A stretch of DNA of 25,803 nucleotides. It comes from a virus (taxonomy: Duplodnaviria > Heunggongvirae > Uroviricota > Caudoviricetes). Shown one piece after another: positions 1 through 25,803 of the stretch. A program made the position numbers and the translations under genes. The DNA lies in IMG/VR virus record IMGVR_UViG_3300045988_092979, positions 1 through 25,803 of that record. One strand, 5' to 3'. The notes under the pieces are model-generated. The model saw nothing but the letters and a program-made list of their open reading frames with translations. It did no database searches and was not told the origin of the DNA. Every line of letters starts with the position of its first letter. Positions within the stretch are counted from its first letter, which is position 1.

Positions 1-501
1 ACGGACTGGCGCATTGTGCCGAAAGTTCCGGTCGTTGAGCCTTTGACTTTAAAAAGCGGCATCGCCGCGCCTCGGAGTCCTGTCAATAACTGTGGAAAGC
101 TCACTGGTGGTGATACTTCGTTACCGGCTCCCACACCTTCTGAGCACGCCGCAGCAGTGCTTAATCTGGTTGATGACGGTGTTATTGAATGGAATGAACC
201 GGAGGTCGTGAGGGCGCTCAGGGGCGCATTAAAACACGACCTGCGAACGCCAAACCGTCAGCAAAGAAACGGAAGCCCGTTAAAACCACATGAAATTGCA
301 CCATCGGCCAGACTGACCCGGTCGGAAAGAATGCAAATCACCCGTATCCGCGTTGACCTTGCTCAGAACGGTATCAGGCCGCAGCGATGGGAGCTTGAGG
401 CGCTGGCGCGTGGCGCGCCCGTAAATTATGACGGGAAAAAATTCACGTATCCGGTCGCTGATGAGTGGCCGGGATTCTCAACAGTAATGGAGTGGAAATG
501 A
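1..501 (+). CDS. 3' portion of a gene that begins upstream of the window; product uncertain, possibly a replication-module protein
   Basis: Reading frame is open from nt 1 with no in-frame stop; the track ORF at 16 begins on GTG. Stop TGA 499-501 overlaps the next start (ATGA). Lies upstream of the tin/old-equivalent position in P2 order. Confidence 0.4.
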   Translation, partial: TDWRIVPKVPVVEPLTLKSGIAAPRSPVNNCGKLTGGDTSLPAPTPSEHAAAVLNLVDDGVIEWNEPEVVRALRGALKHDLRTPNRQQRNGSPLKPHEIAPSARLTRSERMQITRIRVDLAQNGIRPQRWELEALARGAPVNYDGKKFTYPVADEWPGFSTVMEWK

Positions 502-953
502 TGGCAAAAATTCACGAGGTAAAGCTGCACGCCAAATATTTTGACCTTGTGCTGGAAGGAAAGAAACGCGCAGAGTTTCGGAAAAATGACCGTAATTATG
601 AGCGCGGGGACACGTTGATTTTGCATGAATGGGTACAGGGTGTGTATACGGGGCGAAAGGTTGAAGCCCGGATAACAGATGTTACTGACCTGTCAGACTG
701 GCTGGAAGATTATGTCTTGCTAAGTATTGAGCTGCTTAATACAGGCGCATATGAGATTGTGAACTGGAAAGAACTTAGTGAGCGTGGTCTGGTATTCAGA
801 ATTAATCATGAAATTATGCATCAGCTCGGCCTTGCTGTTATGTATGAACCAGAGACGGGGATGTCTGGCGGGGCAATGGTTGCCACGGATGGAGCATGGA
901 ACTATTCAGATGAACAGATGGAGCGTGCACAGCAAAACGGGTGGCTTGGATAA
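498..953 (+). CDS. hypothetical protein, possibly ASCH/PUA-like (DUF3850-like) small protein
   Basis: ATG at 498 and 501 preceded by GGAG (489-492). N-terminal segment KLHAKYFDLVLEGKKRAEFRKNDRNYERGD resembles ASCH-type proteins by recall only. Stop TAA 951-953. Confidence 0.45.
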   Translation: MMAKIHEVKLHAKYFDLVLEGKKRAEFRKNDRNYERGDTLILHEWVQGVYTGRKVEARITDVTDLSDWLEDYVLLSIELLNTGAYEIVNWKELSERGLVFRINHEIMHQLGLAVMYEPETGMSGGAMVATDGAWNYSDEQMERAQQNGWLG

Positions 954-1165
954 TGCACAGAATACCAGGCGAGATACCGCACCATAAAACTAAAAATATC
1001 AAGCTGATGGCTATTGTTCACCGTCTACAGCAGATTATGGTCAACGAAAATCTGACGCCCGATGAGCTAGTCGGGTGTGCCGAAATAGTCCGGGATAATT
1101 ACGGGCGACTTAACTATATCGGTATCGGTCAGTCCAGAGTTGCGCCACCACCACGTAGACGATAG
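953..1165 (+). CDS. small hypothetical protein
   Basis: ATG at 953 overlaps the upstream stop (TAATG); the track start at 941 is GTG. No recognisable motif. Confidence 0.3.
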   Translation: MHRIPGEIPHHKTKNIKLMAIVHRLQQIMVNENLTPDELVGCAEIVRDNYGRLNYIGIGQSRVAPPPRRR

Positions 1166-1291
1166 AGAACGCCGCCAGTCGTGAAACTTGTTTTCAGGGC
1201 TGGCGGGGTTGAACAACGAGCGAAGCGAGGCGTTAGTTCAATCGATGATCATAAGCTTATGAGTTAAGCCTCGAGATTTTGTAGAAAGGGT

Positions 1292-1299
1292 TGTATACT
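1292..1299 (+). promoter_or_regulatory. candidate extended -10 promoter element (TGTATACT) upstream of the methyltransferase gene
   Basis: TGnTATACT at 1292-1299, about 25 nt upstream of ATG 1324; GGAG RBS at 1317-1320. No convincing -35. Confidence 0.3.
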
Positions 1300-1323
1300 G
1301 GACATCGTATGGATCTGGAGTGA

Positions 1324-2349
1324 ATGATGATTGTAAAGGTGATAGACCTTTTTTGTGGTGCTGGCGGATTAACTCATGGTTTGCAACTCGCAGGTCTTGA
1401 TGTCGTTGCTGGTATTGACCTTGAGGGGGAATGTCGATTTCCCTATGAAAAAAACAATAAATCAAAGTTTATTGAGAAAGATATCGCTAAAGTAACCAAA
1501 GAGGAATTACTGAAGCTATATGGTGATGCGTCTATAAAAGTATTGGCTGGATGTGCACCTTGCCAACCTTTTTCAAAATATACTCAAGGAAAAGATAAAG
1601 CGGAAGATAAAAAATGGCCTCTTCTTTATGAGTTCGAGCGTTTAATTCGCGAGGTATCTCCAGAAATTGTAACAATGGAGAACGTGCCTGATGTAACTAA
1701 ACATAAAGTTTATAATGACTTTTATTATTCGTTGTTAGAACTGGGATATTATGTTTGGGCATCAAAGGTTGATTGTGTCGAATATGGAATTCCACAGAAC
1801 CGTTCTCGTCATGTATTGTTAGCCTCAAAGTTGGGGGAGATTGAGTTAGTAAAACGTAATGATGTTATTTTGAAAACTGTTAGGGATGCAATAGGTGGTC
1901 TTCCACCATTAGAAGATGGTCAAACAGATCCAAATGATATATTGCATAGAGCCAGTAAATTAAACTCGATTAATAAAAAAAGAATTATACACTCTATTCC
2001 AGGTGGTACATGGAAGGACTGGCCGGAAGAACTTATTGCTGCTTGTCATATGAAGTCTAGCGGTAAAGGGTATGCTAGCGTATATGGGAGGATGTCTTGG
2101 GATAAGCCAAGCCCGACAATTACAACTCTTTGTTATGGTTTTGGGAATGGTCGTTTTGGCCACCCAGAACAGAACAGAGCTATTTCTCTTAGAGAAGCGG
2201 CTTTGTTGCAAACATTTCCTATGGATTATGTTTTTGTTGAAGAACAGGAAAAGTTTGTTATAAGAAGTATTGGAAAAATGATAGGTAATGCTGTACCAGT
2301 TGAGTTAGGAAAAGTCATTGGGCAATCAATAAAAAATCATTTGAAATAA
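1324..2349 (+). CDS. DNA (cytosine-5)-methyltransferase
   Basis: Canonical C5-MTase motifs in the translation: FCGAGG (motif I, AdoMet binding), PCQPFS (motif IV, catalytic Cys), ENVPD (motif VI), QNRSR (motif VIII), GNAVPV near the C-terminus (motif X). AT-rich relative to the phage backbone by eye. Confidence 0.9.
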   Translation: MMIVKVIDLFCGAGGLTHGLQLAGLDVVAGIDLEGECRFPYEKNNKSKFIEKDIAKVTKEELLKLYGDASIKVLAGCAPCQPFSKYTQGKDKAEDKKWPLLYEFERLIREVSPEIVTMENVPDVTKHKVYNDFYYSLLELGYYVWASKVDCVEYGIPQNRSRHVLLASKLGEIELVKRNDVILKTVRDAIGGLPPLEDGQTDPNDILHRASKLNSINKKRIIHSIPGGTWKDWPEELIAACHMKSSGKGYASVYGRMSWDKPSPTITTLCYGFGNGRFGHPEQNRAISLREAALLQTFPMDYVFVEEQEKFVIRSIGKMIGNAVPVELGKVIGQSIKNHLK

Positions 2350-2355
2350 TAAAAT

Positions 2356-2372
2356 GGCCTGCTTTGCAGGCC
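2356..2372. terminator. bidirectional rho-independent terminator hairpin between convergent genes
   Basis: Perfect 7-bp stem GGCCTGC / GCAGGCC with TTT loop; A-rich on the left (T-run for the minus-strand transcript) and T-rich on the right (TTGTGATTATTTC). Confidence 0.6.
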
Positions 2373-2378
2373 TTGTGA

Positions 2379-3059
2379 TTATTTCTCTAAGTATTCATTA
2401 TTATTTATATAATGTTCTATATTATTCGCGATTGCATCAAGATAGGCTATTACTTCTAATGAAATATTCTCTAAATCCTGATATGAAACATTTTTCCCAA
2501 TCTCAGCAAATGATACATTTCCATGAGATAAATCATTGCGATGCTGTTTAACGGTGGCTAATTTTTCACCATGTTTAGTGTGAGTGTAATCAGAATGGGT
2601 TGAAAATCCATATATTTTCGATTTTTCTTTTATTTCCTCTCTATCAATATTGCCTGAAAATATTTTCTTTTTGTTGAATGTACCATAAGAAATACCACAG
2701 GATATGCCTTTAGTAAGTCCGCCGATTAAATTATCGATGTTAACAGATTCATTTTTTAATCTTTTTAAAATTTCTGATTTTAGGTTTTTTTTAAGTTTAT
2801 CAAACTCTATGTTTCTATCATAAATAGTCTCATGTATAAGGCAGATAGCCTCTCTCATTGTTGATTCAATAAGGTTGTATAATAGTATATACACTGCACC
2901 CTTTAGAGTTTTTCGTGATTGAGATGTAATGGTGAACTTATGTTCTTTATTATCGGATGATATCAATTCCGCACCAGCATGCTCAATAAATTTTAAAAGA
3001 TCTAAATAGGCCAAGATTTCTCCTGACCTTTCGTCAAAATCCTCACGAAAACGATCCAT
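2379..3059 (-). CDS. HEPN-like predicted RNase/effector protein (R-x4-H motif); second gene of a two-gene operon
   Basis: 226 aa; C-terminal region contains KQHRNDLSHG, matching the HEPN R-x4-H signature. Start ATG 3059-3057 preceded by GAGGA; separated by one nucleotide from the stop of the upstream DUF262 gene. AT-rich. Confidence 0.6.
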   Translation of the reverse strand: MDRFREDFDERSGEILAYLDLLKFIEHAGAELISSDNKEHKFTITSQSRKTLKGAVYILLYNLIESTMREAICLIHETIYDRNIEFDKLKKNLKSEILKRLKNESVNIDNLIGGLTKGISCGISYGTFNKKKIFSGNIDREEIKEKSKIYGFSTHSDYTHTKHGEKLATVKQHRNDLSHGNVSFAEIGKNVSYQDLENISLEVIAYLDAIANNIEHYINNNEYLEK

Positions 3060-3060
3060 G

Positions 3061-4203
3061 TTAATCCTCTAATAGTTTGTCTCGCACATATTCAATTCGT
3101 TCAATTACCTTCACGCGACTATTTGCTCCGTCGGAGGTGGTTAATTGTTTGAATTCTTCTGAGCTTAGCCAATCTAAGTTTTTGGGGACAAGGTTAGGCT
3201 CTAGACGTAATGCGAGTGCAGCACCAACAGCGAGAGATTCAAATCTAACTCGAGGTGTGGATTTTGCAGTGATAGTTTTCTTAAAGCCTGCTGGGAAATG
3301 GTTTTCAACGAAAGACAGAACATTCGAAAACTCTTCTTTCATTGAGTTTTGTTCAGCTTCATCTATATCACTCTTTTCCTTCATGTAATCATTCAGAAAA
3401 TCACGCACGGAATGATCAAATTTCTTATATTTATCTAAGTAAGCAAAGAATCTCAATGTAAATTCTAACCGTTCATCTCGTTTTTCTTTAGCCTCAGATA
3501 AAGGTGCTAACTCCTTAAATTTAGATATTGTCGAGCATGGCTTAATAACCTGCGTATATAAATTTGTTGAGCCAAGTTCTGAACCTTTACGAACTTCCAT
3601 ATCTTTCAATATGTCACTACCAGAGTTAATTCGCTCAAAAAGATCCCTGCGGGTTTCTTCATTGCATTTAGAACTCAACTCTATAACACGCACAGGAATT
3701 CTCATGAAACGGCGTTGGCGTGATAATGGTAAATCTTGGAATCTGAAACCATTAAGAGAACTTAAAGATTTCAGATCTTGTAAAACTAATTCATTGTGGA
3801 TAAACGCATGTATGGTTCTAACACGCTGTGAGCCATCAACAATTTCAATCCGTCCATCTAAATCGGGATCTTCTGAAAAGACATCAGCTGTAAATATATA
3901 TGGTATAGGGAAGCCCAAAATTAAAGACTCTATTAATCTTGATTGTCTCTTTTCATTCCAAACAAAGTCCCTTTGATAATCAGGAACAAAGAGTTCGTTG
4001 GTATCATCCTCTAACCCGTTATGATATTTATTAACTAATAACTCAACAGTAAATTCTTTGGTCTCAAAGTCAACATCCTTTTGCTCTGCGCGAATTTGCT
4101 CTTCAGCCTCTTGTTTTATAACTTCTAGCTGAGCTAGGAGTTCTGCCCTTTTTTTGGCATTATCTTCATGTTCTAGTTGAGATTTTAACCCAATAATATC
4201 CAT
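3061..4203 (-). CDS. DUF262 (ParB/sulfiredoxin-like NTP-binding) domain protein, GmrSD N-terminal-domain-like, without a fused DUF1524/HNH nuclease domain
   Basis: 380 aa; FVPDYQRDFVW and IEIVDGSQRV match the two hallmark DUF262 motifs (YQRxYxW and DGQQR). Start ATG 4203-4201 preceded by AAGGGA. AT-rich, coiled-coil-like N-terminus. Confidence 0.7.
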   Translation of the reverse strand: MDIIGLKSQLEHEDNAKKRAELLAQLEVIKQEAEEQIRAEQKDVDFETKEFTVELLVNKYHNGLEDDTNELFVPDYQRDFVWNEKRQSRLIESLILGFPIPYIFTADVFSEDPDLDGRIEIVDGSQRVRTIHAFIHNELVLQDLKSLSSLNGFRFQDLPLSRQRRFMRIPVRVIELSSKCNEETRRDLFERINSGSDILKDMEVRKGSELGSTNLYTQVIKPCSTISKFKELAPLSEAKEKRDERLEFTLRFFAYLDKYKKFDHSVRDFLNDYMKEKSDIDEAEQNSMKEEFSNVLSFVENHFPAGFKKTITAKSTPRVRFESLAVGAALALRLEPNLVPKNLDWLSSEEFKQLTTSDGANSRVKVIERIEYVRDKLLED

Positions 4204-4277
4204 ATCCAGATCCCTTAATGATTGTTATAAATGAAAACAGATAGCATACCGCATAGATCAGGAAAAATGCCATCGCA

Positions 4278-4294
4278 TGCATGAATTTGCATGA
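4278..4294. promoter_or_regulatory. candidate operator: direct repeat TGCATGA x2 with 10-bp register, in the promoter region of the minus-strand operon
   Basis: TGCATGA at 4278-4284 and 4288-4294, embedded in overlapping GCATGC/ATGCAT palindromes, about 75-90 nt upstream of the DUF262 start codon. Confidence 0.3.
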
Positions 4295-4387
4295 GAGAAA
4301 GATTACCATTTGGGATTAGCTTTGCCAGTGCTGATGGGTTTTGGAATTTAATCATGTACTGCATCAAAACCGCCTCATGAAGCGGGC

Positions 4388-4406
4388 GGGCGAGGCGGGG
4401 AAAGCA
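4388..4406. other. cos cohesive-end sequence of P2-type phage (GGCGAGGCGGGGAAAGCAC)
   Basis: Exact 19-nt string that I recall as the P2/P4 cohesive end. It lies between the tin/old-equivalent cargo and gene Q, as expected for P2 genome topology. Confidence 0.6.
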
Positions 4407-4549
4407 CTGCGCGCTGGCGGTGGTGCTGATTTTATTTTTTCAGCGTCTCAGCGCGTCGTAATGGCGTTTAGATTGTGCGCCGGGGCGCTGGTGTGTCTGC
4501 GGGCTGTTTTGTGCGGTGGTGAGTGTGTGAGGGCGTGATGACGGGGTGT

Positions 4550-4571
4550 AAAAAAGCCGCCCGCAGGCGGC
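4550..4571 (-). terminator. rho-independent terminator downstream of portal gene Q
   Basis: On the minus strand: stem GCCGCC-(TGCG loop)-GGCGGC followed by TTTTTT (top-strand A-run 4550-4555), immediately 3' of the Q stop codon (4577-4579). Confidence 0.7.
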
Positions 4572-4576
4572 GATGT

Positions 4577-5611
4577 TCAGCCGTTGTCTGTGTCCAGTGA
4601 GTAGTTTTTAAAGCGGATGACCTCCTGACCGAGCCAGCCGTTTATTTCCCGAATCCTGTCCTGTAACGGGATAAGCTCATTGCGGACAAAGACCTTTGCC
4701 ACTTTCTCAATATCACCCAGCGACCCGACGTTCTCCGGCTTGCCTCCCATCAACTGAAAGGGGATGCGGTGCGCGTCCAGCAGGTCAGCGGCGCTGGCTT
4801 TTTTGATATTAAAAAAATCGTCCTTCGTTGCCACTTCACTGAGCGGGATAATTTTAATGCCGTCGGCTTTCCCCTGTGGGGCATAGAGAAACAGGTTTTT
4901 AAAGTTGTTGCGGCCTTTCGACTTAACCATGTTTTCGCGAAGCATTTCGATATCGTTGCGATCCTGCACGGCATCGGTAACGTACATGATGTATCCGGCA
5001 TGCGCGCCGTTTTCGTAATACTTGCGGCGGAACAGTGTGGCCGACTCATTCAGCCAGGCAGAGTTAAGGGCGCTGAGATATTCCGGCAGGCCGTACAGCT
5101 CCTGATTAATATCCGGCTCCAGCAGGTGAAACACGGAGCCGGGCGCGAAGGCTGTCGGCTCGTTGAAGGACGGCACCCACCAGTAAACATCCTCCTCCAC
5201 GCCACGGCGGGTATATTTTGCCGGTGAGGTTTCCAGTCTGATGACCTTACCGGTGGTGCTGTAACGCTTTTCCAGAAACGCATTACCGAACACCAGAAAA
5301 TCCAGCACAAAGCGGCTGAAATCCTGTTGCGAAAGCCACGGGTGCGGAATAAACGTTGAAGCCAGAATATTACGTTTGACGTAAATCGGTGAACTGTGAT
5401 GCACGGCAGCACGCAGGCTTTTTGCCAGACCGGTAAAGCTGACCGGTGGCTCATACCATCTGCCGTTACTGATGCACTCGATGTAATCCAGAATGTCACG
5501 GCGGTCGAGTACCGGCACCGGTTCACCAAAGGTGAATGCCTCCATTTTCGGGGCGCTGGCGGTCATTTTTTTTGCCGCTGGTCGCGGTGTTTTCCCTTTT
5601 TTCTTGCTCAT
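4577..5611 (-). CDS. Q: portal (capsid portal vertex) protein
   Basis: 344 aa, the size and position of P2 gpQ; basic N-terminus MSKKKGKTPRPAAKK. Start overlaps the stop of P by 1 nt (translational coupling). Confidence 0.9.
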   Translation of the reverse strand: MSKKKGKTPRPAAKKMTASAPKMEAFTFGEPVPVLDRRDILDYIECISNGRWYEPPVSFTGLAKSLRAAVHHSSPIYVKRNILASTFIPHPWLSQQDFSRFVLDFLVFGNAFLEKRYSTTGKVIRLETSPAKYTRRGVEEDVYWWVPSFNEPTAFAPGSVFHLLEPDINQELYGLPEYLSALNSAWLNESATLFRRKYYENGAHAGYIMYVTDAVQDRNDIEMLRENMVKSKGRNNFKNLFLYAPQGKADGIKIIPLSEVATKDDFFNIKKASAADLLDAHRIPFQLMGGKPENVGSLGDIEKVAKVFVRNELIPLQDRIREINGWLGQEVIRFKNYSLDTDNG

Positions 5612-7383
5612 CAGTAAAACTCCAGAATGGTGGATGTCAGCGGAGTGCTGATACCCGCGGTGAGTGGCTCATTTAACAGGGCGTGCATGGTCGCCCAGGC
5701 GAGGTCGGCGTGGCTGGCTTCCTCGCTGCGGCTGGCCTCATAGGTGGCGCTGCGTCCGCTGCTGGTCATGGTCTTGCGGATAGCCATAAACGAGCTGGTG
5801 ATGTCGGTGGCGCTGACGTCATATTCCAGACAGCCACGGCGGATGACGTCTTTTGCCTTGAGCACCATTGCGGTTTTCATTTCCGGCGTGTAGCGGATGT
5901 CGCGCGCGGCGGGATAGAACGAGCGCACGAGCTGGAACACGCCGACACCGAGGCCGGTGGCATCAATACCGATGTATTCGACGTTATATTTTTCGGTGAG
6001 TTTGCGGATGGATTCAGCCTGGGTGGCAAAGTCCATGCCTTTCCACTGGTGACGCTCAAGTATTCTGAATTTGCCACCGGCCACCACCGGCGGTGCCAGC
6101 ACCACGCATCCGGCGCTGTCGCCACGGTGTGACGGGTCGTAACCAATCCAGACCGGGCGGGAGCCGAACGGATTCGCGGCAAACGGCGCATAGTCTTCCC
6201 ATTCTTCCAGCGTGTCGACCATGCAGCGTTGCAGCTCCTCGAACGGGAACACCGACGCCTTGTCGTCAACAAATTCACACATGAACAGGTTTTTAAAATC
6301 GTCGGCGCTGTTTTCACGTTTGAGCTGCTCAATGTCGAACAGCGTGCAGCCGCCTTTCAGGGCGTCCTCAATGGTGACAATCTGCCGCCACTGGCCGTCC
6401 GCACAGAGAAGACCTCCGGCAAGGGCGTTATGACTGACGTCGATTTCCACGCGTTCGGCGGCGCTGGCGCGTCCCCGGTTGAACAGTTCACCCGACCAGA
6501 ACGGGTAGGCGTCGTGCGCCAGCGTGGACGGGGTGGAGAAATAGGTCGAGCGCAGGTGACTCTGTGAGGCCATACCTGATGCCACCTTACGCAGTACCTG
6601 AAAATTCGGGATCCAGAAAATCTCGTCGACGTACAGGTCGCCGTTATGGCTCTGTGCGGTGTTGGAGTTGGTGCCGAGAAAAATCAGTTTTGCGCCGTTA
6701 TTGCCCAGGACAATCGGGTCACCGGTCAGGTCAACGTCAACCAGCCGGGCAAAGGCGATGATGTATTCGCGGAACACATACGCCTGCGTTTTACTGGCCG
6801 ACAGAAAAATCTGGTTATGACCGGTTTTCAGGGCGCGCAGCAGCGCCTCGCGGGAAAAATAAAACGTCGCGCCAATCTGGCGGGATTTCAGGATATCGCG
6901 GATGCGGTGCTCAAGCCCGGCGCGATACCAGTGCAACTGATATTCGAAAGACTGCTCAAAGAAAATCTGCTCCAGCTTTTCGATGGCCTCGTCACTGAAA
7001 AAATTCTTTTTCGGTTTGCGACGCCCGCCTTTGTTGCGGTTAGCGACGTTCGGATTAAGGTCTGCCTCGTTGCCGGTCTGACTGTAGCGGTTTACCCGTG
7101 CCAGTCGTTCAATCTGGCGTCCCAGCAGGTCAATTTCCTTGAAGTCACCGCCGGTTTTCTGCGGTTTGATGATGAGCTGGGTCAGTCGCGCTTCCAGACT
7201 CATTTCGACACGGCTGATGGGGGCAACGCTGTCCCAGCCGTCGCGCTGTTTCCAGCTCTGCACCGTCGGACGTTTCATCTGCAACATGGCGGCAATCTGC
7301 GGCACGGAAAACCCCTGCCAGTACAGCAGCGCCGCCTGACGACGCGGGTCGTGTAAAAGAGTGGTGTCTGTGGTGATGGTCAT
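5611..7383 (-). CDS. P: terminase large (ATPase) subunit
   Basis: Start chosen at ATG 7383 (MTITTDTTLLHDPRRQAALLYWQGF...), with GAGGT RBS upstream; the track ORF extends 10 codons further. Size about 590 aa and position match P2 gpP. Confidence 0.9.
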   Translation of the reverse strand: MTITTDTTLLHDPRRQAALLYWQGFSVPQIAAMLQMKRPTVQSWKQRDGWDSVAPISRVEMSLEARLTQLIIKPQKTGGDFKEIDLLGRQIERLARVNRYSQTGNEADLNPNVANRNKGGRRKPKKNFFSDEAIEKLEQIFFEQSFEYQLHWYRAGLEHRIRDILKSRQIGATFYFSREALLRALKTGHNQIFLSASKTQAYVFREYIIAFARLVDVDLTGDPIVLGNNGAKLIFLGTNSNTAQSHNGDLYVDEIFWIPNFQVLRKVASGMASQSHLRSTYFSTPSTLAHDAYPFWSGELFNRGRASAAERVEIDVSHNALAGGLLCADGQWRQIVTIEDALKGGCTLFDIEQLKRENSADDFKNLFMCEFVDDKASVFPFEELQRCMVDTLEEWEDYAPFAANPFGSRPVWIGYDPSHRGDSAGCVVLAPPVVAGGKFRILERHQWKGMDFATQAESIRKLTEKYNVEYIGIDATGLGVGVFQLVRSFYPAARDIRYTPEMKTAMVLKAKDVIRRGCLEYDVSATDITSSFMAIRKTMTSSGRSATYEASRSEEASHADLAWATMHALLNEPLTAGISTPLTSTILEFY

Positions 7384-7556
7384 GAATACCTCGCCGTGAT
7401 GAATACACGGCAAGGCTACTGAGTCGCGCCCCGCGATTCGCTAAGGTGCTGTTGTGTCAGTGATAAGCCATCCGGGACTGATGGCGGAGGATGCGCATCG
7501 TCGGGAAACTGATGCCGACATGTGACTCCTCTAATCACTATTCAGGACTCCTGACA
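7384..7556. promoter_or_regulatory. divergent late promoter region between P (minus) and O (plus)
   Basis: 173-bp intergenic gap between divergently transcribed operons, the position of the P2 PP/PO late promoters. Specific promoter elements not verified. Confidence 0.5.
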
Positions 7557-8411
7557 ATGGCAAAAAAAGTCTCAAAATTCTTTCGTATCGGCGTTGAGGG
7601 TGACACCTGTGACGGGCGTGTCATCAGTGCGCAGGATATTCAGGAAATGGCCGAAACCTTTGACCCGCGAGTCTATGGTTGCCGCATTAACCTGGAACAT
7701 CTGCGCGGCATCCTGCCTGACGGCATTTTTAAACGTTATGGCGATGTGGTCGAACTGAAGGCCGAAAAGATTGATGACGATTCGGCGCTGAAAGGCAAAT
7801 GGGCGCTGTTTGCGAAAATCACCCCGACCGATGACCTTATCGCGATGAACAAGGCCGCGCAGAAGGTCTATACCTCAATGGAAATTCAGCCGAACTTTGC
7901 CAACACCGGCAAATGTTATCTGGTGGGGCTGGCCGTCACCGATGACCCGGCAAGCCTCGGCACGGAATACCTGGAATTCTGCCGCACGGCAAAACACAAC
8001 CCCCTGAACCGCTTCAAATTAAGCCCTGAAAACCTGATTTCAGTGGCAACGCCTGTTGAGCTGGAATTTGAAGACCTGCCTGAAACCGTGTTCACCGCCC
8101 TGACCGAAAAGGTGAAATCCATTTTTGGCCGCAAACAGGCCAGCGATGACGCCCGTCTGAATGACGTGCATGAAGCGGTGACCGCTGTTGCTGAACATGT
8201 GCAGGAAAAACTGAGTGCCACTGAGCAGCGCCTCGCTGAGATGGAAACCGCCTTTTCCGCACTTAAGCAGGATGTAGCTGACAGGGCGGATGAAACCAGC
8301 CAGGCATTCACCCGACTGAAAAACAGTCTCGACCACACCGAAAGTCTGACCCAGCAGCGCCGCAGCAAGGCCACCGGTGGTGGCGGTGACGCCCTGATGA
8401 CGAACTGCTGA
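7557..8411 (+). CDS. O: capsid scaffolding protein
   Basis: Start at ATG 7557 (MAKKVSKFFRIGVEGD...), giving 284 aa as for P2 gpO; the track ORF starts at an upstream in-frame codon. Confidence 0.9.
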   Translation: MAKKVSKFFRIGVEGDTCDGRVISAQDIQEMAETFDPRVYGCRINLEHLRGILPDGIFKRYGDVVELKAEKIDDDSALKGKWALFAKITPTDDLIAMNKAAQKVYTSMEIQPNFANTGKCYLVGLAVTDDPASLGTEYLEFCRTAKHNPLNRFKLSPENLISVATPVELEFEDLPETVFTALTEKVKSIFGRKQASDDARLNDVHEAVTAVAEHVQEKLSATEQRLAEMETAFSALKQDVADRADETSQAFTRLKNSLDHTESLTQQRRSKATGGGGDALMTNC

Positions 8412-8469
8412 CCGGCGTCAGTCAGTCCGGGAAAACCTTCACGATTAACTCTTAATTTCAGGAAAAACT

Positions 8470-9543
8470 ATGCGCCAGGAAACCCGCTTTAAATTTAATG
8501 CTTACCTGTCCCGTGTTGCCGAACTGAACGGCATCGACGCCGGTGATGTGTCGAAAAAATTCACCGTTGAACCGTCGGTCACCCAGACCCTGATGAACAC
8601 CATGCAGGAGTCCTCTGACTTTCTGACCCGCATCAACATTGTGCCGGTCAGCGAAATGAAAGGGGAAAAAATTGGCATCGGTGTCACCGGCTCCATCGCC
8701 AGCACCACCGACACCGCCGGTGGCACCGAGCGTCAGCCGAAGGACTTCTCGAAGCTGGCGTCAAACAAGTACGAATGCGACCAGATTAACTTCGATTTTT
8801 ATATCCGCTACAAAACGCTGGACCTGTGGGCGCGTTATCAGGATTTCCAGCTCCGTGTCCGTAACGCCATTATCAAACGCCAGTCCCTTGATTTAATCAT
8901 GGCCGGTTTTAACGGCGTGAAGCGTGCCGAAACCTCTGACCGCAGCAGCAATCCGATGCTGCAGGATGTGGCGGTCGGCTGGCTGCAGAAATACCGCAAT
9001 GAAGCTCCGGCGCGCGTGATGAGCAAGGTCACTGACGAGGAAGGTCACACGACCTCTGAGGTCATCCGCGTGGGTAAGGGCGGTGATTATGCCAGCCTCG
9101 ATGCACTGGTGATGGATGCGACCAACAACCTGATTGAGCCGTGGTATCAGGAAGACCCTGACCTTGTGGTGATTGTGGGACGTCAGCTACTGGCGGACAA
9201 GTATTTCCCCATCGTTAACAAGGAGCAGGACAACAGCGAAATGCTGGCCGCTGACGTCATCATCAGCCAGAAACGCATCGGTAACCTGCCGGCGGTACGC
9301 GTCCCGTACTTCCCGGCGGATGCGATGCTCATCACGAAGCTGGAAAACCTGTCCATCTACTACATGGATGACAGCCATCGCCGCGTGATTGAGGAAAACC
9401 CGAAACTCGACCGCGTGGAGAACTACGAGTCAATGAACATTGATTACGTGGTGGAAGACTACGCCGCCGGTTGTCTGGTGGAAAAAATTAAGGTCGGTGA
9501 TTTTTCCACACCGGCCAAAGTGACCGCAGAGCCGGGAGCGTAA
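8470..9543 (+). CDS. N: major capsid protein
   Basis: 357 aa, matching P2 gpN size and position after O. Confidence 0.9.
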   Translation: MRQETRFKFNAYLSRVAELNGIDAGDVSKKFTVEPSVTQTLMNTMQESSDFLTRINIVPVSEMKGEKIGIGVTGSIASTTDTAGGTERQPKDFSKLASNKYECDQINFDFYIRYKTLDLWARYQDFQLRVRNAIIKRQSLDLIMAGFNGVKRAETSDRSSNPMLQDVAVGWLQKYRNEAPARVMSKVTDEEGHTTSEVIRVGKGGDYASLDALVMDATNNLIEPWYQEDPDLVVIVGRQLLADKYFPIVNKEQDNSEMLAADVIISQKRIGNLPAVRVPYFPADAMLITKLENLSIYYMDDSHRRVIEENPKLDRVENYESMNIDYVVEDYAAGCLVEKIKVGDFSTPAKVTAEPGA

Positions 9544-9546
9544 CCG

Positions 9547-10290
9547 ATGACGAGTCCCGCACAGCGCCACATGATGCGGGTCTCGGCAGCGATGACCGCG
9601 CAGCGGGAAGCCGCCCCGCTGCGACATGCAACTGTCTATGAGCAGATGCTGGTCAAGCTGGCCGCAGACCAGCGCACACTGAAAGCGATTTATTCAAAAG
9701 AGCTTAAGGCCGCGAAAAAACGCGAACTGCTGCCGTTCTGGTTGCCGTGGGTGAACGGCGTGCTGGAGCAGGGCAAAGGTGCACAGGATGACATTCTGAT
9801 GACGGTCATGCTGTGGCGTCTGGATACCGGCGATATTGCCGGTGCGCTGGAGATTGCCCGTTATGCCCTGAAGTACGGTCTGACCATGCCGGGTAAACAC
9901 CGCCGCACCCCGCCGTACATGTTCACCGAGGAGGTGGCGCTCGCGGCCATGCGTGCTCACGCTGCCGGTGAGTCTGTGGATACCCGCCTGCTGACGGAGA
10001 CCCTTGAACTGACCGCCACGGCTGACATGCCTGATGAAGTGCGCGCAAAGCTGCACAAAATCACAGGTCTGTTTCTGCGTGATGGTGGTGATGCCGCCGG
10101 TGCGCTGGCTCACCTGCAACGTGCGACACAGCTCGACTGTCAGGCAGGTGTCAAAAAAGAGATTGAACGACTGGAGCGGGAGCTGAAACCGAAGCCGGAG
10201 CCGCAGCCCAAAGCGGCCACCCGTACCCCGCGTAAGAGCCGGAGCGTGACACCGGCAAAACGTGGACGCCCGAAAAAGAAAGCCAGTTAA
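9547..10290 (+). CDS. M: terminase small (endonuclease) subunit
   Basis: 247 aa as for P2 gpM; basic lysine/arginine-rich C-terminal tail. Confidence 0.85.
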   Translation: MTSPAQRHMMRVSAAMTAQREAAPLRHATVYEQMLVKLAADQRTLKAIYSKELKAAKKRELLPFWLPWVNGVLEQGKGAQDDILMTVMLWRLDTGDIAGALEIARYALKYGLTMPGKHRRTPPYMFTEEVALAAMRAHAAGESVDTRLLTETLELTATADMPDEVRAKLHKITGLFLRDGGDAAGALAHLQRATQLDCQAGVKKEIERLERELKPKPEPQPKAATRTPRKSRSVTPAKRGRPKKKAS

Positions 10291-10389
10291 CAACCGAATG
10301 CGCCCCGCGCCAGGGCGGCACGCCGGTCAGTGAGGGTGAATCACCTGACGCTGTACCGGCGTCCACCGCCCGACTTTTCAGAGGTAGTC

Positions 10390-10899
10390 ATGATGACGCT
10401 GATTATTCCGCGAAAGGAGGCTCCCGTGTCCGGTGAGGGTACGGTGGTCATCCCGCAACCGGCAGGCGACGAGCCGGTGATTAAAAACACGTTCTTTTTT
10501 CCCGATATCGACCCGAAGCGCGTCCGGGAACGTATGCGCCTTGAGCAGACCGTCGCCCCCGCCCGTCTGCGTGAGGCCATCAAGTCAGGCATGGCGGAGA
10601 CGAATGCGGAGCTGTACGAGTACCGCGAACAGAAAATTGCCGCCGGTTTTACGCGTCTGGCGGACGTCCCGGCGGACGACATCGACGGTGAAAGCATCAG
10701 AGTTTTTTACTACGAGCGCGCCGTGTGCGCGATGGCGACCGCGTCGCTTTATGAGCGTTATCGCGGCGTGGATGCCAGTGCGAAAGGCGACAAGAAGGCT
10801 GACAGCATTGACAGCACCATTGATGAACTGTGGCGGGATATGCGCTGGGCGGTGGCGCGTATCCAGGACAAGCCGCGCTGCATCGTGAGTCAAATCTGA
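10390..10899 (+). CDS. L: head completion/stabilisation protein
   Basis: Start at ATG 10390/10393 (MMTLIIPRKEAP...) with GAGGTAG RBS, giving about 169 aa as for P2 gpL. Stop overlaps the X start (ATGA). Confidence 0.85.
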   Translation: MMTLIIPRKEAPVSGEGTVVIPQPAGDEPVIKNTFFFPDIDPKRVRERMRLEQTVAPARLREAIKSGMAETNAELYEYREQKIAAGFTRLADVPADDIDGESIRVFYYERAVCAMATASLYERYRGVDASAKGDKKADSIDSTIDELWRDMRWAVARIQDKPRCIVSQI

Positions 10900-11102
10900 T
10901 GAAGACCTTTGCGCTACAGGGCGACACGCTCGACGCCATTTGTGTCCGGTATTACGGGCGCACTGAGGGCGTGGTTGAGACCGTGCTCGCCGCAAATCCG
11001 GGACTGGCTGAACTGGGTGCGGTGCTGCCACACGGCACCGCCGTCGAACTGCCCGACGTTCAGACCGCGCCCGTGGCTGAAACTGTCAATCTGTGGGAGT
11101 AA
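10899..11102 (+). CDS. X: tail protein X
   Basis: 67 aa starting MKTFALQGDTLDAICVRYYG; the track ORF begins at an upstream in-frame codon inside L. Position between L and the holin as in P2. Confidence 0.85.
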   Translation: MKTFALQGDTLDAICVRYYGRTEGVVETVLAANPGLAELGAVLPHGTAVELPDVQTAPVAETVNLWE

Positions 11103-11105
11103 CGC

Positions 11106-11387
11106 ATGACAGCAGAAGAAAAAAGCGTCCTGTCGCTTTTCATGATTGGGGTGCTGATTGTTGTCGGCAAGGTGCTTGCCGGTGGTGAACCCATCACCCC
11201 GCGTCTGTTTATCGGGCGCATGTTGCTCGGTGGTTTTGTTTCGATGGTTGCCGGTGTTGTTCTGGTGCAGTTTCCTGACCTGTCACTGCCTGCGGTGTGC
11301 GGCATCGGCTCCATGCTGGGTATCGCCGGTTATCAGGTGATTGAGATTGCCATTCAGCGCCGCTTTAAGGGCAGGGGGAAACCGTAA
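11106..11387 (+). CDS. Y: holin
   Basis: 93 aa with hydrophobic transmembrane segments and a charged C-terminus (RRFKGRGKP); first gene of the lysis cassette. Confidence 0.85.
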   Translation: MTAEEKSVLSLFMIGVLIVVGKVLAGGEPITPRLFIGRMLLGGFVSMVAGVVLVQFPDLSLPAVCGIGSMLGIAGYQVIEIAIQRRFKGRGKP

Positions 11388-11884
11388 TGCCGGTAATTAA
11401 CACGCATCAGAATATCGCCGCCTTTCTCGACATGCTGGCGGTGTCCGAAGGGACGGCGAATCACCCGCTGACGAAAAACCGGGGCTATGACGTGATAGTC
11501 ACCGGACTGGACGGAAAGCCGGAAATATTCACCGACTACAGTGACCACCCGTTCGCGCATGGCCGACCGGCGAAGGTGTTTAACCGTCGCGGTGAAAAAT
11601 CCACGGCTTCCGGTCGCTATCAGCAGCTTTACCTGTTCTGGCCGCACTACCGCAAACAGCTTGCCCTGCCGGATTTCAGTCCGTTGTCACAGGACAGACT
11701 TGCCATTCAGTTGATCCGCGAACGCGGTGCACTGGATGACATCCGGGCGGGACGCATTGAGCGCGCCATTTCACGCTGTCGCAATATCTGGGCGTCCCTG
11801 CCAGGAGCCGGTTACGGTCAGCGTGAGCATTCACTGGAAAAACTGGTCACCGTCTGGCGTACCGCTGGCGGCGTACCGGCTTAA
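11387..11884 (+). CDS. K: endolysin (lysozyme)
   Basis: 165 aa, the size and position of P2 gpK. Confidence 0.85.
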   Translation: MPVINTHQNIAAFLDMLAVSEGTANHPLTKNRGYDVIVTGLDGKPEIFTDYSDHPFAHGRPAKVFNRRGEKSTASGRYQQLYLFWPHYRKQLALPDFSPLSQDRLAIQLIRERGALDDIRAGRIERAISRCRNIWASLPGAGYGQREHSLEKLVTVWRTAGGVPA

Positions 11885-11898
11885 ATGGAGTAAACACC

Positions 11899-12324
11899 AT
11901 GAAGAAATTATCCCTTTCACTGATGCTGAACGTGTCGCTGGCGCTGATGCTGGCACTGTCCCTGATTTACCCGCAGAGCGTGGCCGTCAATTTTGTCGCC
12001 GCCTGGGCGATTCTGGCGACAGTTATCTGTGTGGTTGCCGGTGGTGTCGGCGTGTATGCCACTGAGTATGTACTTGAACGCTACGGGCGGGAGCTTCCGC
12101 CGGAATCGCTGGCCGTGAAGATTGTCACGTCGCTGTATTTGCAGCCGGTGCCGTGGTGCAGACGGGCGATGGGTCTGGTGGTGATGGTGGCGACGTTTAT
12201 CTCGCTGGTCGCTGCCGGGTGGATTTTTACCGCGCTGATTTATCTCGTGGCGGCGCTGTTATTCCGGCTGATACGTACGGCCTGTCGTCAGCGTTTTGAG
12301 GGGCGGGAACCATGTCAAAGCTGA
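11899..12324 (+). CDS. lysA: lysis-timing membrane protein LysA
   Basis: 141 aa with multiple hydrophobic helices; follows K as in P2. Confidence 0.8.
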   Translation: MKKLSLSLMLNVSLALMLALSLIYPQSVAVNFVAAWAILATVICVVAGGVGVYATEYVLERYGRELPPESLAVKIVTSLYLQPVPWCRRAMGLVVMVATFISLVAAGWIFTALIYLVAALLFRLIRTACRQRFEGREPCQS

Positions 12325-12737
12325 TGATTGTGCTGGTCGTGTTGTTATCGCTGGCGGTGGCGGGACTGTTTCTGGTGAAGCATGAAAACGCCAGCCTGCG
12401 CGTCTCGCTGGACAGGGCAAACAATGTCGCCAGCGGGCAGCAGACGACCATCACCATGCTGAAAAACCAGCTTCATGTTGCCCTTACCAGGGCAGACAAA
12501 AACGAGCTGGCGCAGGTGGAACTGCGTCAGGAGCTGGAGAACGCCGCGAAGCGTGAAGCACAGCGCGAGAAAACCATCACGAGGTTACTGAATGAAAACG
12601 AAGATTTTCGCCGCTGGTACGGCGCTGACCTGCCTGATGCTGTGCGCCGGTTGCACCAGCGCCCGGCCTGCACTGACGCCAGTGATTGTCCACAACGCCT
12701 GCCCGAAAGTGAGCCTTTGCCCGATGCCGGGCAGTGA
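12312..12737 (+). CDS. lysB: inner-membrane spanin (Rz-like) LysB
   Basis: 141 aa; N-terminal transmembrane segment followed by a charged coiled-coil-like region. Confidence 0.8.
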   Translation: MSKLMIVLVVLLSLAVAGLFLVKHENASLRVSLDRANNVASGQQTTITMLKNQLHVALTRADKNELAQVELRQELENAAKREAQREKTITRLLNENEDFRRWYGADLPDAVRRLHQRPACTDASDCPQRLPESEPLPDAGQ

Positions 12738-12882
12738 CCCGGAGACGAACGGTGATTTAAGTGCCGATATCCGGCAGCTTGAGAACGCGCTGGCACGCTG
12801 TGCCAGCCAGGTAAAAATGATTAAACACTGTCAGGACGAAAACGATGCTCAAACCCGACAGCCTGCGCAGGGCGCTGACTGA
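12592..12882 (+). CDS. lysC: outer-membrane lipoprotein spanin (Rz1-like) LysC
   Basis: 96 aa; signal peptide with lipobox LCAGC (MKTKIFAAGTALTCLMLCAGC). Starts inside lysB in another frame and runs into the start of R. Confidence 0.8.
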   Translation: MKTKIFAAGTALTCLMLCAGCTSARPALTPVIVHNACPKVSLCPMPGSDPETNGDLSADIRQLENALARCASQVKMIKHCQDENDAQTRQPAQGAD

Positions 12883-13312
12883 TGCCGTCACGGTGCTGAA
12901 AACCAGTCCCGAGATGCTGCGGATATTCGTGGATAACGGGAGTATTGCCTCCACACTGGCGACGTCGCTGTCATTTGAAAAGCGTTACACGCTCAATGTC
13001 ATTGTGACCGACTTTACCGGTGATTTTGACCTGCTCATCGTGCCGGTGCTGGCGTGGCTGCGGGAAAATCAGCCCGACATCATGACCACCGACGCAGGTC
13101 AGAAAAAGGGCTTCACGTTTTATGCAGACATCAACAATGACAGCAGCTTTGATATCAGCATCAGCCTGATGCTGACCGAGCGAACGCTGGTCAGTGAGGT
13201 GGACGGCGCACTGCATGTGAAGAATATCCCGGAACCTCCGCCGCCGGAGCCGGTCACCCGCCCGGTGGAGCTTTATATCAATGGCGAACTGGTGAGCAAG
13301 TGGGATGAATGA
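12845..13312 (+). CDS. R: tail completion protein R
   Basis: 155 aa, position and size as P2 gpR. Confidence 0.8.
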   Translation: MLKPDSLRRALTDAVTVLKTSPEMLRIFVDNGSIASTLATSLSFEKRYTLNVIVTDFTGDFDLLIVPVLAWLRENQPDIMTTDAGQKKGFTFYADINNDSSFDISISLMLTERTLVSEVDGALHVKNIPEPPPPEPVTRPVELYINGELVSKWDE

Positions 13313-13757
13313 GTTTAAGCGTTTTGAAGACCGGCTGACCGGACTTATTGAATCGCTGTCACCGTCAGGGCGTCGGCGACTGAGCGCCGAACTGGCGAAA
13401 CGTCTGCGGCAGAGTCAGCAGCGCCGGGTGATGGCACAGAAAGCCCCGGACGGCACACCCTACGCACCACGCCAGCAGCAGAGCGCCAGAAAAAAGACCG
13501 GTCGCGTTAAGCGAAAAATGTTTGCGAAACTTATCACCAGTCGTTTTTTGCATATCCGCGCCAGCCCTGAACAGGCATCAATGGAGTTTTACGGCGGGAA
13601 GTCACCGAAAATAGCCAGTGTGCATCAGTTCGGTCTGTCGGAAGAAACCCGGAAAGACGGTAAGAAAATTGATTATCCGGCGCGTCCTCTGCTCGGCTTT
13701 ACCGGTGAGGATGTGCAGATGATTGAAGAGATTATCCTGGCTCACCTCGACCGTTAG
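13305..13757 (+). CDS. S: tail completion protein S
   Basis: 150 aa, position and size as P2 gpS; start overlaps the end of R. Confidence 0.8.
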   Translation: MNEFKRFEDRLTGLIESLSPSGRRRLSAELAKRLRQSQQRRVMAQKAPDGTPYAPRQQQSARKKTGRVKRKMFAKLITSRFLHIRASPEQASMEFYGGKSPKIASVHQFGLSEETRKDGKKIDYPARPLLGFTGEDVQMIEEIILAHLDR

Positions 13758-13823
13758 TTGTGCCATTCCCGACACCTCATCGTTACATTGCCGCCGGTAT
13801 GACCCGGCGGCATCCTTCCCGTT
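13758..13823 (+). promoter_or_regulatory. late promoter region upstream of the V-W-J-I-H-G operon, containing a GC hairpin
   Basis: 66-bp gap at the position of the P2 PV late promoter; 8-bp perfect inverted repeat GCCGCCGG / CCGGCGGC at 13790-13811. Confidence 0.45.
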
Positions 13824-14459
13824 ATGAACACTCTCGCAAATATCCAGGAACTCGCGCGCGCACTGCGCAACATGATCCGCACCGGCCTTGTCGTCGAAAC
13901 CAACCTTAAAGCCGGTCGCTGCCGTGTGCAGACCGGCGGCATGTGCACCGACTGGCTTCAGTGGCTGACCTGTCGTGCCGGGCGTTCGCGCACATGGTGG
14001 GCACCTTCCGTGGGGGAGCAGGTGCTGATTCTGGCCGTGGGCGGTGAACTTGACACGGCGTTTGTTCTGCCGGGGATTTATTCCGGCGATAACCCCGCGC
14101 CGTCTGCGTCGGCGGATGCCCTGCATATCCGTTTCCCTGACGGGGCGGTGATTGAGTATGAACCCGAAACCAGTGCACTCACGGTAAGCGGAATTAAAAC
14201 GGCCAGCGTGACGGCTTCTGATTCTGTTACCGCCACGGTGCCGGTGGTCATGGTGAAAGCATCAACCCGCGTCACCCTGGACACACCGGAGGTGGTCTGC
14301 ACCAACAGGCTGATTACCGGCACGCTGGAAGTACAGAAGGGCGGGACGATGCGCGGCAACATTGAACACACCGGCGGTGAACTCTCATCAAACGGTAAGG
14401 TACTGCATACCCATAAACACCCCGGCGACAGCGGCGGCACAACCGGGAGCCCTCTATGA
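13824..14459 (+). CDS. V: baseplate spike/assembly protein V
   Basis: 211 aa as P2 gpV. Confidence 0.85.
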   Translation: MNTLANIQELARALRNMIRTGLVVETNLKAGRCRVQTGGMCTDWLQWLTCRAGRSRTWWAPSVGEQVLILAVGGELDTAFVLPGIYSGDNPAPSASADALHIRFPDGAVIEYEPETSALTVSGIKTASVTASDSVTATVPVVMVKASTRVTLDTPEVVCTNRLITGTLEVQKGGTMRGNIEHTGGELSSNGKVLHTHKHPGDSGGTTGSPL

Positions 14460-14803
14460 CAGCGCGTTATCTCGGAATGAATCGCAGTGATGGCCTGACT
14501 GTCACTGACCTTGAGCATATCAGCCAGAGTATCGGCGATATCCTGCGCACACCGGTCGGCTCACGGGTGATGCGTCGTGATTACGGCTCGTTGCTGGCGT
14601 CAATGATTGACCAGCCGCAGACCCCGGCGCTTGAGTTGCAGATTAAGGTCGCCTGTTACATGGCGGTGCTGAAATGGGAACCCCGCGTCACCCTGTCATC
14701 CGTCACCACTGAGCGCAGTTTTGACGGGCGAATGACGGTCACGTTAACCGGCCAGCACAACGAGACCGGCCAGCCACTTTCGTTAACCATCCCTGTGAGT
14801 TGA
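14456..14803 (+). CDS. W: baseplate protein W
   Basis: 115 aa; ATGA overlap with the V stop. Confidence 0.85.
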   Translation: MTARYLGMNRSDGLTVTDLEHISQSIGDILRTPVGSRVMRRDYGSLLASMIDQPQTPALELQIKVACYMAVLKWEPRVTLSSVTTERSFDGRMTVTLTGQHNETGQPLSLTIPVS

Positions 14804-14807
14804 AACC

Positions 14808-15716
14808 ATGCAGATTATCGACCTGAACCAGCTACCCGCACCGGATGTGGTCGAGGAGCTGGACTTTGAAACCATTCTTGCCGAACGCAAGGCGACACTG
14901 ATTTCCCTTTACCCGGAAGACCAGCAGGAGGCGGTCGCCCGTACCCTGACGCTGGAATCTGAGCCTCTTGTCAAACTGCTGGAGGAAAATGCTTATCGTG
15001 AGCTTATCTGGCGTCAGCGTGTGAATGAGGCCGCACGGGCGGTGATGCTGGCCTGTGCTGCCGGTAATGACCTTGATGTAATTGGTGCCAATTACAACAC
15101 CACGCGCCTGATTATCACCCCGGCAGATGATTCGACCATTCCGCCGACACCGGCAGTGATGGAATCTGACACAGATTATCGTCTGCGTATTCAGCAGGCT
15201 TTTGAGGGCTTAAGCGTCGCCGGGTCGGTGGGAGCCTATCAGTATCATGGTCGCAGTGCCGACGGGCGTGTCGCGGATATCTCTGTCACCAGTCCGTCTC
15301 CGGCCTGCGTCACCATCTCCGTGCTGTCACGTGAAAATAACGGCGTCGCATCCGAAGACCTGCTGGCCGTGGTGCGTAACGCCCTTAATGGTGAGGACGT
15401 CAGGCCGGTGGCCGACCGCGTGACCGTGCAGTCTGCCGCCATTGTTGAATACCAGATAAACGCCACGCTTTACCTTTACCCTGGTCCCGAAAGCGAACCC
15501 ATTCGCGCTGCCGCCGTGAAAAAACTGGAAACGTATATCACGGCACAGCACCGGCTGGGGCGCGACATCCGTCTGTCTGCCATTTATGCCGCTTTGCATG
15601 TGGAAGGTGTGCAGCGTGTCGAACTGGCTGCACCACTGGCCGACATCGTGCTCAACAATACGCAGGCGTCTTTCTGTACCGAATACCGCGTTGTGACCGG
15701 AGGCTCGGATGAGTGA
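14808..15716 (+). CDS. J: baseplate protein J
   Basis: 302 aa as P2 gpJ. Confidence 0.85.
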   Translation: MQIIDLNQLPAPDVVEELDFETILAERKATLISLYPEDQQEAVARTLTLESEPLVKLLEENAYRELIWRQRVNEAARAVMLACAAGNDLDVIGANYNTTRLIITPADDSTIPPTPAVMESDTDYRLRIQQAFEGLSVAGSVGAYQYHGRSADGRVADISVTSPSPACVTISVLSRENNGVASEDLLAVVRNALNGEDVRPVADRVTVQSAAIVEYQINATLYLYPGPESEPIRAAAVKKLETYITAQHRLGRDIRLSAIYAALHVEGVQRVELAAPLADIVLNNTQASFCTEYRVVTGGSDE

Positions 15717-16320
15717 TTCGCGACTGCTGCCGACCGGCTCATCACCGCTTGAAGTCGCCGCCGCAAGAGCCTGTGCGGAAATTGAAAAAACGCCGGTCAG
15801 TATTCGTGAGCTGTGGAACCCGGATACCTGTCCGGCAAATCTGCTGCCGTGGCTGGCGTGGTCATTTTCGGTTGACCGCTGGGATGATAAGTGGCCGGAA
15901 GCGACAAAACGCGCTGTTATCCGCGATGCGTATTTCATTCACTGCCATAAGGGCACTATTGGTGCGATTCGCCGTGTGGTGGAGCCGCTCGGCTATCTGA
16001 TTGAGGTGAGGGAGTGGTGGCAGCTCAACGAGGAGCCGGGGACGTTCCGCATCGTTGTTGGCGTGCTTGAGCAGGGTATTACCGAGGAAATGTATCAGGA
16101 GCTGGAGCGTCTCGTTGCTGATGCAAAACCTGCAAGCCGCCATCTGACGGGACTGGCTATCAGTTTAAGTACAACCGGCAACATTTTTGCCGGTGCAGGA
16201 TGCTATCACGGCGACGCCCTGACGGTTTATCCCTACACCCCGGAGGCCATTATTGTCGGAGGGGATTATTTCCCGGCCTCGGCCATTCATTTAATTGATA
16301 ACCTGAGAGTAAACGCATGA
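15709..16320 (+). CDS. I: baseplate/tail protein I
   Basis: Follows J with an 8-nt overlap. 203 aa from this ATG (P2 gpI is smaller by recall, so the true start may be downstream). Confidence 0.75.
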   Translation: MSDSRLLPTGSSPLEVAAARACAEIEKTPVSIRELWNPDTCPANLLPWLAWSFSVDRWDDKWPEATKRAVIRDAYFIHCHKGTIGAIRRVVEPLGYLIEVREWWQLNEEPGTFRIVVGVLEQGITEEMYQELERLVADAKPASRHLTGLAISLSTTGNIFAGAGCYHGDALTVYPYTPEAIIVGGDYFPASAIHLIDNLRVNA

Positions 16321-17834
16321 CAGTGAAATACTACGCCATTCTGACTAATCAGGGCGCAGCACGGCTGGCTAACGCGACGATGCTCGGCAGTAAGCTGAAT
16401 CTGACGCAAATGGCCGTTGGTGATGCGAATGGTGTCTTGCCGACACCAGACCCGGCACAGACAAAACTGATTAACCAGAAACGCATCGCGCCGCTGAATC
16501 TTCTGAGTGTTGACCCGAACAACCAGAGCCAGATTATTGCGGAGCAAATCATCCCTGAGAACGAGGGCGGATTCTGGATCCGTGAGATTGGGCTTTATGA
16601 TGATGAAGGCGTACTCATTGCGGTGGCGAACTGCCCGGAAACGTACAAACCGCAGTTGCAGGAAGGCAGCGGTCGTACCCAGACTATCCGCATGATTCTG
16701 GTTGTCACGAATACCGAAGCTATCACGCTGAAAATCGACCCGTCGGTGGTACTGGCGACCCGTAAATACGTGGATGATGAAGTCCTGGAATTAAGGCTGT
16801 ATGTGGATGACCAGATGAGAAACCACATTGCCGCACAGGATCCTCATACCCAGTATGCACAGAAACATAATCCGACATTTACCGGAGAACCAAAAGCGCC
16901 GACGCCTGCCGCAGGAAATAACACCACGCGGATTGCGACCACTGAGTTTGTTCAGGCCGCTATTACCGCTCTGATTAACGGTGCGCCAGCCACGCTGGAC
17001 ACACTGAAAGAAATTGCCGCAGCCATTAACAATGACCCGAAATTCAGTACCACCATTAACAATGCGCTGTCAGGTAAGCAGCCACTGGATGAGACGCTGA
17101 CTCATTTGAGTGGGAAGGATGTTGCCGGTCTTCTTGCATACCTTGGTATTAAAGACGCATCAACAACACAGGTGGGTTTAGTCCGGTTAACCTCATCGCG
17201 GGTATCGGGTGCAGAGGATATTGCAGCCACAGCTAATGCTGTCGCGCAAAACTATACGGACATAAAATCTTTGCAAAACAAAACTCAGGATTCAACTACG
17301 ACACAGAAAGGAATTGTTCAACTTACATCATCAAGGGTATCCGAATCTGAAACGCTTGCTGCAACAGCAAAAGCGGCAGCGATGAATTATGCGGATATTG
17401 TAGCTCTGCAAGGCAAGACTAATGATGCAACCACTACAAACAAGGGAATTATCCGCGTATCTGATTCCAGAACATCAACAGAATCTGGTGTTGCTGCATC
17501 ATCACTTGCTGCATCACAAAACTATTCAGATATGAAAGGGTTGTTTGGTCAATGCGGAATGAAATCTAGAAATCTCGGTGTCGTATACACCAACAGCCAG
17601 TCTTTCGCCATATTTGTAAGCGTCAATGCGGTGCTGTCTGACGGTAGTTCATTTCTGAGCGCCAACGTTAATGTGGATGGTAATTCGGCTAATTTTCGCG
17701 GCTCTCAGACAACAAATCTTGCAGGGCAAAGAGCAACTATCGCATTCATGGTTCCTGCCGGTGCGACCTATATTGTGCAGCAGTTTTCAGGAACAGTGTC
17801 AGATGTTACCTGGGTAGAGGTGGATAAAAAATGA
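16317..17834 (+). CDS. H: tail fibre protein H; constant part to 17144, currently expressed variable C-terminal part 17145-17834
   Basis: 505 aa; N-terminal two-thirds in the canonical H position; the distal part contains three tandem ~45-aa repeats and is AT-rich. A hix-like crossover site lies in frame at 17131-17156. Confidence 0.85.
   Translation: MTVKYYAILTNQGAARLANATMLGSKLNLTQMAVGDANGVLPTPDPAQTKLINQKRIAPLNLLSVDPNNQSQIIAEQIIPENEGGFWIREIGLYDDEGVLIAVANCPETYKPQLQEGSGRTQTIRMILVVTNTEAITLKIDPSVVLATRKYVDDEVLELRLYVDDQMRNHIAAQDPHTQYAQKHNPTFTGEPKAPTPAAGNNTTRIATTEFVQAAITALINGAPATLDTLKEIAAAINNDPKFSTTINNALSGKQPLDETLTHLSGKDVAGLLAYLGIKDASTTQVGLVRLTSSRVSGAEDIAATANAVAQNYTDIKSLQNKTQDSTTTQKGIVQLTSSRVSESETLAATAKAAAMNYADIVALQGKTNDATTTNKGIIRVSDSRTSTESGVAASSLAASQNYSDMKGLFGQCGMKSRNLGVVYTNSQSFAIFVSVNAVLSDGSSFLSANVNVDGNSANFRGSQTTNLAGQRATIAFMVPAGATYIVQQFSGTVSDVTWVEVDKK
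17131..17156. other. hix/gix-like 26-bp inversion crossover site (left), inside H
   Basis: TTCTTGCATACC-TT-GGTATTAAAGAC: 12-bp half-sites around a 2-bp core; left half matches the Salmonella hixL half-site TTCTTGAAAACC at 10/12 (from memory). Core TT is complementary to core AA of the right site. Confidence 0.6.
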
Positions 17835-18199
17835 TAACAATGATGAAGTATTACAAAGATGAAAATAACGTCGTATATGCCTACGATGCGTATGGCACAC
17901 AGGATGCTTTTATCAAAGAAGGGCTTGTGCCAATCACCAGAAGTGAGGCTATGGCAATTATTAATCCCCCACCGACTCATGAACAACTCATCCAGGCTGC
18001 TGAAAATGAGCGACAGCGATTACTGTCCGCCGCTGATGCAATTATGCTCGACTGGCGCACAGAGCTGATGCTGGGTGAAATCAGCGATGCCAACAGAGCT
18101 AAACTTTCGGCGTGGCTTTTATATAAGAATCAGGTTAAGGCTGTTGATGTAACAACCGACCCTGAGCATGTTAACTGGCCTGTCATCCCGGAACTTTAG
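17831..18199 (+). CDS. G: tail fibre assembly chaperone (Tfa)
   Basis: 122 aa immediately after H with ATGA overlap; ends in a WPxxP-type motif (NWPVIPEL) typical of Tfa proteins. AT-rich. Confidence 0.7.
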   Translation: MITMMKYYKDENNVVYAYDAYGTQDAFIKEGLVPITRSEAMAIINPPPTHEQLIQAAENERQRLLSAADAIMLDWRTELMLGEISDANRAKLSAWLLYKNQVKAVDVTTDPEHVNWPVIPEL

Positions 18200-18205
18200 A
18201 CCATA

Positions 18206-18250
18206 CTGGTCTTGCTACATCAATGCGCATCAGCAAGACCAGCTATTTTC
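18206..18250 (+). terminator. stem-loop/terminator after the tail-fibre assembly gene
   Basis: 11-bp perfect inverted repeat CTGGTCTTGCT / AGCAAGACCAG (18206-18216 and 18232-18242) with a 15-nt loop, followed by CTATTTTC. Confidence 0.5.
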
Positions 18251-18301
18251 AAACTAAGCAACATAGCCCTCCGCTACTCCTCCTGTTCGAAACGAACGTT
18301 T

Positions 18302-18733
18302 TCATGCCGCCCTTACGATATAATTAAACGCAATGTTACGAGGACGAATGGTTACATAATTAACCCCATCACCTCGTGAAGGCCCTGCAAATGAAAAACG
18401 GGAAAATCCTGGTTGGTTAGAAACAATTTGGTCATAGTTATTGATTGAATGACCAGACCCAATGTCGAAATTACCTCCGTAATGAGAAAAACTTGTACCA
18501 TCCTGCCCTGAAAGCAGGGTACGTCCCGCATCAATCCCGCGCCCATCATCCCAGCCACGGATAAATTCACCGCGTAAATCCGGTAATTTATTGGTGGGGT
18601 AGGCTTTTGCCAGTTTGGGATACATTTCAGAAGAAAATGCTGCACCATTGCATTTTAGCCAGCCCGTTGGTGGTGTTTCTAAGGGCCACGGAACGGGCAC
18701 ACCAACAGGCAGTGCAGAGCCTTCCCCCAAACC
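18302..18733 (-). CDS. silent, start-less alternative tail-fibre C-terminal cassette in inverted orientation
   Basis: Translation (…GWLKCNGAAFSSEMYPKLAKAYPTNKLPDLRGEFIRGWDDGRGID…) is a classic P2 H / Mu S-type fibre C-terminus. Its 5' end coincides with the right crossover site, so the track ATG at 18775 is not a real start. Confidence 0.7.
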   Translation of the reverse strand, partial: GLGEGSALPVGVPVPWPLETPPTGWLKCNGAAFSSEMYPKLAKAYPTNKLPDLRGEFIRGWDDGRGIDAGRTLLSGQDGTSFSHYGGNFDIGSGHSINNYDQIVSNQPGFSRFSFAGPSRGDGVNYVTIRPRNIAFNYIVRAA

Positions 18734-18747
18734 AACGTTTATGAAAA
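18722..18747. other. hix/gix-like 26-bp inversion crossover site (right)
   Basis: TTCCCCCAAACC-AA-CGTTTATGAAAA: 19/26 identity to hixL TTCTTGAAAACCAAGGTTTTTGATAA (from memory), conserved AAACC..GTTT inner positions, 56 bp upstream of the invertase start. Confidence 0.6.
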
Positions 18748-18802
18748 TGCAGAGACAACGGGTAACTGGCATCATCTCCGGTTTTTATTCAGGGGGATGC
18801 TC

Positions 18803-19396
18803 ATGCTTATTGGCTATGTACGCGTGTCAACAAATGACCAGAACACGGAATTGCAGCGTAACGCGCTGGAGTGCGCAGGATGTGAGCTGATTTTTGAGGA
18901 TAAAATCAGCGGCACTAAGTCCGACCGACCGGGACTGAAAAAACTGCTCAGGACATTATCGGAGGGGGATACACTGGTGGTCTGGAAGCTGGACAGGCTG
19001 GGGCGTAGTATGCGGCATCTGGTCATTCTGGTTGAGGAGCTGCGCGAACGCGGCGTTAATTTTCGCAGCCTGACGGATGCTATTGATACCAGCACGCCGA
19101 TGGGGCGTTTTTTCTTTCATGTGATGGGTGCCCTGGCTGAAATGGAACGAGAACTCATTGTCGAGCGGACACGCGCCGGACTGGAAGCGACCAGAGCTAA
19201 AGGTCGTATTGGTGGCAGACGTCCGAAGCTCACCGCGAGTGAGTGGGAACAGGCAGGACGGTTGCTGGCTGCGGGTGAATCACGTCAACGCGTGGCGCTG
19301 ATTTTTGATATTGGCCTGTCCACGCTCTATAAAAAATTCCCCTCATCAGCGACAAAGAATAAATTGTGTCATCCCTTAGCCAACCGGGACAAATAG
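18803..19396 (+). CDS. site-specific DNA invertase, serine recombinase of the Hin/Gin/Cin/Pin family
   Basis: N-terminus MLIGYVRVSTNDQ with the catalytic serine, and near colinear similarity to Gin as I recall it (…LVVWKLDRLGRSM…GRFFFHVMGALAEMERELI…GRIGGRRPKL…). GGGGG RBS upstream; the track ORF starts two codons earlier. Confidence 0.9.
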   Translation: MLIGYVRVSTNDQNTELQRNALECAGCELIFEDKISGTKSDRPGLKKLLRTLSEGDTLVVWKLDRLGRSMRHLVILVEELRERGVNFRSLTDAIDTSTPMGRFFFHVMGALAEMERELIVERTRAGLEATRAKGRIGGRRPKLTASEWEQAGRLLAAGESRQRVALIFDIGLSTLYKKFPSSATKNKLCHPLANRDK

Positions 19397-19455
19397 CCTG
19401 ACATCTCCGGCACAACTGAAAATATCACTCACCCATTAACCACGGAGTTAAACGG
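19397..19455 (+). promoter_or_regulatory. late promoter region upstream of FI
   Basis: Intergenic gap at the position of the P2 PF late promoter; elements not verified. Confidence 0.4.
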
Positions 19456-20646
19456 ATGAGTGACTATCATCACGGCGTGCAGGTGCTGGAGATTAACGAC
19501 GGCACCCGTGTCATTTCCACCGTATCCACTGCCATTGTTGGCATGGTCTGCACGGCCAGCGATGCGGATGCGGAAACCTTCCCCCTCAATAAACCGGTGC
19601 TGATTACCAATGTGCAGAGCGCAATTGCAAAGGCCGGTAAAAAAGGCACGCTGGCGGCATCGTTGCAGGCTATCGCCGACCAGTCAAAACCGGTCACCGT
19701 TGTTGTGCGCGTGGAGGACGGCACCGGCGACGACGAAGAAACGAAACTTGCGCAGACCGTTTCCAATATCATCGGCACCACTGACGAAAACGGTCAGTAC
19801 ACCGGACTGAAAGCCCTGCTGGCGGCAGAGTCGGTAACCGGTGTTAAACCGCGTATTCTTGGTGTGCCGGGACTGGATACCAAAGAGGTGGCTGTAGCAC
19901 TGGCATCAGTCTGTCAGAAGCTGCGCGCTTTCGGGTATATCAGCGCATGGGGCTGTAAGACCATTTCCGAGGTGAAAGCCTACCGCCAGAATTTCAGCCA
20001 GCGTGAGCTGATGGTCATCTGGCCGGATTTCCTCGCATGGGATACGGTCACCAGTACCACCGCCACCGCGTATGCCACCGCTCGTGCGCTGGGGCTGCGC
20101 GCTAAAATCGACCAGGAGCAGGGCTGGCATAAAACGCTGTCCAACGTCGGGGTGAACGGTGTTACCGGCATCAGCGCATCTGTATTCTGGGATTTGCAGG
20201 AGTCCGGCACCGATGCTGACCTGCTTAACGAGTCAGGCGTCACTACGCTGATTCGCCGCGACGGTTTCCGCTTCTGGGGTAACCGTACCTGCTCTGATGA
20301 CCCGCTGTTCCTCTTTGAAAACTACACCCGCACCGCGCAGGTGCTGGCCGACACGATGGCTGAGGCGCACATGTGGGCGGTGGACAAGCCCATCACCGCA
20401 ACGCTGATTCGCGACATCGTTGACGGCATCAATGCCAAATTCCGTGAGCTGAAAACAAACGGCTATATCGTGGATGCGACCTGCTGGTTCAGCGAAGAAT
20501 CCAACGATGCGGAAACCCTCAAGGCCGGAAAACTGTATATCGACTACGACTATACACCGGTGCCTCCTCTTGAAAACCTGACCCTGCGCCAGCGTATTAC
20601 CGATAAATACCTGGCAAATCTGGTCACCTCGGTTAACAGCAATTAA
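19456..20646 (+). CDS. FI: tail sheath protein
   Basis: 396 aa as P2 gpFI. Confidence 0.9.
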   Translation: MSDYHHGVQVLEINDGTRVISTVSTAIVGMVCTASDADAETFPLNKPVLITNVQSAIAKAGKKGTLAASLQAIADQSKPVTVVVRVEDGTGDDEETKLAQTVSNIIGTTDENGQYTGLKALLAAESVTGVKPRILGVPGLDTKEVAVALASVCQKLRAFGYISAWGCKTISEVKAYRQNFSQRELMVIWPDFLAWDTVTSTTATAYATARALGLRAKIDQEQGWHKTLSNVGVNGVTGISASVFWDLQESGTDADLLNESGVTTLIRRDGFRFWGNRTCSDDPLFLFENYTRTAQVLADTMAEAHMWAVDKPITATLIRDIVDGINAKFRELKTNGYIVDATCWFSEESNDAETLKAGKLYIDYDYTPVPPLENLTLRQRITDKYLANLVTSVNSN

Positions 20647-20658
20647 GGAGCCTGACCG

Positions 20659-21177
20659 ATGGCAATGCCGCGCAAACTCAAGTTAATGAACGTCTTTCTG
20701 AACGGCTACAGCTATCAGGGCGTCGCGAAGTCCGTCACGCTGCCAAAACTGACCCGTAAGCTCGAAAACTATCGCGGTGCGGGGATGAACGGCAGCGCAC
20801 CGGTAGACCTCGGCCTTGATGACGATGCGCTGTCAATGGAGTGGTCGCTCGGGGGCTTCCCGGATTCGGTTATCTGGGAGCTTTACGCCGCAACCGGTGT
20901 GGATGCCGTACCGATTCGTTTTGCAGGCTCTTACCAGCGCGACGATACCGGCGAAACGGTGGCCGTCGAGGTGGTCATGCGTGGCCGTCAGAAAGAAATC
21001 GACACCGGCGAGGGTAAACAGGGAGAAGACACCGAGTCGAAAATCTCCGTGGTCTGCACCTATTTCCGGCTGACGATGGACGGTAAGGAGCTGGTCGAAA
21101 TCGACACCATCAACATGATTGAGAAGGTGAACGGCGTCGACCGGCTGGAGCAACACCGCCGCAATATCGGCCTGTGA
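20659..21177 (+). CDS. FII: tail tube protein
   Basis: 172 aa as P2 gpFII; AAGGAG RBS upstream. Confidence 0.9.
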   Translation: MAMPRKLKLMNVFLNGYSYQGVAKSVTLPKLTRKLENYRGAGMNGSAPVDLGLDDDALSMEWSLGGFPDSVIWELYAATGVDAVPIRFAGSYQRDDTGETVAVEVVMRGRQKEIDTGEGKQGEDTESKISVVCTYFRLTMDGKELVEIDTINMIEKVNGVDRLEQHRRNIGL

Positions 21178-21184
21178 TTTTCAT

Positions 21185-21205
21185 CCGGTCAGCCTGGCTG
21201 ACCGG
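21185..21205. other. perfect 9-bp inverted repeat (hairpin) between FII and E
   Basis: CCGGTCAGC-CTG-GCTGACCGG; no following T-run, so probably not a strong terminator. Confidence 0.4.
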
Positions 21206-21233
21206 TTAACCCCGATTCAGAAGTGAGAAAACC

Positions 21234-21509
21234 ATGAACAAAGAAAACGTCATTACCCTGGATAATCCGGTTAAACGTGGTGAACAGGTTATCGAACAGG
21301 TCACGCTGATGAAACCCAATGCCGGGACGCTGCGCGGTGTCAGTCTGGCTGCGGTCGCAAACTCCGAAGTCGATGCACTGATTAAAGTGCTGCCGCGCAT
21401 GACGGCACCGATGCTGACCGAGCAGGAGATCGCCGCGCTGGAACTGCCTGACCTTGTGGCGCTGGCCGGTAAGGTGGTCGGTTTTTTGTCGCCGAACTCG
21501 GTGCAGTGA
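21234..21509 (+). CDS. E: tail assembly chaperone E
   Basis: 91 aa; contains the slippery run near its 3' end. Confidence 0.85.
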   Translation: MNKENVITLDNPVKRGEQVIEQVTLMKPNAGTLRGVSLAAVANSEVDALIKVLPRMTAPMLTEQEIAALELPDLVALAGKVVGFLSPNSVQ

Positions 21510-21661
21510 CGTTTCCGAAAAATCTCTCGGTCGATGACCTGATGGCGGATGTGGCAGTGATATTTCACTGGCCGCCATCAGAACTGTATCCCATGAGCCT
21601 GACCGAACTCATCACATGGCGCGAAAAGGCGCTCCGGCGAAGCGGAAACACGAATGAGTAA
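21234..21661 (+). CDS. E+E': tail assembly chaperone E+E' produced by programmed -1 frameshift
   Basis: Slippery heptamer TTTTTTG at 21482-21488. The -1 frame reads on as FFVAELGAVTFPKNLSVDDLMADVAVIFHWPPSELYPMSLTELITWREKALRRSGNTNE to TAA at 21659-21661, overlapping the start of T. Confidence 0.75.
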
Positions 21662-24101
21662 CAATGTAAAATTACAGGTATTGCTCAGGGCTGTTGACCA
21701 GGCATCCCGCCCGTTTAAATCCATCCGCACAGCGAGCAAGTCGCTGTCGGGGGATATCCGGGAAACACAAAAATCACTGCGCGAGCTGAACGGTCAGGCA
21801 TCCCGTATTGAGGGATTCCGCAAGACCAGTGCACAGCTCGCCGTGACTGGTCATGCACTTGAAAAGGCTCGGCAGGAAGCCGAAGCCCTTGCCACACAGT
21901 TTAAAAACACCGAACGTCCGACCCGTGCTCAGGCGAAAGTGCTGGAATCCGCAAAGCGTGCGGCGGAGGACTTACAGGCGAAATATAACCGCCTGACGGA
22001 TTCCGTTAAACGCCAGCAGCGGGAACTGGCCGCTGTGGGAATTAATACCCGCAATCTTGCACATGATGAGCAGGGACTGAAAAACCGTATCAGTGAAACC
22101 ACCGCACAGCTTAACCGTCAGCGCGACGCGCTGGCGCGTGTCAGTGCGCAACAGGCAAAACTTAACGCAGTCAAACAGCGTTATCAGGCCGGAAAGGAGC
22201 TGGCCGGAAATATGGTCTCGGTGGGCGCTGCCGGTGTGGGGATTGCTGCTGCGGGAACGATGGCCGGAGTTAAGCTGCTGATGCCCGGTTATGAGTTTGC
22301 GCAGAAAAACTCAGAATTGCAGGCTGTGCTGGGAGTGGCAAAAGACTCCGCCGAAATGACCGCACTCCGCAAGCAGGCGCGCCAGCTCGGCGACAATACC
22401 GCAGCCTCGGCAGATGATGCAGCCGGTGCACAGATTATCATTGCGAAAGCCGGTGGGGATGTTGATGCCATTCAGGCGGCAACGCCGGTCACGCTGAATA
22501 TGGCGCTGGCGAACCGCCGCACGATGGAAGAAAACGCCGCCCTGCTGATGGGGATGAAATCCGCCTTTCAGCTTTCAAACGATAAGGTCGCTCATATCGG
22601 GGATGTTCTCTCCATGACGATGAACAAAACCGCCGCCGATTTTGACGGCATGAGCGATGCGCTGACCTATGCCGCACCTGTGGCAAAAAATGCCGGTGTC
22701 AGCATTGAAGAAACCGCCGCAATGGTCGGGGCGCTGCATGATGCAAAAATCACAGGCTCAATGGCGGGGACGGGAAGCCGTGCCGTGTTAAGCCGCCTGC
22801 AGGCACCGACGGGAAAAGCATGGGATGCACTCAAAGAGCTTGGAGTGAAAACCTCAGACAGCAAGGGAAACACCCGGCCAATATTTACCATTCTGAAAGA
22901 AATGCAGGCCAGTTTTGAGAAAAACCGGCTCGGTACTGCCCAGCAGGCTGAATACATGAAAACCATTTTCGGGGAGGAGGCCAGCTCAGCCGCCGCTGTG
23001 CTGATGACTGCCGCCTCAACCGGAAAGCTGGACAAACTGACCGCTGCGTTTAAAGCCTCAGACGGGAAGACCGCAGAGCTGGTAAATATCATGCAGGACA
23101 ACCTCGGCGGTGACTTTAAGGAGTTTCAGTCCGCTTATGAGGCGGTGGGGACTGACCTGTTTGACCAGCAGGAAGGCGCACTGCGTAATCTCACGCAGAC
23201 GGCCACAAAGTATGTGTTAAAACTCGACGGCTGGATCCAGAAAAACAAATCACTGGCGTCAACCATCGGCATCATTGTCGGTGGTGCACTGGCACTGATT
23301 GGTGTCATCGGTGCCATTGGCCTCGTAGCCTGGCCGGTTATCACCGGCATCAATGCCATCATCGCGGCAGCAGGCGCAATGGGGGCAATCTTCACGACGG
23401 TTGGCAGTGCTGTTATAACCGCCATCGGGGCGATTAGCTGGCCGGTTGTGGCCGTGGTGGCCGCCATTGTCGCCGGGGCGTTGCTTATCCGTAAATACTG
23501 GGAGCCTGTCAGCGCATTCTTTGGCGGTGTGGTGGAAGGGCTGAAAGCGGCATTTGCGCCGGTGGGGGAACTGTTCGCGCCACTTAAACCGGTGTTTGAC
23601 TGGCTGGGTGAAAAGTTACAGGCCGCGTGGCAGTGGTTTAAAAACCTGATTGCCCCGGTCAAAGCCACCCAGGACACCCTGAACCGTTGCCGTGACACGG
23701 GCGTCATGTTCGGGCAGGCACTGGCTGACGCGCTGATGCTGCCGCTTAATGCGTTCAACAAACTGCGCAGTGGTATTGACTGGGTACTGGAAAAACTCGG
23801 TGTTATCAACAAAGAGTCAGACACACTTGACCAGACCGCCGCCAGAACTCAAGCCGCCACGTATGGCAGCGGTGGTTATATTCCGGCGACCAGCTCTTAT
23901 GCAGGTTATCAGGCTTATCAGCCAGTCACGGCACCGGCTGGCCGCTCTTATGTAGACCAGAGTAAAAACGAATATCACATCAGCCTGACGGGTGGTACTG
24001 CGCCGGGGACACAGCTCGACCGCCAGTTACAGGATGCGCTCGAAAAATACGAGCGGGATAAACGTGCGCGCGCCCGTGCCAGCATGATGCATGACGGTTA
24101 A
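21654..24101 (+). CDS. T: tail tape measure protein
   Basis: 815 aa; coiled-coil N-terminus, glycine/alanine-rich hydrophobic segment in the middle; position after E/E'. Confidence 0.9.
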   Translation: MSNNVKLQVLLRAVDQASRPFKSIRTASKSLSGDIRETQKSLRELNGQASRIEGFRKTSAQLAVTGHALEKARQEAEALATQFKNTERPTRAQAKVLESAKRAAEDLQAKYNRLTDSVKRQQRELAAVGINTRNLAHDEQGLKNRISETTAQLNRQRDALARVSAQQAKLNAVKQRYQAGKELAGNMVSVGAAGVGIAAAGTMAGVKLLMPGYEFAQKNSELQAVLGVAKDSAEMTALRKQARQLGDNTAASADDAAGAQIIIAKAGGDVDAIQAATPVTLNMALANRRTMEENAALLMGMKSAFQLSNDKVAHIGDVLSMTMNKTAADFDGMSDALTYAAPVAKNAGVSIEETAAMVGALHDAKITGSMAGTGSRAVLSRLQAPTGKAWDALKELGVKTSDSKGNTRPIFTILKEMQASFEKNRLGTAQQAEYMKTIFGEEASSAAAVLMTAASTGKLDKLTAAFKASDGKTAELVNIMQDNLGGDFKEFQSAYEAVGTDLFDQQEGALRNLTQTATKYVLKLDGWIQKNKSLASTIGIIVGGALALIGVIGAIGLVAWPVITGINAIIAAAGAMGAIFTTVGSAVITAIGAISWPVVAVVAAIVAGALLIRKYWEPVSAFFGGVVEGLKAAFAPVGELFAPLKPVFDWLGEKLQAAWQWFKNLIAPVKATQDTLNRCRDTGVMFGQALADALMLPLNAFNKLRSGIDWVLEKLGVINKESDTLDQTAARTQAATYGSGGYIPATSSYAGYQAYQPVTAPAGRSYVDQSKNEYHISLTGGTAPGTQLDRQLQDALEKYERDKRARARASMMHDG

Positions 24102-24115
24102 GGAGGTGACGAAAA

Positions 24116-24595
24116 ATGATGCTCGCGTTAGGTATGTTTGTTTTTATGCGCCAGACGCTGCCACACCAGACCATGCAGCGTGAATCAGATTATCGCTGGC
24201 CGTCAAATTCCCGTATCGGTAAACGGGACGCTTTTCAGTTTCTCGGTGTGGGTGAGGAAAACATCACGCTTGCCGGTGTGCTTTATCCCGAACTGACCGG
24301 CGGCAAGCTGACGATGACCACGCTCAGGCTGATGGCAGAGGAGGGGCGGGCGTGGCCGTTGCTGGATGGCACCGGCATGATTTACGGCATGTATGTCATC
24401 AGCAAGGTGAGTGAAACAGGGAGTATTTTCTTTGCAGACGGCACACCCCGGAAAATTGATTTTACGCTGTCGCTCACCCGCGTTGATGAATCACTGGCCG
24501 CGCTTTATGGCGATATCGGTAAACAGGCGGAATCGCTCATCGGTAAGGCTGGCAGTATGGCGACTAAATTCACGGGTATGACGGGGGCGGGATAA
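24116..24595 (+). CDS. U: tail protein U
   Basis: 159 aa as P2 gpU; GGAGGTGA RBS. Confidence 0.85.
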   Translation: MMLALGMFVFMRQTLPHQTMQRESDYRWPSNSRIGKRDAFQFLGVGEENITLAGVLYPELTGGKLTMTTLRLMAEEGRAWPLLDGTGMIYGMYVISKVSETGSIFFADGTPRKIDFTLSLTRVDESLAALYGDIGKQAESLIGKAGSMATKFTGMTGAG

Positions 24596-25758
24596 TGCTG
24601 GATGCACTGACATTTGATGCAGGCAGTACGCTGACGCCGGATTACATGCTGATGCTCGACAGCAGGGATATTACCGGCAATATCAGCGACCGTCTGATGA
24701 GCATGACCCTGACGGATAACCGGGGCTTTGAGGCTGACCAGCTTGATATTGAACTGAACGATGCCGACGGGCAGGTCGGGCTGCCGGTTCGTGGCGCTGT
24801 CCTGACGGTGTATATCGGCTGGAAAGGTTTTGCCCTGGTATGCAAAGGGAAATTTACCGTTGATGAGGTTGAACACCGGGGCGCACCGGATGTGGTCACC
24901 ATCCGCGCCCGGAGTGCAGATTTTCGCGGGACGCTCAATTCCCGCCGTGAAGGCTCATGGCATGACACCACGCTCGGTGCGATTGTTGAGGCGATAGCCT
25001 CCCGTAATAAGCTGGAAGCCAGTGTCGCTCCGTCACTGGCCGGAATTAAAATCCCGCACATCGACCAGTCGCAGGAGTCTGATGCGAAATTCATGACCCG
25101 TCTTGCAGAACGCAACGGCGGTGAGGTGTCGGTAAAAATGGGAAAACTGTTGTTTCTCAAAGCGGGGCAGGGGGTGACGGCCAGCGGTAAAAAAATCCCG
25201 CAGATTACCATCACCCGCAGCGACGGCGACCGCCATCATTTTGCGATTGCTGACCGTGGAGCCTATACCGGCGTAACGGCAAAGTGGTTACACACCAAAG
25301 ACCCGAAGCCACAAAAGCAGAAGGTAAAACTGAAGCGCAAAAAGAAAGAGAAACACCTGCGCGCACTGGAGCACCCGAAAGCGAAACCAGTCACGCAGAA
25401 GAAAGCGCCAAAAGTACCGGAAGCGCGCGAAGGTGAATACATGGCCGGTGAGGCTGACAACGTTTTTGCCCTGACTACGGTATATGCCACGAAAGCGCAG
25501 GCCATGCGCGCCGCTCAGGCGAAGTGGGATAAGCTGCAACGGGGTGTTGCGGAGTTCTCCATCAGTCTGGCTACTGGTCGGGCAGATATTTACACGGAAA
25601 CGCCGGTCAAAGTGTCAGGCTTTAAGCGCGTCATAGACGAGCAGGACTGGACAATCACTAAGGTGACACATTTTCTGAATAATAGCGGCTTCACGACGTC
25701 CTTGGAGCTTGAGGTCAGGCTTTCTGATGTGGAGTACGAAACAGAAGATGATGAGTGA
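24595..25758 (+). CDS. D: tail protein D (late gene D product)
   Basis: 387 aa as P2 gpD; ATG overlaps the U stop (TAATG). Confidence 0.85.
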   Translation: MLDALTFDAGSTLTPDYMLMLDSRDITGNISDRLMSMTLTDNRGFEADQLDIELNDADGQVGLPVRGAVLTVYIGWKGFALVCKGKFTVDEVEHRGAPDVVTIRARSADFRGTLNSRREGSWHDTTLGAIVEAIASRNKLEASVAPSLAGIKIPHIDQSQESDAKFMTRLAERNGGEVSVKMGKLLFLKAGQGVTASGKKIPQITITRSDGDRHHFAIADRGAYTGVTAKWLHTKDPKPQKQKVKLKRKKKEKHLRALEHPKAKPVTQKKAPKVPEAREGEYMAGEADNVFALTTVYATKAQAMRAAQAKWDKLQRGVAEFSISLATGRADIYTETPVKVSGFKRVIDEQDWTITKVTHFLNNSGFTTSLELEVRLSDVEYETEDDE

Positions 25759-25803
25759 TGTTTTTATTTTATCTGTTTGTTTTATAAGGATAAATTAACT
25801 AAA

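Follow-up and report, generated by a model that had tools for sequence, protein, structure and literature searches.

An AT-rich island in the cargo slot of a P2-like prophage carries three linked genes, which encode a C5 cytosine DNA methyltransferase, a HEPN protein and a DUF262 protein (Table 1). We identified it in a window of 25,803 nucleotides, positions 1 to 25,803 of the Caudoviricetes record IMGVR_UViG_3300045988_092979. We propose, at a probability of roughly 0.55 for the whole reading, that the segment is a horizontally acquired, self-contained defence cassette and that it acts as a restriction-modification (R-M)-like system in which an RNase is the final step of restriction. The anti-phage role is one that we infer from the domains, the gene linkage and the location.

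The composition of the island is distinct from that of its surroundings. The GC content is 0.357 at positions 1239-4350 versus 0.551 in the remainder of the window, and the 3.1-kb stretch with the lowest GC of all begins at 1251 (0.357; median 0.558). In 300-nt windows GC drops to 0.29-0.42 from ~1350 to ~4340, whereas windows toward Q/P have 0.50-0.62 and those toward gene A 0.45-0.54. GC3 of the methylase, HEPN and DUF262 genes (0.266, 0.238 and 0.289) lies more than 4.5 SD under that of 25 backbone genes (0.632 +/- 0.072, minimum 0.463). The codon-usage distance of the three genes from the backbone is 12.4-14.2, compared with 7.05 +/- 1.71 (maximum 10.5) for backbone genes in a leave-one-out calculation. 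The first-pass annotation of this DNA had recognized an AT-rich segment beside P2 backbone by eye, and sliding GC, GC3 and codon usage, which differ strongly from the flanks, bear this out. It is extremely unlikely that there is no island and that backbone genes simply fall within the ordinary variation of P2 genomes. The P2 tail-fibre region is also somewhat AT-richer (0.44-0.47), but the GC3 and codon-usage deviation, homology breakpoints against eight other P2-like genomes that flank exactly this segment, and the rarity of the trio among backbone-bearing genomes refute this reading. The cos-Q backbone occurs in 1527 of 5426 complete E. coli genomes and the trio in just 9, so the three genes are not conserved backbone of all P2-like phages.

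The match to reference P2 runs to position 721 and restarts at 4360, which places the island at the position of tin and old. The reference order at this slot is A - Orf91 (DUF3850) - tin(-) - old(-) - cosR, and window positions 722-4359 stand in for the Orf91 C-terminus, tin and old. The geometry is also as in P2, with an operon on the minus strand whose start lies ~190 nt from cos; the region upstream of that operon occupies the position of the old-tin promoter region, and old-tin is itself AT-rich (tin 0.33, old 0.35). The breakpoints and the shared geometry agree with the earlier proposal that cargo replaces tin/old beside cos, and cos followed by gene Q does form the right flank, as had been described. 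The cos sequence aligns to both cosR and cosL of NC_001895. A complete P2-type prophage gene order is found in E. coli GN04592, where the counterpart of gene A is annotated as a replication endonuclease. In the eight other P2-like genomes the flanks are conserved (86-98%) and the cargo is different. Cargo of P2-like phages in the same slot includes Fic/VbhT, retron Ec48, DUF4238, cytolethal distending toxin (CDT) and Dcm+ParaMORC3. The slot has been defined as P2 defence hotspot #1 (PMC9519451, PMC9122126), and this, together with the differing cargo, supports the view that it is a variable locus where putative defence genes are exchanged. The island itself is a textbook P2 defence hotspot, and this well-known slot adds nothing conceptually.

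The extent first given for the island, 1166 to about 4340, holds for the AT-rich island but not for its left edge, which homology moves rightward, to 1224-1238 against the closest relatives and to 1256-1266 for the portable core. The right edge lies at 4273-4359, and other P2-like phages become homologous again at 4315-4359. Copies outside P2 contexts, on a Klebsiella linear element, on a Tatumella chromosome and on other IMG/VR contigs, align with the core only (72-77% nt). The conserved junction to the left of the core also occurs in up to ~250 E. coli genomes without the cassette; vB_YpM_50 shares it as far as 1237, and pro147 matches 1149-1236. The variable slot as a whole begins at 722 relative to reference P2 and at ~470-493, where homology ends, in most P2-like phages. 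Within this left part, the DUF3850 gene (GC 0.47) encodes a homologue of P2 Orf91 that is 97% identical over 75 aa and has a different C-terminus, P2 homology stopping at 721. The adjoining 74-aa ORF, which has no match in Pfam or PADLOC, travels with the DUF3850 gene and is common to Yersinia phage vB_YpM_50. One occurrence of the cassette (L002) lacks the DUF3850 gene and directly follows gene A. These comparisons support a slot that holds two separable modules, the exchangeable DUF3850/orf74 module (494-1223) and the three-gene cassette.

Table 1. Features of the cargo slot and its flanks (window coordinates).
Feature	Position	Strand	Basis
P2 replication gene A, 3' end; left backbone anchor	16..501	+	96.5% identical to P2 gene A
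DUF3850/ASCH + DUF7415 protein; first, separate slot module	465..953	+	PF12961 7.9e-18, PF24187 2.3e-14, PF04266
Small ORF, 74 aa; phage family of unknown function	941..1165	+	phrog_11386 1.4e-40
Conserved junction sequence, outside the AT-rich cassette	1166..1238	.	100% identity in listed genomes
Portable core of the three-gene cassette, ~3.0 kb	1256..4273	.	GC 0.36
Promoter-like hexamers upstream of the methylase gene	1271..1328	+	TCGAGA-17-TATACT, TGGACA-18-AATGAT; consensus match only
C5 cytosine DNA methyltransferase, 341 aa, predicted active	1324..2349	+	PF00145 7.6e-58; TIGR00675 dcm 7.4e-37
Hairpin GGCCTGC-TTT-GCAGGCC between convergent stop codons, bidirectional terminator-like	2356..2372	.	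7-bp stem, 6 GC pairs
MAE_28990-type HEPN, 226 aa, predicted RNase effector	2379..3059	-	PF18737 2.8e-29
DUF262/GmrSD_N (ParB/sulfiredoxin-fold NTPase) + helical C-terminal domain, 380 aa, NsnA-like	3061..4203	-	PF03235 6.6e-27
Upstream region of the DUF262-HEPN operon + right P2-backbone junction	4204..4388	-	homology
P2 cos, 19-nt cohesive end, GGCGAGGCGGGGAAAGCAC	4389..4407	+	exact match, 0 expected by chance
Q terminator	4556-4571	-	terminator prediction; tQ annotated in P2
Portal gene Q; right backbone anchor	4577..5611	-	PF04860; 96% identical to P2

Pfam matches confirm the three cargo genes as C5-methylase, HEPN-like and DUF262, and the active-site motifs are intact and invariant in all three proteins. 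All the catalytic motifs of C5-methyltransferases are present at the sequence level, and FxGxG (10-15), PCQ (79-81), ENV (119-121), QxRxR (158-162), RE..Q.FP (290-299) and GN.VPV (321-326) are invariant in 40 orthologues. The 'variable' region of the methylase is as conserved as the catalytic core (0.77 vs 0.72), suggesting that these orthologues may have one common target motif. The HEPN protein scores 103.2 bits against a PF18737 cut-off of 26.8, and its invariant R174-x4-H179 conforms to the conserved Rx4-6H of the MAE_28990 family, after which RefSeq names it. Its fold matches are HEPN RNase toxins, and it has no PADLOC match, even at E <= 10.

The DUF262 protein, a predicted DNA/modification sensor, contains the QRxxxW and DGxQR motifs (Y76-Q77-R78...W82 and D123-G124-S-Q126-R127). 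Its structure model has a pTM of just 0.52. Fold matches of the protein are the modification-sensing enzymes BrxU, SspE and DndI, with ParB-like nuclease entries also among them. The top PADLOC match is NsnA (3.3e-55, positions 23-376 of 385), which scores higher than PD-T4-2_A (1.2e-34, profile positions 55-356 of 363). Domain searches of the cassette proteins found no PD-(D/E)XK, HNH, GIY-YIG or PLD domain, and the DUF262 protein has no PF07510-type match (DUF1524 His-Me/HNH). The island has no ATPase ORF, and the HEPN gene is the sole gene downstream of DUF262. The region upstream of the DUF262-HEPN operon contains a terminator-like hairpin at 4370-4385(-) but no promoter that could be located with confidence; promoter-like sites in the region are no more numerous than expected by chance. 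The hairpin between the convergent genes has T-rich tails on both strands.

The HEPN protein is encoded by ~510 of 185,579 species-level genomes, and relatives of the methylase by 355 IMG/VR contigs. In 80 loci from as many species-level genomes of several phyla, DUF262 is always directly upstream of HEPN, usually with gaps or overlaps of 1-4 nt; the junction in the window reads GAGGAT-TAA-C-ATG. An orthologous C5-methylase (E 1e-115 to 1e-208) adjoins the pair in 41 of these 80 loci, mostly convergently as here. When loci are anchored on the methylase, the convergent HEPN<-DUF262 operon is found in 57/80 phage contigs, often with overlapping 3' ends. Pairwise divergence of methylase and DUF262 is strongly correlated (r = 0.96, n = 39), and pairs with and without methylase form separate clades. 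The trio also stays intact across unrelated settings, occurring on a Klebsiella linear element, in Moraxella prophages and on Tatumella and cyanobacterial chromosomes as well as in the P2 slot. As judged from these sequence comparisons, the three genes are one co-inherited, co-evolving cassette and not three independent items.

The other 39 of the 80 pairs have no adjacent methylase and lie beside housekeeping genes. Such pairs would fit two independent items, a PD-T4-2-like DUF262-HEPN abortive-infection pair, which senses modified (for example hydroxymethylated or glucosylated) phage DNA or another infection cue, and an unrelated phage methylase that shields P2 DNA from host restriction. PD-T4-2, a DUF262 + HEPN system validated against T4 including deletion in the native strain (Vassallo et al. 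2022; PMC9519451), has no methylase and is active against a phage with hypermodified DNA, and GmrSD and BrxU sense modified cytosines. In the window, methylase and pair lie on opposite strands with separate upstream regions, and identity tables indicate re-assortment, a methylase of 73% identity being found with DUF262/HEPN of 75/60% or of 46/31%. Peduovirus P24B2 combines an intact DUF262-HEPN with a methylase whose reading frame is disrupted near residue 227; if this frameshift is not a sequencing error, an unmethylated host would tolerate the pair. We nevertheless consider two independent items quite unlikely. In cyanobacteria, Acidobacteria and Bacteroidales the orthologous methylase is still next to the pair at chromosomal loci outside phages, a setting in which phage anti-restriction makes no sense; it co-diverges with DUF262; and the layout is identical at the methylase-anchored phage loci. 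A dedicated mark is not universally needed by the pair, given the methylase-less loci and the protection conferred by PD-T4-2 without a methylase.

The same methylase family (57-60% identity) is also convergent with MORC-type GHKL ATPases (with or without Vsr) and SNF2 helicases. These partners are restriction-like, not random neighbours, which fits the methylase being a modification module and again argues against an unrelated phage methylase. PhiR44_1 (Dcm + ParaMORC3) has a methylase of 57% identity at the same position, convergent with its partner, whereas its MORC-type GHKL ATPase, like the OLD nuclease/Tin of P2 old-tin, is unrelated to the effector in the window.

Our preferred model is an R-M-like system with an RNase as the end of its restriction arm. 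The C5-methylase would label host and prophage DNA as 'self' at a fixed sequence motif. DUF262, a ParB/sulfiredoxin-fold NTPase with a putative DNA-binding C-terminal domain, would scan DNA and read its modification state, as modelled on its structural relatives SspE, BrxU/GmrSD and the DndI-system protein. Unmarked DNA, or disturbance by a phage factor, might lead DUF262 to release or activate the translationally coupled HEPN RNase (R-x4-H), which would cut tRNA or mRNA and stop phage growth, probably through abortive infection. The direction of sensing (methylation absent versus present), RNA as the target and a physical DUF262-HEPN interaction are all predictions of this model. Well-studied GmrSD-type DUF262 enzymes detect the presence of modified bases and not their absence, which counts against it, as do the methylase-less pairs, the P24B2 frameshift if genuine, and the partial homology to validated systems.

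Alternatively, DUF262 may itself be a DNase that restricts unmethylated DNA, with HEPN a latent PrrC-like RNase that DUF262 keeps inactive and that is freed only when a phage inhibits restriction. This was proposed in 2013 for HEPN genes inside R-M operons by analogy with PrrC-EcoprrI (PMC3710099), and the gene-linkage evidence serves it equally. Some ParB-fold proteins are nucleases, and entries of this kind are among the fold matches. A restriction endonuclease of known fold, the hallmark of classical Type II R-M, was not found in the cassette; there is one weak PADLOC REase_II match on the DUF262 region (3.1e-5). We regard a DNase role as unlikely, however: characterised DUF262 enzymes use DUF262 as the NTPase/sensor while a separate DUF1524 HNH domain cuts (PMC10952713, PMC12065111), and no DUF1524 is present here. 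The conserved C-terminal half of DUF262 has no recognisable nuclease motif and no DHxxP-like motif, and the DUF262 and HEPN genes are always tightly coupled, like a sensor-effector pair.

The closest precedent is the MAE_28990 HEPN / ParB / DNA-methylase operons (Anantharaman et al. 2013, Biol Direct 8:15; Pfam PF18737). Here too, a HEPN of this family is flanked by DUF262 (ParB-superfamily) and DNA methylase genes; the three components are of the same kinds, with no architectural difference, and orthologues in Microcystis and many other cyanobacteria have the same gene order. The 2013 description is a one-line comparative-genomics entry, a prediction from genomes, and mentions neither the location in a P2 hotspot nor the sister clade that lacks the methylase nor the partner re-assortment. 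PD-T4-2 is a distant two-gene relative, matched nearly over the full length of DUF262. Its HEPN is shorter (~165 versus 226 aa) and related at the Pfam clan level only (RiboL-PSP/MAE_28990), and with the PD-T4-2_B model the HEPN in the window gives no match, even at E <= 10. Protection of E. coli K-12 by PD-T4-2 involves no methylase, whereas the unit described here has a co-inherited C5-methylase. Homology to validated systems is thus partial, since HEPN has no PADLOC match and DUF262 is closer to NsnA than to PD-T4-2_A.

Comparison with further systems sets the cassette apart. DUF262 shares the NsnA architecture (ParB-DUF262 + ParBDB) of Menshen (NsnABC), but the NsnB ATPase and NsnC inPIN-effector are absent, and the partners are HEPN and a methylase. 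SspABCD-SspE and DndBCDE-DndI are keyed to phosphorothioate, whereas in the cassette a single enzyme would produce the mark, m5C; SspE and DndI also carry a fused DUF1524 HNH DNA nickase, in place of a separate predicted HEPN RNase. The type IV enzymes GmrSD and BrxU have the same NTPase motifs but attack modified DNA, have no cognate methylase and possess the DUF1524 nuclease domain. In PrrC-EcoprrI, too, a HEPN-type RNase is genetically embedded in an R-M unit, which is proposed to control it; PrrC, however, accompanies a Type I R-M complex and contains an NTPase domain itself, whereas the cassette lacks a Type I enzyme and has its NTPase, DUF262, as a separate protein.

Type II R-M systems are known to cause post-segregational killing. 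By this precedent the cassette could be a selfish addiction module, in which cells that lose the cassette or prophage have their methylation diluted and are killed by the longer-lived DUF262-HEPN; the main role would be stabilisation of the cassette itself and the prophage, and not the blocking of phages. The cassette is indeed compact, mobile and compositionally foreign. We find this improbable: tested cargo of this slot is overwhelmingly anti-phage, and vertically inherited methylase-less pairs do not fit, although addiction is not exclusive of defence.

Tentatively, and at rather less than even odds, we suggest a wider unrecognised class in which the 'R' is an RNase. A ParB-like NTPase would read cytosine methylation at one fixed motif and activate HEPN, and a conserved C5-methylase lineage would act as the self-marking part for exchangeable effectors (DUF262-HEPN, MORC-nuclease, SNF2 helicase), swapped at the convergent junction. 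The cassette is a compact, widespread three-gene unit that current defence-finder models miss, apart from a partial NsnA match. With it, one could ask cleanly how a DUF262 sensor links the modification state of DNA to an RNase, and the methylase-less sister clade and the validated PD-T4-2 are natural controls for the contribution of the methylase. One methylase lineage common to several effector modules suggests a general plug-in design that can be mined systematically.

The three-gene cassette sits in a sharply bounded cargo island within a known hotspot, as the first-pass annotation had proposed. In a sliding profile, GC content falls to 0.29-0.42 from ~1350 to ~4340, compared with flanking values of 0.50-0.62 (Q/P side) and 0.45-0.54 (gene-A side); it averages 0.357 over 1239-4350 and 0.551 in the remainder of the window. 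Of all 3.1-kb stretches in the 25.8-kb window, the one with the lowest GC begins at 1251. Codon usage is also strongly apart from that of the flanks. GC3 is 0.266, 0.238 and 0.289 in the methylase, HEPN and DUF262 genes versus 0.632 +/- 0.072 (minimum 0.463) in 25 backbone genes, and each of the three, at a codon-usage distance of 12.4-14.2 to the pooled backbone, lies farther out than every backbone gene (7.05 +/- 1.71, maximum 10.5, computed leave-one-out). The identities of the three ORFs and the presence of cos and gene Q to their right also agree with the earlier description (Table).

The window is a P2-like prophage, and its positions 1-6000 have a 98.8% identical copy in E. coli GN04592, integrated beside cpxP with the complete gene order int-C-cox-...-A-[cargo]-Q-P-O-N. 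The reference P2 order at this slot is A, Orf91 (DUF3850), tin(-), old(-), the old-tin transcript start and cosR. Alignment to P2 covers 1-721 and resumes from 4360 onward; thus 722-4359 stands in place of tin, old and the C-terminal part of Orf91, and P2's tin and old are themselves AT-rich (0.33 and 0.35). In other P2-like phages the flanks are 86-98% identical to those of the window and the cargo differs, including Fic/VbhT, retron Ec48, DUF4238, DUF4209, cytolethal distending toxin and Dcm+ParaMORC3, which bears out the proposal of a variable cargo locus at the tin/old position. The slot is P2 defence hotspot #1 (Vassallo 2022, PMC9519451; Rousset 2022, PMC9122126); the main text of Rousset et al. 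does not mention DUF262, Dcm or methyltransferase. The trio is not conserved backbone of P2-like phages, as it is present in only 9 of 5426 complete E. coli genomes, compared with 1527 for the cos-Q backbone.

Homology of most P2-like phages stops at 470-493, just as gene A ends. The Yersinia phage vB_YpM_50 has 1-1237 and 4315-6000 in common with the window, and in L002, a version from E. coli with 89% identity, 1-493 is fused straight to 1224 onward. Because these breakpoints differ, we recognize two separable modules in the slot. The AT-rich cassette does not reach back to the left edge previously placed at 1166: positions 1166-1238 are a 73-nt non-coding junction that is conserved (100% identity in the genomes listed) and is found in as many as ~250 E. 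coli genomes without the cassette, as well as in pro147 and vB_YpM_50. This junction may serve as a common recombination anchor or mark where the early operon ends. Non-P2 copies of the cassette align only over ~1256/1266 to ~4203/4273, and the portable core is therefore ~3.0 kb. In a search around the island, neither direct nor inverted repeats of note were seen at its flanks, so transposon- or integron-type mobility was rejected and exchange probably proceeds via homologous recombination within the conserved flanks. In module 1, the P2 Orf91 homologue is 97% identical to Orf91 over its first 75 aa, and its C-terminus (DUF7415) is longer than, and unlike, that of Orf91; P2 homology stops at 721 inside this ORF, which places a recombination breakpoint within it. 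No Rfam family reached threshold anywhere in the window, and a non-coding RNA was rejected on this basis. Promoter scans of the region returned no more sites than expected by chance.

Table. Features of the cargo slot and of the tail-fibre region
Feature	Position	Strand	Remarks
P2 Orf91 homologue	465-953		DUF3850/ASCH fold
Module 1	494-1223		DUF3850/ASCH+DUF7415 gene plus 74-aa ORF; GC 0.47-0.48
Module 2			AT-rich three-gene cassette
C5 DNA methylase	1324-2349	+	
HEPN	2379-3059	-	
DUF262	3061-4203	-	
cos	4389-4407		19-nt P2 cos
Gene Q	4577-5611		Portal
Fibre gene	16317-17834		
Tail-fibre assembly gene	17831-18199		
Inverted ORF	18302-18775	-	Phage Tail Collar domain
Half-palindrome	18729-18740		Gin/Hin-like; beside invertase
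Serine invertase	18797-19396		Resolvase+HTH_7, 9.8e-52

Elsewhere in the window, the tail-fibre region (16317-19396) is AT-richer, at 0.44-0.47. It looks like an invertible host-range switch of the Mu G-segment / P1 C-segment type in a P2-like phage. A search for a crossover site to partner the single Gin/Hin-like half-palindrome found none.

A scan with the HEPN alignment, using one genome per species, yielded 510 loci, of which 80 were fetched, spanning cyanobacteria, gammaproteobacteria, Bacteroidales, Acidobacteria and others. DUF262 is directly upstream of HEPN in all 80. In 41 of them the pair is adjoined by a methylase orthologue (E 1e-115 to 1e-208) rather than an arbitrary C5-MTase; it is almost always convergent on the HEPN gene, and the two stop codons often overlap. 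Housekeeping genes (acnB, clpB, secA, glyS, cobN) neighbour the remaining 39; a recurrent large ORF upstream of these pairs was considered as an alternative methylase and rejected, as it corresponds to acnB, clpB or secA. The methylase-less pairs form separate clades on the DUF262 tree, and a two-gene form therefore exists. Such pairs occur in Nostocales (L032, L033, L037, L039, L043, L055, L058, L061, L087 and others) and Microcoleus (L062, L078, L081, L083-L085), at fixed chromosomal sites downstream of aconitase B (Nostoc-type) or clpB (Microcoleus), which suggests that the stand-alone form is vertically inherited in cyanobacteria.

The methylase-linked form is found well beyond P2. An MTase-alignment search of IMG/VR matched 355 contigs, and 57 of the 80 fetched have the layout MTase -> <- HEPN <- DUF262. 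Klebsiella pneumoniae carries an intact trio at 85-87% protein identity on a 32-kb linear ‘plasmid’ (L089, CP069825), a non-P2 element with ParB/RepB-type, DUF977 and DnaC-like genes that is possibly a linear phage-plasmid. Nine Moraxella prophages hold an intact trio (MTase 59%, DUF262 43% and HEPN 32% identity), and Peduovirus P24B2 (L088, NC_049387) has a diverged one in the same P2 slot (71-77%, 47% and 30%, respectively). The P24B2 methylase (2021-3041 of that genome) loses its reading frame around residue 227, as seen by tblastn (frames -2 and -3), whereas DUF262 and HEPN are intact. Either the sequence contains an error here or the host tolerates a natural knock-out of the methylase. 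The frameshift, the methylase-less clade and the ability of PD-T4-2, a validated two-gene DUF262 + HEPN anti-T4 system, to function in K-12 without a methylase would all fit the slot holding two unrelated items, a PD-T4-2-like pair and a phage anti-restriction methylase. We nevertheless regard this as quite unlikely, given that the methylase linkage persists in non-phage chromosomes and that pairwise divergence within the methylase-linked clade is correlated at r = 0.96 for MTase-DUF262 (0.84 for DUF262-HEPN, 0.85 for HEPN-MTase).

The motif VIII-IX region of the methylase usually forms a variable target-recognition domain; among these 40 orthologues its conservation equals that of the catalytic core (0.77 vs 0.72), suggesting that the orthologues may have one target motif in common. 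No specificity could be assigned from PDB relatives (M.HaeIII 1e-20, DNMT1, M.HhaI), whose matches are confined to the catalytic core. DUF262-HEPN is absent from 23 of the 80 MTase-anchored viral loci, where the commonest convergent partner is a MORC-type GHKL ATPase (15 loci forming one cluster, with a weak Shedu-type nuclease match, SduA_C, in one representative). In some loci a Vsr mismatch endonuclease overlaps the MTase 3' end, and in two the partner is an SNF2 helicase. The ‘Dcm + ParaMORC3’ of phage PhiR44_1 (L004) occupies the same P2 slot, and its methylase is 57% identical to ours over its full length; methylases with alternative partners (L004 and IMG/VR contigs L119-L172) are 57-63% identical. 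Methylases 72-73% identical to that of the window pair with DUF262/HEPN at either 75/60% (L111) or 45-47/31-32% (L110, L112, L114), identities that show apparent re-assortment between MTase and DUF262/HEPN. HEPN is the fastest-diverging component throughout (HMM E-values 1e-84 to 1e-14), and MTase stays at 1e-151 to 1e-170. A stable modification module combined with a fast-evolving, exchangeable sensor/effector module shows just such a pattern.

Compared through PADLOC models rather than the PD-T4-2 protein sequences themselves, the cassette is not PD-T4-2 as modelled, having a methylase and no PD-T4-2_B match. Nor is it Menshen (no NsnB or NsnC), GmrSD (no DUF1524) or a classical Type II R-M system (no known REase fold). 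A sequence search of solved structures linked DUF262 only to BrxU (E = 0.33) and HEPN to none; sequence search being too weak, the relationships of both were obtained by fold search. The architecture was already listed by Anantharaman et al. (2013), and the cassette, whose motifs are intact, matches every testable feature of that description. Their model, with the ParB-like protein as the DNase and HEPN as a PrrC-like latent backup, seems to us unlikely, and an addiction module highly improbable. The best-supported reading, to which we assign a probability of roughly 0.55, is a restriction-modification-like defence. The methylase would mark self DNA, the DUF262 NTPase would read DNA modification state, presumably responding to unmethylated DNA and not to modified DNA, and the HEPN RNase, translationally coupled to it, would be the effector, with RNA as its likely target and with probable complex formation. 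Such logic would resemble that of SspABCD-SspE and Dnd-DndI, but with m5C replacing phosphorothioate and an RNase replacing the HNH nickase.

Our literature search turned up no experimental work on a DUF262 + MAE_28990 HEPN + C5-MTase system. The cargo is thus a computationally predicted, methylase-linked DUF262-HEPN system, rare in E. coli and widely distributed. We tentatively suggest that it may represent methylation-keyed RNase immunity resting on a methylase lineage common to interchangeable effectors.

Follow-up and report, generated by a model that had tools for sequence, protein, structure and literature searches.

The window analysed here, a stretch of viral DNA of 25,803 nucleotides, carries a C5-cytosine DNA methyltransferase (methylase) gene and, convergent with it on the opposite strand, a DUF262 gene followed by a HEPN gene. 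The features of the locus are the following.

1239..4358, no strand assigned: cargo cassette of about 3.1 kb and low GC in the P2 hotspot, comprising the methylase, HEPN and DUF262 genes
1270..1299, plus strand: candidate methylase promoter from a consensus scan, with a −35 element TCGAGA at 1271–1276, a 17-bp spacer and a −10 element TATACT at 1294–1299
1324..2349, plus strand: C5-cytosine DNA methyltransferase ORF of 341 aa, predicted from PF00145, PADLOC, its motifs and an M.HaeIII alignment
2356..2372, no strand assigned: inverted repeat GGCCTGC-TTT-GCAGGCC, a bidirectional terminator-like hairpin located where the methylase and HEPN genes converge
2379..3059, minus strand: HEPN protein of the MAE_28990 family, 226 aa, with the Rx4H motif R174-N-D-L-S-H179
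3061..4203, minus strand: DUF262/ParB-like NTPase protein, NsnA-like, 380 aa (Pfam GmrSD_N, PADLOC NsnA)
4241..4293, minus strand: non-coding block CATGCAAATTCATGCA...ATGGCAT...GGTATGCTA upstream of the DUF262 gene, a candidate promoter/operator of the DUF262–HEPN operon
4389..4407, no strand assigned: GGCGAGGCGGGGAAAGCAC, which we take to be the P2 cos sequence, at the right border of the hotspot

Genes and signals of the cargo block

The GC content of the block is about 33–40%, compared with 55–58% in the phage backbone. When the window is compared with a prophage carrying a different allele, P2-backbone homology stops at 1238 and resumes at 4359, and P2-like phages show the same break. Annotation places a replication endonuclease, DUF3850 (orf91), portal and terminase in the flanks, and the linear records of the P2-like phages S164 and L-413C end at window position 4406–4407. 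By flank annotation and breakpoints, the block occupies the P2 defence hotspot, that is, the variable genes between gene A/orf91 and cos/portal gene Q (Rousset 2022; hotspot #1 of Vassallo 2022). The main text of Rousset et al. 2022 contains no mention of DUF262 or methylases.

ORF 1324–2349 is predicted to encode a bona fide C5-cytosine DNA methyltransferase. Its residues 5–337 align with positions 2–323 of the 324 in Pfam PF00145 (DNA_methylase; E 7.6e-58), and it matches TIGR00675 dcm of NCBIfam at 7.4e-37, a superfamily-level assignment only. Motifs I (F10-C11-G12-x-G14-G15), IV (P79-C80-Q81, with the catalytic Cys), VI (E119-N120-V121), VIII (Q158-x-R160-x-R162) and X (G321-N322-A323-V324) follow the canonical order and are invariant both in a 39-sequence family alignment and across 52 loci; the same motifs are found in M.HaeIII (1dct) by pairwise alignment. 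The motif calls made in the first-pass annotation (FCGAGG, PCQ, ENV, QxRxR, GNAV) therefore hold under alignment. The likely true start is the second ATG at 1327, giving 340 aa, which is the start that PGAP assigns in an E. coli record of 99.3% identity; the Tatumella orthologue also aligns to this codon. The relatives in the PDB (M.HaeIII, DNMT1 and M.HhaI) have only the catalytic core in common with the window methylase. Its top PADLOC matches are DrmMII (5.3e-92) and MTase_II (4.5e-88), but all members of the methylase family score about 290–320 bits on these two profiles, so that orthology to any characterised enzyme cannot be demonstrated; with regard to DrmMII, the proteins are related to the profiled family without belonging to it.

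The candidate methylase promoter is overlapped at its −35 element by the palindrome CTCGAG (1270–1275). A block CTCGAG(A/G)TTTT...TATACT is kept upstream of the methylase gene in E. coli alleles 1 and 2, Klebsiella and Tatumella, within differing flanks, which is consistent with a promoter role. The conserved CTCGAG fits the MTCGAK motif of the Serratia DrmMII, a weak lead to the methylation target. The termini of the Serratia enzyme, taken from primer sequences, are MKKVSCV... and ...WNMVTVE, which is too little to decide on orthology. Upstream of the methylase, MTCGAK or CTCGAG is kept in the enterobacterial alleles only and is absent in the other phyla.

A 29-bp gap separates the stop codons of the convergent methylase and HEPN genes and contains the hairpin at 2356–2372. 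A terminator scan detected the hairpin on both strands, with 8 sites in the region compared with 2.4 expected, in agreement with the bidirectional terminator proposed at first pass. It is not a conserved feature: in allele 2 the methylase and HEPN genes overlap by 4 nt instead. On the other side of the HEPN gene, a single nucleotide lies between the DUF262 stop and the HEPN start (GAGGAT-TAA-C-ATG), and the Shine-Dalgarno sequence falls within the DUF262 gene, so that HEPN appears to be translationally coupled to DUF262. The non-coding block at 4241–4293 is kept in the window, in a 90%-identical E. coli allele and in Tatumella. A consensus scan found no sigma-70 promoter upstream of the DUF262 gene, and a promoter/operator role for the block is therefore only a guess.

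The DUF262 protein consists of an N-terminal helix, a ParB/Srx domain (residues about 45–195) and an all-helical C-terminal domain (about 209–378). Its motifs QRxFVW (77–82) and DGSQR (123–127), which correspond to QRxxxW and DGxQR, are invariant across the family loci. The protein matches Pfam GmrSD_N (6.6e-27) and, over its full length, PADLOC NsnA (3.3e-55; residues 25–374 on positions 23–376 of 385); the match to PADLOC PD-T4-2_A (1.2e-34) ranks below that to NsnA. An AF2 model (pLDDT 84.5) has an all-helical C-terminal half, and a Foldseek search with this model returned BrxU (7p9k; E 3.3e-04) as the best match, followed by ParB CTPases. Neither Pfam profiles nor Foldseek revealed a nuclease domain, and sequence searches of the PDB with the DUF262 and HEPN proteins gave nothing useful. 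The DUF262 protein thus resembles NsnA of Menshen and is predicted to be a full-length, NsnA-like ParB NTPase with a helical DNA-binding domain. A weak match of the DUF262 domain to the PADLOC REase_II profile PDLC03418 (3.1e-05 in the window, 2.5e-08 in allele 2) indicates that proteins like it have been classed among type II REases.

The HEPN protein matches Pfam PF18737 (2.8e-29) and has the HEPN fold. Its motif R174-x4-H179 is invariant in the family, and this conserved Rx4H site predicts that the protein is an RNase. It matched no PADLOC profile at E <= 0.01, PD-T4-2_B included; its allele 2 counterpart matched none at the stricter cut-off of E <= 1e-05.

The first-pass annotation had stated that no restriction endonuclease adjoins the methylase. 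This is correct only insofar as no PD-(D/E)xK, HNH, GIY-YIG or PLD domain is adjacent; the neighbouring DUF262–HEPN pair forms the conserved partner. An immediately adjacent cognate restriction endonuclease had been named as a finding that would overturn the earlier reading; what was found, a non-canonical partner, corresponds to such an enzyme in spirit. The neighbours carry GmrSD_N and HEPN domains and no recognised DNase fold, and a classical type II R-M identity was rejected; with no recognisable DNase, classical DNA restriction is not supported.

Distribution and co-evolution of the three genes

Among about 186,000 species-representative genomes, 408 contain relatives of the family. We gathered 80 loci starting from the DUF262 protein alone, from species in at least 10 phyla. 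In 52 of them an orthologous methylase (47–86% identity) directly adjoins DUF262–HEPN, mostly at a distance of <=136 bp, and in another 12 a different methylase-fold gene occupies that position (C5 enzymes of other kinds, a single N6/N4 and a single RsmB/F-like enzyme). A methylase-fold gene is therefore adjacent in 64/80 loci. Ten of the 16 loci without a methylase are cut by contig ends; the remaining six, all from Oscillatoriales, have intact flanks. The methylase lies on either side of the pair about equally often (26 on the same strand as DUF262, 25 convergent), a placement typical of R-M gene pairs. HEPN is kept in 77 of the 80 loci; in one locus (L025) HEPN has been lost and the other two genes remain. 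The three proteins co-evolve, with Mantel r values of 0.71 for methylase and DUF262, 0.76 for methylase and HEPN, and 0.89 for DUF262 and HEPN (each p about 5e-4).

Three diverged alleles of the trio occupy the same hotspot in E. coli (9 + 4 + 3 of 5426 complete genomes). The trio is complete in all 16 carriers, and the block is present in two P2 backbones. In a plasmid collection only one copy was found, on a 32-kb Klebsiella record. The three genes thus form a widespread, conserved cassette that moves as one unit. This synteny across phyla, together with the co-evolution and the shared mobility, contradicts the earlier description of the methylase as solitary and possibly a phage anti-restriction enzyme, and supports the functional link to the neighbouring DUF262 protein that had been offered as the other possibility. 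An orphan methyltransferase was rejected on the same grounds and by the adjacency in 64 of the 80 loci.

Among metagenome loci collected from the methylase, 22 carry DUF262/HEPN. A further 31 have full flanks and lack DUF262/HEPN; 22 of these have another NTPase-type partner, three have Vsr only and six have no classified partner. Orthologues at a similar level of 55% identity (55–60% for those beside the helicases) adjoin DISARM-type SNF2 helicases (PADLOC DrmA/DrmD) or GHKL ATPases, often with Vsr; PADLOC files these methylase-linked GHKL ATPases as type II REases. Because the methylase family also pairs with such helicases and ATPases, it looks like a reusable self-marking module, and its presence in DISARM-like and GHKL-ATPase systems suggests that this module is exchangeable between NTPase-driven defences.

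Proposed function and alternative readings

We consider it fairly likely that the methylase supplies the modification function in a three-gene, R-M-like defence cassette (methylase, DUF262 and HEPN) carried as P2-hotspot cargo. The cassette probably enables the cell to distinguish its methylated DNA from that of invaders, and the retention of a self-encoded methylase beside DUF262–HEPN fits methylation as a protective self mark, a role that synteny, co-evolution and the exchange of methylase classes support indirectly. The methylase, expressed from its own promoter in the lysogen, would place 5-methylcytosine on target sites of host and prophage DNA. The DUF262 protein, a ParB-type NTPase whose helical DNA-binding domain resembles that of NsnA, would inspect DNA and respond to an unmethylated invader. 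It would then license the translationally coupled HEPN protein, whose predicted RNase activity would cleave RNA and stop phage gene expression or abort the infection. The analysis itself shows the domain identities, the motifs, the three-gene linkage, the co-evolution and the mobility as a cassette, whereas protective methylation, DUF262 as the sensor and HEPN, rather than a ParB-type DNase, as the effector are roles that we infer. There are precedents: PD-T4-2, likewise a pair of DUF262 and HEPN, defends E. coli against T4; the 2025 Menshen paper (NAR gkaf357) speculates that methylase-linked ParB-DUF262 proteins may be aimed at non-modified genomes; and the sites of the DISARM methylase serve that system as an 'off switch'.

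A more specific form of this model, which we put forward only tentatively, is R-M without a DNA endonuclease: m5C marks self, DUF262 detects the unmethylated invader and HEPN cleaves RNA. The cassette might then represent an epigenetically gated, RNA-targeting and possibly abortive immunity in at least 10 bacterial phyla, with P2 prophages as its carriers in enterobacteria, an idea advanced with the same reserve. A more daring form, of much lower probability, is that the methylase also, or instead, methylates the target RNA of HEPN in a Dnmt2-like manner; its one hint is the locus with an RsmB/F-type methylase in the methylase slot.

Several observations count against the main model. The characterised DUF262 enzymes GmrSD and BrxU recognise modified, not unmodified, DNA. 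The six Oscillatoriales loci have DUF262–HEPN and no adjacent methylase. Allele 2 has diverged from the window to different degrees in its three proteins (73% identity for the methylase, 43–45% for DUF262 and 31% for HEPN), which indicates that the methylase and the DUF262–HEPN pair can recombine; this would be awkward for a sequence-matched R-M pair unless all the methylases share one specificity. PD-T4-2, a DUF262 and HEPN pair that protects E. coli from T4 (Vassallo et al. 2022), is active when cloned without a methylase, so that a linked methylase is not universally needed by such pairs. [quoted passage not shown]

Among the alternatives, the least improbable, though still unlikely in our judgement, is the PrrC-like two-layer arrangement that Anantharaman et al. 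(2013) put forward where HEPN genes accompany R-M systems. Here DUF262 and the methylase would cut or nick DNA as an R-M pair, and the HEPN RNase would form a latent second line that DUF262 keeps inactive until a phage disables the first. Some ParB-superfamily proteins are indeed nucleases or nickases, the weak REase_II match noted above points the same way, and locus L025 keeps exactly the two first-line genes. However, characterised DUF262 enzymes use the ParB domain as an NTPase/sensor and cut with DUF1524, which is absent here, and the near-constant presence of HEPN, the tightest co-evolver of DUF262, is easier to explain by an obligate partner than by an optional backup. A modification-dependent, type IV-like activity appears more doubtful still. 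DUF262–HEPN would attack foreign-modified DNA as GmrSD and BrxU do and as PD-T4-2 may, and the methylase would shield phage DNA from other R-M systems, tune the sensor (compare phosphorothioate and SspE) or stabilise the cassette. GmrSD and BrxU read modified cytosines, the SspE NTPase is stimulated by self modification, and the methylase-free activity of PD-T4-2 is directed at T4, which has glucosyl-hmC DNA; the existence of DUF262–HEPN loci without a methylase would also be explained. Yet a 5mC sensor beside a 5mC methylase would be self-toxic, the presence of unrelated enzymes (C5, N6/N4) in the methylase slot of different loci is what one would expect of a protective mark and not of one ligand, and the same methylase family serves DISARM, which acts on unmethylated DNA. 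The first-pass suggestion that DUF262 reads modified DNA in the manner of GmrSD probably has the matter the wrong way round: the retained methylase fits a protective mark, and the protein has no DUF1524, the nuclease by which GmrSD is defined.

Chance sharing of the hotspot by an orphan or anti-restriction phage methylase and an unrelated DUF262–HEPN system seems very improbable. In P2-like phages the early operon often ends in accessory genes, unrelated genes do accumulate in hotspots, and the methylase is co-directional with gpA, which makes read-through in lytic growth possible. Such sharing is hard to reconcile with adjacency that persists in at least 10 phyla, beyond P2 and beyond prophages, with the co-evolution of the three proteins, with their location in one low-GC block with common breakpoints, or with the absence of a partial trio from every one of the 16 E. 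coli carriers.

If the self-marking model is true, the cassette joins DNA-methylation self/non-self discrimination and HEPN RNase effectors, which are usually treated apart, and offers a simple three-gene system for studying how a ParB/DUF262 NTPase reads DNA methylation, with relevance to Menshen, Dazbog and PD-T4-2. With 408 genomes and three alleles in E. coli P2 prophages, the family is frequent enough to deserve attention when defence systems are annotated; PADLOC 2.0 contains no profile that covers the HEPN protein and would therefore miss the trio. In practical terms, methylases of this type on prophages alter the methylome of the host and can prevent transformation or phage therapy from succeeding.

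Comparison with known systems

The only earlier description found is one table row in Anantharaman et al. 2013 (Biol Direct 8:15, Table 1), which lists MAE_28990 HEPN with ParB and a methylase under a generic PrrC-like hypothesis. The window has the same three components: the HEPN protein belongs to the same family (PF18737), R174-x4-H179 is conserved and the three genes are adjacent. That entry gives no distribution, co-evolution, prophage-hotspot context or experiment, and its 'ParB nuclease' corresponds here to a predicted full-length NsnA-like sensor without a nuclease domain. In our literature search 'MAE_28990' appeared in this one paper only, and no paper on DUF262 with HEPN, with or without a methyltransferase, was found to describe the trio.

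PD-T4-2 of E. coli ECOR65 (Vassallo et al. 2022) is similar in being a two-gene anti-T4 defence with DUF262 followed by HEPN. It is smaller, both ORFs together spanning 1540 bp compared with 1825 bp in the window, and this identity was rejected because NsnA outscores the PD-T4-2 A profile (3.3e-55 against 1.2e-34) and the HEPN protein matches no PADLOC profile. Menshen (NsnABC; Millman et al. 2022) shares the NsnA ParB-DUF262 protein with its C-terminal helical 'ParBDB' domain, a proposed DNA sensor, and its effectors are mostly RNases (NAR 2025, gkaf357). Menshen is defined by NsnA followed by NsnB (ABC ATPase and DUF3696) and the effector NsnC; in contrast, the locus has neither an NsnB ABC ATPase nor NsnC, its next genes being HEPN and the methylase, and an assignment to Menshen was rejected for this reason. 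Its HEPN effector is apparently coupled directly to the sensor, with the methylase as a near-constant third gene.

GmrSD, BrxU and SspE share the N-terminal ParB/Srx-like DUF262 NTPase domain with the QRxxxW and DGxQR motifs. They are DUF262–DUF1524 enzymes, whereas the window protein matches GmrSD_N and has no DUF1524 His-Me nuclease, either in itself, its C-terminal half being all-helical, or in its neighbours; a GmrSD-type type IV identity was accordingly rejected. GmrSD and BrxU are directed against modified DNA and, unlike the window locus, come without a cognate methylase, and SspE provides a precedent for a DUF262 protein that works with a self-modification module. The methylase resembles DISARM DrmMII and type II m5C methylases (M.HaeIII, M.HhaI) in its profile matches, and its catalytic core aligns with M.HaeIII. 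It is the only DISARM-like component: the core genes drmA, drmB (DUF1998) and drmC (PLD) are missing from the window, and with no helicase, DUF1998 or PLD gene in 1239–4358 a DISARM identity was discarded. Finally, PrrC–EcoprrI likewise ties a HEPN RNase to a DNA-methylation self/non-self system. In that system the ABC NTPase domain is part of PrrC itself, and the surrounding hsdMSR locus is complete and includes a real DNA endonuclease, whereas the cassette described here has no recognisable DNase and its NTPase is a separate ParB-type protein.

Cargo of the P2 hotspot

The window is a P2-like (Peduovirus) prophage, and the locus between gene A/orf91 and cos/portal is the classical P2 variable locus, which holds tin/old in P2 and is now called a defence hotspot. 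The cargo at this position (about 1239–4358) has a GC content of 33–40%, compared with 55–58% in the backbone, and comprises exactly three genes, a methylase gene on the + strand and the HEPN and DUF262 genes on the - strand.

1–1238: left backbone flank (end of replication gene A, orf91 homologue with DUF3850/ASCH, small ORF)
465–953: orf91 homologue, DUF3850/ASCH combined with DUF7415
1324–2349, + strand: ORF for a C5-cytosine DNA methyltransferase (Pfam PF00145)
2356–2372, both strands: hairpin with a terminator-like score, inside the 29-bp gap separating the convergent stop codons
2379–3059, - strand: MAE_28990-family HEPN protein, 226 aa
3061–4203, - strand: DUF262/GmrSD_N protein, 380 aa
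4359 onward: right backbone flank (cos at 4389–4407, portal, terminase, scaffold and capsid genes)

A near-identical E. coli record carries a PAPS-reductase-family gene directly upstream of replication gene A (L002:1–213), outside the window. A second GC dip (44–49%) matches the tail-fibre region (16317–19396), the layout of which is like that of an invertible segment.

16317–17834: tail fibre H
17831–18199: tail-fibre assembly protein
18302–18775, - strand, opposite orientation: ORF with a phage tail Collar domain
18797–19396: Gin/Cin-type serine invertase (Resolvase + HTH_7)

The predicted product of 1324–2349 is unambiguously a C5-cytosine DNA methyltransferase. It covers the PF00145 profile almost end to end (E 7.6e-58) and matches TIGR00675 (E 7.4e-37); motifs I, IV, VI, VIII and X (FCGAGG, PCQ, ENV, QNRSR and GNAV) are invariant in the methylase family alignments and match up with M.HaeIII. 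The motif calls of the first-pass annotation are thereby upheld, and the hairpin that it gave as a bidirectional terminator is present at 2356–2372, terminator-like on both strands. The RefSeq start (1327) lies one codon downstream of the ORF start. Residues about 181–300, which include the target-recognition domain, are no less conserved than the catalytic core.

The DUF262 protein has a full-length match to PADLOC NsnA, the sensor of Menshen (3.3e-55), and a weaker one to PD-T4-2_A (1.2e-34). In its AlphaFold model (pLDDT 84.5), a helix at the N-terminus and a ParB/Srx domain are followed by a C-terminal half that is entirely helical; Foldseek places BrxU at the top, followed by ParB CTPases. 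The NTPase motifs QRxFVW (77–82) and DGSQR (123–127) are invariant. The HEPN protein resembles no PDB entry in sequence; its R174-N-x-L-x-H179 motif is invariant in 73 homologues. Domain identities and motifs are established. Only one base lies between the stop codon of DUF262 and the start codon of HEPN, and GAGGA is found within the DUF262 gene; this suggests coupled translation and a complex of the two proteins.

Of 5426 complete E. coli genomes, 9 have the trio in the hotspot, on two different P2 backbones, one of them without orf91. Two more diverged alleles sit in the same hotspot in 4 and 3 further E. coli genomes of this set, and a diverged allele is also found in a 186-like Klebsiella prophage (P2/186-type hotspot; loci L083–L087, search matches H55–H57). 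The mobility of the trio is established, and no partial trio was seen among the E. coli and Klebsiella hotspot carriers found. The trio also occurs at 76% DNA identity in a 32-kb Klebsiella pneumoniae record from a plasmid collection (NZ_CP069825.1, 24425–27442; H58), whose size points to the circularised genome of a P2-like phage and not to a plasmid.

Two non-coding stretches of the cargo are conserved.

1271–1276 (-35, TCGAGA) and 1294–1299 (-10, TATACT): candidate methylase promoter, in the block CTCGAG(A/G)TTTT-N-TATACT
4241–4293, - strand: block upstream of the DUF262 gene, with the direct repeat CATGCA-AATT-CATGCA

The first is kept in both enterobacterial alleles (allele 1, that of the window, and allele 2) and in Tatumella while its flanks diverge, so that the methylase is probably transcribed from a promoter of its own and probably expressed in the lysogen. 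Two sites fit MTCGAK, the motif reported for DrmMII of Serratia class 1 DISARM: the palindrome CTCGAG (1270–1275), which overlaps the -35 element, and ATCGAT (1241–1246) at the left cassette junction. Orthology of the window methylase to DrmMII could not be shown, and conservation of the CTCGAG site does not extend to other phyla; as a lead rather than a finding, CTCGAG/MTCGAK may be the methylase target or an autoregulation element. The second block is common to the window, the 90% E. coli allele and Tatumella, and no consensus promoter was found in it.

Linkage of the three genes and exchange of partners

An alignment of DUF262 homologues, made without the methylase, served to search a set with a single genome for each species; it found 408 relatives, and the best 80 loci were searched by tblastn with the three window proteins. 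These loci span Pseudomonadota, Bacteroidota, Cyanobacteriota, Planctomycetota, Acidobacteriota, Nitrospirota, Verrucomicrobiota, Lentisphaerota, Spirochaetota and Desulfobacterota. HEPN lies immediately downstream of DUF262 in 77 of the 80, two exceptions being cut by contig ends. In 52 loci the adjoining gene is an orthologous methylase (47–86% identity), mostly within 136 bp; some have the window's arrangement, with the methylase convergent behind HEPN, and in the others it shares the strand of DUF262 and lies upstream of it except in one locus. Twelve loci carry another methylase-fold gene in the same slot (divergent C5 enzymes, one N6/N4 and one RsmB/F-like), and 16 carry none, ten of them cut by contig ends. 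Correlations of the pairwise-identity matrices (Mantel r) were 0.71 for methylase–DUF262, 0.76 for methylase–HEPN and 0.89 for DUF262–HEPN, each with p about 5e-4. Linkage and co-evolution are thus established; the pattern is that expected of a functional unit of three genes, and the first-pass description of the methylase as 'solitary' is untenable.

Several cyanobacterial loci are unusual. The slot after HEPN holds an RsmB/F-type methyltransferase (RNA m5C family) in L057 (9795–10760), an odd combination next to a predicted RNase, and an N6/N4 DNA methylase in L079 (9827–10804). DUF262 and an orthologous methylase lie 136 bp apart in L025 (8001–10196), where the HEPN gene is absent. Six Oscillatoriales loci with intact flanks (L058, L059, L060, L063, L066, L070) have no methylase near DUF262-HEPN; among the neighbours checked there are a STAND NTPase, BrkB and ORFs that match no family. 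In locus L018, HEPN is seemingly split or duplicated.

The reverse scan, with a methylase alignment against metagenome contigs, yielded 80 loci with orthologues of 52–87% identity. DUF262 and/or HEPN is present at 22 (both at 20), and 31 have neither despite at least 2 kb on each side. Among these 31, the methylase adjoins a SNF2 helicase of 1040–1110 aa in 11 (PADLOC DISARM DrmA/DrmD, about 1700 bits) and a GHKL (HATPase_c_3) ATPase, classed by PADLOC with type II REases, in another 11; a Vsr mismatch endonuclease often accompanies both (loci L090–L166). This sample showed no classical REase partner. Methylases are about 55% similar across the three partner types, equal to the similarity within the DUF262-HEPN class. 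Allele 2 reflects the same modularity, its methylase being 71–73% identical to that of the window but its DUF262 protein only 43–45% and HEPN about 31%; in place of a shared hairpin, its methylase and HEPN genes have an overlap, of 4 nt in E. coli and up to 22 nt in Klebsiella. In our reading, a single methylase family, whose range of specificity is probably conserved or narrow, provides the self mark for several NTPase-based defence systems and can be exchanged between them. Published work on DISARM found that methylation of the methylase sites turns the defence off.

Predicted mode of action and its alternatives

Judged from sequence, the trio is rather likely to be a restriction-modification-like system. 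The methylase would lay down m5C as a self mark, the DUF262 NTPase would inspect DNA, and the HEPN protein would be the effector, most probably cutting RNA; we infer in which direction the methylation signal works, that DUF262 is the sensor and that RNA is the target. The 2025 Menshen analysis (NAR 2025, gkaf357) gives a DNA-sensing role to the architecture of this DUF262 protein, ParB-DUF262 plus 'ParBDB', and openly asks whether methylase-linked versions target non-modified DNA.

Counted against this model are DUF262-HEPN pairs without a methylase, in the six cyanobacterial loci and in PD-T4-2, and the observation that class 1 DISARM tolerates the loss of its methylases without autoimmunity. 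The main rival retains the restriction-modification logic and makes DUF262 a DNase or nickase, with HEPN as a PrrC-like backup; DUF1524 or any other DNase domain is absent from the DUF262 protein. A type IV-like reading of the trio is less likely, and so is that of an orphan methylase.

Relation to described systems

Within the literature searched, the family name MAE_28990 was found in one paper only (Anantharaman et al. 2013, Biol Direct 8:15). PD-T4-2, an experimentally validated anti-T4 system, is a DUF262 and HEPN pair without a methylase, and the trio falls outside it. It likewise falls outside Menshen, although its DUF262 protein matches NsnA, and outside GmrSD, DISARM and classical type II restriction-modification. 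We therefore rate the trio as a putative variant restriction-modification-like defence made of known modules, earlier glimpsed computationally.

Follow-up and report, generated by a model that had tools for sequence, protein, structure and literature searches.

A methylase-linked DUF262-HEPN gene cassette in the P2 tin/old hotspot as a candidate restriction-modification-like defence module

The window, namely the whole 25,803-nucleotide stretch of viral DNA analysed here, contains a three-gene cassette made up of a C5 cytosine methyltransferase (M), a DUF262 protein (A) and a HEPN protein (B). The cassette has been acquired horizontally by a P2-like prophage and occupies the gpA-cos-gpQ hotspot. 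We give an even chance to the reading that it is a restriction-modification-like superinfection-exclusion or defence module, in which M would mark self, A would act as the sensor and B as the effector. The features concerned are as follows.

16-501, plus strand: 3' end of the P2 replication endonuclease gene gpA, the other hotspot border (PGAP annotation)
465-953: DUF3850/ASCH gene, extra hotspot cargo (Pfam DUF3850/ASCH/DUF7415)
941-1165: 74-aa ORF, extra hotspot cargo
1324-2349, plus strand: M, C5 DNA cytosine methyltransferase (Pfam, NCBIfam and PADLOC profiles)
2356-2372, both strands: bidirectional intrinsic-terminator-like hairpin (GGCCTGC-AAA/TTT-GCAGGCC, with T-runs on each strand)
2379-3059, minus strand: B, 226-aa stand-alone HEPN protein of the MAE_28990 family, predicted RNase effector (Pfam PF18737)
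3061-4203, minus strand: A, 380-aa NsnA-like DUF262 protein without DUF1524/HNH (Pfam PF03235, PADLOC NsnA)
4204-4388, minus strand: 5' region of the A-B operon, between the A start and cos
4389-4407, plus strand: P2 cos cohesive-end sequence, hotspot boundary (exact 19/19 match)
4577-5611, minus strand: P2 portal protein gpQ, hotspot border on the cos side (Pfam Phage_portal; PGAP 'phage portal protein')
5611-7413: large terminase, beyond cos with the portal gene

The two ORFs of the A-B operon are as an initial annotation of the sequence had described them, and so is their translational coupling. The junction reads GAGGATTAAcATG, in which the TAA stop codon of A is followed by a single base and then by the ATG of B, with a GAGGA ribosome-binding site upstream. 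M converges on B with 29 nt between the end of M and the B stop codon, and only the hairpin terminator, a 7-bp stem with 6 GC pairs that is found on both strands, lies between them. An exact copy of the 19-nt P2 cos sequence, GGCGAGGCGGGGAAAGCAC, occupies 4389-4407, and none turned up in 100 shuffles. It stands 186 nt away from the A start codon, which bears out the earlier claim of a tin/old hotspot position about 200 bp from cos. The cassette thus sits between the replication endonuclease and portal genes, adjoining cos, and the DUF3850 gene, the 74-aa ORF, M, B and A are the only genes between gpA and cos. The gpA border was taken from the PGAP annotation of an E. coli GN04592 prophage that is 99.4% identical to the window. 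The GC content of the cassette is 30-38% compared with 52-60% in the P2 backbone. Furthermore, the cassette occupies the identical hotspot position, flanked by cos and the portal gene, in at least 25 IMG/VR contigs, and at least three diverged alleles of the A-B-M trio are found in the P2 hotspot. The ORF, domain, motif and cos signals are all far above chance.

A search of 4204-4388 for the sigma-70 consensus gave no match and located no A-B promoter, and PGAP annotates no gene in this region. A 50-codon ORF at 4215-4367 was considered as a gene or controller and rejected; its peptide is only 47% identical in an allele whose A is 93% identical. Inverted repeats around the invertase gene yielded no convincing recombination sites.

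Protein A matched the Pfam GmrSD_N/DUF262 profile PF03235 with an E value of 6.6e-27 (95.4 bits, cutoff 33.2), and a Pfam profile search for the DUF1524 His-Me nuclease domain found no match in A or B, in agreement with the initial reading of the upstream protein as DUF262 without DUF1524. The hallmark motifs named in that reading lie at residues 72-82 (FVPDYQRDFVW) and 123-127 (DGSQR), together with QR at 77-78 and FxxxN at 189-193. The protein comprises an N-terminal helix or coiled coil (~1-45), a ParB-like DUF262 NTP-binding domain (58-206) and a helical C-terminal domain (~210-380). Residues Q77, R78, D123, G124, Q126, R127, F189 and N193 are invariant, and 125 family members carry DG(S/T/A)QR whereas none carries DGQQR. 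The PADLOC model NsnA matched A over its full length (E 3.3e-55, profile 23-376/385), and PD-T4-2_A (PDLC04027) matched with a lower score (E 1.2e-34, profile 55-356/363); matches to SspE, HEC-05 and HEC-06 are limited to the domain's first ~70-100 residues. No NCBIfam model matched A or B. Searching the A profile against PDB sequences gave the DUF262 protein 20yv (E 0.0034) and BrxU 7p9k (E 0.0091). The AF2 structure model of A is moderate (pLDDT 76.6), and ParB proteins ranked top in Foldseek searches with this model without reaching significance (E 0.27-1.5), so that these matches were not used as fold evidence.

Protein B matched the Pfam family HEPN_MAE_28990 (PF18737) over residues 5-223 of 226 with an E value of 2.8e-29 (103.2 bits, cutoff 26.8), and HEPN_RiboL-PSP at 2e-8. 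Its HRNDLSH motif, at residues 173-179, provides R174-x4-H179 followed by G180. Among 32 homologues R174, N175, L177, H179 and G180 are at least 90% conserved, and the pattern RNxL(A/S)HG recurs in nearly all of the 131 locus copies of B. B also has the helical HEPN fold. As judged by its profile match and conserved motif, B is a genuine HEPN protein and a predicted RNase; the R-x4-H motif had already been read as HEPN-type, and the doubt left at that stage, that the protein might not be HEPN, did not materialise. In PADLOC B found no match at E<=1, and neither did the B proteins of five related loci. PADLOC v2 would therefore not call the cassette, having models that recognise A (NsnA and PD-T4-2_A) but none that recognises B, and would under-report it.

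M matched the Pfam DNA_methylase profile (E 7.6e-58), the NCBIfam dcm superfamily (E 7.4e-37) and the PADLOC models DrmMII (5e-92) and MTase_II (4.5e-88). Its motifs are FCGAGG (I), PCQ with the catalytic C80 (IV), ENV (VI), QNRSR (VIII) and GNAVP (X), and PCQ, ENV and QxRxR are intact in 87 of the 88 M orthologues. By sequence, M carries all of the methyltransferase catalytic motifs and is closely linked to A-B. Conservation of the variable (target-recognition) region is no lower than that of the catalytic half (0.61 versus 0.53), which suggests one specificity common to the orthologues. The recognition site itself could not be inferred from the PDB relatives M.HaeIII, M.HhaI and DNMT1, which match the catalytic core only (E 1e-20 or weaker).

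We compared 133 related loci, comprising 80 genome loci and 53 viral contigs. An orthologous M (51-100% identity) directly adjoins A-B in 88 of the 133, so that the 'two-gene operon' of the initial annotation had overlooked a partner. The M-linked loci span cyanobacteria, gammaproteobacteria, Bacteroidales, Acidobacteria and 49 viral contigs, with the gene order A>B><M in 72, M>A>B in 15 and A>B>M in one. A lies immediately upstream of B in 80/80 genome loci and in every viral locus spanning the B region, and the ends of B and M frequently overlap, by 4 nt. The trio is present in 49 of the 53 viral contigs; three of the other four end at a contig edge and one has a different C5-MTase. Where B falls below 50% identity (65 loci) the mean identities are 49% for A, 36% for B and 57% for M, with M exceeding B in all 65, and as judged by these values M is the most conserved and slowest-evolving partner of the trio. 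Trios sit on all deep branches of the A+B tree, and the linkage of A, B and M is deep and order-independent. The cassette is rare in E. coli (~16 of 5,426 complete genomes) and widespread elsewhere, being found in 510 species genomes, with the HEPN protein forming 1,752 clusters at 50% identity.

A-B lacks M in 43 of the 133 loci. M has been lost with A-B intact in at least 4-5 nested clades, almost entirely cyanobacterial; M remnants persist in loci L015 and L072, and M is frameshifted in Peduovirus P24B2. A-B duos without a linked M also occur on the E. coli IncF plasmid pVE155 and in the Klebsiella Peduoviridae phage ST16-OXA48phi5.4. The large ORFs adjoining M-less loci were considered as alternative methylases and ruled out, since they encode aconitase B, ClpB, SecA and CobN. 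The persistence of intact A-B after M loss implies that A-B is not necessarily lethal without a linked M, and the repeated loss argues, at the sequence level, against strict dependence on M; M-less A-B is compatible with a strict restriction-modification logic only if another methylase substitutes.

These M-less duos, together with the decay of M alongside intact A-B, would fit a model where A-B, as the initial annotation saw it, is a self-contained sensor/effector pair of the PD-T4-2 type and M is an independent 'orphan' methylase that shields phage DNA from host restriction. PD-T4-2 functions when cloned without a methylase, and lone DNA_methylase genes are found in other P2 hotspot cargos. 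However, M remains 51-73% identical even where B is only 20-33% identical, and it stays adjacent across phyla and in two gene orders, so that chance or hitch-hiking fails to explain the linkage. M is moreover retained in 49 of 53 viral contigs, and the sampled M loss is almost entirely confined to cyanobacterial chromosomal lineages. We consider this model unlikely.

The loss of M without lethality would also be accounted for by a licensing scheme like that of Ssp, in which host 5mC deposited by M binds and stimulates A, the part that phosphorothioate plays for SspE, and keeps A-B poised to attack non-self, methylation being needed for defence and not for self-protection. This scheme stands by analogy with SspE, in which the modification of the host itself stimulates the DUF262 NTPase (PMC10952713). 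Under it, A-B would be expected to degenerate once M is gone, yet A and B remain intact and motif-complete in large duo clades, and we regard the scheme as quite improbable.

The mechanism that we infer for the restriction-modification-like reading begins with M, which would tag resident DNA with 5mC in a sequence-specific manner. A would read the modification state of DNA through its DUF262 and C-terminal DNA-binding domains, as DUF262 does in GmrSD, BrxU and SspE. On meeting unmarked DNA, and the direction in which unmethylated DNA is the trigger is likewise presumed, A would bind or hydrolyse NTP and switch on B, whose dimeric Rx4H HEPN site would cleave RNA, such that the infection is aborted. 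The sensor/effector logic of the initial annotation remains reasonable for A and B; its restriction to two genes does not hold, M being a conserved third partner. We put forward tentatively, as possible though somewhat doubtful, a restriction-modification system with RNA cleavage as its output, where A reads whether a particular site bears the 5mC of the linked methylase, unmarked DNA activates the HEPN RNase and the core has been re-used with host-encoded methylases in cyanobacteria. Counted against the restriction-modification-like reading are the pLDDT of 76.6 for the A model, the non-significant fold matches, the failure to find a promoter, the activity of PD-T4-2 without a methylase and the 43 of 133 loci that lack M. 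A could itself be a DNase, which also counts against it; Aravind's group names the A-type protein a 'ParB nuclease'.

If A were a ParB-fold DNase it could form a restriction-modification pair with M, while B would be a latent HEPN RNase kept inactive by A and freed, as a suicide back-up, when a phage neutralises restriction-modification, in the manner of the PrrC guard. Such an arrangement has been put forward for HEPN genes within restriction-modification operons (Anantharaman 2013, PMC3710099), the tight A-B coupling would suit a complex, and the convergent R/M layout with a common terminator is that of a classical type II system. Nevertheless, characterised DUF262 domains are NTPases and modification sensors, with cutting carried out by a separate DUF1524 that is absent in A, and B accompanies A in 131/131 loci, which is not the pattern expected of a dispensable back-up module. 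We think it improbable that the cassette works in this way.

A role outside defence appears very remote. In that case the cassette would be a selfish module for addiction or epigenetic control, its methylase and toxin-like pair serving to stabilise the prophage or to regulate prophage genes. Addiction is possible for restriction-modification-like modules and HEPN proteins are common toxins, but the hotspot is one with many validated anti-phage cargos (PMC9122126; PMC9519451) and the nearest tested relatives are defence systems.

The cassette family is known from catalogues and has apparently never been tested. A MAE_28990-HEPN + ParB + DNA-methylase operon was catalogued by comparative genomics (Anantharaman et al. 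2013, PMC3710099), P2 gpA-gpQ cargo with the same families is listed by Rousset et al. (2022, Table S5A), and PGAP already names all three genes; the earlier description of the system as 'undescribed' thus finds no support, PD-T4-2 being in addition a validated relative. The literature searched held no experimental test of the MAE_28990/ParB/methylase family, no mechanistic paper on PD-lambda-5 or PD-T4-2, and no DUF262 system among those cloned by Rousset et al. (PMC9122126); the searched part of the Rousset supplements contains no sequence match to the window proteins. The comparison adds that the unit comprises three genes, that M is its slowest-evolving member with a conserved recognition region, that at least three alleles rotate through the P2 hotspot, and that M has been lost repeatedly, almost entirely in cyanobacterial chromosomes.

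A methylase-linked DUF262-HEPN cassette provides an experimental handle on modules of the PD-T4-2/PD-lambda-5 type. If M is what sets 'self', it becomes possible to examine directly which feature the DUF262 sensor recognises and by what route a signal on DNA leads to RNase activation. If the reading with RNA cleavage as output is true, self would be told from non-self by an epigenetic mark on DNA, and the response would come from an abortive-infection RNase in place of a DNase.

Among known systems, GmrSD, BrxU and SspE, in which DUF262 is a modification reader and NTPase (PMC10952713; PMC12137116), have an N-terminal DUF262 with QR, DGxQR and FxxxN in common with A. They also have a DUF1524 His-Me nuclease half, which A lacks, and the window differs in its separate HEPN effector, its methylase linkage and DG(S/T/A)QR rather than DGQQR. 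The separate HEPN protein and linked methylase speak against 5mC being handled in a purely modification-dependent (type IV) way. PrrC-EcoprrI likewise places a HEPN RNase genetically inside a DNA modification/restriction context, but PrrC carries an ABC-type NTPase domain of its own and is partnered by a type I restriction-modification system, and homology to the window is limited to the HEPN fold. Menshen (NsnABC) consists of NsnA (ParB-DUF262 + ParBDB), NsnB (ABC-ATPase/DUF3696) and NsnC (inPIN-nuclease) (Millman 2022; Li et al. 2025, NAR; PMC12065111). [quoted passage not shown]

PD-T4-2 (DUF262 + HEPN, from ECOR65) protects against T4 both in K-12 and in its native strain (Vassallo et al. 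2022, PMC9519451). We compared it (RCO39066.1; B without accession) through PADLOC profiles and published HHpred tables. The order of DUF262 then HEPN is that of the window, and A matches PD-T4-2_A over the full length. PD-T4-2B is HEPN_RiboL-PSP/MAE_28990 by the published HHpred and B belongs to the same Pfam clan, a remote homology; the PADLOC PD-T4-2_B model gave no match to B at E<=1. The PD-T4-2 operon is 1540 bp with a B of ~165 aa, compared with 1825 bp for the A-B operon, and it was cloned, and is active in K-12, without any methylase (PMC9519451), in contrast to the M-containing cassette. The pVE155 and ST16-OXA48phi5.4 duos were tried as PD-T4-2 anchors and rejected, their PADLOC behaviour being the same as that of the window proteins. 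PD-lambda-5, a ParB/HEPN fusion with a methyltransferase, gives broad protection in E. coli (Vassallo et al. 2022, PMC9519451) and by description shares three modules with the window, namely a ParB-like domain, HEPN and a DNA methylase; its ParB and HEPN are fused and its methylase is a D12-class N6-adenine enzyme (PF02086), whereas the window has split proteins and a C5-cytosine enzyme. The initial annotation had allowed that the pair might prove to belong to an already characterised system, and this is only approached: A-B falls in a catalogued family whose relatives, though not the family's own mechanism, have been characterised. The operon of Anantharaman et al. and Rousset et al. has in common with the window the MAE_28990 + ParB + DNA-methylase adjacency, all three genes and Pfam families and the P2 gpA-gpQ locus, and nothing structural differs between them.

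The gpA-cos-gpQ interval, the cargo hotspot occupied by tin and old in P2 (gpA, replication endonuclease; gpQ, portal), carries in the window a real and well-delimited cassette of three genes, here called A, B and M:

1324-2349, plus strand: M, C5 DNA cytosine methyltransferase (Pfam DNA_methylase, PADLOC)
2356-2372: hairpin between M and B, terminator-like on both strands
2379-3059, minus strand: B, HEPN protein, 226 aa (ORF and PF18737)
3061-4203, minus strand: A, DUF262 protein, 380 aa (ORF and PF03235)
4389-4407: P2 cos, exact 19-nt sequence

The initial annotation had described A and B as a coupled pair within about 200 bp of cos, and an ORF check recovered both genes exactly where it had placed them. 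A single base separates the A stop from the B start (GAGGATTAAcATG), a GAGGA Shine-Dalgarno sequence is present at this junction, and cos lies 186 nt from the A ATG, with portal and terminase beyond it on the side opposite A. The hairpin is all that separates the convergent M and B. A prophage in E. coli GN04592 with 99.4% identity has its genes arranged as gpA, DUF3850, hypothetical, methyltransferase, HEPN, DUF262, cos, portal. The GC content of the cargo block is 30-38% vs 52-60% for the P2 backbone. Additional cargo upstream of M comprises a DUF3850/ASCH + DUF7415 protein (465-953) and a 74-aa ORF (941-1165). In the GN04592 prophage (L136, 2007-3014) a gene for a 'phosphoadenosine phosphosulfate reductase family protein', outside the window, stands directly upstream of the replication endonuclease.

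Profile searches upheld both domain assignments of the initial annotation. A matches DUF262/GmrSD_N (PF03235, E 6.6e-27) with no DUF1524 found by Pfam, and B has the HEPN fold (PF18737 HEPN_MAE_28990, E 2.8e-29; PF18735 RiboL-PSP-HEPN, E 2e-8). The motifs first noted are at residues 72-82 and 123-127 in A and, for B, at 173-179. A holds three DUF262 motifs, QR (77-78), DGxQR (123-127) and FxxxN (189-193), named as in GmrSD-type enzymes (PMC12137116) and invariant across 32 homologues; the middle one reads DG(T/S/A/V/L)QR in all 125 copies, the canonical DGQQR in none of them. With PADLOC, A matches Menshen NsnA best (E 3.3e-55, full length) and PD-T4-2_A second (E 1.2e-34), which fits the architecture described for NsnA, 'ParB-DUF262 + ParBDB DNA-binding domain' (PMC12065111). 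An AF2 model of A was of moderate confidence (pLDDT 76.6), and in a Foldseek search with it ParB proteins ranked first, below significance. The M translation shows all catalytic motifs and matches Pfam DNA_methylase (E 7.6e-58) and PADLOC DrmMII/MTase_II (E 1e-88 to 1e-92).

Related loci were found with an alignment of B homologues as the query, and their ORFs were called mechanically. Relatives are encoded in 510 genomes (one-genome-per-species contigs), mostly of cyanobacteria, with some gammaproteobacteria, Bacteroidales and Acidobacteria. Among the best 80 of these 510, mainly cyanobacterial, A lies directly upstream of B in every locus, and 39 loci have an M orthologue (phmmer E 1e-115 to 1e-208) as the immediate neighbour, usually convergent and often with stop codons overlapping by 4 nt. 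The full trio of A, B and M is present in 49 of 53 IMG/VR loci; three of the other four end at a contig edge and one has a different C5 methylase at the position of M. Across genome and viral loci the gene orders are A>B><M (>< convergent) in 72, M>A>B in 15, A>B>M in one and A>B only in 43, so that the linkage of M to A and B outlasts changes in order. M is also the most conserved partner: in loci where B is less than 50% identical to that of the window, mean identities are 49% for A, 36% for B and 57% for M, and M exceeds B in 65/65. In its variable target-recognising part (approximately residues 175-285) conservation is no lower than in the catalytic half (0.61 vs 0.53), which suggests, short of proof, that a single recognition specificity runs through the family. 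One Methylococcaceae MAG has, directly behind the orthologous M, another C5-methyltransferase that is unrelated to it (L004, 3240-4304; E 3.4e-27 against the M of the window). From the adjacency, the order-independent linkage and the conservation of M, we conclude that A, B and M together form the functional unit, and not the two-gene operon originally proposed.

Within the P2 hotspot the trio stands beside a P2-type portal gene in at least 25 IMG/VR contigs, eleven with a recognisable cos. Loci L111-L116 have portals 75-99% identical to that of the window, whereas identity to the window is approximately 45% for A, 31% for B and 72% for M, and Peduovirus P24B2 carries another divergent trio in this position (A 47% identical). 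At least three strongly diverged alleles share one hotspot, the carriers including the window, L111-L116, P24B2 (L135) and H107-H109; either A and B, as sensor and effector, diversify much faster than M or they are exchanged. A DUF3850 gene (92% identity) also adjoins the diverged allele in L114 and L116. In 5,426 complete E. coli genomes the allele group of the window occurs nine times, the second allele four times and the third three times, and approximately 2,150 match the flanks only. None of the deposited phage genomes in the INPHARED set carries the window's allele.

Elsewhere in the window, a second block has low GC (0.44-0.45) after the tail-fibre gene:

16317-17834: tail fibre H
17831-18199: tail-fibre assembly gene
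18302-18775, minus strand: Collar-domain ORF in opposite orientation
18797-19396: serine recombinase/invertase (Resolvase + HTH_7, E 1e-51)

The block (16317-19396) looks like an invertible tail-fibre cassette of the Mu-G/P1-C type, and a search for long inverted repeats there gave none that was convincing. To our knowledge reference P2 lacks such a cassette.

An unbootstrapped neighbour-joining tree, built from A and B concatenated, has trios on all of its deep branches, and duos (A and B without linked M) form at least 4-5 nested clades, nearly all from cyanobacterial genomes. An M fragment persists in two duos (L015, L072); many of the loci are MAGs, where frameshifts or remnants may be assembly artefacts. 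Together these observations indicate that the trio is the ancestral state and that M was lost repeatedly. A and B stay intact and motif-complete after this loss. In the deposited P2-like phage P24B2 (2021-3041, LR595873.1) a frameshift close to residue 228 breaks M in two while A and B are intact; this reflects a sequencing error or else a trio whose M is naturally defective.

Large ORFs flanking duos were considered as methylases and rejected, being housekeeping genes (aconitase B, ClpB, SecA, CobN). In many cyanobacterial genomes, mostly Nostocales, an aconitase-B-sized ORF lies approximately 0.2-0.6 kb upstream of M-less A-B on the same strand (L025, L026, L028, L030, L032, L035, L036, L043, L048, L050, L051, L053, L054, L058, L070, L080), and Pfam confirmed aconitase B in three. 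Such synteny points to a chromosomal duo, perhaps domesticated, that has been inherited vertically. DUF262+HEPN duos with no annotated methylase also occur beside parM on the conjugative E. coli IncFIA plasmid pVE155 (L134, 2825-4525) and in Klebsiella phage ST16-OXA48phi5.4 (L137, 2363-4266), a member of the Peduoviridae, between tail-fibre and tail genes, the second P2 hotspot. PADLOC models gave no match to the HEPN proteins of these two loci.

M-less genomes have either a substitute methylase or an A-B core that works without M as in PD-T4-2, a DUF262 + HEPN system of ECOR65 whose activity against T4 was validated in K-12 and also, through a deletion, in its native strain (Vassallo et al. 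2022, PMC9519451). We give roughly even odds to a scheme in which M would put sequence-specific 5mC on resident DNA, A would read the methylation state by NTP-dependent DNA binding, as DUF262 does in GmrSD, BrxU and SspE, and, once unmarked DNA is sensed, a B HEPN dimer would cleave RNA and abort infection. Because cyanobacterial lineages tolerate the loss of M and PD-T4-2 functions without a methylase, three rivals remain in play. One takes M as an independent orphan methylase, which we consider unlikely. Another is a PrrC-like guard with A as a DNase, to our minds just as unlikely; such a model was put forward for HEPN genes in R-M contexts, the RNase being freed once the R-M arm is neutralised (Anantharaman et al., PMC3710099). 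The third, Ssp-like licensing by the mark, seems less probable still.

The system was initially thought to be undescribed, a view overturned by the 2013 and 2022 literature (Anantharaman et al.; Rousset et al.), in which the family is catalogued, and by PGAP, which names all three genes ('DUF262 domain-containing protein', 'MAE_28990/MAE_18760 family HEPN-like nuclease' and 'DNA cytosine methyltransferase'). Makarova et al. (2013, PMC3632139) noted that HEPN is a frequent fusion partner of COG1479/DUF262 ParB domains, e.g. in DndB. Rousset et al. (2022, PMC9122126) catalogued 18,150 P2 gpA-gpQ loci, with no DUF262 system among the cloned systems tabulated. The literature searched yielded neither experiments on the trio nor work on its mechanism, and for PD-T4-2 and PD-lambda-5 no mechanistic study. 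The cassette is not Menshen, since NsnB and NsnC are absent, nor GmrSD-type, since DUF1524 is absent. Compared through PADLOC models and descriptions, it shares architecture and Pfam clan with PD-T4-2, but B, which in the PADLOC definition of that system should be recognised as its second component, gave no match. PD-lambda-5, a broadly protective ParB/HEPN fusion with a D12 methylase (Vassallo et al. 2022, PMC9519451), is by description alike in module content, whereas the window encodes ParB and HEPN as separate proteins and has a methylase of a different class. The cassette matches every testable feature of the operon catalogued in 2013 and 2022, and is an already catalogued, candidate defence system, a methylase-coupled variant of the DUF262-HEPN kind.

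Follow-up and report, generated by a model that had tools for sequence, protein, structure and literature searches.

The question raised by this locus is whether a short GC-rich string to the left of the portal gene is the site at which the ends of the virion genome would be made, and where those ends would lie in the window, that is, the whole 25,803-nucleotide stretch of caudoviricete DNA analysed here. The search of the window detected a single exact copy of the 19-nt sequence GGCGAGGCGGGGAAAGCAC at 4389-4407 on the plus strand, and no other copy was found on either strand of the window when up to three mismatches were allowed. The same 19 nt occupy both termini of the P2 record AF063097 (cosL at 1-19 and cosR at 33575-33593), giving 19/19 identity with the window, and bases 1-19 of the P4 record NC_001609 are also identical to it. 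In P2-related phages, according to PMC3931495, which refers to Padmanabhan, Wu and Calendar (1974), this GC-rich sequence forms the 5'-extruding cohesive end. The original prediction had recognised the string as the P2/P4 cohesive end, and the identities bear out that assignment, although the coordinates given with it (4388-4406) were one base too far left. Alignment to the published P2 cos region, which had been proposed along with the prediction, was also in agreement, as all 19 bases of the cohesive end and 52 of the 55 bases of the surrounding core were the same as in P2. A chance occurrence of a GC-rich 19-mer can be dismissed: even at a tolerance of three mismatches, none of 100 dinucleotide-preserving shuffles contained a match, and conservation extended to the neighbouring genes and to about 140 bp of the cos architecture flanking the 19-mer. 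The stretch at 4389-4407, equivalent to cosN, is very probably the cohesive-end site of a P2-like temperate phage (Peduovirus), present as a prophage or as a circularly permuted phage assembly, with ends made by terminase.

According to the record of phage 186, cutting takes place at the 5' end of the 19-mer on the top strand and at its 3' end on the bottom strand. Because this cut geometry was applied to the window, the nicks are predicted between 4388 and 4389 on the top strand and between 4407 and 4408 on the bottom strand, generating 5' overhangs as described in PMC3931495. Several deposited phage genomes have their boundaries at the same bases. HQ103, vB_YpM_476A, S164 and fiAA91-ss start exactly at the base matching window 4389, which is labelled cosL in the fiAA91-ss record, and L-413C and P2 end exactly at the base matching window 4407. 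We infer cleavage at this copy from its identity to P2. Identity of the 186 cohesive end to that of P2 was checked and rejected, as the related 186 sequence GGCGTGGCGGGGAAAGCAT differs at 2 of the 19 positions. A 65-aa ORF at 4341-4538 runs across the site, and its equivalent is annotated as 'hypothetical protein' in several phage genomes (9W, PhiR44_1). This ORF is probably a spurious call, as the virion ends would interrupt it and no such ORF is annotated in P2.

The arrangement of genes around the site was examined by tblastn with P2 proteins. The C-terminus of gpA was located at the left edge (window 1-495), followed by an orf91-like gene, the cargo, cos, tQ, Q and P, an order that agreed with the predicted placement of the site between a cargo island and Q in a P2 topology. 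The right flank through tQ into Q aligned closely with P2 bases 1-400, and the few differences were clustered at +70 to +110 from the top-strand nick. The intrinsic terminator tQ of the P-Q operon (4546-4571, minus strand), consisting of GCCGCCTGCGGGCGGC and then TTTTTT, was homologous to P2 tQ at 160-181. The end of the portal gene Q was 170 nt from the right edge of the 19-mer, and the homology to Q started 194 nt right of the nick, corresponding to the median of 86 P2-like contigs (range 182-197). The gene Q (4577-5611, minus strand; Pfam Phage_portal) encodes a protein with 98.8% identity to P2 gpQ over 343 of 344 aa. The gene P for the terminase large subunit, comprising ATPase and nuclease (5611-7383, minus strand; Pfam Terminase_6N, Terminase_6C and Terminase_5), showed 99.8% identity over all 590 aa of P2 gpP, and the terminase subunit gene M (9547-10290, plus strand) showed 98.8% identity over all 247 aa of P2 gpM. 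The counterpart of M in a related E. coli prophage is annotated as 'terminase endonuclease subunit'.

On the left edge, the gpA nick site at the replication origin is expected at around window 74 by collinearity with P2 29892 in gene A. The Orf91 homologue in the region 465-1165 was an extended form of 162 aa with DUF3850/ASCH and DUF7415, of which only the first 75 residues matched P2 Orf91, and it was followed by a 74-aa ORF without family match.

The cohesive end could also belong to a P4-like satellite sharing the cos of its helper, since P4 is identical in the 19-mer and shares the 55-bp core, and, when 121 contexts of the 19-mer were sampled, 20 were P4-like and 86 were P2-like. The P2 and P4 cos are both cut by the P2 terminase (PMC9122126). 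P4 (NC_001609) shares the 19-mer, the core and a distal element at -111 with the window, whereas its site lies between psu (left) and gop/beta (right), and P4 carries no packaging genes and is unrelated to the window beyond +26. In the P4-like contigs, psu ends 167-216 nt left of the nick. Neither psu nor delta, sid, alpha or a P4-type int was detected in the window by tblastn. The site was instead flanked by gpA, the orf91-like gene and the cargo on the left and by Q and P on the right, with a right flank of the P2 type. The gene content around the site refuted a satellite origin, to which we attach hardly any probability.

The alignment of the window with the circularised junctions of P2, P4 and 186 revealed a conserved block of exactly 55 bp, from -29 to +26 relative to the top-strand nick (4360-4414, plus strand), common to P2, P4 and the window. 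The comparison was extended to 118 natural copies from IMG/VR, for which the exact 19-mer was the sole selection criterion. The columns -29 to +26 were nearly invariant in these copies, and conservation collapsed beyond them. PMC3931495, PMC9594776 and PMC5694545 all refer to Ziermann and Calendar (1990) for a core of 55 bp, which PMC3931495 describes as the cos region needed for packaging. The core of the window differed from that of P2 in T to C at -24, C to T at -14 and G to A at -12, all of which are located at naturally variable columns, and the A at -12 was the majority base among the natural copies. When compared to the commonest natural 55-mer, two differences were found, namely C at -24 and T at -14. 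The isolated phages 9W, P2SIDE7 and PhiR44_1 showed only these two base differences from the window over the range from -29 to +60.

Both are minority bases, as C at -24 was present in 8 and T at -14 in 3 of the 118 natural copies. Such rare substitutions in the core would be in line with a relic, in which the site is a true P2-type cos by descent and the prophage is defective or the site weakened, with no virion ends made here. However, all four bases were seen at -24 and at -14 among the natural copies, and viable phages vary in the zone from -24 to -10, where three positions distinguish P2 from P4 and vB_YpM_50 carries a difference at -19. The rarity of the variant was also seen at larger scale and counts towards a relic. 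A related cos region was present in 2,152 of 5,426 complete E. coli genomes (approximately 40%), and a cos region identical over 176 bp was found in only one of the 5,426, that of E. coli GN04592. The prophage of this strain also carries the identical 55-mer and was the closest complete relative, with 98.8% identity over 7.5 kb. It is located next to cpxP and is arranged in the order of int, cox, B, A, methylase-HEPN-DUF262, cos, Q through D, and ogr. The frameshifted helix-turn-helix gene at its repressor position, together with the location of the early/immunity region (int, C, cox and B) outside the window, also speaks for a relic. Against it, Q, P, O, N, M, L, X, Y, K, lysA, lysB, R, S, V, W, J, I, FI, FII, E, T, U and D were all detected at full length in the window by tblastn, and the late genes from Q to D, except for H and G, which are replaced, retained 82-100% identity to P2 with no frameshifts. 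We therefore regard a relic as improbable, and a cos belonging to a P2-like phage with an intact set of these late genes as the preferred reading.

P2 H and G were replaced by a different pair of tail-fibre and assembly genes. The product of gene H (16317-18199) showed 42% identity to P2 gpH over the first 255 residues and was unrelated beyond them, and the assembly gene downstream of H encodes a short Caudo_TAP protein without match to P2 gpG. Because the tail-fibre gene H and the assembly gene diverge, the host range probably differs from that of P2. The Z/fun locus of P2 between G and FI was also replaced, at 18302-19396. In this region, a gene for a Hin/Gin-type serine recombinase (18797-19396, plus strand; Resolvase and HTH_7) adjoins a reverse tail-fibre fragment (18302-18775, minus strand; Collar domain), an arrangement that suggests an invertible host-range segment. 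No inverted repeats supporting an invertible tail-fibre segment were found beside the recombinase gene. The tblastn search detected no counterpart of P2 old, tin, fun(Z) or orf30 in the window, and S and V were 66 nt apart (13757-13824), with P2 orf30 missing between them.

The left half of the core (4385-4370, minus strand) was scored as terminator-like, with a hairpin followed by TTTT. The hairpin or terminator at 4370-4385 was rejected, as the pairing of the stem was not kept in the natural copies. The base at -16 was A in 41 of the 118 copies, its partner at -7 was an invariant G, and no compensatory changes were present. Since the C-to-A changes at -16 were uncompensated at -7, we attribute the conservation of the core to a protein that recognises duplex DNA rather than to a structure. 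Two shorter elements were recognised next to the core. The columns -36 to -30 form a proximal extension (4353-4359, plus strand), which is ATGCAAC in most copies and CATGTAC, one base shorter, in the window, and P2 itself is without this element. The T-rich tract TTTTATTTTTT at +42 to +52 (4430-4440, plus strand) was moderately conserved in both P2-like and P4-like copies, as judged by column counts and the information profile.

Farther to the left, an element resembling TGCATGnnnTTGCAT was found approximately 100 bp from the nick in P2, P4 and the window, amid otherwise unrelated sequence. The element in the window, TGCATGAATTTGCAT (4278-4292, plus strand), starts 111 bp left of the nick and is a perfect match to the consensus TGCATnnnTTTGCAT. 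Its counterpart in P2 is located at 33464-33478, and the element is also present in the right ends of P4 and 186. It falls outside the 55-bp core cited in the literature. Matches to TGCATnnnTTTGCAT with at most two mismatches were detected in 68 of 71 distinct P2-like flanks, 18 of 18 P4-like flanks and 14 of 14 unclassified flanks, with the start almost always at -111 and occasionally at -110, -112 or -120, while equal-width control windows elsewhere in the same flanks reached this threshold in 2 of 412 cases. An independent sample picked by the 186-type 19-mer gave a similar result, with the element in 95 of 98 distinct flanks versus 0 of 392 controls. The identity between P2-like and P4-like copies was at random level on either side of the element (0.28 at -160 to -125 and 0.29 at -95 to -65) versus 0.51 across it. 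Phage 186 itself has TGCA at -124, -120, -111, -101, -35 and -29.

These comparisons raise the tentative proposal, to which we give a rather low probability, that the cos of P2, P4 and 186 is bipartite, and that the TGCATnnnTTTGCAT element at -111 may, along with the TGCA repeats near -123 and -36, serve as an accessory, cosB-like binding site for terminase, probably bound by gpM. Accessory terminase binding is the most economical reading, because packaging by the P2-type terminase is the only function that these elements share. A shared role as a promoter element was considered and is unlikely, as the motif in P4-like elements is downstream of psu and is without a leftward gene. In PMC9594776, longer cos flanks led to unexplained gains in transduction of more than 1000-fold, and a swap to a longer signal to gains of more than four orders of magnitude, the constructs being undissected; this flank effect fits an accessory role of the -111 element. 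No description of the TGCATnnnTTTGCAT element was found in the literature covered, and the element may already have been described, in particular by Ziermann and Calendar (1990). On a minimal cos and on the direction of P2 packaging, the same literature gave citations only.

The site can be compared with known systems. The cos of P2 (AF063097/NC_001895) shares with the window the 19-mer, most of the core, the element at -111, the position of tQ and Q, and near-identical gpP, gpM and gpQ. In contrast, the sequence from approximately -95 to -37 is unrelated, and the cargo on the left is tin and old in P2 but methylase, HEPN and DUF262 genes here. The cos of 186 (NC_001317; Eganvirus) has the same architecture, with a 19-nt 5' overhang, a conserved core, TGCA motifs and a portal gene to the right, whereas it differs in the cohesive end as noted above and at several positions of the core. 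The lambda cos, composed of cosQ, cosN and cosB, also combines a nicking site with 5' cohesive ends, accessory flanks recognised by terminase and unit-length packaging, as in the P2-type system, although its overhang is 12 nt and its sequences and terminase are unrelated to those of the P2 type. Unlike lambda, the P2-type sites have their long conserved flank towards the future right end of the virion DNA.

These comparisons allow a course of events to be proposed for lytic growth. The phage's own terminase, gpM and gpP, encoded 1.2-5.9 kb to the right, would recognise the cos region on replicated phage DNA and introduce the two nicks 19 bp apart, at 4388/4389 on the top strand and 4407/4408 on the bottom strand. 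P2 is reported to mature circular monomers rather than concatemers. The recognition region is larger than the 19-mer, comprising the 55-bp core (4360-4414) and probably also the distal TGCATnnnTTTGCAT element (4278-4292), and we infer from the conservation of the latter that it participates in packaging. Unit-length linear DNA would then be packaged via the gpQ portal. The left virion end, beside Q, would begin with the 5' overhang GGCGAGGCGGGGAAAGCAC, and the right end, beside the cargo, would bear the complementary 5' overhang. After injection, the overhangs would anneal, and ligation would rebuild the sequence seen in the window. If the phage is packaged, the ends of the virion genome should be located at 4389 (left, Q side) and 4407 (right, cargo side), the right end being 185 bp beyond the start of the DUF262 gene. 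The original prediction had also stated that the window spans the circularisation junction, which holds, as the cos is internal to the window and the window therefore spans the junction formed by the annealed ends.

The cargo island at 1324-4203 occupies the place of tin and old in P2 and is the last coding DNA in the P2 map convention, in accordance with the predicted location of the cargo at the extreme right end of the packaged genome. It consists of a gene for a C5 DNA methyltransferase (1324-2349, plus strand; Pfam DNA_methylase), which is divergently oriented to an operon for a DUF262/GmrSD_N protein (3061-4203, minus strand; PADLOC NsnA 3e-55 and PD-T4-2_A 1e-34) and a MAE_28990-type HEPN protein (2379-3059, minus strand; Pfam HEPN_MAE_28990). 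The GC content of the island was 0.28-0.42 versus 0.50-0.58 in the backbone. This set of genes looks like a module for modification-linked restriction or abortive infection, and, going by annotation, 'defence cargo' would be a reasonable label. A leftward promoter was expected left of the nick, because transcription of old and tin begins approximately 150 nt to the left of it in P2, and the consensus sigma-70 scan of 4204-4388 gave no convincing leftward promoter for the cargo.

Rousset et al. (2022; PMC9122126) reported 1,650 gene arrangements at the cos-proximal locus between gpA and gpQ, which they describe as a hotspot for defence, and Table S5A of that study already lists the same cargo arrangement for the P2 hotspot. 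The locus in the window, with variable non-core genes between gpA/orf91 and cos, showed no difference of substance from that hotspot. This cargo was not found among the experimentally validated systems named in the passages of PMC9122126 that were covered. The cargo was present in nine complete E. coli genomes, counted as places covering at least 80% of window 1-7500. Some P2-like IMG/VR contigs had Q at 1-3 kb right of cos, not at about 190 nt, indicating that the left virion end, too, can take up extra DNA between cos and Q.

The reading of 4389-4407 as a P2-type cos is right but ordinary, and the feature is already known, since around 40% of the complete E. coli genomes carry the same site. 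The resulting virion map helps annotation and the design of cosmids or deletions. If the reading of the -111 element is true, the real limit of the defence hotspot on the right would lie at this element, and the poor performance of P2/P4 cosmids made with short cos fragments would be explained. The element is of practical interest for builders of P2/P4 transducing particles.

Follow-up and report, generated by a model that had tools for sequence, protein, structure and literature searches.

The late region of a P2-like prophage of Escherichia coli raised the question of whether its tail-fibre gene, H, has a single product or whether part of the gene can be inverted to give a second one. The window, which is the whole 25,803-nt stretch of DNA that was analysed, showed 95-98.5% identity to E. 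coli P2-family prophages over its first 12 kb. Its ORFs, their Pfam families and identical loci gave the P2 tail gene order V-W-J-I-H-tfa ... FI-FII-E-T-U-D. This order and the PF12571 fibre N-terminus identified a P2-like (Peduovirus-type) tail module, in agreement with the original prediction, which had a switch embedded in such a module. We conclude, with a probability of about 93%, that the locus is a working tail-fibre switch with two states, belonging to the Fis/enhancer-dependent serine invertases (Pin/Gin/Cin/Hin) and located between the H-tfa and FI operons. The architecture of the sites, the reading frame, the family of the invertase and the occurrence of both orientations with the breakpoint at the core were all established directly. 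The features of the fibre locus were as follows.

16317-17142, + strand: constant N-terminal part of H (codons 1-275 and the first base of the core-holding Leu codon; ORF 16317-17834).
17131-17156, + strand: left site (hixL/gixL-like), TTCTTGCATACC-TT-GGTATTAAAGAC, core TT at 17143-17144, outer half good (11.7 bits), inner half weak (5.7 bits).
17143-18735, no strand: invertible segment, 1,593 bp; loci L014, L107 and L108 correspond to the window with exactly this stretch reverse-complemented.
17145-17834, + strand: expressed variable C-terminus of H (GIKDASTTQ...), three Phage_fiber_2 repeats (PF03406, E 7.5e-14) and a tip.
17831-18199, + strand: tail-fibre assembly protein gene tfa (122 aa), part of the expressed cassette (PF02413 Caudo_TAP, E 1.4e-18).
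18302-18733, - strand: silent alternative C-terminal cassette (GLGEGSALPVGVPVPWP...RAA*), tail-collar domain (PF07484 Collar, E 1.1e-14) and tip, promoterless and without its own tfa.
18722-18747, + strand: right site (hixR/gixR-like), TTCCCCCAAACC-AA-CGTTTATGAAAA, core AA at 18734-18735, top match in the window (31.1 bits).

Recombination sites and reading frames of H

Two 26-bp hix/gix sites in inverted orientation, with TT and AA cores, had been predicted, and both were confirmed with the coordinates and sequences given above. They were imperfect palindromes with matching 2-bp cores, the inner half of the left one being weak. The 25.8-kb window was scored with a matrix derived from 44 independent half-sites of unrelated loci; the two sites had the hix/gix architecture of the family and ranked first (right, 31.1 bits) and second (left, 17.5 bits), the next best 26-mer scoring 4.9 bits. 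The score of either site was matched by 0 of 100 shuffles. Additionally, the pattern TTCTNNCAWACCWWSGT, with at most one mismatch, matched only these two sites in the window, where 0.03 matches were expected. Against the strict textbook consensus TTNTCNNAAACCNNGGTTTNNGANAA the left site had five mismatches, as many as an unrelated 26-mer at 17908; this tie was settled by the related-loci matrix. A generic repeat finder missed the pair because the arms, in inverted register, have only five identical bases (TTGGT/ACCAA). The same core rule held in 79 related loci, with TT on the left and AA on the right, and TC/GA in Mu and L060. In the 79 loci the conserved invertase-proximal site lay 53-55 nt before the invertase ATG. 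The left site of relatives, at the same place in H, reads TTCTCGCATACC-TT-GGTTTGGGAGAA; in the window the inner half, which is carried by the expressed cassette, is the poor half-site GGTATTAAAGAC (5.7 bits) and may slow recombination.

Residues 1-150 of H matched Phage_tail_fib (PF12571, E 1.4e-62), and H shared 97-99% identity with other P2-like H genes up to the site. The left core had been placed in a CTT (Leu) codon of H, and the TT at 17143-17144 did form bases 2 and 3 of that codon. The junction predicted for the flipped state was also in frame: H currently reads ...LLAYLGIKDASTTQ, and reverse-complementing 17143-18735 gave a protein of 419 aa that reads ...LLAYLGLGEGSALPVGVPVPWP... across the joint. 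The exchange of C-termini on the constant N-terminus left uninterrupted frames of 505 aa and 419 aa, each running to a stop codon. A reading of 17145-18199 as a single translated frame was discarded, since two genes lie in that stretch. The predicted flipped product, H', was found already deposited as an E. coli phage tail protein (P0002, 419 aa, 100% identity and coverage). Three-cassette P2-like prophages of Enterobacteriaceae have a 99%-identical fibre of 419 aa as their expressed form. Since no chaperone gene goes with the collar cassette, H' can be regarded only as a putative fibre of the P2 virion.

The invertase and its predicted enhancer

Two features outside the segment bear on how it would be inverted.

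18803-19396, + strand: DNA invertase of 197 aa, Pin/Gin/Cin/Hin subclass of small serine recombinases (PF00239 Resolvase, E 9.5e-52; PF02796 HTH_7, E 1.1e-12).
18824-18888, + strand: predicted Fis-dependent recombinational enhancer inside the invertase gene, with Fis-core-like 15-mers around 18824-18839 and 18873-18887.

A Gin-like serine recombinase had been noted 56 bp past the right site, and the invertase ATG at 18803 lies 56 nt after 18747, with 55 bases between them. No sigma-70-like promoter candidate for the invertase was found in this 55-bp spacer at the scan threshold. The protein was intact and full length, with the organisation of a small serine recombinase (an N-terminal catalytic domain with the active-site Ser and a C-terminal helix-turn-helix), and showed 86% identity to e14 PinE and 77% identity to Mu Gin. 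It aligned with the Gin structure 3uj3 over residues 1-182 (E 6e-94), and Ser9, R7, R42, D64, R65 and R68 were invariant with Gin and PinE. In Hin, the invertase subclass is marked by K47, K/R48 and K/R51 and by the Fis-contacting residues Q151, R154 and L155 (PMC3798978). The window invertase, in which the numbering is that of Hin minus 1, had K46, K47 and R50 in the basic helix-B patch and Q150, R153 and L154 in the Fis-contact patch.

The enhancer was tentatively placed by homology to hin. Across 19 diverged invertase genes, conservation at third codon positions was 0.93 for codons 8-12 (0.95-1.00 for codons 9-13) and 0.82 for codons 24-29. The background value was 0.63 and never exceeded 0.80, and the intervening codons 14-22 gave 0.59. 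Synonymous change was low at nt 25-39 and nt 73-93 of the gene, which are ~47-48 bp apart and ~97 bp from the core of the right site. Both blocks agree with the spacing and distance described for the hin enhancer (PMC3798978). The pattern fits a bipartite Fis enhancer, so that an embedded element of this kind would be visible from synonymous-site conservation alone; the first trough of synonymous variation could partly reflect gene-start constraints.

From these parts a mechanism can be proposed in which inversion is probably Fis-dependent. Dimers of the invertase would bind the 26-bp sites in H and just upstream of the invertase gene, and both sites would be synapsed on the Fis-bound enhancer within the first ~90 bp of the invertase coding sequence. 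Cleavage at the central TT/AA dinucleotides and strand rotation would then invert 17143-18735. In the orientation of the window, H would be made as the 505-aa fibre, with the Phage_fiber_2 repeats at its C-terminus, followed by the co-oriented assembly chaperone. In the flipped orientation the same 276 N-terminal residues would be joined to a 143-residue tail-collar tip, giving the 419-aa fibre, and the first tip and its chaperone would become antisense and silent. The two tips presumably recognise different receptors, and inversion would be expected to alter host range.

Natural copies in both orientations and rival explanations

Public E. coli assemblies contained the same prophage, 2 SNPs apart in 10.6 kb, with the stretch 17143-18735, and no more, reverse-complemented, and these natural flipped copies bear out the Gin/Hin-type invertible tail-fibre switch that had been proposed. 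Compared with the predicted flip, the two SNPs, both far upstream, were the only differences. Six loci had the orientation of the window (L012, L013, L016, L110, L113 and L115), whereas L014/L107 and L108 were flipped. Alignment of the window to L014, L107 and L108 showed that breakpoints placed outside 17143-17148 add mismatches; the breakpoint was therefore confined to the five shared bases TTGGT/ACCAA, which include the predicted core, as expected for exchange at the core dinucleotide. Identical copies of the 505-aa H were encoded by 18 contigs, and identical copies of the 419-aa H' by three. The exact prophage was located only via exact-protein look-ups; among 5,426 complete E. coli genomes and phage records, no record held >62% of either the whole region or the predicted flipped junction in one place. 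Across the 79 related loci, collar-type cassettes lay beside H or beside the invertase in about equal numbers. For P2-like prophages, experiments in EPEC have demonstrated inversion (PMC4272514), and in Fels-2 it has been inferred (PMC7953296).

The two database states could in principle stem from rare events, and the locus could then be a frozen relic, with leftover sites and cassettes, no useful inversion rate and orientations that go back to one or a few old events. The weak inner half-site of the left site would agree with this, as would the low number of flipped contigs (3 of ~21), the loss of the second cassette in the related prophages L111, L114, L003 and L001, the truncated invertases of relatives (165 aa in L111, only an HTH remnant in L005) and the lack of a detected invertase promoter in the scan. 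The number of SNPs between the two orientations was, however, at the level found within one orientation (1-3 SNPs), and the inversion was therefore very recent. The window also retained a full-length invertase with all catalytic and Fis-contact residues and the enhancer-like synonymous conservation, and we consider a relic very unlikely; inversion probably still proceeds at a useful rate.

A second explanation accepts the switch and places its main gain with the lysogen, in which a fibre protein expressed from the prophage would mask a surface receptor and block other phages. This effect has been shown in the closely related e14 system, in which StfE2, the P-segment product made after PinQ-driven inversion, masks the receptor and blocks other phages (PMC12529663). 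The 86% identity of the window invertase to PinE and the single nucleotide that separates the right site from the e14 site lend the comparison some force. H, however, lies in an apparently complete P2 late region, the tail operon of which is normally silent in a lysogen, and the sequence gave no sign of lysogenic H expression. It is thus improbable that this is the main gain, and a benefit to the lysogen would add to the host-range role of the switch rather than replace it. General (RecA-type) recombination and assembly error were rejected as sources of the flipped copies, since an inverted repeat with five identical bases is far too short for homologous recombination or for confusion of an assembler, the flipped state had been assembled twice independently (in one NCBI genome and in the Logan assembly of another run) and the breakpoint coincided with the crossover dinucleotide of the family.

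The collar cassette and known invertible systems

The arrangement of the two cassettes raised the further question of how the collar cassette came to lie beside the invertase. Two features lie at or near its downstream end.

18207-18243, no strand: hairpin lying where the two cassettes converge, with a perfect stem of 11 bp that the fold lengthens to 13-14 pairs.
18283-18308, + strand: third site, hybrid and degenerate, CTGTTCGAAACG-AA-CGTTTTCATGCC, where the two cassette modules meet; the stop codon of the minus-strand cassette lies within it.

The collar cassette showed likeness to the collar regions of T4 gp37 and gp12 and had 99% identity to cassettes on ~95-99-kb E. coli plasmids, the homology beginning at the site. 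The single tfa of the locus (17831-18199) belongs to the expressed cassette; no Caudo_TAP ORF (U/U'-type assembly gene) followed the collar cassette, and downstream of it lay the scar site and the hairpin. Folding of 18195-18310 gave -24.9 kcal/mol (z = -2.55) for the + strand and -37.7 kcal/mol (z = -2.82) for the - strand. The hairpin is possibly a terminator after tfa, as a CTATTTTC tail is found on the + strand only.

The left half of the third site was that of the invertase-proximal site in the single-cassette relatives L111 and L114. Its right half, when reverse-complemented, was the inter-cassette half-site GGCATGAAAACG found in the P1-like plasmid L098 and in the three-cassette P2-like prophage L100; the L100 copy begins AGCATG. 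The half-sites scored 1.9 and -4.2 bits and the whole site about -2.3 bits, and it is probably an inactive scar. The product expected from recombination between the left and third sites, ACCTTCGTTTCGAACAGGAGG, had no matches in viral and metagenome contigs, where the control (the unrearranged cassette end) had none in viral contigs, none in GTDB genomes and two in metagenomes, so that the lack of matches says little about recombination there. A multi-inversion (shufflon-like, p15B Min-like) reading was rejected, as there were fewer than three usable sites; the third-best 26-mer scored 4.9 bits and the hybrid site about -2.3 bits.

Invertase-catalysed insertion would yield exactly the present arrangement: a collar cassette, cut out as a circle between two directly oriented sites of a multi-cassette array (that of L098 or L100, for example), would enter a single-cassette prophage (for example L111) at its invertase-proximal site. 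At the joints 18283-18308 and 18722-18747, each of the four half-sites matched the proposed donors and recipient. The + cassette was similarly joined at ACC-TT-GGT to the different constant parts of unrelated fibre genes in Mu-like and other prophages, and an identical Tfa protein was present in Mu-like and P2-like prophages. We tentatively suggest that the sites could serve as an integron-like capture point, moving receptor-binding tips among P1-like plasmids and Mu-like and P2-like prophages. The reverse event (a deletion) or recombination in the few shared bases are alternatives to such a capture.

For annotation, the H locus should be recorded as a phase-variable fibre gene that gives two products, and the minus-strand ORF of 157 aa should be listed as a cassette rather than a gene; beyond correct annotation the importance of the locus is small. 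In phage typing or therapy, lysates from this prophage would be expected to mix two receptor specificities. Additionally, a collar tip without a chaperone gene bears on the question of which fibre tips require Tfa, and cassette boundaries match the crossover cores to the base in P2-like, Mu-like and P1-like elements.

Among the closest known systems is the e14 P-segment of E. coli K-12 (PinE), in which inversion has been shown experimentally (PMC4272514, PMC12529663). The proximal site of e14, TTCTCCCAAACC-AA-CGTTTATGAAAA, differs from the right site by 1 nt and is at an equal distance from the ATG, and one cassette likewise begins GLGE.... The e14 element, however, is lambdoid and defective and carries two stf/tfa pairs, whereas the host element of the present switch is a P2-like prophage and one cassette lacks tfa.

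The P2-like invertible fibre regions of the EPEC E2348/69 prophages, Salmonella Fels-2 (fin) and Escherichia phage pro483, of which the EPEC and Fels-2 inversions were already on record, occupy the same position between H/tfa and FI. The constant part of H is 94-99% identical and the site reads TTCTCGCATACC-TT-GG.... The pro483 type has two fibre/tfa pairs with both cassettes starting GLGE, whereas the window combines a GIKD-type cassette, common to Mu-like prophages, with a chaperone-less collar cassette; this combination was found in one piece in none of the 5,426 complete E. coli genomes. The multi-cassette (p15B Min-like) regions of P1-like phage-plasmids, which carry the 99%-identical collar cassette, resemble the window in that this cassette is short, lacks tfa and has its stop codon inside the next site. 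These regions and the three-cassette P2-like prophages have 4-6 usable sites and many isomers, whereas in the window two sites are usable and a third is a degenerate scar.

The locus had also been predicted to be of the Mu G-segment/P1 C-segment type. This held for the in-frame exchange of C-termini but not for the symmetry of those segments, the cassettes of the window being asymmetrical and the minus-strand one lacking a tail-fibre assembly gene. The layout is that of Mu G (Gin) and P1 C (Cin): the N-terminus of the fibre is constant, one site lies within the fibre gene, the alternative C-terminus is inverted and has no promoter, and the invertase is encoded immediately beyond the segment, with an enhancer, predicted here, in the 5' end of its gene. 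The G segment (3 kb) and the P1 C segment are larger and symmetrical (Sv-U/U'-Sv'), with long perfect inverted repeats (34 bp in Mu), whereas the window segment is 1.6 kb and asymmetrical and its sites have only 5 bp in common. The core is TC in Mu and TT in the window. With these differences, the switch is an ordinary example of a kind known since phages Mu and P1.

Gene layout and recombination sites

Analysis of ORFs and Pfam domains revealed the window to be the late region of a P2-like prophage, with the gene order replication gene end, cargo island, Q-P-O-N-M-L, lysis genes, R-S-V-W-J-I-H and then FI-FII-E-T-U-D. The first 12 kb showed 95–98.5% identity to E. coli P2-family prophages, and exact matches to the proteins of the locus carry E. 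coli names at NCBI. The cargo island (1300–4250, by homology to 1327–4203 of the related locus L106) lies between the replication and portal genes; in an E. coli prophage with 98.5% identity it is annotated with a DNA cytosine methyltransferase, a HEPN-like nuclease (MAE_28990/MAE_18760 family) and a DUF262 protein, suggesting a defence-type insertion at a variable region of P2. The features of the switch were as follows.

16317–17834: tail-fibre gene H, 505 aa, N-terminus PF12571, C-terminal repeats PF03406
17831–18199: tail-fibre assembly (chaperone) gene tfa, overlapping H, PF02413
18207–18243: hairpin, 11-bp perfect stem, fold extending to 13–14 pairs, 3′ of the coding sequence in both states
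18283–18308: degenerate third site, CTGTTCGAAACG-AA-CGTTTTCATGCC
18302–18775: minus strand, open frame of the collar cassette, the useful part from 18733 downwards being tail-collar domain PF07484
18803–19396: serine recombinase, 197 aa, PF00239 + PF02796
19456: start of the sheath gene

The expressed C-terminus of H (17160–17530) consists of three Phage_fiber_2 repeats of approximately 40 residues (TTQxGxVxLTSSRVS...AATAxAxxxNYxDI), also visible as weak direct and inverted DNA repeats.

The original prediction had placed 26-bp sites at 17131–17156 (L) and 18722–18747 (R), with an in-frame exchange of cassettes between them. Both sequences checked out exactly, the TT core of L lies within a CTT codon of H, and reverse-complementing 17143–18735 kept the frame, giving a 419-aa protein reading ...LLAYLGLGEGSALPVGVPVPWP.... 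L and R resembled each other weakly, with just 5 identical bases in inverted register, which explains why a generic repeat search of the window missed the pair; R had 2 mismatches to the textbook consensus and L had 5. Because of this weak similarity and the poor fit of L, a matrix was built of 44 distinct half-sites from 79 related viral loci plus Mu, e14 and pro483, excluding the window's own prophage (the nearest invertase genes among these loci shared 93–99% nucleotide identity with it). R (31.1 bits) and L (17.5 bits) ranked first and second among 25,778 window positions, bearing out the proposed hix/gix-type architecture. The third-best position scored 4.9 bits, no position in 100 shuffles attained the score of L, and a simple degenerate pattern matched twice in the window against 0.03 expected.

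In the relatives the fibre-gene site always had a TT core and the site 53–55 nt before the invertase ATG an AA core, the exceptions being Mu and one further locus (TC/GA). The inner half-site was GGTTTGGGAGAA (Gly-Leu-Gly-Glu) in both cassettes of nearly all relatives; that of the window's expressed cassette was GGTATTAAAGAC, which is weak (5.7 bits). In Mu-like, P2-like and other prophages this cassette follows three distinct constant parts, the junction in each falling precisely at ACC-TT-GGT. The rare TTCCCCC half-site of the window recurred in just one other locus, a viral contig (L022, IMGVR_UViG_2693429599_000001, 1392–2385) in which the H constant part is inverted relative to the invertase and two AA-core sites are in direct orientation; misassembly across the switch could explain this contig, as could a rearrangement of another kind.

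Both orientations in public assemblies

A look-up of the exact invertase protein recovered the same prophage from several assemblies. Most copies (L012, L013, L016, L110, L113 and L115) had the window arrangement. L014 (GCA_034326785.1) encoded a 419-aa Collar-domain fibre followed by tfa and a 243-aa Phage_fiber_2 frame on the minus strand. Base-level comparison showed L014 to be the window with 17143–18735 reverse-complemented, except for two SNPs far upstream. Moving the breakpoint outside 17143–17148 produced extra mismatches, so the exchange took place within the shared bases TTGGT/ACCAA, where the TT/AA core had been predicted. An identical flipped structure was present in the Logan assembly of an independent run (SRR30325256), and the predicted 419-aa protein matched a deposited E. 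coli protein (P0002) with 100% identity and coverage. Among the contigs read, 18 had the exact 505-aa form and 3 the exact 419-aa form.

The isomers differed by 2 SNPs in 10.6 kb and same-orientation copies by 1–3. As the isomers were no more divergent than copies of one orientation and share too short an identity at the sites, the sequences indicate that the inversion between window-type and L014-type copies is recent and site-specific. Assembly error was rejected because 5 identical bases cannot mislead an assembler, and homologous recombination because they are insufficient for it.

In one metagenome assembly (sample ERZ27238326) the prophage was split over two contigs (L015 and L112) inside the collar cassette, at window positions ~18414–18456; the assembly graph may have collapsed there owing to a near-identical cassette carried by a second replicon of the sample.

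The invertase and a predicted Fis enhancer

The recombinase beyond the right site is Gin-like, as predicted, with 77% identity to Mu Gin and 86% to e14 PinE, and it matched the sequence of the Gin crystal structure (E 6e-94). The active-site Ser9 and conserved arginines were present. Certain residues are specific to Fis/enhancer-dependent invertases (McLean et al., PMC3798978); of these, the recombinase has the basic helix-B patch (K46, K47, R50, equivalent to Hin 47, 48, 51) and the Fis-contact patch (Q150, R153, L154, equivalent to Hin 151, 154, 155).

A Fis enhancer had been suggested within ~150 bp of the start of the gene. Variation at synonymous positions was measured across 19 invertase genes differing mutually by >5% in nucleotide sequence. 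The mean pairwise synonymous difference was 0.49, falling to 0.23 around codons 3–14 and 0.26 around codons 23–32, with 0.49–0.53 in between. Third positions were 95–100% conserved at codons 9–13 (TCAACAAATGACCAG) and 79–95% at codons 25–31, and no 5-codon window beyond codon 40 was as conserved as these two blocks in the 19 genes. The blocks are ~47–48 bp apart, with ~97 bp separating the first from the right crossover. For comparison, the hin enhancer spans 65 bp with a Fis site at each end, centres 47 bp apart, ~100 bp from the hix site (PMC3798978). The two blocks are thus observed, and we infer from them, as the expected trace of an embedded bipartite enhancer, a predicted enhancer at ~18824–18888; gene-start constraints could contribute to the first trough.

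Cassette asymmetry, proposed working and comparison with known systems

The expressed cassette has its own assembly chaperone and the collar cassette has none. This asymmetry is not unique. A 99% identical collar cassette was found in five-cassette, single-tfa arrays on ~95–99-kb E. coli plasmids with P1-type genes, and in three-cassette P2-like prophages of Enterobacteriaceae the expressed form was a 99% identical 419-aa fibre. One such array, on the P1-like E. coli plasmid p1337c (L098, NZ_JBUBJF010000004.1, 5001–7957), has sites at 5001, 5440, 5879, 7460 and 7932, and every short collar cassette has its stop codon within the site that follows.

Five P2-like relatives (L111, L114, L003, L006 and L001) had the same plus-strand cassette and tfa and no second cassette, the cassette end being fused directly to the invertase-proximal half-site (CTGTTCGAAACG-AA-CGTTTATGAAAA; 4467–4492 in L111, where the recombinase call is 165 aa only). 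Since a flip would truncate H (...YLRFEQEE*), these would be either on/off switches or decayed switches. Two Mu-like prophages with an identical 122-aa Tfa (L005 and L010, 6345–6560) had a 71-aa HTH_7-only ORF directly downstream, apparently what remains of a lost invertase.

In its left half the third site equals the invertase-proximal site of L111 and L114; the right half is GGCATGAAAACG in reverse complement, GGCATGAAAACG being the half-site that contains the collar cassette stop codon in L098 (AGCATGAAAACG in the three-cassette P2-like prophage L100). The half-sites scored poorly (1.9 and −4.2 bits), and no recombination product at this position was found in public contigs, very few of which are informative. 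We read the third site as a probable scar at a crossover core joining two modules.

In the proposed working, V-W-J-I-H transcription would run through the H constant part into whichever cassette faces it, and the invertase, whose own gene lies outside the segment, would occasionally flip 17143–18735. The window orientation would yield the 505-aa fibre and Tfa; the other would yield the 419-aa collar-tipped fibre and no Tfa from this locus. The hairpin may act as a terminator, at least in the former state, where it is followed by a T-rich tail. On the model of Mu, P1 and carotovoricin, each tip is expected to bind a different receptor, which would make a lysate a bet-hedging mixture. An effect at the level of the lysogen, as reported for e14 StfE2 (PMC12529663), is conceivable but receives no support from the present data.

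The locus shows each defining feature of a Pin/Gin-type invertase switch that sequence analysis can test, with the enhancer as a predicted element. The description of a Mu G/P1 C-type switch in a P2 tail module holds for the Pin/Gin-type features and the P2-like setting, but not for the layout, as the Mu G and P1 C segments are symmetrical with two chaperones. Min-like systems have three or more usable sites, which the window locus does not. Phage pro483 shares the H constant part, sites and invertase of the window prophage. Published examples of invertible fibre regions in P2-like prophages exist: EPEC E2348/69 has two such loci, with coexisting orientation variants detected by sequencing (PMC4272514), and in Fels-2 a fibre inversion adjoins fin (PMC7953296). 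Public assemblies contain the window's exact prophage in both orientations, generically named. What is mildly new is limited to the modularity of the cassettes, exact to the base, among P1-like, Mu-like and P2-like elements; this modularity fits, without proving, invertase-mediated cassette capture. The finding is correct, and the window locus is an ordinary further example of a Pin/Gin-type switch.

Follow-up and report, generated by a model that had tools for sequence, protein, structure and literature searches.

A probable three-site tail-fibre switch of a P2-like prophage in which one cassette lacks an assembly chaperone gene of its own

Introduction

Phages Mu and P1 exchange the 3' end of the fibre gene by inverting the G segment (invertase Gin) and the C segment (Cin), respectively; both switches are two-site systems with a symmetrical layout, S-U / U'-S', and every tip is paired with a tail-fibre assembly (Tfa) protein of its own. 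The Pin system of e14 in E. coli K-12 (P segment, stfP-tfaP / tfaE-stfE-pinE) also has two sites, with a tfa gene for each of its two cassettes, and its Din-family serine invertase adjoins the segment. One of the e14 cassettes is of the Collar type, the other is a non-Collar cassette with a short Tfa, and the silent cassette possesses a short leader ORF of its own. A close relative with two sites and two tfa genes is found in E. coli NC22 (L006). The Min system (p15B, P1-like phage-plasmids and the P2-like prophages of E. coli E2348/69 and F95) has more than two crossover sites, and its stackable Collar-type cassettes of ~143-160 aa, each bounded by sites, outnumber the tfa genes; p15B itself reportedly carries six sites, as described by Sandmeier and colleagues in 1990-1992. 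Phage P2 is not known to have an invertase, and its tip is fixed.

Tfa proteins bind the tip of the fibre through their N-terminal domain and have a conserved C-terminal domain (PMC9608196). The tip of T4 gp37, homologous to the Collar tip, needs both gp38 and gp57A to fold (PMC6957217). A survey of inversion systems (PMC9881135) did not address Tfa asymmetry. An earlier note on the 25.8-kb stretch of viral DNA analysed here, hereafter the window, had described an invertible fibre segment in which only one of two cassettes has a cognate chaperone gene. Here, we compare this locus with the systems described above and examine what the asymmetry may mean for the assembly of the fibre.

Results

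Organization of the locus

The features of the locus are listed in Table 1. It shares with phage P2 the gene order V-W-J-I-H-G followed by FI-FII, the N-terminal domain of H and a Tfa gene directly 3' of H; P2 records match only the first 753 nt of a query from the locus. As in e14, the invertase gene adjoins the segment. The product has the organization of the Din family, with ~190 aa, an N-terminal resolvase catalytic domain (Pfam Resolvase, E 9.8e-52) and a C-terminal helix-turn-helix (HTH_7, E 1.1e-12), and it contains the catalytic-serine motif YVRVST. Its residues 3-184 align with residues 1-182 of Mu Gin (3UJ3) in a full-length match (E 6e-94), and from this high similarity a Fis-dependent recombinational enhancer in the 5' part of the gene is plausible. 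The invertase thus belongs to the same family as those of Mu and P1, where inversion likewise swaps the 3' end of the fibre gene, whereas the S-U / U'-S' symmetry and a tfa gene after each tip are both missing here.

Table 1. Features of the tail-fibre locus, in coordinates of the window
Feature	Position	Strand	Description
H, tail-fibre gene	16317-17834	+	505 aa; Pfam Phage_tail_fib N-terminus and Phage_fiber_2 repeats
H constant part, P2 gpH type	16317-17144	+	Phage_tail_fib N-terminal domain, E 1.4e-62
Crossover site L	17131-17156		TTCTTGCATACC-TT-GGTATTAAAGAC; central TT at 17143-17144
Cassette A, non-Collar tip now fused to H	17145-17834	+	Three Phage_fiber_2-type repeats and a C-terminal domain of ~100 aa
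G, short-class tail-fibre assembly protein	17831-18199	+	122 aa; Caudo_TAP
Terminator-like hairpin 3' of G	18206-18242	+	11-bp perfect stem, then CUAUUUUC
Crossover site M (putative)	18283-18308		CTGTTCGAAACG-AA-CGTTTTCATGCC; overlaps the stop codon of cassette B
Cassette B, Collar-type tip	18302-18733	-	143 aa and stop; Collar PF07484, E 1.1e-14
ORF of leader and cassette B	18302-18775	-	157 aa
Crossover site R	18722-18747		TTCCCCCAAACC-AA-CGTTTATGAAAA; central AA at 18734-18735
Short leader	18734-18775	-	MMPVTRCLCIFINV; lies beyond the invertible DNA and supplies an ATG for the silent cassette, as in e14 stfE
Invertase, Din-family serine DNA invertase (Pin/Min/Gin-like)	18797-19396	+	Resolvase and HTH_7

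Three crossover sites

The crossover sites were not reported by a generic repeat finder, because their arms are short and imperfect; they were found by eye and confirmed with a degenerate core motif. This motif, AWACSWWSGTWT, has exactly three matches in the window where 0.06 are expected, and these are sites L, M and R. L and R are 26 bp long, each an imperfect dyad around a common 2-bp core, and flank the segment as an inverted pair; site L, with its TT core, is inverted relative to both M and R, whose core is AA. Site R differs very little from CCTTCTCCCAAACCAA, the repeat of the e14 P segment (PMC12529663), the stretch common to e14 and the locus being CCTTC[C/T]CCCAAACCAA, and from the invertase-adjoining site of L006. 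The half-sites of L and M, both putative as active sites, deviate from the best consensus. M is a hybrid, its inner half being identical to the single site 3' of G in the prophage of E. coli EcPF16 (L005, 4141-4166), and its outer half matching the inter-cassette sites of stacked arrays (L003, 2994-3019). Site M had been overlooked when the segment was described as having two sites. With M as a putative third site the locus has more than two, as Min-type arrays do and in contrast to e14 and L006, and it would therefore be a three-site switch of the Pin/Min type.

Cassette A and its chaperone

Cassette A and G are 97.5-98% identical to their counterparts in prophages of E. coli 23AR0998 (L001) and EcPF16, which also keep the hairpin (-18.2 kcal/mol, z = -4.2 against shuffles) within the A-G module. 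The start codon of G overlaps the stop codon of H (ATGA). G matches Caudo_TAP (PF02413) with E 1.4e-18 and 67.8 bits (cut-off 22.1), and this match is confined to profile positions 56-131, the conserved C-terminal part; G thus has the conserved C-terminal domain and the variable N-terminal fibre-binding domain of this family. As its N-terminal part is only ~45 aa long, it falls in the short class. A search with a profile built from 119 Tfa ORFs found no Tfa gene besides G, and no long-class Tfa, in the 25.8-kb window. The earlier note had placed cassette A before G, and the inverted cassette B before only ~100 bp with a hairpin; all these positions hold, and we found no minus-strand ORF of at least 20 aa in 18200-18301 that could be a hidden Tfa gene.

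Cassette B

The tip of T4 gp37 (2XGF) is a homologue of cassette B (E 1.4e-14), and the homology takes in the terminal NIAFNYIVR strand. Fusion to the constant part of H would be in frame, AGLLAYL being followed directly by GLGEGSALPVGVPVPWP, while the leader would be fused to cassette A after inversion. Four P1-like plasmids carry cassettes that match the coding sequence of B at 432 of 432 nt; in p1337c, one of the four, the identical cassette is the tip now fused to the fibre gene. The suggestions that B is a decaying remnant or carries disabling mutations are thus contradicted by an exact match to plasmid array cassettes and by an identical copy in the fused position. Compared with a 95%-identical homologue, B shows 22 nucleotide differences and only five amino acid differences. 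High-identity copies are mostly carried by P1-like plasmids of ~96-99 kb. The cassette is complete with sites on both sides, and the stretch 18290-18740 corresponds to one complete array-type unit, the sole such unit here. From these comparisons, B appears to be an intact and recently borrowed "bare" module of the kind known from P1-like plasmids.

A mosaic of modules

To judge from the limits of homology with other genomes, the module boundaries all fall on crossover-site cores. The constant part of H and the invertase come from one P2-like lineage: homology with L006 spans 16317-17147 and 18513-19400, H being 98% identical to that of E. coli NC22 up to 17147, where the homology stops inside site L. 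Cassette A, G and the hairpin belong to another lineage, homology with L005 spanning 17140-18302. Homology with the plasmid cassettes spans 18290-18740, so that it begins before the A-G homology ends at 18302, the two overlapping at site M.

We infer that B arrived as one unit with a crossover site at either end, through recombination at these sites, and would have come from arrays of the P1-like plasmid type. An equivalent possibility would be that relatives with the order H-A-G-site-recombinase have lost B by recombination at the sites. Alternatively, B might have been gained by homologous recombination in the conserved sequences of the sites and the Collar part, since deletion and intermolecular events are disfavoured by invertases of the Din family.

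The arrangement is rare. Three near-identical copies were found, in the window, in a metagenome contig and in the NCBI assembly GCA_027227605.1, all three in the same configuration, H::A; elsewhere it was absent from 5,426 complete E. coli genomes, phage records, plasmids and viral contigs. A synthetic H::B junction, representing the inverted state, had no match in the complete E. coli genomes.

Cassettes and Tfa genes in other loci

The Min-type arrays of P1-like plasmids have 3 to ~10 cassettes and usually one long (~200 aa) TfaE-like gene, attached to one particular cassette, and 3 to ~10 such cassettes likewise have one TfaE-like gene in common in some P2-like prophages, for example that of E. 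coli E2348/69. What varies among the array cassettes is only the middle; the Collar N-terminal part and the RPRNIAFNYIVRAA end are common to all. A few sampled arrays are without any tfa. Plasmid pMS6198C has one tfa, the long TfaE-like WP_000367942, in its whole 98 kb for 6-7 cassettes. Six other sampled plasmid arrays include four with a single tfa, one with a tfa pseudogene and one that lacks the gene, so that two of the seven full plasmid arrays sampled are without an intact long Tfa. In the sampled arrays with an intact tfa, this gene is often antisense to the fibre gene (five of seven, p1337c and E2348/69 included); in the P2-like prophages of E2348/69 and F95, H is fused to a B-like cassette and the sole tfa is antisense. 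Several two-cassette P2-like loci also have only one Tfa, and so do about a third of the non-degraded invertase-linked loci surveyed in other species. An independent locus of Rosenbergiella (L076) has a fused Collar cassette without a Tfa after it and without a long Tfa. Two segments of Photorhabdus (L054, L080), considered as further examples, are orphans that lack the constant part of a fibre gene and lie beside a glmS-like gene; they were therefore counted as degraded.

Collar tips are nevertheless usually found with Tfa: across 79 loci of other species, 68 of 92 Collar-type ORFs have a Tfa gene within 200 nt downstream of their end, against ~15 with neither Tfa nor a further cassette. The Tfa that follows a Collar tip has a median length of 198 aa, compared with 136 aa for other Tfa proteins; the short Tfa pairs with non-Collar tips.

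Discussion

Taken together, with moderate confidence, we propose that the locus is a three-site host-range switch of the Pin/Min type for the tail-fibre tip of a P2-like prophage. A Gin-like invertase would act on the region bounded by L and R, with M between the two cassette modules. Inversion between L and R would fuse cassette B in frame to H; a second inversion, between M and R, would give H::B followed by unfused A and by G in sense orientation, after which G could be co-transcribed with H::B. Given three sites, cassette B would not be followed by antisense G in every state: the earlier description of this order fits the present state, whereas M x R inversion is predicted to place G in sense.

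The locus combines features of the two closest systems. It shares with e14 a nearly identical crossover site, the pairing of one Collar-type cassette with a non-Collar cassette and its short Tfa, and a silent cassette with its own short leader ORF; compared with e14 and L006, it lacks the long TfaE-type gene and has a third site. With Min arrays it has in common site-bounded Collar-type cassettes of the stackable kind, of which B is nucleotide-identical to one member, and more cassettes than tfa genes. It differs from them in having a single array-type cassette, whose partner is a non-Collar tip with a short Tfa, and in lacking the one long TfaE-like gene shared by the cassettes of an array.

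The missing chaperone gene of cassette B is thus a real asymmetry, and mostly an ordinary one. The expectation of one Tfa per tip is right for Mu and P1, but it is not general, since Min-type arrays share one Tfa and several two-cassette P2-like loci have one. As arrays share one long Tfa among 3 to ~10 cassettes, and a few have none, the absence of a private Tfa after B is a property of its cassette class and not a sign of decay. What is unusual here is the total absence of a long-class Tfa, G being of the short class. Since Collar tips are normally paired with a long Tfa and none is present, fibres in the B state most likely rely on another prophage or plasmid of the host for a long-class Tfa in trans; reliance on the C-terminal domain of G, which is conserved, is less likely. 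With neither of these, we would expect B-state virions to be without working fibres.

It is also conceivable, although we consider it unlikely, that cassette B needs no Tfa, its short Collar-type tip folding with host chaperones only, so that both orientations would be infective. The ~15 Collar-type ORFs with no Tfa or cassette downstream and the fused Collar cassette of Rosenbergiella agree with this, as does T4 gp12, which has a collar domain too and uses gp57A but not gp38. The linkage of 68 of the 92 Collar-type ORFs to Tfa, usually of the long class, is so tight that it argues for a need, and the homologous T4 gp37 tip requires gp38 (PMC6957217). The sole tfa is antisense in five of seven Min-type states, some with B or a B-like tip fused, yet this proves little, because the states of sequenced prophages and plasmids were not selected for infectivity. 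Similarly, the array of pT309.Ta3_1 has ~8 cassettes and no tfa in 16 kb, but pT309.Ta3_1 and pEC190329_2 carry truncated cassettes and may be defective.

Another doubtful reading takes cassette B as functionless cargo, captured recently by accident and apart from its chaperone; the B state would then be fibre-less or non-infective, and the switch in effect an ON/OFF device or one that is losing B. The rarity of the arrangement and the A state of all its copies are in keeping with this, and the complete nucleotide identity of B with the plasmid cassettes leaves no time for selection or decay. Moreover, the prophages of 23AR0998 and EcPF16 have exactly the structure that deletion of B between M and R would leave, and retain an invertase with nothing useful to invert. 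On the other hand, B is intact, in frame and flanked by complete sites, and E. coli usually has several long-class tfa genes in cryptic prophages, tfaE being annotated in many of the matches. Tfa-type helpers are also said to have been cross-used between lambda and T4 by Hashemolhosseini and colleagues in 1996.

Expression of the 157-aa ORF alone in the lysogen, as a receptor-blocking or exclusion protein of the sort proposed for the Stf chimeras of e14 and in need of no fibre chaperone, is very improbable: it has its own ATG outside the invertible DNA, and PinQ/PinE inversion of the e14 P segment does make a chimeric Stf that is reported to block T2 adsorption (PMC12529663), but that blocker is a post-inversion chimera and not a silent cassette, such a leader is a by-product of every switch of this kind, GGAG lies directly against the ATG with poor Shine-Dalgarno spacing, only 21 bp separate this ATG from that of the invertase, and no promoter-like site faces the ORF, a scan for a leftward promoter of G or the leader ORF from the invertase side having given nothing convincing.

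To return to the three-site switch, the frequent antisense or missing tfa in arrays is a hint that co-transcription of a Tfa may not be a strict requirement of these tips. A bolder and rather improbable extension is that "bare" Collar-type cassettes are chaperone-flexible, mobile host-range modules, which fold alone or with the C-terminal domain of any Tfa, the short G included, and which moved at Din sites among P1-like plasmids and P2-like or e14-like prophages. If this were true, the rule of one tip and one chaperone would fail for a whole tip class, and single cassettes would be freely transplantable to retarget phages or tailocins.

Whether or not this holds, the locus corrects the assumption that invertible fibre segments are symmetrical. 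It indicates how tail-fibre switches are built, from complete modules joined exactly at invertase crossover sites, and points to one cassette having moved recently between a lineage of P1-like plasmids and a P2-like prophage. It also offers a clean natural test case for the question of whether a Collar-type tip needs a long Tfa, a need that matters for the host-range engineering of phages and tailocins through tip swaps.

Layout of the locus and absence of a second chaperone

The window is a P2-like prophage sharing ~96% identity over 80–90% of its length with prophages of many E. coli genomes; portal, terminase, capsid and lysis genes lead into V, W, J, I and the tail-fibre gene H. The earlier note had described an asymmetric invertible segment, in which cassette A, the tip fused to H, is followed by G, a gene for a Tfa tail-fibre assembly chaperone, and the inverted cassette B has no Tfa. 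A is a non-Collar tip and B a Collar-type tip. The description is confirmed: an iterative profile derived from 119 Tfa ORFs matched nothing in the whole window but G, and the asymmetry survives a check for hidden ORFs, as the gap at 18200–18301 contains no minus-strand ORF of at least 20 aa. The hairpin at 18206–18242 is confirmed as well and resembles a terminator (-18.2 kcal/mol, z -4.2). Separately, the cargo genes adjoining the portal gene (465–4203) resemble a defence-type island in a P2 variable region.

Features of the window and of the comparison loci
Feature	Coordinates	Strand	Remarks
Cargo: ASCH/DUF3850 protein	465–953
Cargo: C-5 cytosine DNA methylase	1324–2349
Cargo: HEPN (MAE_28990-type) protein	2379–3059	-	listed as convergent pair with GmrSD_N/DUF262 protein
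Cargo: GmrSD_N/DUF262 protein	3061–4203	-	listed as convergent pair with HEPN protein
J	14808–15716
I	15709–16320
H	16317–17834	+	P2-type N-terminal fibre domain
Site L	17131–17156		TTCTTGCATACC-TT-GGTATTAAAGAC
G	17831–18199	+	122 aa; Caudo_TAP, match confined to conserved C-terminal part of profile
Site M	18283–18308		CTGTTCGAAACG-AA-CGTTTTCATGCC; overlaps stop codon of B; oriented as R
Inverted ORF (leader + cassette B)	18302–18775	-	phage tail Collar domain
Site R	18722–18747		TTCCCCCAAACC-AA-CGTTTATGAAAA; inverted relative to L
Recombinase	18797–19396	+	Resolvase + HTH_7; full-length alignment to Mu invertase Gin, E 6e-94
Sheath gene FI	19456–20646		then tube gene, tape-measure gene, D
L005 (EcPF16)	2998–4802		H, cassette A, G, one crossover site, recombinase; second cassette absent
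L001 (23AR0998)	2958–4816		as L005
L030	7274–7693		Tfa-less non-Collar alternative cassette; Collar cassette with long Tfa
L031	7256–8032		as L030
L051	7068–7799		as L030
L068	7341–8327		as L030
L076 (Rosenbergiella sp. YN46)	5662–8162		mirrors window
L054 (Photorhabdus asymbiotica)	5968–8995		orphan invertible segment
L080 (P. heterorhabditis)	5977–9083		orphan invertible segment
L093 (Escherichia albertii plasmid p2RM9976, P1-like)	6017–7089		fibre gene, array collapsed to one B-identical cassette, recombinase

Crossover sites and predicted states

The core motif AWACSWWSGTWT has exactly three matches in 25.8 kb, against 0.06 expected: those in L and R, and one at 18290–18301 in site M, which was missing from the earlier account. 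The inner half of M is identical to the single site 3' of G in the P2-like prophages of E. coli EcPF16 (L005 4141–4166) and 23AR0998 (L001), and its outer half is the one that separates stacked cassettes in multi-cassette arrays (e.g. L003 2994–3019). Site R and the inverted repeat of the e14 P segment are essentially the same (PMC12529663). Exchange between L and R at the central dinucleotides places B in frame with the constant part of H, so that ...AGLLAYL continues into GLGEGSALPVGVPVPWP... and ends in RPRNIAFNYIVRAA*.

As L is opposite to M and R, four states are possible. State 1, the sequenced one, has H::A together with G. Exchange L x M would yield state 2, a truncated fibre with H ending in RFEQEE*, and L x R would yield state 3, with H::B and G antisense. 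State 4 would take two inversions, either L x R and then M x R or L x M and then L x R, and would have H::B, next an unfused A and last G in sense with its own GAGGTG ribosome-binding site, so the earlier statement that B is trailed solely by antisense G holds for state 3 but not for state 4. Starting from the sequenced state, M x R would delete B. The window and its two known near-identical copies, one on the metagenome contig OAZV01000014.1 (1 mismatch over 5,963 nt) and one in the NCBI assembly GCA_027227605.1 (3 mismatches over 10,474 nt), all show state 1, and no inversion was seen among the three.

A 14-aa leader with its own ATG (18734–18775, minus strand) lies outside the invertible DNA and precedes the silent cassette, as in stfE of e14. 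Upon inversion it would join cassette A, and G would follow in the same direction; a recent paper assigned an anti-T2 function to such a chimera in e14 (PMC12529663).

Condition of cassette B

The coding sequence of B is identical (432/432 nt) to cassettes in four P1-like plasmids, in one of which, p1337c, it is the tip now fused to the plasmid fibre gene; copies with at least 98% identity reside mostly in P1-like plasmids of ~96–99 kb. Its 95% homolog in an e14-like element differs by 22 nt with only 5 aa changes, and the T4 gp37 receptor-binding tip is homologous to B in the collar domain and the final NIAFNYIVR strand (2XGF, E 1.4e-14). B is therefore intact and recently acquired, and the proposal that it is a decaying remnant is not supported. 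In the plasmid p2RM9976, the single B-identical cassette is the residue that would be expected from repeated site-specific deletion.

Chaperone supply for Collar-type tips

Downstream of the fibre gene, P1-like plasmids carry 6–10 Collar cassettes arranged head-to-tail, each extending from its site to the following one. At the N-terminal Collar part and at the RPRNIAFNYIVRAA end these cassettes are alike; they differ only in a middle stretch of 50–70 aa. pMS6198C, read over the whole plasmid, has a single tfa (203 aa); four further plasmids have one each, always with the same cassette as its carrier, in another the tfa is a pseudogene, and one lacks it altogether. E. coli E2348/69 and F95 have P2-like prophages with this type of array, in which H is fused to a B-like cassette and the sole tfa runs in the opposite direction. 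Since cassettes outnumber tfa genes, the lack of a private Tfa is normal for the class to which B belongs. Among the 7 sampled states of Min-type (multi-cassette inversion) arrays with an intact tfa, 5 have this single gene antisense to the fibre gene (loci considered: L089, L090, L092 and L094 in P1-like plasmids; L095 and L096 in the E2348/69 and F95 prophages). The expressed tip of such states might obtain its chaperone from the tfa's own promoter or might need none, or these states might be dead.

A survey of 79 profile-annotated loci from other species gave 92 Collar-type ORF ends, followed by a Tfa within 200 nt (68/92), another cassette (5/92), neither (15/92) or the contig end (4/92). 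Long Tfa proteins go with Collar tips (median 198 aa, at least 180 aa in 59 of 73), and those found elsewhere are shorter, with a median of 136 aa. G falls into the short class, the partner of non-Collar tips such as A; the window thus lacks the chaperone class usual for Collar tips.

Tfa binds to the tip of the fibre through its N-terminal domain, and its C-terminal domain is the conserved portion for assembly (PMC9608196). The homologous gp37 tip of T4 requires gp38 and gp57A (PMC6957217). Help from G to B appears doubtful because the tip-binding domain of G is of the wrong class. B may fold alone, or may be served in trans. A long Tfa from another prophage is a likelier helper than G: tfaE is annotated in many of the E. 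coli genome matches, and such long-Tfa genes are common in E. coli genomes. Hashemolhosseini et al. are said to have reported in 1996 that helpers of the Tfa type work across lambda and T4. The interpretation of the earlier note is partly supported.

Asymmetric switches in other loci

One-sided Tfa supply is not rare in itself. In our own reading of annotated maps, which was not automated, ~13 invertase-linked loci are symmetrical, and the others, beyond the four and the one described next, are degraded. Four P2-like loci from Pseudocitrobacter, Pantoea, Photorhabdus and Siccibacter (L030, L031, L051 and L068) have a non-Collar cassette without any Tfa, an asymmetry opposite to that of the window, so that a Tfa seems dispensable for some non-Collar tips. 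One intact locus, L076, mirrors the window and is independent of it, in the order fibre gene::Collar cassette, 117-bp gap with hairpin, convergent 149-aa short Tfa, non-Collar cassette and invertase. It has only two sites. The orphan segments of the two Photorhabdus species, classed as degraded, lack a fibre constant part and comprise two cassettes, one Tfa and an invertase; L054 is immediately preceded by a glmS-like gene, and a 64-aa Tfa remnant persists after the Collar cassette in L080.

Mosaic origin of the locus

The window arrangement was absent from the 5,426 complete E. coli genomes, phage records, plasmids and viral contigs searched. Its parts match different sources: E. coli NC22 (L006) over 16317–17147 and 18513–19400 (98% identity across the constant part of H and 95% in the stretch starting at 18513), EcPF16 over 17140–18302 (98%) and P1-like plasmid cassettes over 18290–18740 (99–100%), so that each joint sits no more than a few bases away from a central dinucleotide. 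The layout of NC22 is the classical symmetrical one, with a tip, a short tfa, tfaE, a Collar tip and the invertase in that order, whereas the window lacks tfaE. In the simplest history, whole modules were exchanged at the crossover sites, through the invertase or through homologous recombination in these conserved sequences. The same exchange reversed, an M x R deletion, yields the layout of EcPF16 and 23AR0998, which is either what a deletion left behind of a window-like locus or a switch that turns the fibre tip ON and OFF; inversion there would give H a 6-aa tail (RFEQEE*).

From its sequence, the locus is best read as a modular switch of the known Pin/Min family in a minimal form with three sites. 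It has one real oddity, a Collar tip in a prophage with no long-class chaperone anywhere.

Follow-up and report, generated by a model that had tools for sequence, protein, structure and literature searches.

What is the distal half of this tail fibre made of, where does it come from, and what could it do for the phage? The window (the whole stretch of DNA analysed, 25,803 nt of viral record IMGVR_UViG_3300045988_092979) carries a tail fibre gene, H, whose product contains three tandem repeats followed by an unfamiliar C-terminus. We think it probable that a P2-like E. coli prophage encodes here the exchangeable distal half of its tail fibre: a crossover-bounded cassette of repeats, tip and tail fibre assembly protein (Tfa) that an invertase can switch. 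The arrangement is ordinary and well understood, and its repeats have long been catalogued as a 'phage tail fibre repeat'; the tip family is the sole uncharacterised part. The fibre gene and its expressed cassette comprise the following features.

16317-17834, + strand: tail fibre gene H in its expressed form, 505 aa (open reading frame; PF12571 and three PF03406 matches)
16317-17142, + strand: constant part of H, aa 1-276, with the baseplate-attachment domain and one 'PTFTG...LDTLKEIAAAINNDP' unit
17131-17156, no strand: left crossover site, TTCTTGCATACC TT GGTATTAAAGAC, within H at codons L-A-Y-L-G-I-K-D, read from sequence
17157-17288, + strand: PF03406 repeat 1, aa 281-324
17289-17423, + strand: PF03406 repeat 2, aa 325-369
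17424-17552, + strand: PF03406 repeat 3, aa 370-412, the furthest diverged of the three
17553-17834, + strand: tip domain, aa 413-505 and stop, a predicted 8-stranded jelly-roll and presumed receptor-binding head
17831-18199, + strand: Tfa of the expressed cassette, 122 aa (PF02413 Caudo_TAP; phrog_188)

In the constant part of H, a tail-collar fibre N-terminal domain (PF12571) covers aa 1-150 (Pfam, E 1.4e-62), aa 1-258 share 42% protein identity with P2 H, and aa 211-271 match the tail collar fibre gp4 (PDB 9d93). At the DNA level, nt 1-753 of the gene are 98.4% identical to H of a P2-like phage, and the exact H protein is already on record as an E. coli 'phage tail protein' (EKH3742759.1, 9 contigs). 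The first-pass annotation had pointed to the brevity of H, 505 aa against 669 aa in P2 (NC_001895, 12734..14743). Those lengths are correct, but the shortness is unremarkable, as related Peduovirus records have H proteins of 399, 445, 471 and 499 aa; an E. coli P2-like prophage has one of 579 aa.

Beyond the constant part, H carries three tandem repeats of 43-45 residues at aa 281-412 (nt 17157-17552). The three peptides quoted in the first-pass annotation occur verbatim in the open reading frame, although its first unit begins one codon later than ours, at 17160. When H was compared with itself, the top off-diagonal signals fell at offsets of 45 and 90 residues (windowed BLOSUM62 sums of 99 and 68, with the next best at 32). 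Local alignment of the units in pairs gave scores of 129, 98 and 90, where shuffled sequences averaged 23-25 (sd ~4.6; z = 14.6-21.9), with protein identities of 27/43, 19/43 and 17/39 (63, 44 and 44%). The units belong to PF03406 (Phage_fiber_2), which scores 51.5 bits on H over three separate stretches (E 7.5e-14; cut-off 22); the period of 45, the tandem units of ~40-45 residues and the PF12571 fibre N-terminal domain in the same protein are all as in that family. The repeats are genuine, as had been claimed, but they are not unusual, since P2 H and Mu S also carry PF03406.

The repeats were also said to be diverged in their DNA and rich in AT, and both descriptions hold: nucleotide identity between units is 55-63%, and GC content falls from 0.521 in the constant part to 0.437 in the repeats, with GC3 at 0.571 and 0.303 respectively. 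Tandem Repeats Finder, run on the DNA, reported nothing, and a second DNA-level repeat search likewise missed both the three units and the crossover sites, whose divergence or shortness puts them beyond such tools; the repeat of H is apparent at the protein level only. In an AF2 monomer model of aa 277-505, pLDDT lay below 50 across the whole repeat part, and because the repeat region gave no structure, that the repeats form a shaft is plausible but is something we infer. The second half of each unit was weakly hinted to be helical in the same model, an observation that we do not take as evidence.

The number of units varies among relatives. Proteins retrieved with this tip mostly have three units (76) or two (55), and eight have a single one, in which the head of repeat 1 is fused to the tail of repeat 3 at AQNY. 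At that joint CAAAACTAT occurs in the DNA of both unit 1 and unit 3 (17247-17255 and 17517-17525, exactly 270 nt apart), and the fibres with a single hybrid unit keep their reading frame intact. In-register recombination between units would change the repeat number in this way, giving the range of one to three among close relatives.

The last 93 residues are the tip. The first-pass annotation had noted that the C-terminus does not resemble a classic fibre tip, and it is indeed unlike both candidates: comparison of aa 413-505 with the silent cassette described below gave a best E of 0.68, and BLASTP of H against P2 H returned no significant alignment for these residues. Among 50,697 phage records, tblastn with the tip reached only Edwardsiella phages at 32-35% identity and no close relative. 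Pfam and NCBIfam scans left the tip unmatched, PDB sequence and profile searches found no match for it, and the tip together with 21 aligned relatives had no Pfam match at E up to 1, C1q (PF00386) and TNF (PF00229) included. The predicted structure (pLDDT 87) is a jelly-roll β-sandwich that lies closest to TNF/C1q heads. Its structural matches in BFVD are the C-termini of tail fibre proteins, and an exhaustive search found the domain to be C-terminal in 30 of 31 representative clusters; the remaining one (P0137) is an unrelated repeat protein that was matched internally. We infer that the tip, modelled as a monomer, would trimerise and bind a receptor. A word-indexed search gathered at least 681 tip clusters, none with a Pfam domain.

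Immediately downstream, the start of the Tfa gene overlaps the stop of H (ATGA at 17831-17834), and its product matches PF02413 at aa 45-121 (67.8 bits against a cut-off of 22.1, E 1.4e-18). This gene accompanies the cassette in relatives. Published Tfa proteins have a variable N-terminal fibre-binding domain and a conserved C-terminal trimerising domain (PMC9608196), and in cyanophage Pam3 a Tfa-like chaperone clasps the TNF-like fibre domain of gp24 (PMC9608196). An N-terminus of Tfa that co-varies with the tip allele was considered here and ruled out, as one relative (P0105, locus L011) has a Tfa 98% identical to ours beside a tip allele that is only ~55% identical.

Taken from the crossover site onward, the expressed cassette consists of the three repeats, the 93-aa tip and its own Tfa, and it recurs as a block, 96-100% identical in protein, in E. 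coli, Salmonella and Citrobacter, where the fibre N-termini preceding it are of at least six unrelated types. Its hosts include P2-like, Mu/E217-like and lambdoid-remnant prophages, and the junction with these unrelated N-termini always joins ..L/V-G to I-K-D/E-A-S-T-T. Every cassette junction in relatives was located at the left crossover site, and DNA identity to a non-P2 prophage of strain E2348/69 starts exactly at ACCTTGGTATTAAA (17140 onward), inside that site. GC and GC3 both fall at the start of the cassette and across it. The unrelated N-termini, the breakpoint in the crossover core and the drop in GC support the proposal of the first-pass annotation that this is a horizontally acquired receptor-binding module, and the crossover site would be the joint by which the cassette moved among unrelated phages.

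To the right of the expressed cassette lies a second, convergent one, followed by an invertase gene.

18200-18301, no strand: spacer separating the convergent cassettes, containing a hairpin and a terminator-like site
18302-18735, - strand: silent cassette B, an alternative Collar-type fibre tip of ~143 aa without a Tfa gene of its own
18722-18747, no strand: right crossover site, TTCCCCCAAACC AA CGTTTATGAAAA, read from sequence
18797-19396, + strand: Hin/Gin/Cin-type serine DNA invertase (PF00239 Resolvase, E 9.8e-52; PF02796 HTH_7, E 1.1e-12)

The spacer hairpin is formed by CTGGTCTTGCT...AGCAAGACCAG, and the terminator-like site lies at 18284-18298. Cassette B is identified by PF07484 (Collar, E 1.1e-14) and by phrog_523 and phrog_3100. 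It stops 35 positions short of the end of phrog_523, and we considered whether it is a truncated P2-type tip; this reading was rejected because the cassette reaches the ends of phrog_3100, phrog_20472 and phrog_2631 and because similar cassettes without Tfa are stacked beside an invertase in another locus (L007). The slot of the invertase, between the fibre cassettes and FI, is the same in phage pro483 and other Peduovirus records.

Our assignment of the crossover sites rests on their position, their frame, the junctions in relatives and a comparison with consensus sequences. The left site has internal dyad symmetry at 9 of 12 positions and agrees at 16-18 of 26 positions with the gix and hix sequences; the right site agrees at 18-19 of 26 with the gix, hix and cix sequences. 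The two are inverted relative to each other, as the central AA of the right site complements the TT of the left, and these short sites, located by inspection, match each other at 13-14 of 26 positions only. When the DNA was scanned for the palindrome AAACCNNGGTTT, allowing 2 mismatches, 20 matches came up where 11.9 were expected, which serves as a pointer only.

Inverting the segment in silico keeps the reading frame and yields an open H' of 419 aa that ends in the Collar tip. In 208 complete E. coli genomes the same junction, of the H constant part with a Collar tip, is present as contiguous sequence, and a database protein of 243 aa from a draft contig (P0001, MMPVSCYLCIFLNVG followed by IKDASTT...) is this expressed cassette read from the silent position, the only record that documents it there. 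The flipped right-hand junction, with the expressed cassette beside this invertase, occurred in 0 of the complete E. coli genomes searched. In this strain the invertase could swap the expressed cassette for the silent Collar-type tip; inversion of 17143-18735 would install that tip and so switch host range.

Putting these parts together, we propose that the repeats most likely serve the trimeric fibre as a segmented distal shaft that would keep the tip off the constant proximal part, that the tip is most likely a TNF/C1q-like trimeric jelly-roll head touching a host surface receptor, and that Tfa most likely promotes trimerisation and folding of the distal part.

Other divisions of labour within the cassette deserve consideration. 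Tfa proteins of Mu and of P2 type are reported to stay bound to the mature fibre, and that of Mu has a part in recognising the host (summary in PMC9608196; North & Davidson 2021, as cited in PMC11915804). If the same were true here, where Tfa always accompanies the cassette, a retained Tfa rather than the tip would be the main receptor-binding element, and the jelly-roll would be mainly a platform for trimerisation and docking. We regard this as unlikely: the tip varies while Tfa stays constant at the P0105 locus, as one would expect of a tip that determines specificity, and Tfa is short, with only ~44 residues before its conserved C-terminal part. Somewhat less probable again is that the PF03406 units themselves bind ligands such as surface glycans, so that three copies would provide multivalent binding and not length. 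Such a role would fit their place in the exchangeable, host-range-determining half of the fibre and the differing number of units among relatives, but across cassettes with diverged tips the units show much stronger conservation than the tip does (alignment A2), the family also occurs in Mu S and in the proximal, non-variable part of P2 H, and fibres with a single hybrid unit still have an intact frame.

A different concern is that the whole locus could be a frozen or decaying remnant whose switch is dead, the asymmetry of a cassette B without Tfa reflecting a deletion that left one orientation non-functional. Phage pro483, the P2-like phage of strain T22 and MET_P1 do have Tfa genes for both orientations, the two crossover sites here match each other poorly, and some relatives of the cassette are rearranged remnants (the P0095 fusion, a pseudogene in E2348/69 and a fragment in strain S1). 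Against this, the reading frames of H, Tfa, cassette B and the invertase are each open over their full length, cassette B extends to the end of three PHROG tip profiles, Collar cassettes lacking Tfa also stand beside an invertase in L007, and fusions of the H constant part to a Collar tip are the expressed form in those 208 complete genomes. We therefore consider decay very improbable, and retain the switchable cassette of spacer repeats, head and chaperone as the preferred reading.

This locus illustrates cleanly how a phage packages its host range, with a spacer, a head and a chaperone travelling together in a crossover-bounded cassette. Anyone engineering P2-type phages or tailocin-like particles has in its boundary (..LG joined to IKDASTT..) a fusion point that is natural and proven. 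More tentatively, the tip may be the founding example of a large family, absent from curated libraries, whose members are compact TNF/C1q-like receptor-binding heads and may cap the tail fibres of phages from many bacterial groups; a linked and equally speculative thought is that the one to three repeat copies may tune the reach of the fibre to the depth of the host surface layer. Tip alleles of enterobacterial prophages, though only ~55% identical, appear to be folded by one generic short Tfa. Neither the tip family nor the question of repeat number overturns current understanding.

Several known systems illuminate the individual parts. The heads that the tip resembles include the C1q globular head, APRIL, the C-terminal domain of Bacillus BclA, the Bdellovibrio Bd2133 fibre head, PBSX XepA and cyanophage Pam3 gp24, a likeness that comes from the predicted monomer fold and not from sequence, the tip having ~93 residues against ~130-150 in C1q/TNF domains. 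The repeats are of the same family as those in P2 H, Mu S and the collagen-like fibre proteins of EHEC prophages, where the 'Pf2' domain is PF03406 (PMC3368898). Repeat 2 aligns with Mu S residues 109-164 (PDB 5yvq/8ju3 chains), and Mu S residues 109-194 align with units 2-3. The signature differs, ...SSRVS.(S/A)E..AATA.A...NY.DI..LQ.KT.D in H against ...SSATNSTSETLAATPKAVK in P2 and Mu, and so does the placement: P2 H has two units in its proximal part, at ~aa 168-255 after the N-terminal domain, whereas those of H are distal to the crossover site, in the exchangeable cassette and directly before the tip.

P2 gpH shares with H the PF12571 baseplate-attachment domain, the 'PTxTG...LDTLxELAAAxxNDPNF' unit and PF03406, and P2 gpG is a Caudo_TAP chaperone encoded downstream of the fibre gene, as here. 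However, what follows in P2 H is a Gp34_trimer domain and then another tip, H aa 413-505 have no counterpart in it, and P2 lacks an invertase and an alternative cassette, with Z/fun in that slot. The locus also resembles the switches of the Din family (Mu G/Gin, P1 C/Cin, e14 P/Pin, p15B Min and, among P2-like phages, pro483), in which a serine invertase likewise adjoins convergent alternative fibre C-termini. Mu, P1 and the compared Peduovirus records provide one Tfa per orientation, unlike this locus, where one side combines three PF03406 units, a jelly-roll tip and a short Tfa and the other a Collar tip without Tfa. The shared features also include a crossover site within the fibre gene, a constant N-terminal part followed by alternative C-terminal parts, and a Tfa gene carried within the invertible segment.

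The window is the late region of an E. coli prophage of the P2-like (Peduovirus) type, where, after baseplate genes V, W, J and I, come H, tfa, a reversed Collar ORF, an invertase, and the sheath and tube genes. The relevant features are:

16317-17834, + strand: tail fibre gene H, 505 aa
17131-17156: left crossover site, TTCTTGCATACC TT GGTATTAAAGAC, just upstream of repeat 1
17157-17552, + strand: PF03406 units 1, 2 and 3 of H (aa 281-324, 325-369 and 370-412)
17831-18199, + strand: tail fibre assembly gene (Tfa), 122 aa
18302-18775, - strand: convergent ORF with a phage Collar domain, 157 aa
18722-18747: right crossover site, TTCCCCCAAACC AA CGTTTATGAAAA, near the invertase
18797-19396: serine invertase, before the sheath and tube genes

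Isolated Peduovirus phages, among them pro483, MET_P1_103_31 and the P2-like phage of strain T22, share the order H, tfa, reversed cassette, invertase and FI, whereas canonical P2 lacks an invertase at that slot and has Z/fun there instead. For the exact H there is already a record, EKH3742759.1, an E. coli 'phage tail protein' present on 9 contigs.

Both crossover sites are imperfect dyads that match gix, hix and cix sequences at 16-19 of 26 positions, and their complementary central dinucleotides place them in inverted orientation relative to each other. In-silico inversion of 17143-18735 joins the Collar-type tip in frame to aa 1-276 of H, yielding an open 419-aa H', and leaves the expressed cassette (repeats, tip and Tfa) behind the leader MMPVTRCLCIFINVG. 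Both products are represented in nature: an uninterrupted junction of constant part and Collar tip occurs in 208 complete E. coli genomes, and a database protein (P0001; MMPVSCYLCIFLNVG followed by IKDASTT..., 243 aa) is the expressed cassette as it reads in the silent position. None of the complete genomes searched had the flipped right-hand junction with the window's own invertase. On every membership feature open to testing, the system, carried by a P2-like phage, works like a Din-type invertible tail-fibre switch.

The two orientations are not equivalent: a Tfa of its own accompanies the expressed cassette, and the silent Collar cassette (18302-18735, - strand) has none; after inversion, the sole Tfa gene would point away from the late operon. 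Three other Peduovirus loci (L004, L005 and L006) carry one Tfa per orientation, and a further locus (L007) has Tfa-less Collar cassettes stacked beside an invertase. The Tfa-less alternative cassette is a minor curiosity of the system. Separating the convergent Tfa and Collar cassette, the spacer (18200-18301) holds a perfect 11-bp-stem hairpin, CTGGTCTTGCT...AGCAAGACCAG (~18208-18243), followed by a terminator-like site (18284-18298); these could terminate late transcripts in the current orientation.

The first-pass annotation had interpreted the expressed variable part of H as a horizontally acquired receptor-binding module with a repeat-built shaft, and this interpretation is supported. 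Searching with H aa 277-505 yielded 169 protein clusters, of which many are 96-100% identical across the whole query; the N-termini of these near-identical clusters are mutually unrelated, and every joint falls between (L/V)G and IK(D/E)ASTT. The settings of the cassette include P2-like prophages, an E217-like tail module (L011), a lambdoid remnant and, in E2348/69, a prophage that carries baseplate J and DUF2612 genes. When the window is aligned with the E2348/69 prophage DNA, identity begins at ACCTTGGTATTAAA in the crossover core and the upstream DNA is unrelated. Near-identical cassettes behind unrelated N-termini, together with a breakpoint in the core, thus support horizontal acquisition, with the invertase site itself as the joint.

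In E2348/69 (EPEC; L002:3667-5251), the cassette lies within a non-P2 prophage adjoining tRNA-Arg/intS; its fibre gene bears a pseudogene annotation, and the slot after Tfa expected for an invertase holds a truncated HTH gene. In the window, other P2-like H genes match at the DNA level only up to H nt 753, ~70 nt before the crossover site (17070-17142, aa 252-276), indicating that the 'constant' part is variable in its last 25 residues among Peduovirus fibres.

All three repeat peptides that had been quoted are present in H (aa 281-412). Self-comparison of H gives its top two signals at offsets 45 and 90, and pairwise unit identities (27/43, 19/43 and 17/39) score 14.6-21.9 SD above shuffles. 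As described, the units are diverged at the nucleotide level (55-63% DNA identity; undetected by Tandem Repeats Finder on the DNA) and AT-rich, with GC of 0.437 and GC3 of 0.303 versus 0.521 and 0.571 in the constant part. Pfam PF03406 (Phage_fiber_2, 'phage tail fibre repeat') matches the units in three stretches at 51.5 bits (cut-off 22). Units 2-3 align with Mu S residues 109-194 (PDB chains 5yvq and 8ju3), and collagen-like fibre proteins of EHEC prophages contain the same element, named 'Pf2' (PMC3368898). As PF03406 is common to these fibres and P2 H, the repeat is a classical fibre building block and not the unusual feature it had been taken for; nor was the shortness of H upheld as unusual. 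Monomer prediction of aa 277-505 gave pLDDT below 50 across the repeats. A shaft role for aa 281-412 is plausible, given that the family is known from fibre stalks, that the units are better conserved than the tip and that their number varies.

Retrieved proteins bearing the window-type tip fall into three groups: 76 with three units, 55 with two and 8 with one. In the two-unit forms precisely one unit of 45 residues is missing (alignment A2), and one-unit forms join a unit-1 head to a unit-3 tail between AQNY and SDM. At the DNA level, units 1 and 3 both contain CAAAACTAT in register (17247-17255 and 17517-17525, exactly 270 nt apart); single-repeat relatives P0112, P0116 and P0120 switch from unit 1 to unit 3 at CAAAACTAT, making it a likely deletion joint. 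Such a pattern would be expected from in-register recombination between units, the origin we infer. In the P2-like H of E. coli 23AR0998 (L001:1956-3695; 579 aa), the three-repeat cassette sits behind a duplicated 'PTFTG' unit of ~74 aa in the constant part ('PTxTG..NTTxIATTxFV..APAxLDTLxELAAAxxNDPNF'), so a second type of fibre module also varies in copy number.

The tip (aa 413-505) matched nothing in Pfam, NCBIfam or PDB sequences, either as a single sequence or as a 21-sequence profile, and has no significant similarity to P2 H or, as the first-pass annotation had held, to the silent cassette's tip; that annotation's observation was borne out in all respects. Exhaustive single-sequence search of 1.84 billion representatives found 31 clusters with a tip match, at the extreme C-terminus in 30; the 31st (P0137) is an unrelated repeat protein with an internal match. 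Profile search reached at least 681 clusters, mostly metagenomic and with no Pfam domains. W.(N/D)V..SR..G.TYTN.TG.PI.V.V...F.VP.G.TY.V...W.EL is the signature conserved in the tip. The only matches in 50,697 phage records are to the Edwardsiella phages GF-2, Edno5 and MSW-3 (32-35% identity). AlphaFold2 with the profile alignment predicts a confident 8-stranded sandwich (pLDDT 87.1, pTM 0.77), whose nearest neighbours in BFVD (predicted viral structures) are phage tail fibre C-termini, one annotated 'C1q-like'; Foldseek against PDB gave only weak HA-head matches. We read the predicted tip as a compact TNF/C1q-class jelly-roll head at the level of fold, not family membership: the tip shares the fold class, and by sequence it falls outside C1q/TNF. 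Its position, and such heads elsewhere, suggest that it may trimerise and bind receptor.

The window's Tfa is a Caudo_TAP protein, matching across its C-terminal 77 residues with only ~44 preceding. According to PMC9608196, Mu Tfa and Pam3 gp25 combine a variable N-terminal fibre-binding domain with a conserved C-terminal trimerising domain, and the Pam3 chaperone clasps a fibre domain that is TNF-like. That Tfa, rather than the tip, is the main specificity determinant seems improbable, because in L011 (3001-4298, compared with window 17553-18199) a tip allele, P0105, only ~55% identical to the window's is paired with a 98% identical Tfa. This constancy was contrary to our expectation. One chaperone thus appears, from these comparisons, to serve diverged tips, which fits the occurrence of Tfa on 225 contigs versus 9 for H; Tfa presumably recognises conserved features of the tip class, and the diverged tip positions are candidate receptor contacts. 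Tip variation under a constant Tfa is a second minor curiosity.

Compared with the 669-aa P2 H, the window's H is built of the same blocks in another order. P2 H runs from its N-domain directly into two PF03406 units (~aa 168-255), then a 'PTxTG...LDTLxELAAAxxNDPNF' unit and further parts; the window's H has the N-domain, a 'PTFTG...' unit, the crossover site, three PF03406 units and the tip, so that its repeats lie distally, adjoining the tip, and not proximally as in P2 H. The tip family is uncharacterised and the one part of the system not already catalogued; all others belong to known kinds, namely a Din-type switch, PF03406 repeats and a Caudo_TAP chaperone.
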